A stretch of DNA of 64,000 bases. Source: Nemertoderma westbladi (lineage: Eukaryota > Animalia > Xenacoelomorpha). The DNA is taken from contig JAUCBJ010002656.1 of assembly GCA_032718475.1 (NCBI GenBank), positions 1 to 64,000 of the forward strand, read 5' to 3'. Below the pieces are notes generated by a model. The model worked only from the letters and a program-made list of their open reading frames with translations, was not told the DNA's origin and made no database searches. The translations under genes were made by a program, and so were the position numbers. Positions 1-64,000 of this stretch are shown here, in pieces. How positions within the stretch are numbered: the stretch's first letter is position 1; the number at the start of each line of letters is the position of its first letter.

Positions 1-3000
1 TTTAGTCGTGGCGGTGGGTTTCTGATCCAAAGCATCATCTCCGGAAGTAAATAATACAGATAGATCAACCGTAGGTTTAAACAACTTCGATTTACTCGCT
101 CGAGTTTTAGGTTTAACTTTCTCCGCTCCCTTGGCCTGTCTGATCTCTGCGGTTGTGAGATGGGGTGGCCATTCTTCTTCTTCTCGGTAGAGAAAGTCGG
201 GTCCACCTAACCATTCAGGAGTATTTACCAATTCCTTTGGAGTCGCTCCTCGGGAAGCGATGTCTGCTGGATTAATCGTTCCGGGGCAATGTCTCCATTG
301 GTCCATCGTCGTGCGACTAAGTATGATGGCTACTCTGTTGGTAACGAAGACGCTGAACTGACAGACTTCATTGGTTATATACTCCAACACGAGTAAAGCG
401 TCGGTCCAATAGACAGTTTTCTCTAATGTATAGTCAATCTGTTCGGTTACATTCCGGCCGATGGCTGTAGCGTATAGAGCCGCTTTTAACTCCGCTCGAG
501 GAACTTTCAACTTGTTGTTGATTAATGCCTTAGAAGTAACCAAGGCGACTTTGATTCCATCCGGAGTTTCCACTCTTAGGTAGGCTACTATACCGATTCC
601 CATATCGCTGGCGTCTCCAAACACATGGAGTTGATAGGAATACGTAGGGAGAACATGACCAAAATATGAACGGGAAATTATAAAATCCTCGATGGCCGGT
701 AGAGAATCTTCCCATTTCATCCACTTCTTCAATAATTCTCCCTTAAGTGGATCGTCCCATGAGTGGTTTTCAAGCCACATTTGTTGTACCAAACTTCGAG
801 CAATCAATATAACTGGGCTAATAAATCCCAATGGATCGAAATAAGTGCTCAGTATACTTAAGCAAATCCGTTTGGTTCGAACTGGATTATCTCGCTGTTT
901 TAGCTGGAAAAACAGGATATCTCTCTCTGTGTCCCATTTCAAGCCGAGTGTCTTGGTCTCTGGCAGATCATCTTTGATCAAATCGAGATCTTTCGCTCCT
1001 CGATCTTCCGCAGGGATCGACTCCAGAAACTCACGGGAGTTGCTGGTGAATTTGGTTAATCGAAATCCACCTCTTTTTAAGCACTCTACCGTTCCCTTAG
1101 CGACCTCAATGGCTTCCTCAACTGATGGGAGGGACTTCAGATTGTCGTCCATGTATATGTCTCTCATGATGTTGTCGATCACTTCCTTAGAGAATGCCTC
1201 TCGGTTGTCCTCTGCAGTAGTACGCACTACCGAACAGGCGTTGGAAGGGCTTGAGATTATCCCAAAGGCCTGGATGGTCATCCAGTACTCCACCGGTTTC
1301 TGGTTGAGGTCTCCTTCGGGCCACCATAGAAATCGTAGGCTATCTCGATCCCTATCCAACACTTTGACTTGCAAGAACATGCCTTCTATATCGGAGGCGA
1401 AAGCAATCGAATATTGTCTCAATCTTAAAAGAATTCCCAACAAAGATTGAAGTAAGTTGGGTCCGGGTAACAATTCAGAGTTAAGGGATTGACCCATGTA
1501 AAGAGCGGAGCCATCAAACACTACTCTCACTTCATTTGGTTTACCGGGTTTAGGAACGTAATGGTGAGTTAAATAATACGTTCTTTCAGTCACAGGTGTT
1601 TCTTCCGGTACCCTCTCCGCGTATCCCTTATTAATAAATTTTTCCAGCTGTGTTTGATACATTGCTTTAGCTGAAGAATTAGCCGTAAGGCGTCGATGGA
1701 GTTGCGCGATTCTTTTTTCCGCCAAAGGTCTGTTATTGATGAACTTCGGTTCTCTCTTGCGAAAAGGTAAACCGACTTCGTACCTTCCTTGATCTTTGAG
1801 GAAACGTGTAGTTGTCTCTTGGATCTGCTTGGCCCTTTCCTCTTCCACCGACAAGGCTTTATCGTAGGAATTGGGCTCTACCGCCTCTTGCGTAAAGAAT
1901 CGTACAGCATGTTCATCTCGAGTCTTGGCATTGCAACGCTCAATGACGTCATTTAACTCGTCGTTATAAGCTTCTCGTTCAGATGGATAGAGAAGTTGAC
2001 ATAAGTTCACTTGGTTTTGCCAAGCCTCGTTTTCCTTAAGGAGATCGATGGTATTCTCCTCATCAAAAAGCTGGTGAACGTCGTCGTTATCTGAGGAGTA
2101 TGGAATTCCCTCAGTTGAATCGTCTCCCTCACTAGCATCATCTTCCCATTCACTCACCTGGCAGACTCTCTCTTGCGGTAGTCTTTCTCTGAGTGTTCTA
2201 TGGGAAGGGCCAGTAAAGTACCAACCTACTCTAGTTCTTACCGCATAGGTCTGTAGGGGCTGCGGTTGAGCAGGCCGTTTCTCTAACGTCTCCAGCGCCT
2301 CATGCGCGTTTTGGCCGATGAGTATTTGCACTCCAGGATAATCAGTCTGGAATCGAGGTATGTTAAGATGTTGGATGCTCTCATCCTCGTCCCAATTATA
2401 AAGGTCTGCATGAGTAGTAGCGAAGTTCTTTATAGCCACCATTTTCACTGACCTTATGCTGTGTTCTCCTAGTTCGTCCTGGGGGGTGGACAACGCTCCT
2501 ACATAATAATCAGCTGTTATTGTAGATTTCCAAACTTGCATAATGCCTGACATGTTGAGCTTAGTTTGGAACTTGGGTTGTCCAGCAAATATATTTTCGG
2601 CTAGCTCTTTATCGATGAATGTTCCTGTGCTGCCGGAGTCCAGGAGGGCGTTCACTACATAACTCCGTTTAGGTCCGTGCACCCTTACCTGCACCACAGG
2701 AAACTCTCGGATCCCTACATTGGAAGATGGCTCTTTCCAAGATGGTTGTCGCTCAGAAGTAGTTAGAGTAAAGTCGTTATCGGTATCTTTTTCATATGTG
2801 AGTGCTCGATACACTGCGGTATTTATCATGTAACAGGATTCGTTTTCGTCGGAGAACTCGTCTGTATAGAATCCTTCCATCTCAGATTGATCAGTGTCGT
2901 TCACATCACTGAATTGGACATGTAGCTCGGAATCACTTACCTGATTCGGACTATTTCGATCGAATTCAGCGTGCAACAAGATATGATGTTTCGCACCACA

Positions 3001-6000
3001 CTTTGCACACCTTATGTCAGAGAAACAGGTTCGCCGTTGGTGTCCTTGTCTGAGGCAATTATAACATAACCGCTTATCCCACATGACTTCGCGTCTCTCC
3101 GTTAATGATTTCTTTAGAAATTCATCACACCTATTCAAATGGTGGGTCCCGTCACACAGCGCACATTTCGGTTTGATGTTACTTACCTTATTTTGAGTCA
3201 CATTGTGTACACTTGCCTTTTCTTCGGGCTTTCTCACCTGAATTCTCTTGGGAGACGTGGGAGGAGTTTTTCTTACCTGTTCCCTCCTGTCATTTGTTCG
3301 AGACTTGAATTTACTTACCTGATCTTTAGGCATTTTATTCACGTAATAAGACCTATCCGTGTCCTTCCCGCTATCTTCTCCTTGAGAAGTTTGGCTTTCG
3401 CCGTCATCAGTATAACATACTGGTGTTACCTTTCTCCTAGAGACGGGTTTTTCACTTACCTTGCTTTCCGGTGTCTTCTCTCTGGACAGTTTCAGGAGCT
3501 GTAATTTCACTTCTCCATCTAGGAATGACATGAGATCAGCCATGGTAGGGTCTCGCCGTTGTTGTTCCATCATATATAACACTTTCTTATCCCAGCGTGT
3601 ACCTACTCCACCTTTAGGTAAAGTAGAAGCCACTGCTCTAATAACCATAGTGTTCTGATACTCATGAGACTTACCTAGCCAATCTAATTGTCTGCAGATC
3701 TCCTGGATCTCATCGGAAAACTCGATAATTCCGCTACTAATAAACTTTCGGGGCGCTACTAACTTTGCATACAAGTACCCAGCGATATTATTCCTATAAA
3801 CATACATGATGTTTAGTGTATCCCAAACTTGTCTTAATCCGTCTGGATGTCCAATAAACTTTAACGCCATTAACTTGGGAGATCCTTCCAAGCACTCGAT
3901 GAGGTATCTAAGTTTTTCTCCATTAGATAGTACAGAGTTCTGTATGTTATCTTTGTAATATTCATTAAAAGGTAACCATTTCATCTCATCTCCATTGAAC
4001 TTGACGATCTCTCCCACCTTTACCGCTTGCCGGGCTTCGGTTCTAGCCATTTGACGCGTAAAACTTTCTTGGGCCATCGTGTTATTTAATATCGAGTTAT
4101 CGGTATATAAATTTCTCGGATTATGATCCGGTCTATAGGGAATATCATTATCAACAGGTCTATAATTACCCTTAATAGGGTTCACTATAGGAGTTTCTAC
4201 TTCGCTAGCAGTATAGATGCGTGTAGGCTCCACACCTTGCGCATGAGATACTTCAGACCTAACGGGTTGACACATTGTTACAGAGGGTGGTGGTATACCC
4301 TTTTTTAAGTTTACTAATTTAACGCGTTCTAACGCGATACTTTGCTGCACTTCTTGCAACTCTAACTTACTTTCCCTCACTGTTCCTTTTAAATGTTGGA
4401 CAGTCCCTTCCAACTCTCGGACCTGTTGGGAAGAGCGTATCCGATTCTCCTTCATCTCTCCTAGGAGAATATCCATCCCCCGCCGTCTCTCGTCTACCCA
4501 ATCAACCGCCGAAACGGGATCCGCCAACGTCGTAGCGGGCAGACGAGGGACAACGGGCGACAAATTTGGAATATTTCGCTCGGGGTCCAGGACCTGAACT
4601 GTCTCCTGGGCAGTTCTACGGGGCACAGGTAGCTTAGTGCTATGCAGAGGGAATTTATAGGTAGCTTCAGGGAGCACAGGTGTATCTATTACCGAAGGGG
4701 TGATTTCAAGAACAGGCCTACTTATTTCAGGCTCATCTACTATAGTAGGGAGTCTTTCTATTGTAATTATTTGGTCTGTGGGTTCTGTACTCTCTAAGTT
4801 GGTGTTATTTAGTTGCCTTCTAACAGCTGGAGGCAAATCAGGCAATTTCTGACGGTGGAATGTTCTTTTACGTCTGCTTAGGCGGGATCGATTTCCTCCG
4901 CCTTCAGTGTCGGTGGTATCGCCTTCCTCAGATGATGTATAACCTTGTCGTTTGGGAGTAGATCGATTCATCATCTGCATATTACTAGCTGTTAACTGTT
5001 TATTAAAGTTATCTTGCCTCTCTTGAAGATTTTCCAACTCTAGTTGGGTTGTCTCTTCAGATGCCCTCCGTTCTGCTTCTGCCACTGCTATCTTTCTTTC
5101 CGCTTCTGCCGCTGCCGCTTTTGCCTCTGCCGCTGCCGCTTTCCTTTCCGCTTCTACGGCTGCAGCTGCCGCTTTTGCCTCTGCCGCTGCCGCTTTTATT
5201 GCTGCAGCTGCCGCTTTTGCCTCTGCCGCTGCCTCTGCTGCCTTTCTTTCCGCTTCTGCCGCTGCCACTGCCGCTGCTGCTGTCTTTCTATCTTCTATAC
5301 GTTTTTTCCTTACTTGTTCTTCCTTTTCTCTAGCGATGCGGAGTTGTTCATCGAATTTAGCTTGGTTCGCCGCTAACCTATCCACATCAATCGCATCTAA
5401 CACAAGTTTGGCTCCTTCGCTATTAGGGCTAAGTCCCTCTAGCCTTCTCCTCAACTCTTCATCTCCCAAAAAACGCTGATAGTCTGACAGATAGATATCA
5501 ATGGCATCCTTCTTATGCGGTTTCTCTGCCGTCGCTTCACTTTCCACTTGGGAAAAAGTAGCGTCCGTCGATTCTCCATGGGTTGAGCGCTCCTCCAACT
5601 GAGCTTTCCACTGAGCTGCTCCTTGAACCTGGCGTCTCACCCTTTGAAGCCAAGTCTTTACGGCAACTTGCGACGACGTGTCTTGTCTTCTTTTAGAAGC
5701 CTCCTCAAAGGCGGATAAGATTAGCCTAATTCGCAGGACTCTTTCTCTAACTTGATAAAGCAGCTGTCCCTGCTCTTGAGGTCCTTGAGGTTGTTTAAAC
5801 AGTTGTCTTTCTACTCGCTCCATAGAGCTGAAGAATCCCTGTGCGTATCCGGCTGCGGACCTCTTCCATACAGCTGGATCGATGGTTTCCTTGGCTACTC
5901 CCATCCGGTGTATGTCTTCCCAGGCAGCTTCTGATAAATCAAACGGGAGTCCGGGTCCGGGGAAGTTCCATTGCGACTCGACCATGGACTTCAGTTCTTC

Positions 6001-6459
6001 TCTTGTGTATCCAGCATAACTATCTCTAGTTGAACGCTGGCTTCTCGCCCAATCGATCTGGTGTTTTTCCACAGCGATCAATAACCTAGTGAGTACGGCT
6101 GCAGGAAGGATGAGAAGGGGATCCGTATAAACCGCATCCGTCATCTCTGCTCCGCGCTCAGGTGTCAGCTCTACAGTATCCTCACTACTGGAGCTGCTGG
6201 GCCGCTGAGGAATAAGTTCTTGACTCGCGGGTTGTTGCTGTTCCGCTGCTTCTTGGTCCCGCTTGACCTGAGCTCGAGTGCCTATGATAGACCTACGATG
6301 TTGGACTAGCCTAGGTTCTGTTATTACTACTGGAGGGATGACCTTCCTCACAGTGGGAGGTGAACTGAATTTACGACCAGACGGTTGTACGTCTCTATCT
6401 GAGTCGCAGATAGTTACATCTAATATACTGTCTGACAGGTTCTGCTTAGTATCAGACAT
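1..6459 (-). CDS. BEL/Pao Gag-Pol polyprotein, 3'-partial (>2150 aa)
   Basis: ATG at 6459. Motifs read in one frame: Gag core IVKFNGDEMKWLPF (~4010); three zinc knuckles CALCDGTHHLNRC / CYNCLRQGHQRRTC / CAKCGAKHHILLH (~2980-3165); protease NALLDSGST (~2640); RT IYMDDN (~1150); RNase H QWRHCPGTINPADIASRG (~250-300). It is absent from the ORF track, consistent with no stop before the window edge. Confidence 0.93.
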   Translation of the reverse strand, partial: MSDTKQNLSDSILDVTICDSDRDVQPSGRKFSSPPTVRKVIPPVVITEPRLVQHRRSIIGTRAQVKRDQEAAEQQQPASQELIPQRPSSSSSEDTVELTPERGAEMTDAVYTDPLLILPAAVLTRLLIAVEKHQIDWARSQRSTRDSYAGYTREELKSMVESQWNFPGPGLPFDLSEAAWEDIHRMGVAKETIDPAVWKRSAAGYAQGFFSSMERVERQLFKQPQGPQEQGQLLYQVRERVLRIRLILSAFEEASKRRQDTSSQVAVKTWLQRVRRQVQGAAQWKAQLEERSTHGESTDATFSQVESEATAEKPHKKDAIDIYLSDYQRFLGDEELRRRLEGLSPNSEGAKLVLDAIDVDRLAANQAKFDEQLRIAREKEEQVRKKRIEDRKTAAAAVAAAEAERKAAEAAAEAKAAAAAIKAAAAEAKAAAAAVEAERKAAAAEAKAAAAEAERKIAVAEAERRASEETTQLELENLQERQDNFNKQLTASNMQMMNRSTPKRQGYTSSEEGDTTDTEGGGNRSRLSRRKRTFHRQKLPDLPPAVRRQLNNTNLESTEPTDQIITIERLPTIVDEPEISRPVLEITPSVIDTPVLPEATYKFPLHSTKLPVPRRTAQETVQVLDPERNIPNLSPVVPRLPATTLADPVSAVDWVDERRRGMDILLGEMKENRIRSSQQVRELEGTVQHLKGTVRESKLELQEVQQSIALERVKLVNLKKGIPPPSVTMCQPVRSEVSHAQGVEPTRIYTASEVETPIVNPIKGNYRPVDNDIPYRPDHNPRNLYTDNSILNNTMAQESFTRQMARTEARQAVKVGEIVKFNGDEMKWLPFNEYYKDNIQNSVLSNGEKLRYLIECLEGSPKLMALKFIGHPDGLRQVWDTLNIMYVYRNNIAGYLYAKLVAPRKFISSGIIEFSDEIQEICRQLDWLGKSHEYQNTMVIRAVASTLPKGGVGTRWDKKVLYMMEQQRRDPTMADLMSFLDGEVKLQLLKLSREKTPESKVSEKPVSRRKVTPVCYTDDGESQTSQGEDSGKDTDRSYYVNKMPKDQVSKFKSRTNDRREQVRKTPPTSPKRIQVRKPEEKASVHNVTQNKVSNIKPKCALCDGTHHLNRCDEFLKKSLTERREVMWDKRLCYNCLRQGHQRRTCFSDIRCAKCGAKHHILLHAEFDRNSPNQVSDSELHVQFSDVNDTDQSEMEGFYTDEFSDENESCYMINTAVYRALTYEKDTDNDFTLTTSERQPSWKEPSSNVGIREFPVVQVRVHGPKRSYVVNALLDSGSTGTFIDKELAENIFAGQPKFQTKLNMSGIMQVWKSTITADYYVGALSTPQDELGEHSIRSVKMVAIKNFATTHADLYNWDEDESIQHLNIPRFQTDYPGVQILIGQNAHEALETLEKRPAQPQPLQTYAVRTRVGWYFTGPSHRTLRERLPQERVCQVSEWEDDASEGDDSTEGIPYSSDNDDVHQLFDEENTIDLLKENEAWQNQVNLCQLLYPSEREAYNDELNDVIERCNAKTRDEHAVRFFTQEAVEPNSYDKALSVEEERAKQIQETTTRFLKDQGRYEVGLPFRKREPKFINNRPLAEKRIAQLHRRLTANSSAKAMYQTQLEKFINKGYAERVPEETPVTERTYYLTHHYVPKPGKPNEVRVVFDGSALYMGQSLNSELLPGPNLLQSLLGILLRLRQYSIAFASDIEGMFLQVKVLDRDRDSLRFLWWPEGDLNQKPVEYWMTIQAFGIISSPSNACSVVRTTAEDNREAFSKEVIDNIMRDIYMDDNLKSLPSVEEAIEVAKGTVECLKRGGFRLTKFTSNSREFLESIPAEDRGAKDLDLIKDDLPETKTLGLKWDTERDILFFQLKQRDNPVRTKRICLSILSTYFDPLGFISPVILIARSLVQQMWLENHSWDDPLKGELLKKWMKWEDSLPAIEDFIISRSYFGHVLPTYSYQLHVFGDASDMGIGIVAYLRVETPDGIKVALVTSKALINNKLKVPRAELKAALYATAIGRNVTEQIDYTLEKTVYWTDALLVLEYITNEVCQFSVFVTNRVAIILSRTTMDQWRHCPGTINPADIASRGATPKELVNTPEWLGGPDFLYREEEEWPPHLTTAEIRQAKGAEKVKPKTRASKSKLFKPTVDLSVLFTSGDDALDQKPTATTK

Positions 6460-7764
6460 GACTATGTATACCGTTGAATGTCTACTGCTATATTACAGTC
6501 TGAGCAAGTCTAGTAACTCAGTATTAACTGCTAGCCTAATAATTAATTACCGGTACTGCTACTCAGTGTAGCGTGATATATATATAATATATTAGAATAC
6601 CGGTATGCTTATAGTATATATAACTATTATTACAGACTAGGTTTATCACAGAATACCGGTATAATTTTAGCACAAATATATATAAATATATAATAGGCCT
6701 ATCGGGAATACCGGTATACAGCTTACAGTTTGTAGTATATATAATTCTGGACTAGAATTAATTACAAGTACCGGTATAATTTCAGCCTAAATTTATAGAA
6801 ATAAAGATAATAGGCCTATCGTAAATACCGGTATATCAATTATTTTAAATAATTGAATTTCTGAACTTTAGGGTTACTTGGTTACTTTAACTTACTTTAT
6901 TACCGTTATTTAAGCAGTAGTCCAACTGATATTGAGACCTAATTGTTATATGGTAGGCCTACTATTTATAAATCGTTAGATTTGATTTATAATATATATA
7001 TACCCGTTTGAATGGGTTTAGCCAATGTTTGAAATAAATGTTATTATTTCTGGGGTAATCACTACACAAAGCGGTACGCTTTCAGTGAAGTGTTACGTAT
7101 AGGATACTAAAACAAATAATTCTAATTTACCTAAGTTACTTAATACTACAAATTACGTACAATTCGGGTGAGATTACAATCTCTAAATAAACACAAAAAT
7201 TTACAAAAACACAAAATACGAAATTTTTAGGGTAATTTTACAAGAAGTCTACAAACCAGCCTAACAAAGGGTTAGAATTCTGGTTATTACAACGGACAGG
7301 GTACTACGGTATTTGAAATAATAAGTAGTAGTAAATACACTGCGTTGTCCAGATAGGAAAATACCACCGCCTGACGACCTATAGCCGTATCGCTATAGGT
7401 TCTACGTTATGTATCACGGAGTGTTCCTACCTAGAAGTTAATAGAGCTAATCGAACGTGCCTATCAACCACTTTACAACACAAATATAATGTCTACACTA
7501 ATTACTTTCGGAAAGCACTGTACACTAAACCCTAAATTAGGTACGAGTACTTGTACAACAGATAATCAGTAGTTAAATATACTTGAACAGCTAAAAGAAC
7601 CACGGCATCTGCTGGAGTGACCGCTGCACAAAATCACCAGTCTTTACCTACGCCAAGCAGCCCGTGTAGTACCGGGGTTAATTTAACTATAGCGGTATGT
7701 ATAACAAACACAATTACTGTAGGAACAAACTTGGGGAATGAATGTTGCGAATAATCGCATAAAC

Positions 7765-8345
7765 TCTGAATAATAAATATTACGCTACGCGTACAAACTA
7801 CTCAAACAAAATACAGACCGAACACTGACAGACTACTATCAAGCCTAAACAAACTACAGGACATGCAGACTCCGAAATGATTAGGGAGTATGCGTTCTAA
7901 CCCAGTAGTACGACTTATTCTTTAGTTGGGGGTTTACCTTACAGCGTTCGCTGCCCCTACTTCCTAACCGTACTTAATCGGACAAGTGATCTACACACGC
8001 TGCAATCCGTTCAGACCCAATGACAGCCAGACAACTATCCAGCCTACAAATTATCTAAATAAATATTATACGCTACCCGTACAGACTTACACAAACAAAG
8101 TACAGACTAAACGATGGCAGACTACTCTCAAGCCTAAATAAACTACAGGACATGCAGACTCCGAAATGATTAGGGAGTATGCGTTCTAACCCAGTAGTAC
8201 GACTTATTCTTTAGTTGGGGGTTTACCTTACAGCATTCGCTGCCCCTACTTCCTAACCGTACTTAATCGGACAGGTGATCTACACACACTGCAATTCGTT
8301 CAGACTTAACAGCAATCAGACAACAGCTCAGCCTACAAATCGTCT
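7765..8345. repeat. ~296 bp tandem duplication in the BEL 5' leader
   Basis: The block aagcctaaa...caggacatgcagactccgaaatgattagggag...gttcagac occurs at ~7840-8015 and again at ~8130-8305, nearly identical. Confidence 0.9.
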
Positions 8346-8758
8346 GTACAATCTGATCAGGTTTACACGCCTTCTGTTCAATACTGGCCTACAAATAAAT
8401 AAAACTTGACAGAAATAAGTAAACCATATAAAGGAATAAGGGGTGATCAATCCCTAATCCCTTAAACAGCCTACCGGTATACAACAATCAAATCGAATAA
8501 TACTAGTGTACTTATACGGAAGTACCGGTTAGAACAGCTAGGCCTACGGACCTACAGAAGTACTGGTTCTGGCAGTTGGGCCTACTGACCTACGGCAGTA
8601 CCGGTTCTGGCAGTTGGGCCTACTGACCTACAGATGTACCGGTTCAGGTTTACCGGTTGACCGGTACTTTCAACTTTATTGCTTACTGCAACAAAGAAGC
8701 TATATCCTTTAATGTTCGCGCTTTCAGACCTTTGGCAGTTCAACCCGCCAAATTAAGA

Positions 8759-9887
8759 TGTCTTCTAGATATTAAATCGCTTTTTAGCCTATGACAAGTA
8801 TTTGATTCACTACACTAGTCGAAACCAATCTGTGCGCGACCATTCACCCGCTGGATATTCGCGGGAGATTGGGTTCGACGGTTTAATTTTATTGCTATGT
8901 AAGCCTAATGTATTATTCGACTGACAGTATTATATAATCTCTGACAATATTATTCACCTTCGGGAATATTAACAGTTCCTTTAGGACGTGGCGCTTTATC
9001 TATATAAACAGAGTTATGACTTAAACTACTCACAACGATATGGCTCAATTATAATTCACATATATGGCGCATTCTTTAGGAATTGCTTCTTTAACAGACT
9101 CACTCATACGCAATGCTGCACAATACTGCACACTAATCTGCCAATCTTCACTGATTTTAGTCACATATAAAAGGAACACAGACTGACTCATGTAGGGTCT
9201 ATCAAATAACATTAGATTCACTTCAAACCACTTTAACATAAGTCACAATCGTTATTGGTAACCTTTCTCTCTTACCTTCGGTATATCAAGAATATTGGGT
9301 GTCGGGGTTATTTCTCGTTATTCCAATATAATAATTCATCAACAAATATAATGAATAACCGACAACAAATAGCAGTATGCAGTATTCACAGATCAATCGT
9401 GCCAGTTTGTTTTGAGTTAAGACAATCAGTCAGTTAAAGGATATATGTCCTTATAATTAAACCTACTAGTGTTGAGCTAAAAAGCAGAAAGCACAAAACA
9501 CTAAAAAGCCGTTCTTTCGTGGCTTTGAAAAACTCGTGACTACTGCTCTATACGAGGATACCAACTACCCTTATTCCACGAAACTCCCGTTCAACACAGA
9601 GAAAGAGCAGTGAGATAGGAAAATTTCAGTTCAGTAGCTCTGTGATAGGTCAAAATCAAGGCTAACTCAAATTCTATTGGGAGATACAAAAACAAGGCTA
9701 TGACGCAACCTCCCTAGGCTTGTTGGCCGATTAAACAGAGCCCAGATGCCTGCGTACAGCAAATCAGCCAATAAGCTGGTAACTTGCACTATTTTTAGCT
9801 ATAGATCACTTTGAGAGTATTCTTAGCGACTGGGGGGGAACTGGCCAACAAGGCAAACGAATCAGTTATCCCACAAAAGCTTTTACA
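8759..9887 (-). repeat. 5' LTR of the BEL element (~1129 bp)
   Basis: The minus strand starts TGTAAAAG (9887) and ends AGAAGACA (8759), followed 8 nt later by PBS-like TGGCGGGTTGAAC. Both ends match the LTR at 40608-41717. Confidence 0.88.
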
Positions 9888-10062
9888 AACTTATTTGTTT
9901 TCTTTTCTTGTGGGACTCTTGTTGTTCTGTACATGTCTACTATGATGGGATAGGTGAGGTTTAAACACTCAGGTATTTTAAAGACTTCAGGGGGGACATC
10001 ATCTACACCACTGGCACGATTGGTCTTAATGCTCTTTGCAGCAGCCTTCACTTCTGCAAAGT
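9888..10062 (-). repeat. Inverted copy of RT fragment 10323-10496
   Basis: It is the reverse complement of gcagaagtgaaggctgctgcaaagagc...aaacaaataagtt and encodes KAAAKSIKTNRASGVDDVPPEVFK. Confidence 0.85.
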
Positions 10063-10189
10063 AGATATATTGATCAATATATTGATACTATATTGATCAA
10101 TATATTGATACTATATTGATCAATTTGCTAATTTTCAAAAATTTGGTGCTGACAACCACTGCCGAAAAATACAATTTTGGGAACTCTTA

Positions 10190-10905
10190 TGTTAACGCCT
10201 CAATAATGGTTGGAAGGCCCACTTTGAAAAGCTCCTTAATAATGACAGGGTATTGCCTGATCACTTTATAGAAGTAAAAGTGTCTGAGTCTGTACTCCCA
10301 GATATTCCCATTGGCGATATCTCCTTTGCAGAAGTGAAGGCTGCTGCAAAGAGCATTAAGACCAATCGTGCTAGTGGAGTAAATGGTGTTCCCCTGAGGT
10401 CTTTAAAATACCTGAGTGTTTAAAGCTCATCTATCCTATCATAGTAGACATGTACCGAACAACAAGAGTCCCACAAGAAATGAAAACAAATAAGTTAGTG
10501 CCAGTTACCAAGAATGGCAATCTTTTCGGGGAATCTTATTGATCTTGATTGCTGCAAAGCTATACAATAGAATTCTATTAAATCGCATCAGGGATCCCAT
10601 TGAGAGACTACTCCGTGGAAATCAGAATGGGTTCCGTAAAGGTCGTGGGACCATGGAGCCCATTTTGGTACTTAGAAGGATAATTGAAGAGTTATCAAAA
10701 AAGAAAGACAGGCATCTGGCTGTTATCTTTGTAGACTTATTCAAGGCCTTTGATTCAGTCTCTCGCTCACGTATGTTCAGCATACTTTCATTATATGGGA
10801 TTCCGGATGCAATTTTTGCAGCAATCAGATCAGTATACGATGGTTCGACAACATTTGTGTCTTCTGTTGACAGTGACACAGAACCATGTGAAGTGTTATG
10901 GGGCG
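10190..10905 (+). pseudogene. Degraded non-LTR (RTE-like) reverse transcriptase fragment
   Basis: AAKLYNRILLNRIR...NQNGFRKGR...VIFVDLFKAFDSV...YGIP; frameshifted upstream and broken off at the GVLQG-equivalent motif (~10905). Confidence 0.85.
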
Positions 10906-10908
10906 AAT

Positions 10909-11742
10909 TGTTACGGGAGCGATCCCTGAGGCACTTCACCACCCGGAAAACTAATATGTCACCTCAAAAACTTATTAACCAAAATGGGAGGCAATTAACA
11001 CCCCGGCTTGTAAGGACCCCAAAGGTCAACTTACAACCAGGGAGCCTTGCCAAGAGAACCAAATTGAATGTCAGATGACCGCGCAAGCTATTCATGTATA
11101 TTAAATGTTAAGCTATTGTTTCATGTGTACATTTATTGGTATGTCAGATGACCGCGCAAGCTATTCATGTATATTTAATGTTAAGCTATTGTTTCATGTG
11201 TACATTTATTGGTACAGTGCATATAACCAATCTACTATAGGTAACGGCGTACTAACATTATGCCGTCACCAATAGATAGTGAGAGAGGGGATTAATTAAG
11301 AGAGATCAGTCAATTAATCAAATGGCACTAGCCAATAGTAGAGCAGAAGCCCTGACGCCCCATTGGTCAGGGCAGCAACCACAAACCCCTCTCAAACTAA
11401 CAGTAGCTTATACCAGAGTAATAACAATTTATATCTCAGTACATGGGCCTCTCAAACCTGAGAAGCAGCTTTAGTTTAACAGAATTTGTATTATGGATAA
11501 CATGTGTATCTCAGTGCAGATATCAGAATCAGACTTGTGCTATTACTGGTAACTGTTTATTACCTATGATATTTTCTATTATACATGAAAGCAGAAACAA
11601 GAATCTAGTTTTCCCCAACATCTATATCAGGAACATCAATCACTACAGAACAAGTTAAAACAGACCTCTTTCAGACAAACTGTATCACCCGCTCGGTAAC
11701 CAGCCACCTATTTACTCTAAGACCCAGCCGGCTACTATGACA
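10909..11742. mobile_element. Possible solo LTR or other insertion interrupting the RT fragment; contains a 72 bp tandem duplication (~11068-11215)
   Basis: Starts TGTTAC where RT homology stops and has a candidate end ...TATGACA. No TSD found. Confidence 0.3.
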
Positions 11743-12163
11743 CTAACTAATGTTAATGAACAGGTTACAATGAAATGTTATTCTAACCAAAACAATAAAC
11801 GATAGTCATGAGAACAGGTTAAATTTTCATATTTGTCATTGTTGGCAGTGGTTGTCGGCTGTCGGCATAGCATTTACACCCTAATTTACTTCAGGTATTA
11901 TTTCCATGTATTCCATTCCCGAACAGACAATAATTATATAATATTACAGGATTCATATTCTATCACCACATAAACTACATCACACAACAACCAGTGCAAC
12001 TACTTCCACCAATATGTTGAAATAACATATATATAACATATATATTGCATATACCTGTAAATTAAGTTTAGAAAGTTTTTGTAATTTTTAAGTTGTTTTA
12101 GTGTAGAATTATTAATATGATGCAATGACGAATCCCAAAGAAATTATCCCTATTACAGTCTAG

Positions 12164-13909
12164 TCAATTATTTGTGTGCCGGATTATTTTTGCAGCCAAC
12201 ATTTCCCGAAGTTTATTTACTTTAACTTTACAATTACCAGACCTGGGAAACCTGTTGACAAAGATGATGTGATCAGGAATCTTGTAATCAGCAATTATCT
12301 TGGAAAGAAAATGTTTAATATCTGCACTAGAGCTGTGTACTGGTTTGCCAGGTTTACCAATATGCAGAATGATAGCAGCACCGACCATCTGAGTGAAATT
12401 AACTTCATCATAGATACTGAACACTTTACTGTCAGAGACTTTAGGATGTGTGTCGATAACATCTTCTATTTCACTTGGATATATTTTCACCATAAACTCT
12501 GACCTTTTTATAACGTCTTTGTCACGACCAACCACAGTGAGGTAGCCATTTTTATCCAAAAAGCCCAAATCACCAGTTCGATACCATCCATCTTCAGTGA
12601 TGACCTCATTAGTGGCCTCAGTATTTTTCAAATAACCTTTCATTGTGAGCTCATTTTTAACATAAACTTCACCAGTCTGATTTATATCAACAATTTCGTT
12701 GTCATCATCAGTAATTTTGATTTCCACACCCTCAGCAGGGATACCTGTATTGGAGATTCGCATTTCTTTTATGTCATTTAAACTACCCAAGGCCATTGCT
12801 GGACATTCTGTACTTCCATAAATTTGCCTAGTCTTAATGTGTTTAAATTCTTCTTCCAAGTCTGCCAAGAGCACATGAGGGATCGCCATACCTGAAGCAT
12901 TCACAAGTCTCACAGATGAGAAATCGTACTTATCTTTATATTCTAGCATGCTCAATATAGACATAGTGCCACTGCTTAACACATTGACTTTGTATTTTTG
13001 AATGGATTCACAGATCTTTATGGCATCAGGAAAGGGAGCAGGGATGATAACTTTATCTCCCAATACTGCTGGAAGTATTATCCCTACTGCTAAATTTCCA
13101 ATGCCACCCATGGGAGGCTCAATAATACGGACAACCTGCCTCCTCTTACTATTGTTATTAGGTTCTGGTTTCTTGAGTGGAACATTATTCATGTTTCGGA
13201 GAGCAAAGTGTGAAATTGGGACAGCTTTAGGAACCCCAGTGGTTCCACTTGTAAACAATATTACCCCAGGATTATCAAGGTTCACTTTGATTTCTGTTGG
13301 CCCATTTCCATTATTACCAAGCAGGCAAACTTCATCCCAATTTAATGTTCCCACTCGTTTTGTATCATCCAGAAACACAACATGTTTAAGCTTTGGCAGT
13401 TTTTTACAATTGAACTTCCCCTCCCCTGTTACTTCTGGGCATAACATCGTTTTGAAGATATGGTAATAATCACGATTATTCCATCCTGGAGATGATACCA
13501 ACACCTTAACACCAACTTTCTCTAAAACTGTTGCCCACTCAGGAGGAGAATAATTGGCAAATATAGGAACCACTGTCAAACCAGCGAGAATTGCCCCCCA
13601 AAATGTAGTGACCCATCGAATTGATGATCCAGACAATATAGCCAACCTGTCGCCATCATGCAAACCCATCTGCCGTAAACCATTTGCAAATTTGTTTGCT
13701 TCTTCATAAATCATTCCAAAGGTCGCCTCCTCATTGGTTCCATTGTTTATATAAGCAATATCGTTTTTGTACACCACATTGGCGAATTTTATGAAGTCAC
13801 CTAATGCACCATACTGTAACTGTGTTCTTCTTTCTGTCTTAGTAATACTTTTTGTTAGGGGAGTATTTCTCTGATGTAGCGGAATTGTTATGCTGGCAAT
13901 ATCAGACAT
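12164..13909 (-). CDS. Intronless AMP-binding acyl-CoA synthetase, ACSF2-like (ANL superfamily), 581 aa
   Basis: Motifs GLHDGDRLAI, FTSGTTGVPKAV, YGSTEC, GWYRTGDLG, GRDKDVI, YPSEIE, DYKIP and PRSGNCKV. The insert DYYHIFKTMLCPE...KKLPKLKHVV resembles ACSF2. Confidence 0.9.
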   Translation of the reverse strand: MSDIASITIPLHQRNTPLTKSITKTERRTQLQYGALGDFIKFANVVYKNDIAYINNGTNEEATFGMIYEEANKFANGLRQMGLHDGDRLAILSGSSIRWVTTFWGAILAGLTVVPIFANYSPPEWATVLEKVGVKVLVSSPGWNNRDYYHIFKTMLCPEVTGEGKFNCKKLPKLKHVVFLDDTKRVGTLNWDEVCLLGNNGNGPTEIKVNLDNPGVILFTSGTTGVPKAVPISHFALRNMNNVPLKKPEPNNNSKRRQVVRIIEPPMGGIGNLAVGIILPAVLGDKVIIPAPFPDAIKICESIQKYKVNVLSSGTMSILSMLEYKDKYDFSSVRLVNASGMAIPHVLLADLEEEFKHIKTRQIYGSTECPAMALGSLNDIKEMRISNTGIPAEGVEIKITDDDNEIVDINQTGEVYVKNELTMKGYLKNTEATNEVITEDGWYRTGDLGFLDKNGYLTVVGRDKDVIKRSEFMVKIYPSEIEDVIDTHPKVSDSKVFSIYDEVNFTQMVGAAIILHIGKPGKPVHSSSADIKHFLSKIIADYKIPDHIIFVNRFPRSGNCKVKVNKLREMLAAKIIRHTNN

Positions 13910-15299
13910 TATTCATAAAGAATGCATTTAAAATTGATAAATAATTCAAAATATTGATTGTAGCATGTGATAATTATCGTAAGGGTTTTATATATAAAAT
14001 TAGCTGTAATCAGAGATAAATTCTTTTTTCAAGAGTTTTTTTACTTATAATTTCAAGATAATTTTTACTTATTTTAAACAGACACAAAGAGAAAAAGACA
14101 CCCACCCCACATTGCCCAGAGTTTTAAACGCCAAAAAGAGAAAAAAACACCCTACATTACCCAGGGCTGCCATAAAAAAAAAATAAAAAAAATAACATCC
14201 CCACATCGCCCAGGGCTGCCAATTCTCCCAAAATCAGTAATACTGTTCGGACTATATAGTTGCGATGCCACATCACCCAGTAGGCCCACAACCACCACCA
14301 CAGTACTGGTTGCCAGTACTAAATACTACAGTGCTGACTTCTGGAAATTGTTAAGCTGTGTAGTGTAAGTCTGACAGATATTAACTTTGTAATTACTGTA
14401 TTTAGGCATGATTTGTGCCTGATTTAGAATTATAAAAATGTATTATATATTATATTTGTATTTTATTATGAAATGCTGAGGAGAGTAATCAGAATCCAAT
14501 TTACAGTTGCTTCAATTGTGGAACTAAACTGGGTAATGTCATTCCTGACATTGCATGCATACTTAATTGAAACCCAATATGTTTTTGAAGATGCATTGGA
14601 GAGCATAATTTATGGTCCATCTGCTTCGAATAATATAGAGCTTTGGTGTAGGGAGTTGAGAGACTGGGTTGGGGGTGTGCTGAAAGACCTACTATATAGT
14701 ATATATATGTACGTTGGCCTTATTATTGTGATGCGCGGATGCTGTGTGTGATCCTGTGTGTGTGTGTTCCCCGCATGGCGGGTATGGTAGCCATCAGCTG
14801 GGGAATAGTACCGGGTTCCAGATTGTGTGCTCGGTCTGACGGACTGCGGATGAGGGTCAACATTTGGAAACAGATGTCTGTTTGGTGGCTGAATATTGTA
14901 ATTCTATTAGGACATTTTTAGATTTTATCGTTTCACTCGAGCCTGCGCAACTATACCTACAGCCACAGAGTAGCTGGCGGACATAGCATTGAGGATGTCG
15001 ATCATTTGCCATTCGTCATCTACCGAGACGCTCTTCTTTAGTTTAATTGCTCGAATTAATGCAATTCCTTCATCTTGGAGATTAATAACCTTAGTGACAT
15101 CCATTTATATCAATAATATAGTTCAGCAGTAGTCAGATAGAATAAGTCAGCAGTACAGTAGTATTGGTTAGTACAGCAGTGGTAGTACAGACGAAACCAT
15201 AGAGTTAAATTTGAGTGATAATACATTTATAGCTGGTAATGGTTGTCTACAAATAGCTAGAGATGATTCTAAAGTTAGTATATTCTTTTTGACAGATAT

Positions 15300-16260
15300 A
15301 TTTCGTGGCAGTTTATTACCACATCTTCTCCTTGGATGGACAGTATATGGGAGCGCCTTATAGGGTTGATGAAGACATTATTGGAGAAGGTATTGGGTAG
15401 TGCATTTGTGCCTTTGGAAGAGGTACACACCTTTGTTGTAGAACCGAAACGGTGATGAATGACAGACCATTAGCTTACATGTATGGTAACAATGACGACC
15501 CCCATCCATTGACTCCGTCTATGTTGGATTTAAGCAACCACATTTCTACCGTGTATAAACCAGTTATTGATGATTGCGATTTATTTAATGACCCCTTTTA
15601 TGGTCTCCCGACTCGAAAAGATCTCATGGTTCGACATAATCGCATTTATAAGTTGCTTAGCGATTACTGGAGTCACTGGTCCCATGACTACTTTACCATG
15701 TTAAGTGAATATCATAGGTGGAACATTACAGAACCTAAAGAAGTAGTACATATGGTGGATATCCTACTTATAAGGGATTCTAATGTACCCAGAGCACAGT
15801 TCCGTATGGGTAAGTTTATCCAGGAAAGGATGGATGGATGAGGTCCGCAACTCTTCAAACTCCCAATGGCCAGATTCAAAGACCTGTTAGGAAACTGGAT
15901 CCCTTGGAGTTTTGTGTTGTTGAAGAAACTTCGAATGAGCTATTACCGTTGATGGTTGACAAGAGTAATGTTATAAAGTACTGTTCAACCTATAGTGATA
16001 AAAGATAAAATTCTCAAAAAAATAGCACTCAGCAAAACTGAAAATGAGAGTGAATGAAGTTAAAATATTATGTCAAGTTCATATTTACTTGTGGCATAGT
16101 GTAAATAAATAAAGTTTATATAATTGTACTGTGTTGTGCAGTAAGTATATATATTTTATCGGTGTTTGGTGTCATATATATTTATAGTATAGTTTTCTTT
16201 TTGGGCGGGAGAATGTCGCAATTATTCAGTAGAATTCACCTATCATTATGATTTACAGTA
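15300..16260 (+). pseudogene. Decayed BEL/Pao integrase C-terminus with PPT and start of a 3' LTR
   Basis: PWMDSIWERLIGLMK...MNDRPLAY...PLTPSML...YWSHWSHDYFTML...PRAQFRMGK (DUF5641-like). Polypurine gggcgggagaa is followed by TGT at ~16203-16216. Confidence 0.8.
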
Positions 16261-16769
16261 TTTTCCTGTAACAGCGTCTTATCAACTTCCAAATAGTTCC
16301 ACCTTGGTGTATTTGTTGCATTGAATTAATTTTTGAAATTTATTATTTTTGAAAAATTTTGAAATTTTTTTATATTTTATTTAAACTAGTTCAGAGGTGG
16401 AAAGTACAAATTGAATCACATTTCTACTTGAATCAGGAAAATTATTCAAATTATTAAAATTTATTAAAACGTAGTGTTCTATAATAATACTTCTTTATTA
16501 CCACATCCCATCACTTCAAGTTAATCTAAACTATTAATAAATTAATAATAATAACATTATCATTAATTACGAAATTCCAACAACGAGACTATCTGCACTG
16601 AAGCTAGTAAATGCAATCCAAGAATAAATACATGAAAATGTTTAAACTACAATAATATATGTATGTATATATGTATATATAGGCCTACTTAACTACATAT
16701 GGCATATGAATATTGAGAAATATTTATATTTAAACATCAATATGTTAGCTTTAATTAAAGCTCTCACTC

Positions 16770-17001
16770 GTTACACAATAGAATTCTTTTCACAATTATA
16801 TAAAGTTACAACAGCATATTGGATTAATTAAGTATATTGATTTCTTCCATAAGAATCTTGTATACTGATATGCATATGCACAGGCGTAAGCAATACTCAT
16901 TACACAATACAATTCTTTTCACAATTATATAAAGTTACAACAGCATATTGGATTAAGTATATTGATTTCTTCCAAAAGAATCTTGTATACTGATATGCAT
17001 A
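16770..17001. repeat. ~130 bp tandem duplication
   Basis: ttacacaata.aattcttttcacaattatataaagttacaacagc...gcatatgc appears twice. Confidence 0.8.
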
Positions 17002-18939
17002 TGCGACAGGCGTAAGCAATAATGCACACATTGATGTAGTATCGCTTGTTTAAATTTAATTTGATATTGTGAAGACTATATTATTGTGAAGACTACAGTA
17101 TATTATTATTAAACTGATATCACCCACTCTGTAAATGCAGATTATGATTCAGACTGCTGGTGTAAAGTCGAGGTCATACCAGATCTACTTTTCTGTGAAC
17201 TAACTCAAGGAAGTCATAGCCATGGATTATTTCTACCACAATCTATAAGCATTATTTAATACTGGTGGAACAGAACAGCATGCATATTATATTTCCTGGG
17301 TTTCTTTAATGTCAGTCTTCATCTCTCCTCAATATTTCCATGTTAAATTCTGTTGACAGAATTTTGAAATTTTGTTTCAAAAAAGTTATGGCAAAGTAAA
17401 TGGAAATAGAATGGCGGTATATATACAGGGCCTGATGTCACAAGACCTAATGACATTGTCCTCATAATGGCTTATACACAGTATAACAGACCTACTAGGT
17501 ATGAGGCAGTCAGGTACTGACTGTTACAGTACCAGCGGACCAGCATTGAATTTCATATTACTGGTACAGTGTGTGTGACATTGTGATAACTGTGGTAGGA
17601 CTGGGTATAGTAGAACTGCAGCAGGTATGCACCACAGTACTCACTACTACTGGTACTCGGAATACTAGATCTGTAGATGCTATCAAGCATTAATTAATGA
17701 CTCTGTACTAAATGGTAGCCTGAGGGCATGGTAGCATATCATGAAACATACATTTTTTATATTAGGTACGTAAGGTACAGTACAGTAGGTACTGGTAGTT
17801 CTGTAGGTAAGTCACATGCTCACAAAAATTGACAAAAGACACTTCATTGCGCTAGAGGAATTTTTGGGGCTTTGTGTAACTATAAAATTCTTAATAAGTA
17901 GTTCCATAAGTTTAACACTGTTATTACTGTACTACAGACTGCAGTAGTAGTAATTGGGCAGGTCAGGTATTCTAGTTCATTGATCAAGAAACTTGCCACC
18001 TCCGTACAGCATACAGGAGGTGTCACCTGTAGCTGCATAGACCCTCTTACTAAGGGCAAATCTGTTCCTGTAATTAGGAACCCCATTCGTTCTGGGATAG
18101 TGACGCCCTTGGTCCTGGATTAAGGACCCATATACTTGCTGCAGGGGTATATGGCCTTGCCAGGCAAATGGTGATCTACCAATGGTTGGTCAGGAGTAGA
18201 GTGTTCTCATGTCCAATCTGAGTGTACTTCACTGCGGCCTGCACCTGGCAACAGGGCATGGCCTAGCAGATGAGCTGCACAGCCATTGGTGGGTCATGTG
18301 CGTCAGAGTAGGTATGGGTGATGCACCTCATATCTGACCCCACTGCGACACCCACCCTGTGTGGAATGGCAAACCCATTGTGTGGTATTTACCCCGAGAG
18401 CTGCCTCGGTAAAAAAGCACCCCCAACCCCCATTATTGATTACATTAGTAATGCAGAGTTCCAGCCACTAGAGGCCAGTGGAATTACCGGACACAATCGG
18501 CCTCACATGCGTCAGTTATCTCCTGACCGGCTGCCTGTCTCACCCCCTACTAAAGAGAGAGCAGCCAATAATTCTGTGAGTCCTTTTTGGCCCAAACCCT
18601 GGGTGGCCAGGGAGGCCAGATTGTGAGGGGGAGAGGGATTCTGGAGTTGGAGGCTACTCTCATGTTCCACCCCGACCAACCAAGCCATTGGTGAATATGA
18701 TGAAAGTCCCTAGACTGGATGGCACATTCACAAGAATGCTACGCCGGGTTCATTGTGTCAAGTACAATGCACACATCTCCAACCAGCACTATTTAACATT
18801 GTAGGTGTCTCATTGGTTCCCCCAAGCTTGACACTACAACAAAGCCACCTCCGCTTTGTAGGACATTGCTTTCACAGTCAGGACCAGCCAGTGCATTCTC
18901 TTGTGCTTTGACAGTCTCATGGAGTGAATAAGCATCGTG

Positions 18940-19050
18940 GACAGCCCATGACATCCTTGAGACGCATCTTAAAGGACACTGGCCTTGAAGATGCGGATGA
19001 TCTAGCAAATGTCATGGGTGATAGGGAGTTGTGGCGGTGCAATTTTGTCG
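18940..19050 (+). pseudogene. 3' end of an RTE-like LINE ORF
   Basis: Translates as RILKDTGLEDADDLANVMGDRELWR, the typical RTE C-terminal DRxxWR ending. Confidence 0.55.
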
Positions 19051-19317
19051 ACAAGCCGGCACAGCATTCGTTTCTTAGTCATTTATAGTCATTTGAGGTA
19101 TTAGTCTTGAGTCATTTGTATATGTAATATATATATATATATAATGCAGCTGCAATGCAGCACGCTGATCCTAGTAGTAGTAGTAGTGGTAGTAATAGGT
19201 AGAGTCAGATCACTCCAGGCTTGAAGTGACTGTTGGAAGTTCCTGGTTGTGGGCGCATTCAATAAACAAAATAAATAAATGATTGTGGTAAATAAGTTTT
19301 TAGTTTCATTGGACTAA

Positions 19318-19562
19318 AAAAAAAGCAAACAGTCGGCCGAAGCCGGAGGCAACCCGAAGGCTCCTCTTTTGATAGCTGCTACCCGAGAGGGTAGGGTGGG
19401 TGCTACTCCTATCCCAAGTTTTGCTCCCAGATATTTAACTGGTACTCATTTTATCGACCCCAGTGGATGAAAGGCTGTGTGGACCCTGGCGGGGCTGAAC
19501 CTACAACCAATAGATTGCAGGCCCGGCGCTCAAACCAACTGAGCTACCCCGACTTCATTATC
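19318..19562 (-). mobile_element. tRNA-derived SINE with Nin/Deu-type core
   Basis: Minus strand: A box TAGCTCAGTTGG, B-box-like GGTTCAGCCC, then CAGCCTTTCATCCACTGGGGTCGATAAAATGAGTACCAG, resembling the Deu/Nin core. Flanked by the 13 bp direct repeat ttcattggactaa (19305-19317 and 19563-19575). Confidence 0.82.
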
Positions 19563-19699
19563 TTCATTGGACTAATGTTATATTATAATAAATGTTTAAT
19601 AGGTTATTTATGACAGGTAAAATTTAATATAATAATAATGCTATCAATTATTGTACTCTCTCTCTCTCTTTCTTGTTTTGCAAAGTCGCAATAGGGCCA

Positions 19700-20488
19700 G
19701 TGTTTTGAAAGAAAATATTTGCAGTGCCATTTAAAAGCTTTACCAAAATGGCCTATAGTTACTAGTTATGAGGCACAAAAATTACAAATTTTCAAAATTT
19801 TCACTTTTTATGTTTTTTGGATTTTTGAACAAGATCTTAAATTAATATACAAAAAATACCATCAAATAATTTCATTTCTAACATTTTTGTACACTAAATC
19901 TGTCACTTGCACGGCTTTTTCAAAAAAATGAGTTGATGTAATACATTATCTCAAAAGATTCTTAGAAAGATGACTTGGAAACGTCTGATTTTTTGTTGTA
20001 CGTAGATTTCACTAGTCTGAATCCGACCGAAAAAAATTTTCAAAAAATGTACTGGGGTGGTTATTTTGCAGCTCCGAAATTACAAGTAGTGCACAATTTT
20101 CATAAAATTTGAAAGTTACAATTTTCGGCTAATTGTTTTTCAATACAGGTTTTCTGGGGTGTAAAATCCATTGAAAAATATTTATAATTGATCTAATTAC
20201 TATACATTGCTGTTTTAGTCCTCTATGTAGGCAAAAACTGAAAATAAAACAAGTAACCAACACATTTCGGTTTGAACACAAAATTTAATTTTTAATTCAC
20301 CTATACGATGCTATAAATTCACATTTATAGGTTTTCTGGGGCGCTGATTCTACAGTATTAGAATACATTTGTAATTTGCCAGATCATTGCTACACGTATT
20401 TTTCCCATCACCAAAAAGTACAAGTTTGAGATGTCCAGTGCTGTTTTTATTGATTCCATCAGATTCAGGACCCTCATAAACCCGTATA
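19700..20488 (-). mobile_element. Fragment of the non-autonomous DNA element also present at 48252-49750, truncated by the LINE
   Basis: 19980-20488 is the reverse complement of ~49177-49722. The left boundary is approximate. Confidence 0.75.
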
Positions 20489-20709
20489 TTTATTTTTATT
20501 TATTTCGTTTATTTTCGTACACCAGCAAGCTGGGAACAACATGAAGTAATGAGAATCTATAGAGTGCACAATAATTGTACCGGTAAGTAAGTAACAGTAA
20601 CAGTATAATACTTAAAGTAGAATTAAGTACAGTAGAAAATATACAAACAACCATACTTAAATAGAATAAGAATACAGCAGTATAATATAAACACACCATC
20701 GAAACTATA

Positions 20710-23700
20710 CTAATATGAAGCAACATAAGTTAACATATCACGTAATTCTTCTTCAGAGAAACCGTCAACAAAGTCTGGACCAGTTATGCACTTAATTATA
20801 TCGCGACAGCAATTTACGCGCCATAACTGAGAATTATCAATATAAATATACTTCAACTTATTTATATCATTAGCACATAATTTATGTAAGTAAGGTTGAT
20901 CAAGTTCATTACATAATCTTCTAAGATTGAGACCACACTTACTTCTACAGTCAAACAATGTAAGATATGATAGAAATCTAACGGGCAATTTACAAGATCT
21001 AATAATCGTTCTAGAAAAATTCAAAAAGCGCCTGCAGAGCATTACCCGTGGATGTGAAAAATGTATTAAACGTTCAACTATAAACCTATGTGCAGTAAAG
21101 GGAAGACCCCAAATCATACATATATTATTATTCCATGCAGTAAATATCCTGGCGCATTCATGTGAAAACAAGTCCCATACCGGGCTGCCATAAAAACTAG
21201 TAGCATACATTCTCTGTATATTAGTCAAGCAATATGAGCCTGCAAAATAGAATTCTTGTCTCAAATTTGCTAGTTTGCCTAAAAATGCACCACGTTTCAT
21301 GAGTGTATCCGCAGCCAAATTGCACCTATAGTCCAGGACAATTCCCAAATGGGTTGCCTGTCGTACCCATGGTAACGAAATTCCAGAAACAACAATATTT
21401 ACCTGAGGAGGGCACCAATTAAAATTAAAGGGTATACATTTCGATTTACACTTTGATTGATTTACATTAACACTCAGGCGAAGCTTAAATTCTGCACAAA
21501 ACCTTTCACAAATGTCTATCATAAACTGTAAACCCGATACCGACGGACACAACAACAAAACGTCGTCGGCATAAGCCAAACAACCAAAGTAATGACTACC
21601 AATAAAACAACCTACATTCGAATCTTTTAATCGATTAATAAGAATGTTCAATATAACGCAAAACAGAATCGGAGATATACACGACCCCTGTCTTACCCCA
21701 TTGCCAATTGTAAATGCATCGGACTTATGCATATTCCATCGCACAAAACAAGTCTGATTACAGTAAATATATAACAGGCACCTTAAATATAAACTATTAA
21801 TACCCTTTTTAATAAGTTCCAAGAATAATTTCTTCCATTCCACCAAGTCAAATGCCTTAGTGAAATCCAGAAGACATGAATAAACTGGCGTTGACTGTCT
21901 TAAATAATTATTTATAACCTCAGTCGCTGTCCAAGAGCATAATACAGTGCTGGACAGCGGCTGATACCCAAATTGCAAGTCATGCAAATCTAACTTACTA
22001 CCCTGTGTAGTTAATATAACTAACTCGAATATCTTTAAAACCAATGACGCTATAGCAATTGCACGATAATTACTGGAAGACGCAATATTTCCCAACTTAT
22101 TCTTTATAATTGGAATTAATGCAATAGACAATAAACATTTAGGTATCACACCATGAGTTAAAAATATATTAAATAACTTTGCTATATGTTCGAAGAACAC
22201 ATCGCCACCATTAATTAATGAATCCGAATCGAAACTATAAAATACGTAACTTTTCGAACTTTTTAGCTTTTGCATTGCATCCTTAACATCGTCAACAGTT
22301 ACTGCCGTACTAGTTATCAAATCATTATCACGAATAATATTATTCAGATCATTAAGCAAACTGTCATATTCAACCTCACTACTTTGATTATACAATTCTT
22401 TGTAAATCCGAGAAAAATTATCGGCTATATGCTGAGCCTCGGTTTCACCGTCTACAGCACTACTTTGTACATTACTGCACCCACGTAAATTACGAATCTC
22501 GTCAAAAATTCTAGAATTACCAGAGATAGCAGCCTCTAAAAGTTTCTCCCTTTTTATTTTATCCGTCATTTTCTTCAACCTGCGCACCGCATATTTATAT
22601 TGAGCACGTGAGCGTTGGCGTAGATGAAACAAATTGCCCTGTGAGGCATTTGGCCTCCCCGCCGAGACCCAGAGTCCATGATAAAAAGTTGCATCTGTTT
22701 TATATTGTTTTACATGAGTATTCCACCCAGGCATAATTTCTCCCTGTGTAGCATCGCTATTGACCGATCCTCCGCTCTGAGGTAAACACTCGGCCGCTAT
22801 CTCGATAGAATCAAGCACATTTAACATATATTGCTCAATTAACATTATATGCTCAATAGATGAACAAAAAGCATTACTACAACCAACGACACAAGATGGC
22901 ACTGTTAAACCATTTAACCTGTCATCAAGTCTACGCTGAAATTCATGTTTCTGGTCATCTGATGCTTTACTATAGTTAGACCTATTAGGTCTAACTTCAT
23001 CTTGTACTGTGTAGTCTAAATCATCTACTTCAACTTTAAAATATATTGGGCTATGGTTGGACAAATTATTACCTTGATGCAAAACATCTGCATTGAAATT
23101 GCAATTAAATAGTGATTCACTGACAACAAAATGATCAATAGTCGACTTAAAGGCTACATCATTTACAGTATGTACATATGTATAATCAATGGGGATCGTG
23201 TCCCAAATAACATATAACGAATGACTATCTATAAATTCACGCACTTTACGAACATGCATAGTCGAACGAATAAAATCGGCATTGAAATCGCCACACCATA
23301 AAATATTTGAACAATTTGTTTGCGAAATTACTGTAGCAACATCATTGAGAATGGACAATAAATCATCATTGACAGTGGACATCGAACGATCATCCACCGG
23401 AAAATAGCTATTAAAAATAACCATTTTCTTTCCTGGTAAATTTAACTCCAGTGCCTGTAAGCGGTTATTATTTCTATCCAATTTCACAATATTAATGTAT
23501 TTCTCAATTGATTTATGCCATAAAATACATAATCCACCAGAAGGTCTACCCTGATGAACAACATTTATATCATTATAGTGAGCTGGTACAAAAGCAGAAC
23601 CGCAATTAGGAAAATGATAATTGAATCTGTGAGCACTATGTTCTAAGAAAAAATGTTCTTGCAAACACACAATATTTGAACTAAATATGACATCACTTAG

Positions 23701-23784
23701 TACATCAATTTTATCTGCACTAAACCTGGTCGAATTATATGAAGTTATAGTAAGTTTAGAACCTACAGCAGTAAGTCCTGCCAT
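20710..23784 (-). CDS. LINE ORF2: APE endonuclease + reverse transcriptase, 1024 aa
   Basis: EN motifs SYNS, CLQEH, GRPSGG, GDFNAD, STIDHF, SNHSPI; RT motifs NYRAIA, QFGYQ, LDFTKAFD, GVRQGSCISP, YADD. Confidence 0.95.
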   Translation of the reverse strand: MAGLTAVGSKLTITSYNSTRFSADKIDVLSDVIFSSNIVCLQEHFFLEHSAHRFNYHFPNCGSAFVPAHYNDINVVHQGRPSGGLCILWHKSIEKYINIVKLDRNNNRLQALELNLPGKKMVIFNSYFPVDDRSMSTVNDDLLSILNDVATVISQTNCSNILWCGDFNADFIRSTMHVRKVREFIDSHSLYVIWDTIPIDYTYVHTVNDVAFKSTIDHFVVSESLFNCNFNADVLHQGNNLSNHSPIYFKVEVDDLDYTVQDEVRPNRSNYSKASDDQKHEFQRRLDDRLNGLTVPSCVVGCSNAFCSSIEHIMLIEQYMLNVLDSIEIAAECLPQSGGSVNSDATQGEIMPGWNTHVKQYKTDATFYHGLWVSAGRPNASQGNLFHLRQRSRAQYKYAVRRLKKMTDKIKREKLLEAAISGNSRIFDEIRNLRGCSNVQSSAVDGETEAQHIADNFSRIYKELYNQSSEVEYDSLLNDLNNIIRDNDLITSTAVTVDDVKDAMQKLKSSKSYVFYSFDSDSLINGGDVFFEHIAKLFNIFLTHGVIPKCLLSIALIPIIKNKLGNIASSSNYRAIAIASLVLKIFELVILTTQGSKLDLHDLQFGYQPLSSTVLCSWTATEVINNYLRQSTPVYSCLLDFTKAFDLVEWKKLFLELIKKGINSLYLRCLLYIYCNQTCFVRWNMHKSDAFTIGNGVRQGSCISPILFCVILNILINRLKDSNVGCFIGSHYFGCLAYADDVLLLCPSVSGLQFMIDICERFCAEFKLRLSVNVNQSKCKSKCIPFNFNWCPPQVNIVVSGISLPWVRQATHLGIVLDYRCNLAADTLMKRGAFLGKLANLRQEFYFAGSYCLTNIQRMYATSFYGSPVWDLFSHECARIFTAWNNNICMIWGLPFTAHRFIVERLIHFSHPRVMLCRRFLNFSRTIIRSCKLPVRFLSYLTLFDCRSKCGLNLRRLCNELDQPYLHKLCANDINKLKYIYIDNSQLWRVNCCRDIIKCITGPDFVDGFSEEELRDMLTYVASY

Positions 23785-23906
23785 TGGTAAGTTTTTGAGT
23801 TCTGGAACATTACTGACTTATCAGTCCTAAGTCTCGTTAAGAATGTGACGAAGCTTCCCTCCGCGACTGTGAGAAGTCCTCTCGACGTGGCTGGAATTGT
23901 CTATGG

Positions 23907-24872
23907 CTAGCTGTGAACCATTCTCGGACATATACACGGGGCGCCTTGGGTTCCTACCACCACATTTGCTCTCTGTTTACCATCATTACGTTTATATCGC
24001 CTATTGGTAACTAATTGGTAGCCTTCTTCATCCATCCCAGGCGGAGTTGATTGCCGATATCGCTTCACACTGCCTCTAGTACTATTTGGAGTACCTGTTG
24101 GAGTAGCTCCCCATTCTTCTCGCTGTGATCGCGGATTATTTACTCTACTTGTTCCAGTGGAGCTGGCTACAGTGGTTAGTACCGATGAATACGGCGGATG
24201 TACGGCGGGCCCGGCCATTCCACTTCTCAAAGTCTGCGGAGGGTAACTTAACATGCTGGAAGATTGACCTACTCTCTCAGTCTGTACCGGTAGGTTGTGG
24301 CCAGGTGTAGGTTGTACCGGTACTGGTTGACCTACATTCTTCTGTATTTGCTTCAGCAGCCTACCTTCCAATCCCTTTATTTCATCTTTTACTAAATTCT
24401 CCAATTTCTGAATACTATCGTTTACTAATGACATGCCGGTTCGATTGTCAGCGATTGCGATATCAACATCCATGTCTGCTTCTTTGATAACTGGTAGAGA
24501 CAGTGCGTCGAGTGCAGCTATAGCGATAGTGGGTAATAGTCCGCCGTGGTCTAGTTCTCTCAGTTTGTCCAGAATGTCCTTTACATTTGCAGTACTAGCT
24601 AACCGTTCATGAGTATCTCTCCTATTGACTACCTCTAAGTCGAACTTTTCGAACAGAAGTACCTTGGCCACGAAAATTTCCTCTGGTGTAAATCTCGTTA
24701 GAATGATACGAACTACCCGATCCATTGTGCTCGAAGACATACCTTGCATAATCAGAGTTAGACATGCATTTACAATTACTATATTCCCATTACTACTACT
24801 ATTTCCAGTCTGATTGGCAGTAACAGCGCCGGTACCGGTAGTACCGGTATTAGCTACACTTCCTTCAGTCAT
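23907..24872 (-). pseudogene. LINE ORF1, copy 1 (internal deletion causing a frameshift near the C-terminus)
   Basis: Matches 27010-28002 up to GTxGA, then jumps to a segment that reads RVYVREWF in another frame. Confidence 0.75.
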
Positions 24873-25261
24873 GTCAGTGTGTTTTCAGCAGATAGGCCTG
24901 ACTTGATGCCAAACACACATACACATTAACAAACGTTTCCATAAGTTCTGGCTCCTCATAAATACTACCCGAGCCATCCTCACTCTCTGATAGTCCCAAC
25001 TGCGCCAGTTCTAGTCAGCGCTTCTGCTTGGCCTGATATTGCATAAGCCCCCTTAGCCGGGCATGCATATCATCCCGCATACGCTTTCCCGCTCTCTCTC
25101 TCTCTCTCTCTATCCTCTCGTAAACTTTGGTCGGCCAACTCTGCCTCTCTCGTCTCCCGCTCTCTACGCTCATTCTCTACTCTCGTCTCCCGCTCTCTAC
25201 GCTCATTCTCTACTCTCGTCTCCCGCTCTTTACGCTCATTCTCTATTTTTGTGTCCCGTTC

Positions 25262-25948
25262 CTAGCGCTCCCTACAGTTTCTCGCCACCCTCTCGGCTCT
25301 CTCTCTACATTCCCTGGCTAACTCTCTCTCTCTTTCTAATAATGCAGTTCCCTCATCCAACTGCCTCTCTAATTCTTTCTGGTCTAGCGCCGCAATGTCT
25401 AGTTGACACGCCAGATCTATCTCTAACACCCTTCTTGCTTTCGTGGAGGATGTAGTGGACTTATTGGGCACGACGGACTCCCATCACCTCTCTGTTCTAC
25501 TAACTTTCCCCCGCTTTCTTGGGTACTCGCTAATCGACGAGACCGAATCCTCGGAGTTAACCTCGGGTTCGACCTCGTGCGGATCTGCCCAACCCACTAA
25601 CTTAATTCCCCTAGCATCCACTAAATACGGCCCTACGTACACTATTTCAGGCTCCATAACCACGGATCGGCACAGTTTGAATAGTTCGGTGGTGACCCCC
25701 CTCACTCTCTCACTCGCCAGTTCTCCCTGCCCAAAACGAACTTGATGCTGAAAATGTTTATTCGACTCACCTAGCCGCTGGCTCAACTTTCCCTGGTTTA
25801 CCTTCTCTCCCTCTTTGGCCTCCTTTAACAGTTTCTTAGTAACGTTGTAGGCCCATTGAAGCCGATCGCTGGTCCCGACGTCCTCTTTGCCGACATCTCC
25901 TCCTCCTCTCCTGGTTCGGCGTCGTACCGGCGGCCCCACCGTCGCCAT
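25262..25948 (-). pseudogene. Uncharacterised coiled-coil/Gag-like ORF upstream of the LINE (premature stop at ~25484)
   Basis: The two ORF pieces are contiguous in the duplicate (28393-28917). C-terminal heptad-rich ELERQLDEGTALLERERELARE. Confidence 0.45.
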
Positions 25949-26870
25949 TCCGGTGGGCCATCCGCCGCCCTCGGCCTGTGGCTGGCCGGCGACTTCGGTA
26001 CTCCGACCGCCATCATGCGTCGACTCGTACCTTCCTCGTGGTAGACGGCCGCCCTCCGCTTAGGCTACCGGATCATCCCTCGTCGGCGAATCTGGCGTAA
26101 CTGGCCGATACCATCTCGTCGTGGCCTTGCGGATCATTTGGTTGGTGTCGTCCGGGGTCCGCGGCGGCGTTCTCTCTCCCTCTAATAATCGGGGTTCTCC
26201 TGTGCTCATCTTTGCTGGCGTCTGGCAGTCACAGTTCAGTTCAGTTGGGAATCCTTCACTGTGACGGGATCAAGGGATCCCGACCAGATAAATCAACTAC
26301 GCATCACCGTTTTGTCTTAGGGGTGGTGCTGGCAGCTTGGCCGAGGCCGATGTGGGAAAAAAAACAATCGGAGTTCGATGTTGTCTCTTGATGTTGTCTG
26401 ATAATAATAGGCCTAATAATAATAGCACGGTAGAGTAGTGAATAATCAAACCGGTATGTTAGTAGAATATTGGTGACGTTGAGGAATGTTGCTGGTTTGC
26501 ACTAGAAACCAATAACTGAGTAACTGGACCGGTAATGGCATAATATATGTATAATTAATTCTATACTAATGTGGCCTTTCACCTAGTGGATGCTCTCCCT
26601 CGCCCCTATTGGCTAATAATCTACTTCACGCCTCTCCCCTCTCTGGGCGTGTTTCCCCCCCTGTTGGCCCCTGCTGGTTGTTTCCCCTTCCGAAGTGATT
26701 TGACCTCTAACCTCCCTTTGTGTGGCTTTGGGGTTTGTGTTGTCCCCAGTGTTGGTTGTGATACGAGAATAGTTATTGCTAATCTCGTATCTCCAACATA
26801 TTGCTGAAAAGGTGCCACTTCCCATTTTATGAGTGTAATGCGGCGGAATTGAATCCGCTTACAATTTTTT

Positions 26871-28002
26871 CAAGCTGAGTGGTCGCCACTGTTACTTTGA
26901 AACTAGCCATTTCGGCTTCTTTGTGCGATTTCTTCTCCACCTTCCTCGCCTTCACATTTACTGCAGCCAAACATGACTCGATATCGGCTATTGTCGTGTC
27001 TGCATCACATCAATTTACAAATAACTGACTCGGGGCTGCTCGTAAAGTCACATTTGAGTTTGATTGGTCCGCGCCTCGGGTTCCTACCACCACATTTGCT
27101 CTCTGTTTACCATCATTACGTTTATATCGCCTATTGGTAACTAATTGGTAGCCTTCTTCATCCATCCCAGACGGAGTTGATTGCCGATATCGCTTCACAC
27201 TGCCTCTAGTACTATTTGGAGTACCTGTTGGAGTAGCTCCCCATTCTTCTCGCTGTGATCGCGGATTATTTACTCTACTTGTTCCAGTGGAGCTGGCTAC
27301 AGTGGTTAGTACCGATGAATACGGCGGACGTACGGCGGGCCCGGCCATTCCACTTCTCAAAGTCTGCGGAGGGTAACTTAACATGCTGGAAGATTGACCT
27401 ACTCTCTCAGTCTGTACCGGTAGGTTGTGGCCAGGTGTAGGTTGTACCGGTACTGGTTGACCTACATTCTTCTGTATTTGCTTCAGCAGCCTACCTTCCA
27501 ATCCCTTTATTTCATCTTTTACTAAATTCTCCAATTTCTGAATACTATCGTTTACTAATGACATGCCGGTTCGATTGTCAGCGATTGCGATATCAACATC
27601 CATGTCTGCTTCTTTGATAACTGGTAGAGACAGTGCGTCGAGTGCAGCTATAGCGATAGTGGGTAATAGTCCGCCGTGGTCTAGTTCTCTCAGTTTGTCC
27701 AGAATGTCCTTTACATTTGCAGTACTAGCTAACCGTTCATGAGTATCTCTCCTATTGACTACCTCTAAGTCGAACTTTTCGAACAGTAGTACCTTGGCCG
27801 CGAAAATTTCCTCTGGTGTAAATCTCGTTAGAATGATACGAACTACCCGATCCATTGTGCTCGAAGACATACCTTGCATAATCAGAGTTAGACATGCATT
27901 TACAATTACTATATTCCCATTACTACTACTATTTCCAGTCTGATTGGCAGTAACAGCGCCGGTACCGGTAGTACTGGTATCAGCTACACTTCCTTCAGTC
28001 AT
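26871..28002 (-). pseudogene. LINE ORF1, copy 2 (in-frame stop at 27010, truncated at 26871)
   Basis: Reads ...LRAAPSQLFVN*CDADTTIADIE...SFKVTV, the usual RRM-like C-terminal part of this ORF1 type. Confidence 0.75.
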
Positions 28003-28392
28003 GTCAGTGTGTTTTCAGCAGATAGGCCTGACTTGATGCCAAACACACATACACATTAACAAACGTTTCCATAAGTTCTGGCTCCTCATAAATACTACCC
28101 GAGCCATCCTCACTCTCTGATAGTCCCAACTGCGCCAGTTCTAGTCAGCGCTTCTGCTTGGCCTGATATTGCATAAGCCCCCTTAGCCGGGCATGCATAT
28201 CATCCCGCATACGCTTTCCCGCTCTCTCTCTCTCTCTCTCTATCCTCTCGTAAACTTTGGTCGGCCAACTCTGCCTCTCTCGTCTCCCGCTCTCTACGCT
28301 CATTCTCTACTCTCGTCTCCCGCTCTCTACGCTCGTTCTCTACTCTCGTTCTCCCGCTCTTTGCGCTCATTCTCTATTTTTGTGTCCCGTTC

Positions 28393-29080
28393 CTAGCGCT
28401 CCCTACAGTTTCTCGCCACCCTCTCGGCTCTCTCTCTACATTCCCTGGCTAACTCTCTCTCTCTTTCTAATAACGCAGTTCCCTCATCCAACTGCCTCTC
28501 TAATTCTTTCTGGTCTAGCGCCGCAATGTCTAGTTGACACGCCAGATCTATCTCTAACACCCTTCTTGCTTTCGTGGAGGATGTAGTGGACTTATCGGGC
28601 ACGACGGACTCCCATCGCCTCTCTGTTTTACTAACTTTCCCCCGCTTTCTTGGGTTCTCGCTAATCGACGAGACCGAATCCTCGGAGTTAACCTCGGGTT
28701 CGACCTCGTGCGGATCTGCCCAACCCACTAACTTAATTCCCCTAGCATCCACTAAATACGGCCCTACGTACACTATTTCAGGCTCCATAACCACGGATCG
28801 CCACAGTTTGAATAGTTCGGTGGTGACCCCCCTCGCTCTCTCACTCGCCAGTTCTCCCTGCCCAAAACGAACTAGATGCTGAAAATGTGTATTCGACTCA
28901 CCTAGCCGCTGGCTCAACTTTCCCTGATTTACCTTCTCTCCCTCTTTGGCCTCCTTTAACAGTTTCTTAGTAACGTTGTAGGCCCGTTGAAGCCGATCGC
29001 TGGTCCCGACGTCCTCTTTGCCGACATCTCCTCTTCCTCTCCTGGTTCGGCGTCATACCGGCGGCCCCACCGTCGCCATT
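28393..29080 (-). pseudogene. Duplicate of the uncharacterised coiled-coil ORF
   Basis: 174 aa ORF in the track; it belongs to the 2.9 kb duplication. Confidence 0.45.
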
Positions 29081-30344
29081 CCGGTGGGACATCCGTCGCC
29101 CTCGGCCTGTGGCTGGCCGGCGACTTCGGTACTCCGACCGCCATCATGCGTCGACTCGTACCTTCCTCGTGGTAGACGGCCACCCTCCGCTTAGGCTACC
29201 GAATCATCCCTCGTCGGCGAATCTGGTGTCACTGGCCGATACCGTCTCGTCGCGGCCTTGCGGATCGATTGGTTGGTGTCGTCCGGGGTCCGCGGCGGCA
29301 TTCTCTCTCCCTCTAATAATCGGGGTTCTCCTGTGCTCATCTTTGCTGGCGTCTGGCAGTCACAGTTCAGTTCAGTTGGGAATCCTTCACTGTGACGGGA
29401 TCAAGGGATCCCGACCAGATAAATCAACTCCCCATCACCGTTTTGTCTTAGGGGTGGTGCTGGCAGCTTGACCGAGGCCGATGTGGGAAAAAAAACAATC
29501 GGAGTTCGATGTTGTCTCTTGATGTTGTCTGATAATAATAGGCCTAATAATAATAGCACGGTAGAGTAGTGAATAATCAAACCGGTATGTTAGTAGAATA
29601 TTGGTGACGTTGAGGAATGTTGCCGGTCTGCACTAGAAACCAATAACTGAGTAACTGGACCGGTAATGGCATAATATATGTATAATTAATTCTATACTAC
29701 TGTGGCCTTTCACCTAGTGGATGCTCTCCCTCGCCCCTATTGGCTAATAATCTACTTCACGCCTCTCCCCTCTCTGGGCGTGTTTCCCCCCCTGTTGGCC
29801 CCTGTTGGTTGTTTCCCCTTCCGAGGTGATTTGACCTCTAACCTCCCTTTGTGTGGCTTTGGGGTTTGTGTTGTCCCCAGTGTTGGTTGTGATACGAGAA
29901 TAGTTATTGCTAATCTCGTATCTCCAACATATTGCTGAAAAGGTGCCACTTCCCACTTTATGAGTGTAATGCGGCGGAATTGAATCCGCTTACAATTTTT
30001 TAATCAATCAATCATTTGAAAAAGGAGCACTCTTTGTTACTAATTTCAATTGAGCGAAATTCAGCTATTTTTTCACTCATGTATCACTCATGTCACTCAG
30101 TATTTTATTCATGACAGAATAGCTGAATTTCGCTCAATTGAACTTAGTAACAAAGAATGCTCCTTTTTCAAATACTGTTTATCGAATAAGATTATTATTA
30201 TTTATTATATTAAAATTATTATAAATATTATAACTTGATAAATTATTTTATACATTATGTTTATTGTAAGGTATTGCTTTTTATTTGAGCAACAAAATTA
30301 TTTTCTCGCGCGGAATTATACCAGTAGTACTTATTATTTTTTAG

Positions 30345-30458
30345 CTGACCCATGCCATAACAATGACTGCGGTGGACACGGAAGCTGTAGCAGTGTCGAT
30401 GGGGCAGCTCAATGTCAATATGACAAAGGCTATGATTCCAATGGAGGTGCTTGTGTTG
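30345..30458 (+). CDS. Host gene exon: EGF-like domain (phase 1-1, 114 nt)
   Basis: ttttag| acceptor and |gtgagt donor; DPCHNNDCGGHGSCSSVDGAAQCQYDKGYDSNGGACV. Confidence 0.8.
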
Positions 30459-30925
30459 GTGAGTACATAAATGTAACTGAAAAATTCGCTTTCTTGCACC
30501 CAAATTAAATATTTTTATCTATCATGACTAATTTTAGTAACGATAATCAGATTTCTAATACTTTAATCGATTATTTCACCGAGCCTTCGCCCCTTAGTAT
30601 TCCCCAACGAGTCGTCGCGTACGAAAACATCATAAGTTAACCCTTCCCAACCAGGATCCCGTCACAATTTTTGATAATGGTCACCCAAAAAATTTATTCA
30701 CATTGACTGTGGCCATTTACATTTTCTTGAGTGCTGTCGCCATTTTTAGGTGTTGTCACAAGTTCCACCTATCACGTGGAAGTTACGGTAGGTTTGTTTT
30801 AATACTATATTTGAATGATAATGGGGTATTACATTATAAAACATCTGTGATCGGATATATAAAACTGCTCACAACATGGTAAATAATGAATTTTGGAAGC
30901 CTATAAATTTTATTATTTGTTACAG

Positions 30926-31129
30926 TCATTTGTAAAACAGAGGGCGGAAAGGATTGCGTATTTCCATTCAAAGCTGACACGGTTGATACAAATGATTACA
31001 ATGAATGTCTTCATGAACCTGTAGCAGACAAATATTGGTGTGCTCTTACCGTAACTGGCGCTGCGAGTGGGGCATACACTGGAGTCGCGGATGCAGATAA
31101 CTGGGGATACTGTGAGACAGGATGCCCAG
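30926..31129 (+). CDS. Host gene exon: fibronectin type II-like domain (phase 1-1, 204 nt)
   Basis: ttacag| acceptor and |gtaaat donor; CKTEGGKDCVFPFK...YNECL...KYWCALT...NWGYCETGCP, with FN2 hallmarks CVFPF, WC and WGYC. Confidence 0.85.
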
Positions 31130-31182
31130 GTAAATAGGTAATTTTATATATACTGTACAGTTGTAGCTGCACATAATAAACC

Positions 31183-32712
31183 ACACGTTCGTGGGGCCTT
31201 CGCGCAGCACGAGGCCCAGTTATTAGATACAAATTAAAATTGAGCGACTGTATCACAAAATCAGGTTTTGAGAAATTTACCCACACCACCAATCAAACAA
31301 AGAAAGGGGGACAGTACGTGTTCACCCCTTTTAATCCCCCCCCCCCCTCCCCAACCTTCCCAACCACCAATACATAACCGGGACATCTACCACCCACGGA
31401 AGGGTAGCACGAACTTATTTCCAATCGCACGTTAAATATGCAAAGCCAGGTGGTTTATAGGAATATAATAAACGCAGTACTCGTTTTCATTATAAGCCTC
31501 TTTGCGTTCGTCCTGTTTTGTATTTAAATATATTTCTTAAACGCAGGCTGACGATATTTATAATAATAATAACTAGGGATGCGATCAATATGTGAAGCCA
31601 GGTGGTTTATATAATTATTTAGTCAACGCAGTACTCGTCTTCATTATATGCCTCGTTGCGCTTGTCGCTTGTCCTGTTTTGTCATAAAATATTTTTCCTA
31701 AACGCAGACTGACGATCTTTATACAGTTATAACTATGCGAAGTTTCGAAACTGTGCGATACATCTATGTGGAGATGTGTGATATGAGGAGATGTGTGATA
31801 CAACGTCAACGCATCTTATGCCGATGTAGTAATATGGGTATTGAAATAATATTAAATCAATGTACACTCTTAAAGCTGCAGCGAAAAAATGTAGCTAATT
31901 TCCTAGGTTACATATAAAATAATAATATTATTTTTAAGAACATTAATTTTACTACTTTGCAAAAATTCAATTAAAAAATAACCAGACATATACATTGTGG
32001 AATAAACTATTTCAGAAGCCTACAACAGCCATGCCATGGATGGTATTTATGTTATTATATCTGTCATTTACCTGAGATAGCAATACAACACTTATAGTAG
32101 TAGAGTCAATACAGGAAGGATGTTGGGATGTTGGAATGCTGTCTGGGCTGGAATAGCAATACTGGTTGCCTATTACAACTCCTCTCTGGTTAGTCTACAG
32201 CCACAACTCCAAGCCAGCTAGCTCCACACCAGCAGAGACTTGACCAATAATCATTCCCAGCAACTAGCTGCCTTACACACACATCCTTCCATCGTACCAG
32301 CATGTTAGCCAATAAATGAGCAGTATTTAATGAGAATCAATTTTTTATGCCGTTTTAATTACTTTAGATCAATTAAAGACACAATTATTAAAGCAAATCA
32401 CTTGAACTAATTAAAATCTATAATAGAATGGCGTATGTGGATTACATCTGTATAATTTTTAAGTATAATTATGTAAATCTTATACTGTAAAACAATTAAT
32501 TTCCTTTAAAAGGCAGGTTGAAAATTGTGTTTTTACCGTAATCAACTTAATTAACTAATTAACTGCTATTATCTTAGCTTCTCGAAGGCCACACGGAAAT
32601 TCTACTTGGAAAATTTCTAAACTTTTGCCAAACAACATGTGTACCAAGTTTGGCTAGATTTCATCAAAGATTGGCCGAGTTATTAACGTTTAAAATTGAA
32701 CACGACAGAACG
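31183..32712 (-). mobile_element. Helentron-associated non-autonomous element (HINE/DINE-1-like), copy 1; lacks its right-hand ~60 bp
   Basis: Shares its body with copies 2 and 3 and abuts copy 2 inside the GACAGAAC microsatellite. Confidence 0.7.
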
Positions 32713-34334
32713 ACACGTTCGTGGGGCCTTCGCGCAGCACGAGGCCCAGTTATGAGATACAAATTAAAATTGAGCGACTGTATCACAAAATCAGGTTTTG
32801 AGAAATTTACCCACACCACCAATCAATCAAAGAAAGGGGGACAGTACGTGTTCACCCCTTTTAATCCCCCCCCCCCCCCACCCTTCCCAACCACCAATAC
32901 ATAACCGCGACATCTACCACCCACGGAAGGGTAGCACGAACTTATTTCCAATCGCACGTTCAATATGCAAAGCCAGGTGGTTTATAGGAATATAATAAAC
33001 GCAGTACTCGTATTCATTATAAGCCTCGTTGCGTTCGTCCTGTTTTGTATTTAAATATATTTCTTAAACGCAGGCTAGGACGTTCTTTATAATAATAATA
33101 ACTAGGGATGCGATCAATATGTGAAGCCAGGTGGTTTATATAATAATTTAGTCAACGCAGTACTCGTCTTCATTATATGCCTCGTTGCGCTCGTCGCTTG
33201 TCCTGTTTTGTCATAAAATATTTTTCCTAAACGCAGACTGACGATCTTTATACAGTTATAACTATGCGAAGTTTCGAAACTGTTCGAGTAACTGTTGATA
33301 CATCTATGTGGAGATGTGTGATATGTGGAGATGTGTGATACAACGCCAACGCATCTTATGCCGATGTAGTAATATGGGTATTGAAATAATATTAAATCAA
33401 TGTACACTCTTAAAGCTGCAGCGAAAAAATGTAGCTAATTTCCTAGGTTACATATAAAATAATAATATTATTTTTAAGAACATTAATTTTACTACTTTGC
33501 AAAAATTCAATTAAAAAATAACCAGACATATACATTGTGGAATAAACTATTTCAGAAGCCTACAACAGCCATGCCATGGATGGTATTTATGTTATTATAT
33601 CCTGTCATTTACCTGAGATAGCAATACAACACTTATAGTAGAGTCAATACAGGAAGGATGTTGGGATGTTGGATTTAAAGAATGCTGTCTGGGCTGGAAT
33701 AGCAATACTGGTTGCCTATTACAATTCCTCTCTGGTTAGTCTACAGCCACAACTCCAAGCCAGCTAGCTCCACACCAGCAGAGACTTGACCAATAATCAT
33801 TCCCAGCAACTAGCTGCCTTACACACACATCCTTCCATCGTACCAGCATGTTGGCCAATAAATGAGCAGTATTTAATGAGAATCAATTTTTTATGACGTT
33901 TTAATTACTTTAGATCAATTAAAGACACAATTATTAAAGCAAATCACTTGAACTAATTAAAAACTATAATAGAATGGCGTATGTGGATTACATCTGTATA
34001 ATTTTTAAATATAATTATTTAAATCTTATACTGTAAAACAATTAATTTCCTTTAAAAGGCAGGTTGAAAATGGTGTTTTTACCGTAATCAACTTAATTAA
34101 CTAATTAACTGCTATTATCTTAGCTTCTCGAAGACCACACGGAAATTCTACTTGGAAAATTTCTAAACTTTTGCCAAACAGCATGTGTACCAAGTTTGGA
34201 TAGATTTTATCAAAGATTGGCCGAGTTATTAACGTTTAAAATTGAACACGACAGAACGACAGAACGACAGAACGACAGGTTGATTAATGGTACCACTACG
34301 CTAAGGCTCACTCACTTCGTGGCTCGCCCCACAA
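32713..34334 (-). mobile_element. HINE/DINE-1-like element, copy 2
   Basis: Subterminal inverted repeat GTGGGGC/GCCCCAC, terminal hairpin gggccttcgcgcagcacgaggccc, (GACAGAAC)n microsatellite and AAACTTGGTACACATG core on the minus strand. No TSD. Confidence 0.75.
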
Positions 34335-34461
34335 TAAATAATAATATAATATAATAATATTCAACCTTTGAATTCCATGGGTCACACTTATGAGAGATCA
34401 CCACCATAGCTCACATACTGTGTCAGCCATGGTTTCAAATGATTTCTCTTTATATTAACTT

Positions 34462-36123
34462 ACACGTTCGTGGGGCCTTCGCGCAGCACGAGGCCCAGTT
34501 ATGAGATACAAATTAAAATTGAGCGACTGTATCACAAAATCAGGTTTTGAAAAATTTACCCACACCACCAATCAATCAAAGAAAGGGGGACAGTACGTGT
34601 TCACCCCTTTTAATCCCCCCCCCCCCCCACCCTTCCCAACCACCAATACATAACCGCGACATCTACCACCCACGGAAGGATAGCACGAACTTATTTTCAA
34701 TCGCACGTTCAATATGCAAAGCCAGGTGGTTTATAGGAATATAATAAACGCAGTACTCGTTTTCATTATAAGCCTCGTTGCGTTCGTCCTGTTTTGTATT
34801 TAAATATATTTCTTAAACGCAGGCTAGGACGTTCTTTATAATAATAATAACTAGGGATGCGATCAATATGTGAAGCCAGGTGGTTTATATAATAATTTAG
34901 TCAACGCAGTCTCGTCTTCATTATATGCCACGTTGCGCTCGTCGCTTGTCCTGTTTTGTTATAAAATATTTTTCCTAAACGCAGACTGACGATCTTTATA
35001 CAGTTATAACTATGCGAAGTTTCGAAACTGTGCGAGTAACTGTTGATACATTATGTATGTGGAGATGTGTGATATGTGGAGATGTGTGATACAACGCCAA
35101 CGCATCGTATGCTGATGTAGTAATATGGGTATTGAAATAATATTAAATTAATGTACACTCTTCTTAAAGCTGCAGCGAAAAAATGTAGCTAATTTCCTAG
35201 GTTACAATATAAAATAATAATAATATTTTTAAGAACATTAATTTTACTACTTTGCAAAAATTCAATTAAAAAATAACCAGACATATACATTGTGGAATAA
35301 ACTATTTCAGAAGCCTTCCCATGCCTTCCCTGCCATGGATAGTATTTATGTTATTATATCTGTCATTTACCTGAGATAGCAATACAAAACTTATAGTAGA
35401 GTCAATACAGGAAGGATGTTGGGATGTTGAATTTAAAGAATGAATGCTGTCTGGGCTGGAATAGCAATACTGGTTGCCTATTACTATTCCTCTCTGGTTA
35501 GTCTACAGCCACAACTCCCAGCTAGCTCCACACCAGCAGAGACTTGACCAATAATCATTCCCAGCAACTAGCTGCTTTACACACACATCCTTCCATCGTA
35601 CCAGCATGTTGGCCAATAAATGAGCAGTATTTAATGAGAATCAATTTTTTTTGCCGTTTTAATTACTTTAGATCAATTAAAGACACAATTATTAAAGCAA
35701 ATCACTTGAACTAATTAAAAACTATAATAGAATGGGGTATGTGGATTACATCTGTATAATTTTTAATTATAATTATTTAAATCTTATACTGTAAAACAAT
35801 TAATTTCCTTTAAAAGGCAGGTTGAAAATGGTGTTTTTACCGTAATAACTTAATTAACGAATTAACTGCTATTATCTTAGCTTCTCGAAGGCCACACGGA
35901 AATTCTACTTGGAAAATTTCTAAACTTTTGCCAAACAACATGTGTACCAAGTTTGGATAGATTTCATCAAAGATTGGCCGAGTTATTAACGTTTAAAATT
36001 GAACGCGACAGAACGACAGAACGACAGAACGACAGAACGACAGAACGACAGAACGACAGAACGACAGGTTGATTAATGGTACCACTACGCTAAGGCTCAC
36101 TCACTTCGTGGCTCGCCCCACAA
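34462..36123 (-). mobile_element. HINE/DINE-1-like element, copy 3
   Basis: Same structure as copy 2 with a longer GACAGAAC run. Confidence 0.75.
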
Positions 36124-36399
36124 GGTGGATCGGTACAACAATGTTCACTCTCTGAAGAATCAGATGGAGCAATTGGAGAATATTTATACTTTACTTATAG
36201 GCCTACTGCTGTATTGGGTTACCGATCATTATTAACACTACTGTAGTACTGTAGTAGCAGCATGCTGGCAAGACAATATATAATAAATAAATATATCACC
36301 TAATTATCTAATTGAGAAATTATGTAATTAAGCATAATTTTACAAATATTATAAACAGTTTTACTATAATGTAGTAATATAACTTTATTATTTATGCAG

Positions 36400-36432
36400 G
36401 AATTCCGATAACACCAGTTCCAACTCCCTCAG
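36400..36432 (+). CDS. Candidate 33 nt micro-exon (Pro/Thr linker GIPITPVPTPS) of the EGF-FN2 gene
   Basis: tttatgcag| acceptor and |gtatga donor; phase 1-1, in frame with the FN2 exon. Confidence 0.6.
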
Positions 36433-36689
36433 GTATGAATATTCTTACTAGTTTACTCTATCTTACTCTACCTAGTATCTTACTTTATTATTGGTGTTAT
36501 GGGTGATTGAGTGGTTTTATAAATATTGTATTGTAGTTCTGCTACACCTCACACTCTGGGGGCGCTATACTGTATTTCCGTAGGGCTAGGCAAAAGGTCA
36601 GGTTCTGTGGTCGGTACTTTTCGAGTCTATATCGGTTACGGTAATTCTGAATTGATCTTAGTGAAAAGCACGTGATATAATGGTGATAT

Positions 36690-38850
36690 TGAAAAATATC
36701 AAGATATGACAAATATCGAGTGTAAAAATAACGCGAGTAAAAATATCAAGTGTTGAAAAATGACGATAATAATATCGAGAGTTCAAAAAATATCGAGAAT
36801 AAAAATATCGAGAGTAAAAATATCGAGTGTTGAAAAATATCGAGAGTAAAAATATCAAGTGTTGAAAAATATCGAGTATTGAAAAATATCGAGAGTACAA
36901 ATATCAAGTGTTGAAAAATATCGAGAGTAAAAATATCGAGTGTTGAAAAATATCGAGAGTAAAAATATCGAGTGTTGAAAAATATCGAGTATTGAAAAAT
37001 ATCGAGAGTAAAAATATCGAGTGTTGAAAAATATCGAGAGTTGAAAAATATCGATAGTAAAAATATCGAGTGTTGAAAAATATCGAGAGTAAAAATATCG
37101 AGTGTTGAAAAATATCGAGTGTTGAAAAATATCGAGAGTAAAAATATCGAGTGTTGAAAAATATCGAGTATTGAAAAATATCGAGAGTAAAAATATCGAG
37201 TGTTGAAAAATATCGAGAGTTGAAAAATATCGATAGTAAAAATATCGAGAGTAAAAATATCGAGTGTTGAAAAATATCGAGAGTTGAAAAATATCGATAG
37301 TAAAAATATCGAGTGTTGAAAAATATCGATAGTAAAAATATCGAGTGTTGAAAAATATCGATAGTAAAAATATCGAGTGTTGAAAAATATCGAGAGTAAA
37401 AATATCGAGTGTTGAAAAATATCGAGTATTGAAAAATATCGAGAGTAAAAATATCGAGTGTTGAAAAATATCGAGAGTTGAAAAATATCGATAGTAAAAA
37501 TATCGGGTGTTGAAAAATATCGAGTGTTGAAAAATATCAAGTGTTGAAAAATATCGAGTGTTGAAAAATATCGATAGTAAAAATATCGAGTGTTGAAAAA
37601 TATCGATAGTAAAAATATCGAGTGTTGAAAAATATCGATAGTAAAAATATCGAGTGTTGAAAAATATCGAGTATTGAAAAATATCGAGAGTAAAAATATC
37701 GAGTGTTGAAAAATATCGAGAGTTGAAAAATATCGATAGTAAAAATATCGGGTGTTGAAAAATATCGAGTGTTGAAAAATATCAAGTGTTGAAAAATATC
37801 GAGTGTTGAAAAATATCGATAGTAAAAATATCGAGTGTTGAAAAATATCGATAGTAAAAATATCGAGTGTTGAAAAATATCGAGTGTTGAAAAATATCGA
37901 GTGTTGAAAAATATCGAGAGTAAAAATATCGAGTGTTGAAAAATATCGAGAGTAAAAATATCGAATGTTGAAAAATATCGAGTATTGAAAAATATTTAGA
38001 GTAAAATATCAAGTGTTGAAAAATATCAATAGTAAAAATATCGAGAGTAAAAATATCGAGTGTTGAAAAATATCGAGAGTAAAATATCGAGTGTTGAAAA
38101 ATATCGAGAGTAAAAATATCGAGTGTTGAAAAATATCGAGAGTAAAAATATCGAGTGTTGAAAAATATCGAGAGTAAAAATATCGAGTGTTGAAAAATAT
38201 CGAAATTAAAAATATCGAGTGTTGAAAAATATCGAGAGTAAAAATATCGATAGCAACAATTTTTTTAATAAGGGTTGTATGATAATTTTTTTCCTAGAGA
38301 TGTTCTAGTACAAAAAAATGTGTTCTAGAACAAAAATATTTATCAACATTGGTAGCTTACACGTGTTCTATAACATTTATAAAATGAAGTAGAAAATGCT
38401 AGCTGTTTTAAAAAATTAAAAATGTGATCTAGAACTAAAAAATGTGTTCTAGAACAAAAATATTTATCCAAATTGATAGCTAGCACTTCTTCTACAATAT
38501 TTATTAAAAAATAGCAAAAACTAGCTAGTATAATAAATCTGTAAATTGGGTACCCAAGGTGTATTAATGCCATTTATTTGCGCGTGCACTGTTGTATCCC
38601 ATGCACTGCAATATTGTCCCATAATTCTAAATAAAATGCACGCAAAATGCAATATTTTTTGCTCTCGATATTTTTCAACACTCGATATTTTTCAACACTC
38701 GATATTTTTCAACACTCGATATTTTAACTCTCGATATTTTTCAACACTCGATATTTTTACTCTCGATATTTTTACTCTCGTTATTTTTACTCTAGATATT
38801 TTTCAACACTCGATATTTTTCAACACTCGATATTTTTACCAGGTGGCACG
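36690..38850. repeat. Foldback-like element: array of 15/17 bp units (AAAAATATCGAGAGT / AAAAATATCGAGTGTTG) at 36690-38250 with an inverted short arm at 38650-38840
   Basis: The tandem units are seen directly. The same units recur in reverse complement after a ~400 bp core. Confidence 0.85.
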
Positions 38851-38857
38851 ATAATAG

Positions 38858-40607
38858 ATTTACGTTCTTGTAATCAAAGCCATCTAATGTTCTGGCTAAA
38901 GTCTGAAACTTCTACAGAAGCACAGAAGAATTCTAAGCCGATGTTCTGCTGCTTAGAAAATAGTAAAACATAAACCGTAATGCATTGCGCGGTTTTACAT
39001 AGGCCCTTGTCAGAAATAAAATGAAAATCGCTCTGATTGGCTGAGCTAGGCAGAACAAAGAAAGGTTCCATGTGTACAGAAAATCAGCTGACAGATGTCG
39101 TCATCTGAGCTCCAGTCTTTTAGAGTATTATGCGCATTGCGGCAAAAATGACTTGTTATGTCCGCCAAAGCACCTACACGGTACATTACAGGGAAAAATG
39201 ACTTGTTATGTCCGCAAAAGCATTTACACCGCTCCCAGAAAATGGGATTTAAGTCTATAAAATATATAAAATCACAGTTTCTAAAATATAAAAATACTCT
39301 AAACAGTTAGTCCTTCTTATGTGAACGGCATTTACGAAGTTTTTTGAGGCTAGCAAGAGTCCTTTTCTCTTTGGGGCGAGCCACATTACTAGGAGGGCTA
39401 TAACTCCTGGGTGAAGGGTGCAATACAATTGCATTGGAAGGTTTAGGGTTACGGTCGGTGTATCCGCCGGTTGAGGTACCTGGTTTATCGATATCAACCT
39501 CAGTGGAGTGAGGTCGAACAACCTTCAGAGCGCGTTTCAAGACAGCAGCTCTTACTGGTCTCTGACGAGTCGTCTGCACGAGAGCGGTAGGTGGACTGTG
39601 AGTAGTGAGAAATTTCCTCGGTTTGATGGTTCTTTCCAACTCGCGTTCTCGGGCTCTATCGGAATCGATATGCTTCTCCTCGAGCTGATTTTCCACCGCT
39701 TGTCGTTGGAAGCATTTGTCCAAAACTCTTGCAGAGAGTAGGGTCGTCCGAGTTTGATATCTTCTTCGAGATTCCGGATTTCCCGATCGAACTGAGGTAA
39801 AGCTAATTATTTTACCGCTTGGACTTGCTGCTGCAATTTACGTTTCTCTAAACAATTGTAGGTTCCTTTTCCGATCTTTTGTCGAATAGTGTCTAACGCG
39901 TTTCGTTCAACTCTCTCCTCCACCTCGGTGACAGGTTGTATCGGGGTTAAACCGGGACGATTATACGGGTTGAACGGCGATATTAAATGTCCGCGTCCCA
40001 ATCCGGCTAGGTAGGATGGGCGAATATCTAGAGAGCCCACTACTGGAGTGCCACGGACTAATTGTTCAGGTAACACTAGATCTTTGAACAGTGAGTACAG
40101 TTCAGGAGGATCCGTCATACTATTAGGATCAAGAGTCTGAGGTCTCACCAGGGAATGAGGAGGTCTGACCGAGTATTCCGGAACTCTGATCATAGGTTTA
40201 TTTAAGGATCGTTTGAGCTGAGCGAGCATAGGTGATACGTCGAACAAGTTTCGCTCGAAACTCCCGTAAGTATAGCGAGTAAAACTGTGTTTAGCGCAAC
40301 GTCTCCGCGGATGTTTATGTCTTTCCGTGTGTTGGTTGAGTCTAGGGCATTCATCGTAATAATACCAAAGACGCACGTCTTGTAGGGGAAACGCGGGTGA
40401 TCTTTCTCCAGTTTTACAATGCTTCTCTCAAGAATTCCAAATATACGTTGAAGTCACTGCGTTTATCCGGTTCTTTAACGTCTTCTCTTTTGAGTCTATT
40501 TCGAATAGAATTTTTCGTGTTTGATTTCCGTTTTTGTTCCGACTCTGCTGGGTATGATATTTGTTCGCGCTTTCAGACCTTTAGCAGTTTAACCTGCCAA
40601 ATTGGGA
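38858..40607 (-). mobile_element. Non-autonomous deletion derivative of the BEL family (PBS, deleted extra ORF, PPT, partial LTR 38858-39228)
   Basis: PBS region at 40562-40607 matches 8713-8758. Pieces are homologous to 45620-45745, 44690-45440 and 41340-42145. PPT GGGAGCGG precedes TGTAAATG at 39228. Confidence 0.85.
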
Positions 40608-41717
40608 TGTCTTCTAGATAATAGATCGTCTTTAGCCTATGACAAGTATTTGATACACTACATTAGCCGAAGCCAGTCTATGCGCGATCATTCACCCGCT
40701 GGATATACCCCGGGAGACTGGATTCGGAAGCTTAACCGTATTGCGGGGTAGGCCTACTGTATTATTCGACTGATCGTAATATATATAATCTCTGACAAAT
40801 ATTATTCACTTTCGGGAAATATTAACAGTTCCTTTAGGACGTGGCGCTTTAAATATATAAACAGAGTTATGACTTAAACTAGACACAACGGGATGGCTAT
40901 AGATTCACGTATATGGCGCATTCTTTAGGAGATGCTTTGTTATCAATCACAATCATACACAATACTGCACAATGCTGCACACTAATCTGCCGACCTTCAC
41001 TAATTTTAGTCACATATAAGGAGAACAACAGACAATACGTGTAGGGCCTATAAAATAGCATTAGATTCACTTCAAACCACTTAATGTAAGTCGCAATCGT
41101 TATATGTATCCGATCTCTCTAACCTTTAGTATATCAAGAAGATTGGGGTGTCTGATTATTTATCAGTATTCCAAATATAATATTCCATCAACAAATATAA
41201 TGAATAACCGACAGTAAAAGCAGTAAAATGTTAAGGTATAAATTGATATGATCGTTTTGGTTAGTATGAGTTATGATAACAGATATATGTTCTATAATTA
41301 AGCCTACTAATGTTGGGCTAAAGACTGAAACACGGAGGTTCCAAAGAGTTGTAGGCTGTGGACAAAATCACATACTGACTCAACTCCACGAGTTTCTATA
41401 TACAATCTCTAACACAGAGGCAAAAAACGCTCTGATTGGTCGACCAAACAAAGAAGGAACAGAGAACAAAGAAAAGCTACACGTGTACAGCATCAGCTGT
41501 TAGCCGTCGTCATGGTAGCTACACTGTTTACAGAGGATTTGGCGCATTGCGTCATAAAATTGCGAATTATGTCCGCTAAAGTACACATACAGAAGAAATG
41601 GCTTTTATGTCCTCTAAAACACCAGTACAGTAAGGACACGGCCTTTTATGCCTGTTAAACCAACTACAGAGTACTTCACGGGGAAAATAACCGGCTAATT
41701 CCGCAAAAGCCTTTACA
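40608..41717 (-). repeat. BEL LTR (~1110 bp) flanked by a PPT on one side and a PBS on the other
   Basis: The minus strand reads GGGAGCGG|TGTAAAGG...AGAAGACA|tcccaatt TGGCAGG. Homologous to 8759-9887. Confidence 0.88.
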
Positions 41718-41795
41718 CCGCTCCCAGAAAATGGGATTTAAGTCTATAAAATATAACAAATCACAGTTTCTAAAATATAAAAATACTCTAAACAG

Positions 41796-44700
41796 TTAGT
41801 CTTTCTTACGCGGACGGCGTTTACGCAGTTTTTTGAGGCTAGCAAGAGTCCTTTTCTCTTTGGGGCGAGCCACTTTACTAGGAGGGCTGTAACTCCTGGG
41901 TGAAGGGTGCAATACAATTGCATCAGAAGGTTTAGGATTACGATCGGTGTATCCGCCGGTCGAGGTACCTGGTTGATCGATATCAACTTCAGTGGAGCGA
42001 GGTCTAACGGCCTTTAGGGCGCATCTTAGGACAGCAGCTCCTACGGGTCCTTGATGGGTCGTCTGGACAATGGCGGTAGGCGGACCGTGAGTGGTGAGAA
42101 ACTTCCTTTGTTTAATGGTTCTTTCCAGCTCGCGTTCTCGGGCTCGATATTCGTAGGGCCGTCGAGATACTTCCTGTAACTCAGGGTGCGAGTTGATAAA
42201 TAAATCGCCATACTCAGGGTCTTGACGGATGTAATTGATCAAATGGTATGAAGTAATATCGTTAGGATTGACGTTCCTAAGATATTTTCGAACAAATTTG
42301 GTGGAAATACACTCACCAACACGCTTCATTAGTTCGTAACTCGGTGTGCGTGTTTTTTGTTCCACAGACGCGAATAAATAAGGATGGAACGCGTAAACTC
42401 CCTCGTAAGAGCGTCCAGGGTAGTAGCAATGGCGGGACTCATAATGTAAATCCGCGTTCGCTTCCCAAGCTCGGATGTAGCGCAGGGTAATCATCTCATC
42501 TACGCTTTCTAAATCGCGGTTAAAGGGGCAATTATAACTGGCATGTCCTTTAAGTTGACAGTGGTGGCATTGGGTCATAAATTGGGGGCAGACTGCAAAA
42601 ATATGCGAGTTATTAAGTCTGCTATACGCACAATAGATCTCTATCATCGGTTGTTCGTGGAAATAGGAGCAGGGTACGTCTGAGTCCATAGGGGTGAAAT
42701 GGTCTCTCGATGCGCATAATCGACAACGTTTTCGAGAAACATAGTTGGCGTGTCGATAATCGTATGCGGTGAGACATTGTGGACCTTGATACCACTCCAA
42801 GACGTAATCGTTATCGCTGCTCCGGGGCGCTGTAGGCTGGATCGCTTCAGACTCTAAGCATATTGGTTCGTCTTCCAATTGCATAGCTGAGGTAGGTGCG
42901 GCTGTCTCCGCAAGCGGACCCACTGTCTGAACTTCCACGACAGAATAACCCGTGGCTATTCGGGCTCTTTGTATAACAGATGAATGTAAGTTCTGTATAC
43001 AAACGTCCTGAAAGAAGGCAAATCCCGCGCTGTTTAGCTTCTCCGCAGCTGAGTCTCTTAGGCTGAGTTTGGTCAGAGCGCGGTCCTTGAACTGACTATC
43101 AACGTTACGGAACGGAGTCAGAAAGCGCCTGAAACATTCGAAGCGGATGAATTTATTGTGTTCATCTAACTTGGCGAGTTTGGTTCCAAGTATTAAGGGA
43201 TGGGCGCGTATGGTACGACTGCACACATCGGCGAGCCAACCGGCAAGTGCTGCGTTTTCAAAGATCGTGTATATAGCTAAGGAGGGACGAAGTGGAACAC
43301 TCATAAAGCTATACACGGCGCCAGGTGCGGTCAATGGTCCATCAAAGTATAAACGAGAATAATGATCTCCATATACTTGTTGGTAATTTATAGGATTTCC
43401 AACCTTGAAATTCCATCCGTATTCTTGAAAGGCAAGATGTCCGATGGAGGTTCGTTGTACTTTAGTAATGCCGATGGGTGTATTTGCATACATAGTGCGG
43501 AAGAAACCTCGGCCTTCTGCCCAGGGAGCAATCAGCTGAGTATCAACGAAGGGGTATGGAATGTTCTCCATATTCCGGAAGTCGTTTTGTAGGTCTCCAT
43601 AAACAGCTGAGCCGATTTTAAGGATTCTTTCGTTAAACAACATCTCGAGCACGGGCTGGGGTAACATTGATCCATCGATACCCATGGCCGGTTTGCGCTC
43701 GGTGTCGGCGACATAACGCTGCGCGAGTTCGAATTGTCCATGTCGGAGTTTCTTTTGTGTCTCAGTAAGAGTCTCAAAAGAATAATCAATCACATCGGAA
43801 CACGCTCGAGTAAATACGTGGGTAGAACCAGCGAGTCCTCGTATGTGTATCATCCGCGTAGTTCCCAGTTCTCCAACTGGAACGCTACCTTCGTTGTCGT
43901 AAGTGACAACTCCATACATCTCGATAACGTTAAGAGTCTCGTTCCACTCTTTAGTGGCATTTTCGAGGGTCATTCCCACTGGATGCCACAAGGTAGCGCA
44001 TTCGCTAGCATTAGGTAGGTCTCTATACTTTAAATATTGCGTAGTATATGTTTCCACATCTCCATATCGTTGTATTCTTTCCTCCTCGAATAACACGTCA
44101 AGATTCCAGTGTACTAAACGAGTTTTGATGAATCCATCAAGATTATACGGAGGTATTGTTTCTTTCTCTATTCTGGAAACATTGTATGGTTTTCGAAATG
44201 AGTTTATTTTAACTAACTGATCCAGATGTTTATGCAGTTGTTCGAGTTCGACAAGATCGAGAGGATTTATGAGTGGCAGAAACCTCAGACTATGTGTAGG
44301 ATCTTCCGGTTTTACCATGTAATATTGTGTTAGGTTGACGTAATAAGGGTGATCTTTGATCCCATAAAACGAGTCTGGTAAAGGTCTAGCGCGTATGTTA
44401 ATATCGTGTACCATGCGACGGACAAGATCCGCTCTATTGTCCGGAGGTTCAACGAGTATACCATCGACACGAGCGGCTTCGATGGGCGGATGTTGCAACA
44501 TGGGAGCGTCAGCGATAAGATCTCGAGATCTTAGGTTGATATCAACCGGTTGGGGTTGTACCGTCGCGAAGAGTTTGTCTCCGAAATGGGGAACCATCGA
44601 GGGATGAAGGATGGTTTTAGAGTAGAGATCCGTCATAAGGATTTGAGCTTCGGGTTGAGCTAAAGCTGCTTCTTCTCTCTCATCCATTTCTATATGTCTC

Positions 44701-45230
44701 TCCTCGAGCTGATTTTCCTCCGCTTGTTGTTGTAGACGCTCATCTAGGAACTCTTGTAAAGAGTAGGTTCGTCCACGTTCGATGTCCTCCTCGAGATTTT
44801 GTATTTCTCTATCGAACTGGGGTAAAGCTAATTCCTTCACCGCTTGGACTTGTTGTTGCAATTTACGTTTCTCCAAACAATCGTAAGTTCCCTTTCCGAT
44901 TTTCTGCCGGATAGCGTCTAACGCATTTCGTACGACGCTCTCTTCGACTTCCGTAACGGGTTGTATCGAGGTGAAGCCGGGACGGTTGTGCGGGTTAAAC
45001 GGCGATATTAGATGACCGCGTCCCAATCCAGCTAGGTAAGGTTGGCGAATATCTAGCGAGCCTACTACCGGAGTGCCACCGATCAACTGTTCGGGTAGCA
45101 CTAGATCTTTGAACAGTGAGTACAGTTCGGGAGGATCCGTGATAATATTAGGATCAAGAGTCTGAGGTCTAACTGAGGAATGAGGAGGTCTGACCGAGTA
45201 TTCCGGAACTCTGATCATTGGTTTGTTCAA
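41796..45230 (-). CDS. BEL extra ORF, main part: DEDDy-like 3'-5' exonuclease + CCHC zinc knuckles
   Basis: ExoI-like GVVTYDNEG (43887-43913); ExoII-like LPQPVLEMLFNERILKIGSAVYGDL; FVDTQLIA; SIGHLAFQEYG; ExoIII-like VPLRPSLAIYTIFE (~43257); knuckle CHHCQLKGHASYNC (~42527-42569). Confidence 0.75.
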   Translation of the reverse strand: MNKPMIRVPEYSVRPPHSSVRPQTLDPNIITDPPELYSLFKDLVLPEQLIGGTPVVGSLDIRQPYLAGLGRGHLISPFNPHNRPGFTSIQPVTEVEESVVRNALDAIRQKIGKGTYDCLEKRKLQQQVQAVKELALPQFDREIQNLEEDIERGRTYSLQEFLDERLQQQAEENQLEERHIEMDEREEAALAQPEAQILMTDLYSKTILHPSMVPHFGDKLFATVQPQPVDINLRSRDLIADAPMLQHPPIEAARVDGILVEPPDNRADLVRRMVHDINIRARPLPDSFYGIKDHPYYVNLTQYYMVKPEDPTHSLRFLPLINPLDLVELEQLHKHLDQLVKINSFRKPYNVSRIEKETIPPYNLDGFIKTRLVHWNLDVLFEEERIQRYGDVETYTTQYLKYRDLPNASECATLWHPVGMTLENATKEWNETLNVIEMYGVVTYDNEGSVPVGELGTTRMIHIRGLAGSTHVFTRACSDVIDYSFETLTETQKKLRHGQFELAQRYVADTERKPAMGIDGSMLPQPVLEMLFNERILKIGSAVYGDLQNDFRNMENIPYPFVDTQLIAPWAEGRGFFRTMYANTPIGITKVQRTSIGHLAFQEYGWNFKVGNPINYQQVYGDHYSRLYFDGPLTAPGAVYSFMSVPLRPSLAIYTIFENAALAGWLADVCSRTIRAHPLILGTKLAKLDEHNKFIRFECFRRFLTPFRNVDSQFKDRALTKLSLRDSAAEKLNSAGFAFFQDVCIQNLHSSVIQRARIATGYSVVEVQTVGPLAETAAPTSAMQLEDEPICLESEAIQPTAPRSSDNDYVLEWYQGPQCLTAYDYRHANYVSRKRCRLCASRDHFTPMDSDVPCSYFHEQPMIEIYCAYSRLNNSHIFAVCPQFMTQCHHCQLKGHASYNCPFNRDLESVDEMITLRYIRAWEANADLHYESRHCYYPGRSYEGVYAFHPYLFASVEQKTRTPSYELMKRVGECISTKFVRKYLRNVNPNDITSYHLINYIRQDPEYGDLFINSHPELQEVSRRPYEYRARERELERTIKQRKFLTTHGPPTAIVQTTHQGPVGAAVLRCALKAVRPRSTEVDIDQPGTSTGGYTDRNPKPSDAIVLHPSPRSYSPPSKVARPKEKRTLASLKKLRKRRPRKKD

Positions 45231-45321
45231 GGATCATTTGAGTCGAGCGACCGTAGGGGATACGTCGAACAGGTTTCGCTCGAAACTCCCATAAGTATAT
45301 CGTGTAAAACTGTGTTTATGT

Positions 45322-46044
45322 TTATGTCGGATGTTTATGTCTTTCCGTTTGCTGATTGGGTCTAGGGCATTCGTCGCAGTAATACCAAAGACGCATGTCC
45401 TGCAGGGGAAACGCGGGTGATCGTTCTCCAGTTTTACAATATTCCTCCATCTGTTCGAAGCTATCTGGGACGACAGGTAGCGGTCGATCGGCGGTAAGAT
45501 ACATCATAGTGAAATAGAGTCGTTTGAGCTCTATCATAGGATCATGATGTATACCTTGAGGATATCGAGTTTCGAGATTTTGTTGACTGGCAATATTGAG
45601 GTATGTCTCTCTCAGGAATTCCAGATAATCGTTGAAGTCGCTGCGTTTATCCGGCTCTTCAACGTCTTCCCTTTCGAGTCTGTTTCGAATAGAGTTCTCG
45701 TGTTCTATTCTCGGTTTATCGTTCCGACTCCGCTGGGTATGATATTTAAATAAAACCATTTCCCTTTCGGTGTCTACGTCGTCCGTATCGTGTAAATCGA
45801 TAGGATGGCCAGTAGTTAAGAAGTCCATATACATACCATTACGATGCGTATAGCGAGCGGTGAACTTTCTATAATCCAATTCACGCGTAAGTTGCTCCGG
45901 GGACATTGGCGGTTCGATATAACGACCATCATCCTCCGTAGTAGTTGGACCAGCGTCGCCGCGTATCAAGCTATCGACAAACGCTTGTAAAGGTAGAGTA
46001 TATCGCTCCCTGATACTAAGATCATCTTCTATCAACTCAGTCAT
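45322..46044 (-). CDS. BEL extra ORF, N-terminal part (separated from the main part by a 5 nt frameshifting lesion)
   Basis: The paralogous copy 39807-40376 reads straight through HKHPRRRCAKHSF...NKPMIRVPEY and joins the two ORFs. Confidence 0.75.
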   Translation of the reverse strand: MTELIEDDLSIRERYTLPLQAFVDSLIRGDAGPTTTEDDGRYIEPPMSPEQLTRELDYRKFTARYTHRNGMYMDFLTTGHPIDLHDTDDVDTEREMVLFKYHTQRSRNDKPRIEHENSIRNRLEREDVEEPDKRSDFNDYLEFLRETYLNIASQQNLETRYPQGIHHDPMIELKRLYFTMMYLTADRPLPVVPDSFEQMEEYCKTGERSPAFPLQDMRLWYYCDECPRPNQQTERHKHPT

Positions 46045-47676
46045 ATCTGCTATGAGTTTATCAATATTATAATGAGTTTATATATTAGGCTAGCGGGCGT
46101 CGCTGCCTACCCCTCTTTTGCCCCCGGACAGTGCAAGATCCTCAGCGCCGATGTACCGTCGTCGCTGTTCTTTCGCCAATGATGTAGCTACACAACGACA
46201 ACGATAACCGGCACAAGTCACTCCACTGTCCGTCCCAAAGGCTTAGATGTACTTCAGGTTCTTTCTCAAGAGTTAGGGCTACTTTCACAATTGCGACTAG
46301 CTACTGTAAACACACTTTAGCAGTAACATTCACCTATGAACGCACAAATTCAACACAACTGCCACAAACTGTACACATTCGGGCCATTTGTCCGTTAGTC
46401 AGTACCTTCCAGAATGTCACTTTATTTATTATGTATCCTTGGATACTAGCAGTGCGCTATTTATTCCCTATGCTATTCAATGGGGCAAGCTTTCTATTGT
46501 TCTTTTAACTCACTTCTAATTCTAGCGTGGTTGTTGCTATGGTGACATTATGGAAAGCTAGCGGTAGAATTAGGGTAATTCTCATGCATACAGATCTGGG
46601 ATGCTATTTAATAGTAATTCTTTAATTGTCAATATCCTCTCTATACATGATTTTATGAATTTTATCGGCTATTGACTATATATTGGAGATTCTCGCACAC
46701 TAATACACTTAATAGAGTGAATCTCCGCTCCCATGATCTATTAATTAATGGAATTTTGGGAATGTTATAAATTGTATAAAAATGACAATTTATTAAATTC
46801 ATTAAAATATATGAATTTAAATTTATTCCCGTAAATTTTATTATTTAATGTTAAATAGACACAATTTTATTCCAGAACATGTCTGGGGACTGGGATCCTT
46901 GATTCTAGGAATTTTGACCTTTTAAGAGTATCGGTAAGTGCTACGATATCTTAATCGACTAGAATTTTAAAGGATCTAAAATTTGACAGATTTTGTAAAT
47001 ATTAATAATTAATATTTAGGATGGGCACCAGTTTATTCCAGAACTTGTCTGGGGACGTTAACCACTGATTCTAGAATTTGTCTTTCAAGTATATCGGTGG
47101 GTGCTGCGATATCTTAATCGACTAGAATTGCAGATGGTCAAAGGGTTTAACAGATTTATTTGCGTTGTACGCTACTGTTAAAAGGACATCACGCTACTAT
47201 ATGTATTATTCAATATACGGTATGAGAGCAATATCGCACGAAGCAATGTCAGTGAGAAGAGGCAAGTCGATTCCAAGGTCTACCCAGAGCTTGGTTTAGC
47301 CGAGACACGAGGATCTGAATTTTGCATTCCTAATACTCTGCTTACCAATAATACTTAAATATAGTAGGAGCTTTATTGTACTTTAATAAGTACGGACATT
47401 TCATCTTACTGTAATTACGTATTTGTAATGTAATACGTACAGTAAGGAAAGGGAAAAAGAATTATTTCTCGCCGTCGCACTAAATATATAATATATAAGT
47501 AATTAAGTAATAAACGCGAATATATATTGCACTAATCTACTAAATAATCGCTAAAATAACATTCTACTAAATAAAATTAAAGAAAACGATTATAATAAAA
47601 TTACATAATAATATATACATAAATATAAAAGAATAAAACAAATACAAATATAGTCATACACCTACTCCAGCCGTTG

Positions 47677-48251
47677 TTAAGTTGGGGAGTCCCTAGATGT
47701 TTGTTGGATTAGGGAGGTGGTCGTGGGAAGAGTATCTTGCCTCCCATAGTTTCCGGAGAGTTCTCTGTCTCTTTCCAGTAAACATAAGCGACCAACTGGG
47801 CGATTGAGCTGCTGTGTCTCGAAGACAATTCCCGGTTTCTTGAAGTTACGTCGCATGACGACGAGTTCTACCGATCGCACCAAACCGTCATCCGAGATGT
47901 GAGTCTCGATGATACGACCTGTCTGCCACCGCTTACGTGGAAGATCTACATCCACAATAAGAACCATGTCTCCAGCGCTGACGTTTTCTTGCTGCGCAAA
48001 CCACTTAGTTCGAAGTTGTAGCGTGGGCAGATAATGTTTTTCGAAATGGTCAGCGAAACGACCGGATAACAACTGCATGAGTTGCCAAGTTTGCCGGCAG
48101 TATTCGTCTCCGTCTGTGATTTCCGATTGTGGGAGCATGGCTACAGGTTTCTTCAGTAGGAAATGCGCGGGTGTTAGCGCTTCCAGGGAATCGGGACTCG
48201 ATGAGACTGGCATAAGCGGTCTCTCGTTGAGATAGGCGGCGATTTCCTCCA
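47677..48251 (-). pseudogene. BEL/Pao integrase C-terminal fragment
   Basis: EIAAYLNERPL...ALTPAHFL...YLPTLQLRTKW...GDMVLI...PRKRWQTGRI...DGLVRSV...RPVGRLCLL. Confidence 0.92.
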
Positions 48252-49750
48252 TTAACCCTATTAAACCCGGGGGGGGTCAATATGACCCCCCCCCCCCCGT
48301 GGTTTTTTTATTATAGTTCTGAAACCAACGCAGTTGGGAATCTGAAATTTTATGACTTTTCCTAAAAATCTATTGTCTTCCTAGTAGTGAAAACCGTTTT
48401 CAAAAATATTGGGTACTTTTCGAGTTATAGCACCATTTTTTAACCCTACTTTTGGCACTTTTTTTGAGACGTTTTTTGAAAATTACATTTCATTAAATAT
48501 GAATTGTAACATCGCTATTTTTGATTTACACCGGTTTTTTGGTGTTAGAAATTTGATGGAATTCATATAAATTGACTTAGAAATTTCAAACTTGTTTTTT
48601 TCGGTGGGTGCCAAATTTTGGTGCCAGCACCAAATTTTGAAATAAGTCAATTTTGTAAATTGATCGTTTGAAACTTGTTTTTTACGCAATTGGGGTTTTT
48701 TGGGTTTCTGGATTCGATGAAATATATACGAGTTGCACCAAGCGTATCAAACTTGTATTTTTCGGTGCTGTGTGCAAATTTTGGTGCTAGCACGAAATTT
48801 TGAAAATCCATTCAATAGATAAAATTGCTTGTGACAATTTATTTCTTGCGTTTTAGAGGTTTATGGCTGTTCTGAATTCAATGGAAAATATAATTATCGA
48901 ACTAGACATCTCAAACTTGTATTTTTCGGATGTGGGTGCAAAATGTGGTGCTAGCACCAAATTTTGAAAACCATCAAATATATCAATTGATTGTGTCGCC
49001 TTGTTTCTTGCGTTATACGGGTTTGTGATGGTTCTGAATTCAATGGAATCAGTAAAAATTTCATAAGAGTTCTCAAACTTGTATTTTTCGCCGGTCGGTG
49101 AAAATTGTTGTGCCAGCACCAAATTTTGGAAAATATGCAAATTGATAAGTAGATAGTATCACCTTGTTTCTTGCGTTATACGGGTTTATGAGGGTCCTGA
49201 ATCCAATGGAATCAATAAAAACAGCACTGGACATCGCAAACTTGTACTTTTTGGTGATGGGTACGAAATTTGGTGCTAGCACCAAAATTTGCCAAATTAC
49301 GCCTAAAAATACAAGTAGCAATGATCTGGCATATTAGAAATGTATTCCATTAGAATCAGCGCCCTCGAAAACCTGAAAATGTGAATTTATAGCATCGTAT
49401 AAGTGAATTAAAAATTTTGTGTTCAAACTGAAAAGTGCTGGTTACTTGTTTTTTTCATTTTTTTCCTACGCAGAGAGGACTAAACAGCCATTTATAGTAA
49501 TCATATCATTTTTTAATATTTTTCAATGTATTTTGCACCCCAGAAAACCAGTATTAAAAAATAATTAGCCTAAAATGTAACTTTCAAATTTGGTGAAAAT
49601 TGTGCACTACTTATAATTTTGGTGCTGCAATATAACCACCCCAGTACATTTTTTCGAAAAATTTTTTTTTCGGTCGGATCCAGACAAGTGATACCTACGT
49701 ACAAACAAAAAATCAGACGTTTTCGTAAATATTTGTAGATTTTAGAGGGG
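48252..49750 (+). mobile_element. Non-autonomous DNA transposon with piggyBac-like left end and ~162 bp internal tandem repeats
   Basis: Begins TTAA-CCCTATT...GGGGGGGGTCAATATGACCCCCCC exactly where the integrase breaks. Unit aaacttgtatttttcgg...ggtgctagcaccaaattttg at ~48588, 48750, 48914, 49075 and 49239. The matching right TIR was not found. Confidence 0.65.
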
Positions 49751-49751
49751 G

Positions 49752-52700
49752 TACCGCCGTTCCATTAACCATAAGGTAACATTCTAACTACCGCCGTTCC
49801 ATTAACCATAAGGTAACATTCTAACTACCGCCGTTCCATTAACCATAAGGTAACATTCTAACTACCGCCGTTCCATTAACCATAAGGTAACATTCAAACT
49901 ACCGCCGTTCCATTAACCATAAGGTAACATTCTAACTACCGCCGTTCCATTAACCATAAGGTAACATTCAAACTACCGCCGTTCCATTAACCATAAGGTA
50001 ACATTCAAACTACCGCCGTTCCATTAACCATAAGGTAACATTCAAACTACCGCCGTTCCATTAACCATAAGGTAACATTCTAACTACCGCCGTTCCATTA
50101 ACCATAAGGTAACATTCAAACTACCGCCGTTCCATTAACCATAAGGTAACATTCAAACTACCGCCGTTCCATTAACCATAAGGTAACATTCAAACTACCG
50201 CCGTTCCATTAACCATAAGGTAACATTCAAACTACCGCCGTTCCATTAACCATAAGGTAACATTCAAACTACCGCCGTTCCATTAACCATAAGGTAACAT
50301 TCAAACTACCGCCGTTCCATTAACCATAAGGTAACATTCAAACTACCGCCGTTCCATTAACCATAAGGTAACATTCAAACTACCGCCGTTCCATTAACCA
50401 TAAGGTAACATTCAAACTACCGCCGTTCCATATTAATCATAAGGTAACATTCAAACTACCGCCGTTCCATTAACCATAAGGTAACATTCAAACTACCGCC
50501 GTTCCATTAACCATAAGGTAACATTCAAACTACCGCCGTTCCATTAACCATAAGGTAACATTCAAACTACCGCCGTTCCATTAACCATAAGGTAACATTC
50601 AAACTACCGCCGTTCCATTAACCATAAGGTAACATTCAAACTACCGCCGTTCCATATTAATCATAAGGTAACATTCTAACTACCGCCGTTCCATTAACCA
50701 TAAGGTAACATTCTAACTACCGCCGTTCCATTAACCATAAGGTAACATTCTAACTACCGCCGTTCCATTAACCATAAGGTAACATTCAAACTACCGCCGT
50801 TCCATTAACCATAAGGTAACATTCAAACTACCGCCGTTCCATTAACCATAAGGTAACATTCAAACTACCGCCGTTCCATTAACCATAAGGTAACATTCAA
50901 ACTACCGCCGTTCCATTAACCATAAGGTAACATTCTAACTACCGCCGTTCCATTAACCATAAGGTAACATTCAAACTACCGCCGTTCCATTAACCATAAG
51001 GTAACATTCTAACTACCGCCGTTCCATTAACCATAAGGTAACATTCTAACTACCGCCGTTCCATTAACCATAAGGTAACATTCTAACTACCGCCGTTCCA
51101 TTAACCATAAGGTAACATTCAAACTACCGCCGTTCCATTAACCATAAGGTAACATTCAAACTACCGCCGTTCCATTAACCATAAGGTAACATTCAAACTA
51201 CCGCCGTTCCATTAACCATAAGGTAACATTCAAACTACCGCCGTTCCATTAACCATAAGGTAACATTCAAACTACCGCCGTTCCATTAACCATAAGGTAA
51301 CATTCAAACTACCGCCGTTCCATTAACCATAAGGTAACATTCAAACTACCGCCGTTCCATTAACCATAAGGTAACATTCAAACTACCGCCGTTCCATTAA
51401 CCATAAGGTAACATTCAAACTACCGCCGTTCCATTAACCATAAGGTAACATTCTAACTACCGCCGTTCCATTAACCATAAGGTAACATTCAAACTACCGC
51501 CGTTCCATTAACCATAAGGTAACATTCAAACTACCGCCGTTCCATTAACCATAAGGTAACATTCAAACTACCGCCGTTCCATTAACCATAAGGTAACATT
51601 CAAACTACCGCCGTTCCATTAACCATAAGGTAACATTCAAACTACCGCCGTTCCATTAACCATAAGGTAACATTCAAACTACCGCCGTTCCATTAACCAT
51701 AAGGTAACATTCAAACTACCGCCGTTCCATTAATCATAAGGTAACATTCAAACTACCGCCGTTCCATTAATCATAAGGTAACATTCTAACTACCGCCGTT
51801 CCATTAACCATAAGGTAACATTCAAACTACCGCCGTTCCATTAACCATAAGGTAACATTCAAACTACCACCGTTCCATTAACCATAAGGTAACATTCAAA
51901 CTACCGCCGTTCCATTAACCATAAGGTAACATTCAAACTACCGCCGTTCCATTAACCATAAGGTAACATTCAAACTACCGCCGTTCCATTAACCATAAGG
52001 TAACATTCAAACTACCGCCGTTCCATTAACCATAAGGTAACATTCAAACTACCGCCGTTCCATTAACCATAAGGTAACATTCAAACTACCGCCGTTCCAT
52101 TAACCATAAGGTAACATTCAAACTACCGCCGTTCCATTAACCATAAGGTAACATTCAAACTACCGCCGTTCCATTAACCATAAGGTAACATTCAAACTAC
52201 CGCCGTTCCATTAACCATAAGGTAACATTCAAACTACCGCCGTTCCATTAACCATAAGGTAACATTCTAACTACCGCCGTTCCATTAATCATAAGGTAAC
52301 ATTCTAACTACCGCCGTTCCATTAACCATAAGGTAACATTCAAACTACCGCCGTTCCATTAACCATAAGGTAACATTCAAACTACCGCCGTTCCATTAAC
52401 CATAAGGTAACATTCAAACTACCGCCGTTCCATTAACCATAAGGTAACATTCAAACTACCGCCGTTCCATATTAACCATAAGGTAACATTCTAACTACCG
52501 CCGTTCCATTAACCATAAGGTAACATTCTAACTACCGCCGTTCCATTAACCATAAGGTAACATTCTAACTACCGCCGTTCCATTAACCATAAGGTAACAT
52601 TCAAACTACCGCCGTTCCATTAACCATAAGGTAACATTCAAACTACCGCCGTTCCATTAACCATAAGGTAACATTCAAACTACCGCCGTTCCATTAACCA

Positions 52701-55700
52701 TAAGGTAACATTCAAACTACCGCCGTTCCATATTAACCATAAGGTAACATTCTAACTACCGCCGTTCCATTAACCATAAGGTAACATTCTAACTACCGCC
52801 GTTCCATTAACCATAAGGTAACATTCTAACTACCGCCGTTCCATTAACCATAAGGTAACATTCAAACTACCGCCGTTCCATTAACCATAAGGTAACATTC
52901 TAACTACCGCCGTTCCATTAACCATAAGGTAACATTCAAACTACCGCCGTTCCATTAACCATAAGGTAACATTCTAACTACCGCCGTTCCATTAACCATA
53001 AGGTAACATTCAAACTACCGCCGTTCCATATTAACCATAAGGTAACATTCAAACTACCGCCGTTCCATTAACCATAAGGTAACATTCAAACTACCGCCGT
53101 TCCATTAACCATAAGGTAACATTCAAACTACCGCCGTTCCATTAATCATAAGGTAACATTCAAACTACCGCCGTTCCATATTAATCATAAGGTAACATTC
53201 AAACTACCGCCGTTCCATTAACCATAAGGTAACATTCAAACTACCGCCGTTCCATATTAACCATAAGGTAACATTCAAACTACCGCCGTTCCATTAACCA
53301 TAAGGTAACATTCAAACTACCGCCGTTCCATTAACCATAAGGTAACATTCAAACTACCGCCGTTCCATTAACCATAAGGTAACATTCAAACTACCGCCGT
53401 TCCATTAACCATAAGGTAACATTCAAACTACCGCCGTTCCATTAACCATAAGGTAACATTCTAACTACCGCCGTTCCATTAACCATAAGGTAACATTCTA
53501 ACTACCGCCGTTCCATTAACCATAAGGTAACATTCAAACTACCGCCGTTCCATATTAACCATAAGGTAACATTCAAACTACCGCCGTTCCATTAACCATA
53601 AGGTAACATTCAAACTACCGCCGTTCCATTAACCATAAGGTAACATTCAAACTACCGCCGTTCCATTAACCATAAGGTAACATTCAAACTACCGCCGTTC
53701 CATTTAACCATAAGGTAACATTCAAACTACCGCCGTTCCATTAACCATAAGGTAACATTCAAACTACCGCCGTTCCATATTAACCATAAGGTAACATTCA
53801 AACTACCACCGTTCCATTAACCATAAGGTAACATTCAAACTACCGCCGTTCCATTAACCATAAGGTAACATTCAAACTACCGCCGTTCCATTAACCATAA
53901 GGTAACATTCAAACTACCGCCGTTCCATTAACCATAAGGTAACATTCAAACTACCGCCGTTCCATTAACCATAAGGTAACATTCAAACTACCGCCGTTCC
54001 ATTAACCATAAGGTAACATTCTAACTACCGCCGTTCCATTAACCATAAGGTAACATTCTAACTACCGCCGTTCCATTAACCATAAGGTAACATTCAAACT
54101 ACCGCCGTTCCATTAACCATAAGGTAACATTCAAACTACCGCCGTTCCATTAACCATAAGGTAACATTCAAACTACCGCCGTTCCATTAACCATAAGGTA
54201 ACATTCAAACTACCGCCGTTCCATATTAATCATAAGGTAACATTCTAACTACCGCCGTTCCATTAACCATAAGGTAACATTCTAACTACCGCCGTTCCAT
54301 TAACCATAAGGTAACATTCTAACTACCGCCGTTCCATTAACCATAAGGTAACATTCAAACTACCGCCGTTCCATTAACCATAAGGTAACATTCAAACTAC
54401 CGCCGTTCCATTAACCATAAGGTAACATTCAAACTACCGCCGTTCCATTAACCATAAGGTAACATTCAAACTACCGCCGTTCCTATTAACCATAAGGTAA
54501 CATTCTAACTACCGCCGTTCCATTAACCATAAGGTAACATTCTAACTACCGCCGTTCCATTAACCATAAGGTAACATTCTAACTACCGCCGTTCCATTAA
54601 CCATAAGGTAACATTCAAACTACCGCCGTTCCATTAACCATAAGGTAACATTCAAACTACCGCCGTTCCATTAACCATAAGGTAACATTCAAACTACCGC
54701 CGTTCCATTAACCATAAGGTAACATTCTAACTACCGCCGTTCCATTAACCATAAGGTAACATTCAAACTACCGCCGTTCCATATTAACCATAAGGTAACA
54801 TTCAAACTACCGCCGTTCCATTAACCATAAGGTAACATTCAAACTACCGCCGTTCCATTAACCATAAGGTAACATTCAAACTACCGCCGTTCCATTAACC
54901 ATAAGGTAACATTCAAACTACCGCCGTTCCATATTAATCATAAGGTAACATTCAAACTACCGCCGTTCCATTAACCATAAGGTAACATTCAAACTACCGC
55001 CGTTCCATTAACCATAAGGTAACATTCAAACTACCGCCGTTCCATATTAACCATAAGGTAACATTCAAACTACCGCCGTTCCATTAACCATAAGGTAACA
55101 TTCTAACTACCGCCGTTCCATTAACCATAAGGTAACATTCAAACTACCGCCGTTCCATTAACCATAAGGTAACATTCTAACTACCGCCGTTCCATTAACC
55201 ATAAGGTAACATTCAAACTACCGCCGTTCCATTAAGCATAAGGTAACATTCTAATTACCGCCGTTCCATTAACCATAAGGTAACATTCAAACTACCGCCG
55301 TTCCATTAACCATAAGGTAACATTCAAACTACCGCCGTTCCATTAACCATAAGGTAACATTCAAACTACCGCCGTTCCATATTAACCATAAGGTAACATT
55401 CTAACTACCACCGTTCCATTAACCATAAGGTAACATTCAAACTACCGCCGTTCCATTAACCATAAGGTAACATTCAAACTACCGCCGTTCCATTAACCAT
55501 AAGGTTCCATATTAACATAAGGTAACATTCTACTACCGCCGTTCCATTAACCATAAGGTAACATTCAAACTACCGCCGTTCCATTAACCATAAGGTAACA
55601 TTCAAACCACCGCCGTTCCATATTAACCATAAGGTAACATTCTAACTACCGCCGTTCCATTAACCATAAGGTAACATTCAAACTACCGCCGTTCCATTAA

Positions 55701-57987
55701 CCATAAGGTAACATTCTAACTACCGCCGTTCCATATTAACCATAAGGTAACATTCTAACTACCGCCGTTCCATTAACCATAAGGTAACATTCAAACTACC
55801 GCCGTTCCATATTAACCATAAGGTAACATTCAAACTACCGCCGTTCCATTAACCATAAGGTAACATTCTAACTACCGCCGTTCCATTAACCATAAGGTAA
55901 CATTCTAACTACCGCCGTTCCATATTAATCATAAGGCAACATTCAAACTACCGCCGTTCCATTAACCATAAGGTAACGTTCTTACTACCGCCGTTCCATT
56001 AACCATAAGGTAACATTCTAACTACCGCCGTTCCATATTAATCATAAGGTAACATTCTAACTACCGCCGTTCCATTAACCATAAGGTAACGTTCTTACTA
56101 CCGCCGTTCCATTAACCATAAGGTAACATTCTAACTACCGCCGTTCCATATTAATCATAAGGTAACATTCTAACTACCGCCGTTCCATTAACCATAAGGT
56201 AACATTCTAACTACCGCCGTTCCATTAACCATAAGGTAACATTCTAACTACCGCCGTTCCATTAACCATAAGGTAACATTCAAACTACCACCGTTCCATT
56301 AACCATAAGGTAACATTCAAACTACCGCCGTTCCATTAACAAGGTAACATTCAAACTACCACCGTTCCATATTAATCATAAGGTAACATTCTAACTACCG
56401 CCGTTCCATTAACCATAAGGTAACATTCAAACTACCACCGTTCCATTAACCATAAGGTAACATTCAAACTACCGCCGTTCCATATTAATCATAAGGTAAC
56501 ATTCTAACTACCGCCGTTCCATTAACCACAAGGTAACATTCAAACTACCGCCGTTCCATTAACCATAAGGTAACATTCAAACTACCGCCGTTCCATATTA
56601 ACCATAAGGTAACATTCTAACTACCGCCGTTCCATTAACCATAAGGTAACATTCTAACTACCGCCGTTCCATTAACCATAAGGTAACATTCAAACTACCG
56701 CCGTTCCATTAACCATAAGGTAACATTCAAACTACCGCCGTTCCATTAACCATAAGGTAACATTCAAACTACCGCCGTTCCATTAACCATAAGGTAACAT
56801 TCAAACTACCGCCGTTCCATTAACCATAAGGTAACATTCAAACTACCGCCGTTCCATTAACCATAAGGTAACATTCAAACTACCGCCGTTCCATTAACCA
56901 TAAGGTAACATTCAAACTACCGCCGTTCCATTAATCATAAGGTAACATTCAAACTACCACCGTTCCATTAACCATAAGGTAACATTCAAACTACCGCCGT
57001 TCCATTAACCATAAGGTAACATTCAAACTACCGCCGTTCCATTAACCATAAGGTAACATTCAAACTACCGCCGTTCCATTAACCATAAGGTAACATTCAA
57101 ACTACCGCCGTTCCATTAACCATAAGGTAACATTCAAACTACCGCCGTTCCATTAATCATAAGGTAACATTCAAACTACCACCGTTCCATTAACCATAAG
57201 GTAACATTCAAACTACCGCCGTTCCATATTAACCATAAGGTAACATTCTAACTACCGCCGTTCCATTAACCATAAGGTAACATTCAAACTACCACCGTTC
57301 CATTAACCATAAGGTAACATTCAAACTACCGCCGTTCCATATTAATCATAAGGTAACATTCTAACTACCGCCGTTCCATTAACCATAAGGTAACATTCAA
57401 ACTACCACCGTTCCATTAACCATAAGGTAACATTCAAACTACCGCCGTTCCATATTAACCATAAGGTAACATTCAAACTACCGCCGTTCCATTAACCATA
57501 AGGTAACATTCAAACTACCGCCGTTCCATATTAACCATAAGGTAACATTCTAACTACCACCGTTCTATTAACCATAAGGCAACATTCAAATTACCGCCGT
57601 TCCATATTAACCATAAGGTAACATTCAAACTACCGCCGTTCCATTAACCATAAGGTAACATTCAAACTACCGCCGTTCCATATTAACCATAAGGTAACAT
57701 TCAAACTACCGCCGTTCCATTAACCATAAGGTAACATTCAAACTACCGCCGTTCCATATTAACCATAAGGTAACATTCAAACTACCGCCGTTCCATTAAC
57801 CATAAGGTAACATTCAAACTACCGCCGTTCCATATTAACCATAAGGTAACATTCTAACTACCGCCGTTCCATTAACCATAAGGTAACATTCAAACTACCG
57901 CCGTTCCATATTAACCATAAGTTAACATTCAAACTACCGCCGTTCCATATTAACCATAAGGTAACATTCAAACTACCGCCGTTCCAT
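49752..57987. repeat. 37 bp satellite array (~220 units), consensus CTACCGCCGTTCCATTAACCATAAGGTAACATTC(A/T)AA
   Basis: Direct tandem periodicity of 37, with 39 bp variants carrying a TA insertion. Confidence 0.98.
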
Positions 57988-58105
57988 AATTTTAAGAATA
58001 AAGACATCGAACTTCTCAGAAAATTATTTTAATTGGCAGATCCCAAACAAGACCCCCTTTTTAAAATTTTTTCAATTTTATAGTTAGGTAATAGTAGTTC
58101 TAAAA

Positions 58106-58482
58106 AGGTGTAAACGTTGTGCCGTCATTGTCGGCATAACGTTGTGCCCACAGTGTTGGTATAACGTTGTGCCGACAGTGTGCAGATAATGTGCTAACGT
58201 TGTGCCAACAGTGTGGAGATAATGTGCTAATGTTGTGCCGACAGTGTCGGCATTAAGTTGTGACGACAGTGTCGGCCTACGTAGTGCCGACAGTGTCGGC
58301 GTTACGTTGTACCGACAGTGTCGGCGTTGCATTGTGCTGACAGTGTCGGCATTACGTTGTGCCGACTGTGACCGCATTACGTTGGGCCAACAGTGTGGCG
58401 GGCTAAAACCTAAATATAAATAGGTTCCGACACTGTCGGCACATCGTTATGTCGGCACAGTGTCGGTACAACGTTTACACTC
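58106..58482. mobile_element. MULE-like MITE (377 bp)
   Basis: ~55 bp imperfect TIRs (GTGTAAACGTTGT.CCG...), internal CCGACAGTGTCGG subrepeats and a 9 bp flanking duplication GTTCTAAAA (58097-58105 and 58483-58491). Confidence 0.75.
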
Positions 58483-59335
58483 GTTCTAAAATCAAATCTA
58501 CCATTGGCAGACATATAATTTCACCCCTCAACTCAAGGACAATGTATTATAATATATATTGATACCTTACCTTATTTGAGACAGCCCTCCCATTGGGCCA
58601 TTGTTTATAATCAGACAGTGCGGTTCCATCTTGCGGACATGTTATGTCTGGCTTGTTACTCCAACCGTTGCTGGTGTCTGAAAGCCACAATGCAGAACCA
58701 ACCAATAGTACCGCCTCGTAAAGCTTGTATGTCTGCAGGAAGAAATAAATAGGCTGATGGTGCAGTATTATATAGGCAGTTATTTTTTATGACACCTTTT
58801 TGGTCTTTCGACCCCTTTTTTTCGAAATTACTTTTATGACCCCTTTTATTGTTCTTTATGACCCCTTTTTTCGACATTCAGGCTGTATTGAAACAACAAC
58901 CAGACTGTGATTCACACAATAAACGACTTTATGTCGTACTCTGTTTTAATGAAGTCACTGTATAATAAATTAAATACACACTACTGCACATTCAGACATT
59001 TACAAAATACCATTGAATTAAATCGACTCTGTGCAGCTCTCCTTATCAACTCTCCTAAACATGGGCACAAAATGGCGACTATATGGCGTTTTTCTAACTA
59101 AAAAGAATCGATCAGGATCACTTTAACCAATAGAGAGGAAAGGAGCAGGATACAGTGGCGGGCTTTTTTAAACAAAACAAAATTGGCATTGTTGATCTTG
59201 ATGGTAGGCTGTAGGTAGGGTAAAATATATATCACAATAGTCATGGTCAATTACAACAGAAATCAAGACAGGTGGTTAATGCTGCACAGTACGGTACCGT
59301 ACTACTACTCTATGCTATGGTTCCGCGTCATTAGT

Positions 59336-60548
59336 GGGTCAATTGAACCTATTGCATCAGAACTTTACTTACCTCTGGGTCAATTGAACATATTGCATCA
59401 GAACTTAACTTACCGCTGGGTCAATTAGACCTATTGCATCATGACTTTACAGACCTCCGGGTCAATTGAACATATTGCATCACAACTTAACTTACCTCTG
59501 GGTCAATTGAACCTATTGCATCAGAATTTTACTTACCTCTGGGTCAATTGAACCTATTTCATCAGAACTTTACTTACCTCTGGGTCAATTGGACCTATTG
59601 CATCATGACTTTACAGACCTCTGTGTCAATTGAACCTATTGCATCAGAACTTTACTGACCTCTGGGTCAATTGAACCTATTGCATCAGAACTTTACTTAC
59701 CTCTGGGTCAATTGAACCTATTGCATCATGACTTTACAGACCTCTGGGTCAATTGAACATATTGCATCACAACTTAACTTACCTCTGGGTCAATTGAACC
59801 TATTGCATCAGAACTTTACTTACCTCTGGGTCAATTGGACCTATTGCATCATGACTTTACAGACCTCTGTGTCAATTGAACCTATTGCATCAGAACTTTA
59901 CTGACCTCTGGGTCAATTGAACCTATTGCATCAGAACTTTACTGACCTCTGGGTCAATTGGACCTATTGCATCATGACTTTACAGACCTCTGGGTCAATT
60001 GAACATATTGCATCAAAACTTAACTTACCTCTGGGTCAATTGAACCTATTGCATCAGAACTTTACTGACCTCTGGGTCAATTGGACCTATTGCATCATGA
60101 CTTTACAGACCTCTGTGTCAATTGAACCTATTGCATCAGAACTTTACTGACCTCTGGGTCAATTGGACATATTGCATCAGAACTTTACTGACCTCTGGGT
60201 CAATTGAACCTATTGCATCAGAACTTGACTGACCTCTGGGTCAATTGAACCTATTGCATCAGAACTTTACTGACCTCTGGGTCAATTGGACCTATTGCAT
60301 CAGAACTTTACTTACCTCTGGGTCAATTGAACCTATTGCATCATGACTTTACAGACCTCTGGGTCAATTGAACATATTGCATCAAAACTTAACTTACCTC
60401 TGGGTCAATTGGACCTATTGCATCAGAACTTTACTTACCTCTGGGTCAATTGAACCTGTTGCATCATGACTTTATAGACCTCTGGGTCAATTGAACATAT
60501 TGCATCAAAACTTAACTTACCTCTGGGTCAATTGAACCTATTGCATCA
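59336..60548. repeat. 41 bp minisatellite (~30 units), CTCTGGGTCAATTGAACCTATTGCATCAGAACTTTACTGAC
   Basis: Direct tandem periodicity of 41 with recurring variant units. Confidence 0.97.
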
Positions 60549-60844
60549 GTTCTTTGGTTAATAATAATTAAGGAACCAGAACCGACCAACTTTGGAAGAG
60601 AGTCTCGATTTATTCTCTAAAACAAAGACAAAATAAAGACAACAATCAATCACTGTGCGAGGTCAAACAATGAGTTAAGAATAACGAGCGTTTACACTAC
60701 ACTATATATGGGTACCGTATGCTGCATGTAAAGTAGGTAAAATTGTAAGTTTATCGTAAAAGTGAAATAATTTAGTTACCATTTCCATTTAAAAAGTACA
60801 AGGCAGATTTTAGCCTTGTTTAAAGCATTATTCTTCCCGAAATA

Positions 60845-60928
60845 TGAAAATCCTGCAGGACTGGAACCAACAACCTCTGAACTAGAGATGCGAATTCAAT
60901 TAAACGAATTAATCCACTACGCCAAGGT
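60845..60928 (-). mobile_element. Degenerate tRNA-derived SINE head
   Basis: Minus strand has TGGCGTAGTGG (A box) and GGTTCCAGTCCTG (B-box-like); no intact cloverleaf. Confidence 0.35.
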
Positions 60929-61428
60929 TATCCGGTATGTATAACGTACGCTATACTGTACAGTACAATATACATTACCTATAGCTTTATGACAATTTGT
61001 TAATTAGAAGACCTATAATTTACAGATTTAGGGGGGGGGGGGGGGGGGTGGCGGAATCGTTTGTGTTGCCTACTGTAGCGTATCTTGAATCGTTTTGGTT
61101 GGGAGATTTTCGCATATTATATTATTGCCAAAACAATTTAATAATGTAATGAATAACATGGTATAGATTTCGCCCCGATGAACAACGTCTCAATAATTCC
61201 TTGGCAACGATAAATAAATAGATTACAAAACACTGAGTCGCCCATCTTAGTTACCGATAAACTTGGCAAACCCAACAACCCATTGTCGTTTAATTAAATG
61301 CTGTCCTTCTTTATTAGCAGCAACGCCATAAAATCTGACCAATAGATCAAGAATTTTTTTTCTTTTATTATTTCAAAATTTAGTTCCGTATTTTTATAAC
61401 TGAAAAGTTGTCAGTATTTGAGTAATAA

Positions 61429-61956
61429 ATGGCTGGGCGTGTCCCCCCGCTTTGGTACATGGGCCAGGGTCCCGGGTGGGGACAACGTGACGATTTGAAA
61501 CACGCAAACTCCGAGTACAACAACCACATTCGGGACATCAACAACCGGTACAGGGAGCTCGAGAGACAACGAGAAGACATAATGAAGCGCCTAAACACCA
61601 TATCGAACGGGCCACCACCCCAGCAGCTGGTGGTAAACGATCCCAACAGAGAAGCATCGGAGGGTCGGGTACTCAACGACGTTCGTAGCTCGTTGGACGC
61701 GGCACTGCGCGAGATGCGATCGTTGAATCTGTACGGCCATCCGCCACCTCCACCACCCCCTATCTACCCAACTCCTATAATACATCCTATAGACTCCCAC
61801 AACCCACTGATCGCCGAGTTGCAGTCTATGCTCTATACCTATCTGTCTCAGGGAGGAAAGGACCCCACGGTCATAGAGAAACTCAATGGAATGCTTTCCG
61901 ATGCGGTGCGGAATCAGAAAGGTCCTCCAGTTTCAGTGGACCCACTCAACCTACAG
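61429..61956 (+). CDS. CCDC17: CCDC17-like protein, coding exon 1
   Basis: ATG preceded by in-frame stops; coiled-coil and LxxxYLxQGGxDP segment; donor CAG|gtatta, phase 0. Confidence 0.8.
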
Positions 61957-62655
61957 GTATTAGCGGTTATATAGAGCACACTTTAGCTTGATACAGTTAG
62001 TCGATGTAATTTCTTCAAATCGTGTACGATTGATACGAATGATAGGTGATATTTTAGAATAGCCAATTGCGTATTTGGCGTAAGCCTACAACGATAATGG
62101 TATGGTTTCCAGCAACACATATAGATATAATATTATTTATGTAAAGTTGATGACCTAACCTTTACCATAATTAAATTATTGTATCTTAAAATAATCTACC
62201 AGTTTAACAAACATAAAAAAAATATTCTACCCCCTTGATTACAAATTATTTCCATATTTTACCAAGATATTTTTTTAATTTATCTATTCTGCTATTACTA
62301 CTATAGTTATGTTCGTTTGTTGAAATTCAAAACATTTCTCGATTCTTTCCGATTTCAATCACATTGCAGATGTAAGGTGGCCATTAGAGCTACTGCGCTT
62401 TATTTATTTATTTTCGCGTGAATTAAATTTAGCTTTAATTTAATTTTCGAATAGAATACAATTAAATAATACTTAATTTACTTTCACTTTCATTTTCGCC
62501 TTCATTATAGATTTACTTATGTTGAAATGTGATACTTTATAAAAATACAATCAAAGTTCGTGCAATGCTTCATGTACCGAAATATGGCGGGATTTGTAGG
62601 TAAGATATCTAGAGTATTAAATTAATATTTAATGTTCAATTTTTGACATCAACAG

Positions 62656-63720
62656 GTGATGACTTTTGAACTAGAGAATCAACGAATTTTGAAGGAATTG
62701 GAAGGTTCGAAGAAGGAGTTGAGTGGGGACGAGAAGGACATTCGGATGATGCAACGAGAGCATGCGATGCGCATGATGGCGCTGCAACAGGAGATGGAGG
62801 TGCTCAAACAGGAGACAATGATACAGGATTTACGACGGGGATTGCGAAGCCCGGACCTGGACAAACAACGCGCGGCACCTGCCGTGCCACCATCCGGTGC
62901 TGAGCATGAAACGCCCCATCTGTACCAGTGGATGAACAAGTTCACAGGAACAGACCGTCTGGACCCGTCGCCGTACGATCCCGCTTCCGGATTCGTGATC
63001 TTCTACGATTTTCTCATTGGCATGGACCCGTTGTACCAGAATTCTCGACTGGTCGTGGGTTTGTACCACGGCGGCCAGCAGCTGGGCACCCCGATCGCGC
63101 TTCCGATTAAACCGCTATACCCCGGGATGACGGCTGCGGGGATCGTTTACTACGGCGTCGCTTCCGGAAGTTACGCGGTAATCGGAGCGAAACAACCGGT
63201 GCAGCGCTGCCGACCGAGTCCGGAGATGGCCCTGGTGGTTGAGGTCCAGGCGACTGGTTCCAACTCGGACCAGTCGCTCCGGACCATTGGATTCACCAAG
63301 ATACAACTGTTTGATGAAGAGAATCGAGTTATCAGCGGTCGTTGGAAGATTCCAGTTCGCGTGACGCCGGTTCGTCCAGAGATGACCTACCGCGATATGA
63401 ACACGGTACCACAGGTCGGAACCGCGGAGCTCCACTACAGAATATGCAACGCTCGGGACGCCGATGTTCAGTCGTCATTGCGTGTCTCGATTAATGAGGC
63501 TCCGATGTATCGTTACCCCCCGCAGACATTCCGACTGCCCCTCATGCTCCCCGCGCCCGCCCCGCCCCCACCACCCAGGGCCAGAACGCCCCCACCCGCA
63601 CCCAAACCAGATCCCAAACCGAATACCGATAACGTGGTCTATGTTCCTCTGGGTGGGAAAGATGGAATCCCTGGGCCCCCTAAGTTGGGTCCCCCATCCG
63701 CCTCCAGTGGAAAGTCGTAA
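62656..63720 (+). CDS. CCDC17: CCDC17-like protein, coding exon 2 (spliced product ~530 aa)
   Basis: Acceptor aacag|GTG in frame. YDPASGFVIFYDFL...KQPV...LFDEENRVISGRWKIPVR...PQVGTAELHYRICNARDADVQ matches my recollection of the conserved CCDC17 C-terminal domain. Confidence 0.85.
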   Translation: MMTFELENQRILKELEGSKKELSGDEKDIRMMQREHAMRMMALQQEMEVLKQETMIQDLRRGLRSPDLDKQRAAPAVPPSGAEHETPHLYQWMNKFTGTDRLDPSPYDPASGFVIFYDFLIGMDPLYQNSRLVVGLYHGGQQLGTPIALPIKPLYPGMTAAGIVYYGVASGSYAVIGAKQPVQRCRPSPEMALVVEVQATGSNSDQSLRTIGFTKIQLFDEENRVISGRWKIPVRVTPVRPEMTYRDMNTVPQVGTAELHYRICNARDADVQSSLRVSINEAPMYRYPPQTFRLPLMLPAPAPPPPPRARTPPPAPKPDPKPNTDNVVYVPLGGKDGIPGPPKLGPPSASSGKS

Positions 63721-64000
63721 ATACTTAAAAAAACGGTTTTAACAATCCCAAATCTAATCGTATCTAACACTAACATAACAACTAACCATCTTACTCTTAC
63801 AGTACTACACCTTATTATAGTACTGTATAACGATCTATATTATTATTCAACAATTTAAGCTATAAATAAATAAATTAGCTATAAATTACTAGTACATTAT
63901 GTTATACATTATGTACTTTAGTTAAACTCACGGGATTTACAAGTAGCCATCGAGTGCCCATGTTTAGCATGTCCAATTTAATCCCCTGAAAAAAATATAG

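Follow-up and report, generated by a model that had tools for sequence, protein, structure and literature searches.

Nuclease genes carried as a third open reading frame (ORF3) by LTR retrotransposons are known from bdelloid rotifers. DEDDy-type ORF3s, mentioned for rotifer LTR and Athena elements in the first-pass annotation of the DNA analysed here, were described for the Juno1/2 and Vesta2/5 LTR retrotransposons and for Athena/Terminon elements (PMC5408684). In the available part of that paper, the gene is RNase D-like, occupies the env slot, encodes no transmembrane helix, and has an altered acidic motif, given as DEED, and a putative function. A Cys-His-Cys motif is mentioned for some and no knuckle array in that part, and its authors found no significant departure from neutrality within the genome. 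The elements belong to rotifer-specific lineages (summarized as gypsy-like) and are not described there as BEL/Pao; the comparison with them is by description only.

The Belpaoviridae are described as having LTRs of 0.2-1.2 kb with TG...CA ends, a short purine tract, a BEL-type integrase tail, DUF1759, a Pao peptidase and a reverse transcriptase (RT). Their third gene, where described, is env-like, and their primer site is an 18-nt complement of tRNA-Arg/Gly (PMC8742986). Searches of the literature outside Repbase, Dfam and subscription papers turned up no exonuclease ORF in a BEL/Pao element, and the main texts of PMC3118150 and PMC13524379 do not contain the word "exonuclease". A domain layout resembling the one found here is known from trypanosome RNase D (TbRND, PDB 7c42), a mitochondrial enzyme of the cell, 390 aa long, in which a 28-aa linker joins a DEDDy domain to four regular tandem CCHC fingers; according to the part of PMC7797062 that was accessible, both RNA binding and RNA cleavage by the exonuclease domain are greatly enhanced by the fingers.

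The window comprises 64 kb of Nemertoderma westbladi contig JAUCBJ010002656.1 (GCA_032718475.1, positions 1-64,000 of the forward strand), and its features are collected in Table 1. Copy A of the element under study lies on the minus strand in the order integrase C-terminal fragment, ORF3, purine tract, LTR. The position of a same-strand ORF region in the env slot, between the integrase stop at 47677 and the purine tract and 3' LTR (from 41717), was confirmed. The proposed BEL/Pao context was also upheld, by the DUF5641 integrase tail and by homology of the LTR to the one at the 5' end of element C, a BEL/Pao element with gag-pol in the same window: 870 of 1080 aligned bases are identical with 8713-9887, and the similarity ends at the same CA. 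Size and ends of the LTR lie within the BEL/Pao range, and the purine tract is short (7 of 8 purines; about 10 nt in BEL/Pao elements) and the same in two copies. The integrase fragment starts with the motif E-x4-LNERPL; in the BEL/Pao consensus-domain file of PMC3118150, 247 occurrences of LNSRPL stand beside a single LNERPL, and the three passages inspected were integrase ends.

Copy A is incomplete. It lacks gag, RT and the 5' LTR, and only the integrase tail with its BEL-type motif remains of pol. The insertion that cuts the integrase is presumably piggyBac-like, and no far end of it was found within the window. Gag, protease and RT were seen in element C, whose gag-pol runs off the window edge before the integrase. 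In all four sequencing runs (four studies, two organism labels), 30 of 30 bins of the integrase-to-LTR stretch were covered, and no single contig bridging integrase and ORF3 was among the listed pieces. Judged from this sequence context, ORF3 is the third gene of a multi-copy BEL/Pao family and takes the env position.

Table 1. Features of the ORF3-bearing BEL/Pao copies and their surroundings in the 64-kb window.
Feature	Position	Strand	Remarks
TTAA/CCCT-ended insertion	48252..49750	.	cuts integrase at 48252; partial similarity to 19979-20488
BEL/Pao-type integrase C-terminus, ~190 aa, 5'-truncated pol	47677..48252	-	DUF5641 E 8e-21
AT-rich spacer, 1.6 kb, pol to ORF3, with ~165-bp tandem duplication	46045..47676	-	covered in 4 of 4 runs
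N-terminal part of ORF3, 240 aa counted from Met, without a known domain	45322..46044	-	open frame 45322-46077
ORF3 break in copy A	45234..45330	-	frameshift near 45320 and in-frame stop 45234-45236
ORF3 C-terminal piece, 1145 aa, open	41796..45233	-	holds exonuclease-like domain, knuckles, basic tail
DEDDy-type 3'-5' exonuclease-like domain, aa 425-672 (D446, E448, D547, Y655, E659)	43218..43961	-	sequence profiles, P0001, model
Three Cys/His clusters, the last a canonical CCHC knuckle	42528..42725	-	zf-CCHC_3 E 4e-4, below Pfam cut-off
Basic C-terminal tail, putative nuclear localisation signal	41796..41834	-	kept in copy B
Short purine tract preceding LTR	41718..41731	-	identical in copy B (39229-39242)
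3' LTR, probably 1156 bp, TG...CA	40562..41717	-	shorter reading ends 41311
Copy B: older ORF3 remnant without nuclease and knuckles, purine tract, partial LTR	38850..40561	-	84-87% identity blocks
Element C, a sister BEL/Pao element with 5' LTR (9887-8713), leader of 2.2 kb and open gag-pol	1..9887	-	DUF1759, Peptidase_A17, weak RVT_1
Candidate primer site, element C	8701..8712	-	exact reverse complement of 9445-9434 within its own LTR

The ORF3 coding region of copy A runs from the Met at 46044 to the stop at 41796 and spans 1416.3 codons. The single ORF of about 1400 aa that had been proposed was not recovered in this copy, because the frameshift and the stop divide it into pieces of 240 and 1145 aa. 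Copy B (39307-40562), which is internally deleted, has one uninterrupted frame across the junction at which copy A is broken. Copy A appears to be nested inside copy B; this arrangement, with an LTR of about 1.15 kb, was preferred to one in which the two lie in tandem around a common LTR of 407 bp, and the joints between 40300-40520 and 45330-45720 were rejected as deletions, as they reflect two paralogous copies.

The dN/dS values between copies A and B were 0.09, 0.16, 0.11 and 0.15 over 372 codons, and 0.11-0.15 for the N-terminal piece (79 codons). Within the nuclease region, synonymous changes made up 35 of the 40 variants listed (expected share 0.28, p 4e-15; a further 91 rows lay beyond the list), none of the 40 altered D446, E448, D547, Y655 or E659, and no indel reached 25%. 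Going by these substitution patterns, ORF3 is a multi-copy gene under strong purifying selection, in contrast to the rotifer ORF3s; its length of about 1400 codons is a further difference from them.

The exonuclease motifs reported from the letters alone are present in the order described: YDNEG (43901), ILKIG (43625), GDL (43598), FVDTQLIA (43550), SIGHLA (43448) and YTIFE (43271). Glu at the place of the expected last Asp was also verified, so that ExoIII reads Y655-x3-E659 instead of the Y-x3-D of DEDDy exonucleases, and ORF3 is therefore a divergent DEDDy derivative and not a canonical member. This last-position Glu also distinguishes it from the DEED of the rotifer motif. The literature search yielded no paper on a D-to-E change at the ExoIII site. 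The same Glu is found in P0001, which was the only match to ORF3 among 1.84 billion representatives (E 4e-7; 30% identity over 150 aa, about 26-30%). P0001 forms a cluster of one member from a 9449-bp contig, has the same layout of an exonuclease followed by three CCHC knuckles, and aligned to RNase D at ExoI, II and III.

No Pfam exonuclease matched ORF3, and no Pfam HRDC domain matched aa 400-760 at E 10. RNase D TIGR01388 matched the ExoII stretch with E 0.003, and the RNase D profile scored 20.0 bits on ORF3, compared with a maximum of 7.1 among 400 shuffles. Together with dN/dS and the homolog P0001, this score places the signal beyond chance. A two-sequence profile gave 117 matches in 110 of 301 bacterial genomes at E<=1, 101 of them on the ExoII stretch, and 29 of its 30 best loci were RNase D. 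ORF3, P0001 and RNase D have the ExoIII spacing P-L-x6-Y-x3-[E/D] in common, and Y617...G-x5-L-x-F630 of ORF3 mirrors F473...F486 of E. coli Pol I. D547, the ExoII Asp, paired in 79 of 79 trial alignments with an Asp of P0001 and with a reference Asp. D446 and E448 lie on strand 1 of the model and paired with ExoI of PolA and P0001, but not in RNase D-only alignments; the ExoI stretch taken alone was not significant between ORF3 and P0001 (134 of 500 shuffles equally good). An alternative MAFFT register puts Asn660 on the catalytic Asp. In the linker and past the knuckles, the similarity to P0001 was likewise not significant (483 and 422 of 500 shuffles equally good).

Word-indexed protein searches returned no ORF3 relative, and the P0001 query returned P0001 alone. 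Locus scans of metagenome contigs, viral contigs and plasmids gave no ORF3-type locus (one chance match in plasmids), PDB sequence searches gave no nuclease but only nucleocapsid and Air2 knuckles, and PHROGs gave only matches with E of at least 0.087. Comparisons at this level showed that ORF3 is homologous to DEDDy exonucleases.

The fold predicted from ORF3 as a single sequence was unusable (pLDDT 31). A usable model (pLDDT 66, pTM 0.64) was built on an alignment to bacterial domains of the PolA and RNase D types, which was picked from 79 trials for motif alignment; 18 of its 28 reference rows were PolA, and 0 of 64 RNase D-only trials aligned both ExoI residues. Because the alignment was selected for lining up the motifs, there is some circularity in the fold match. 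Among the VIA matches to the model, the best 23 were all DEDDy-type exonuclease domains (Z 11-13); profiles and model, the latter resting on the chosen alignment, both point to an RNase H-like DnaQ fold. Foldseek found no match to the model at E 0.001, and the top ESM Atlas matches, PF01612 clusters (0.88 and 0.86), are leads only. The Pol I proofreading domain, RNase D, WRN, EXD1/EXD2 and Nibbler/Mut-7 share the fold and the ExoI-III order (Z 11.6-13.0, rmsd 2.9-3.4, 150-163 aligned residues). ORF3 differs from them by 12-17% identity, two insertions and the Glu, and has no polymerase or helicase and no HRDC match. The specific affinity to WRN, EXD2 and Mut-7 that had been suggested was not borne out, because Klenow, diDNase/NrnC, WRN, RNase D, EXD1, Nibbler and TbRND all lie within about 2 Z units. 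A tree of 30 rows, built with every second or sixth reference, with L109 left out and with no eukaryotic or rotifer rows, placed ORF3 and P0001 beside PolA with support of 94/84, below the starred level and on long branches; it identifies no donor. An absent RNase H-like fold, unconserved acidic residues and a one-off ORF had been named beforehand as signs against the proposal, and none of the three was found.

The three Cys/His clusters seen at first reading were recovered in part as described: the CX2CX4HX4C at 42569-42528 is canonical, the other two are irregular, one with a longer spacing (C837-x2-C840-x4-H845-x9-C855) and one without the second Cys (C868...H877-x4-C882). P0001 has three canonical knuckles at the matching place. 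The knuckles of ORF3 are about 165 aa distant from the nuclease domain. The basic tail was found at 41834-41814, and the lack of a signal peptide or transmembrane helix was corroborated by maximal Kyte-Doolittle 19-mer values of 0.44 and 1.19; the protein is thus not env-like but a predicted soluble nuclease-knuckle protein, in contrast to the described third gene of the family. TbRND shares the order of DEDDy domain and tandem CCHC fingers (model Z 11.2, rmsd 3.8, 172 aligned), a layout also present in the ESM Atlas top cluster for P0001. The likeness is probably convergent, as the TbRND sequence (12%) is no closer than other DEDDy proteins.

The reading that we tentatively prefer, at a probability somewhat short of even, is that copy A is a broken copy of a conserved BEL/Pao third gene whose product would use its zinc knuckles to hold single-stranded RNA and whose DEDDy-type domain would likely trim RNA 3' ends, most likely of the element's own RNA intermediates. 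Catalysis would use two metals, with Glu replacing the last Asp. If trypanosome RNase D is a guide, the knuckles argue for RNA rather than DNA as substrate, and the loss of the nuclease domain from deleted copies suggests that the protein acts in trans.

A rather unlikely alternative is that the same active exoribonuclease serves counter-defence and degrades or mis-trims host piRNA, siRNA or dsRNA ends, thereby weakening silencing of the element. A third gene is dispensable for BEL/Pao elements generally (gag, pol and sometimes env; PMC8742986), yet ORF3 is strongly conserved, and TbRND overexpression depleted small guide RNAs (PMC7797062, in the part available). The piRNA-pathway proteins EXD1 and Nibbler are among the relatives of the modelled fold, but piRNA enzymes were not singled out by the matches. 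Animal piRNAs carry 2'-O-methylation, a block to many such enzymes and a point against this alternative.

It is less probable still that catalysis was lost when Glu replaced the Asp (or with Asn there, if the other register holds) and that the protein serves as an adaptor or chaperone that binds RNA, as do EXD1, Egalitarian or Maelstrom-type derivatives. ExoIII is non-canonical in both ORF3 and P0001, Ala at this Asp nearly abolishes TbRND activity (available part of PMC7797062), and inactive DEDD derivatives were proposed as a model for the rotifer genes (PMC5408684, same restriction). However, Glu retains a carboxylate, and carboxylates are kept at 4 of 4 positions in two proteins of 26-30% identity, whereas dead copies usually lose them.

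It is improbable that the domain edits DNA in the manner of the Pol I proofreading domain, trimming mismatches or the 3' ends of cDNA while reverse transcription proceeds or ahead of integration. The Pol I-like loop between ExoII and ExoIII, the top VIA match to Klenow (Z 13.0), the place in the tree and the basic tail would fit it, but the PolA-rich reference rows biased the Klenow match, the tree has the weaknesses given above, and ORF3 scored only 0.2 bits with the PolA profile but 20.0 with that of RNase D. Given the many sites at which copies differ, high fidelity is not obvious, and RT proofreading is the least likely of the functions first proposed. That ORF3 is a separate repeat or captured host gene beside a BEL remnant is very improbable: copy A is truncated, lies among nested repeats and is bridged to its integrase by no listed contig, but strand and order fit one element, two copies share the terminal purine tract and LTR start, the LTR is homologous to the 5' LTR of element C, and ORF3 has no introns and many diverged copies.

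Returning to the preferred reading of an RNA-trimming protein, one candidate substrate is the 3' end of a self-primer, as suggested by the primer site of element C. No TGG of a tRNA-type site follows either candidate LTR end; instead, a 12-nt self-complement was found, which was equalled by 1 of 5000 Markov-shuffled LTRs and by 0 of 542 other leader positions. In Tf1 of S. pombe and Tj1 of S. japonicus, the primer site after the 5' LTR likewise complements a segment within the LTR (PMC4600332, as far as available); these are fission-yeast elements, and the likeness here comes from the sequence of one element. It is a long shot that this BEL/Pao lineage swapped tRNA priming for Tf1-like self-priming, with its own knuckle-guided exonuclease trimming the self-primer flush. 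If true, this would be a retrotransposon encoding its own primer-maturation enzyme, and BEL/Pao self-priming would add a further group to a mechanism known from elements like Tf1.

What nuclease cargo does for LTR retrotransposons has been an open question since it was described in rotifers, where the available part of the report demonstrates no activity and gives no evidence of selection (PMC5408684). Such a gene is now seen in a different superfamily, under strong purifying selection and with an RNA-binding module like that of TbRND, and a single soluble fragment, intact in copy A, would suffice to test the question. Taken together, this suggests more than one gain of exonuclease-plus-knuckle cargo.

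ORF3, the third gene of the BEL/Pao element on the minus strand, contains in its main copy (copy A) all the motifs that the first-pass annotation had listed, and in the order claimed. The single open reading frame proposed there was not recovered: the span of 1416.3 codons is broken into 240 aa and 1145 aa, because the frame shifts near 45320 and is then closed by a stop codon at 45234-45236. The nuclease-like and the knuckle regions both lie entirely inside the open 1145-aa piece. Copy B, an older, internally deleted ORF3 remnant (39307-40562, 84-87% identity to copy A), is in a single frame through this break, and, thus, the family gene probably encodes one protein of about 1400 aa. As had been proposed, the copy A sequence contains neither a signal peptide nor a TM segment.

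Features of the window, those of copy A first
Feature	Position	Strand	Remarks
Integrase tail	stop 47677	minus	first in 5' to 3' order
Spacer	between integrase stop and ORF3 Met 46044	minus	1.6 kb
ORF3, long coding region	Met 46044 to stop 41796	minus	
Short purine tract	41731-41718	minus	
LTR	begins 41717	minus	
Element C gag-pol	1-6492	minus	open, at least 2164 aa; preceded by 2.2-kb leader
6-bp hairpin close to LTR end	8730-8750 and 40580-40600	minus	kept in both LTRs; exchanges G-T/A-T and G-C/G-T (read by eye)
AMP-binding enzyme gene	12164-13912	minus	intronless, 582 aa, E 1e-58; surrounded by repeats
LINE	20710-30001	minus	endonuclease and RT, 1035 aa; its 5' 3.1 kb, including ORF1 and one more coding stretch upstream of it, occurs twice in tandem, 98.5% identity
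TTAA-CCCT termini	48252 and 30637		piggyBac-type-like; the one at 48252 truncates the integrase
Unit of ~1.55-1.75 kb, three in tandem	31179-36123		94-97% identity
17/32-bp tandem array	36689-38250		breaks up copy B LTR
37-bp satellite array	49752-57987		about 8 kb
41-bp tandem array	59335-60549		
Probable host-gene exons	61429-63720	plus	coiled-coil and proline-rich stretches; no Pfam match above cut-off

The integrase piece matched DUF5641 (E 8e-21) in the domain search and opens with a motif characteristic of BEL/Pao integrase consensus sequences. It is interrupted by a TTAA-ended insertion, and copy A therefore lacks gag, RT and a 5' LTR. Three contigs of X5, one of the sequencing runs compared, diverge from the window sequence at 48256, indicating a different continuation there in other copies. 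For the LTR of copy A the preferred limits are 41717-40562 (1156 bp, TG...CA). Of 1080 positions aligned with 9887-8713, 870 are identical, the resemblance breaks off at the shared LTR end, and the latter stretch stands before the open BEL/Pao gag-pol (DUF1759, Pao peptidase with E 2e-36, weak RT) of the sister element C (1-9887, minus strand). The gag of element C has a very long N-terminal extension, about 830 aa ahead of DUF1759, with an Ala/Glu/Lys repeat. With these LTR limits, copy A appears to have its place inside the ORF3 of copy B, which is older. Contigs from four runs of four studies, with organism labels A and B, covered all 30 bins of 38800-49000, and none of those listed bridged integrase and ORF3. 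The nuclease region is deleted in some contigs (42876-45677; 41958-44687), and likewise in copy B.

ORF3 had no exonuclease match in Pfam, and its sole exonuclease match in NCBIfam was RNase D (E 0.003), across the stretch of ExoII, the second of the three DEDDy motifs. A HMMER search of 1.84 billion representatives yielded one match, P0001 (648 aa, E 4e-7), which carries three CCHC knuckles and has an exonuclease-like N-terminal half with 30% identity to ORF3 across 150 aa. P0001 could be aligned to an RNase D profile of 55 sequences at each of the motifs ExoI, ExoII and ExoIII. It is a singleton on a 9449-bp ENA contig, a size that would fit a retroelement. The profile built from the two proteins matched 110 of 301 bacterial genomes (E <= 1), ExoII was covered in 101 of the 117 matches, and RNase D made up 29 of the 30 best loci. 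Against the RNase D profile, ORF3 itself reached 20.0 bits and the best of 400 shuffles 7.1; the score of ORF3 was 0.2 bits on the PolA profile and 3.1 on WRN/NrnC-like profiles.

Residue D547 was at ExoII in all 79 trial alignments. In alignments including PolA, D446 and E448 fell on ExoI, and Y617 and F630 on F473 and F486 of E. coli Pol I. When the spacing of ExoIII was counted from the conserved P-L, Y655 corresponded to Y151 of RNase D and E659 to its D155. The last ExoIII position is Glu in ORF3 and also in P0001; a one-gap alternative by MAFFT has Asn660 instead of E659 at the catalytic position. For the ExoI stretch alone, the similarity between ORF3 and P0001 was not significant in a shuffle test.

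Structure prediction from the ORF3 sequence without an alignment was unsuccessful (pLDDT 31). Alignment A4 comprises ORF3, P0001 and the domains of 18 PolA and 10 RNase D sequences; in the model built on it, the three-strand start and the ExoII/III helices were placed (pLDDT 66, pTM 0.64). Because A4 was picked from the 79 trial alignments for bringing the motifs into register, the predicted domain is compatible with a DEDDy fold, but is not independent proof of it. Foldseek with this model gave no match at E < 0.001; the PDB list was headed by WRN, EXD2, Egalitarian and RNase D, and the viral list by giant-virus 3'-5' exonucleases. The Z scores of the structure comparison (VIA) were 13.0 for Klenow, 12.5 for diDNase, 12.0 for WRN, 11.7 for RNase D and EXD1, 11.6 for Nibbler and 11.2 for TbRND (Trypanosoma brucei RNase D), and they do not single out a DEDDy subfamily for the modelled domain. 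In a tree with bacterial references, ORF3 and P0001 formed one long-branched group (100/98), which stood beside PolA with sub-threshold support. Among the three Cys/His clusters annotated further downstream, C889-C902 is indeed a canonical knuckle (zf-CCHC_3, E 4e-4), and the other two are not canonical.

Selection on ORF3 was analyzed by comparing copies A and B, and dN/dS was 0.09 (177 codons), 0.16 (116), 0.11 (36) and 0.15 (43) in four blocks with a dS of 0.4-0.7. As copy B lacks the nuclease region, sequencing runs aligned to the window were compared over 43220-43930 instead. Among the 40 differences listed there (91 further rows lie beyond these counts), 35 were synonymous (expected share 0.28, p 4e-15) and none changed a proposed catalytic residue; indels at 25% or more did not occur in this region. 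The skew was weaker in the wider comparison, with 15 synonymous and 14 nonsynonymous changes among 29 ORF3 differences listed. Many of the 29 are present in nearly all contigs, and, thus, are probably private to the decayed copy A.

The zinc fingers of TbRND are described as binding single-stranded RNA and delivering its 3' end to the active site (PMC7797062). By analogy, the ORF3 knuckles would bind single-stranded RNA and would pass its 3' end to the predicted exonuclease active site. The protein would act in trans, because deleted copies drop the nuclease region. The predicted role placed first, tentatively, is the trimming of 3' ends of the element's own RNA. A self-complementarity in element C bears on this reading: the 12 nt just after its LTR (8701-8712) are the exact reverse complement of 9445-9434, 442 nt into the LTR. 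A match as good was found in one of 5000 Markov-shuffled LTRs and at none of 542 other leader positions, and no TGG primer-site start follows the LTR of element C. Copies A, B and C are not alike in the LTR segment some 430-450 nt in. A post-LTR primer site complementary to an LTR segment is described as the Tf1-type self-priming signature (PMC4600332). Element C has a candidate site of this kind, and any ORF3 of element C would lie beyond the window edge; Tf1-like self-priming is possible for this one element, with an LTR end placed by similarity. Tf1 is not known to need any enzyme but RNase H for this. Instead of trimming the element's RNA, ORF3 could serve in counter-defence against small RNAs, which is rather unlikely; it is more doubtful still that it is an adaptor with a dead catalytic site, and DNA editing is improbable.

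DEDDy ORF3s have been published for the bdelloid elements Juno, Vesta and Athena, with their function described as unproven (PMC5408684). The third genes of Belpaoviridae in the ICTV profile are env-like only (PMC8742986), and a BEL/Pao element with an exonuclease ORF was not found in the literature covered (open papers outside Repbase, and the supplements of PMC3118150 for motifs only). A DEDDy-like third gene is common to the bdelloid elements and to the one described here; the bdelloid elements are not described as BEL/Pao. Relative to the published DEDDy ORF3s, the BEL/Pao host, the far larger protein, the Glu at ExoIII, the knuckles and the clear purifying selection are new. Taken together, the third gene of this BEL/Pao family is conserved, has no introns and is present in multiple copies, and its product combines knuckles with a domain of DEDDy descent.
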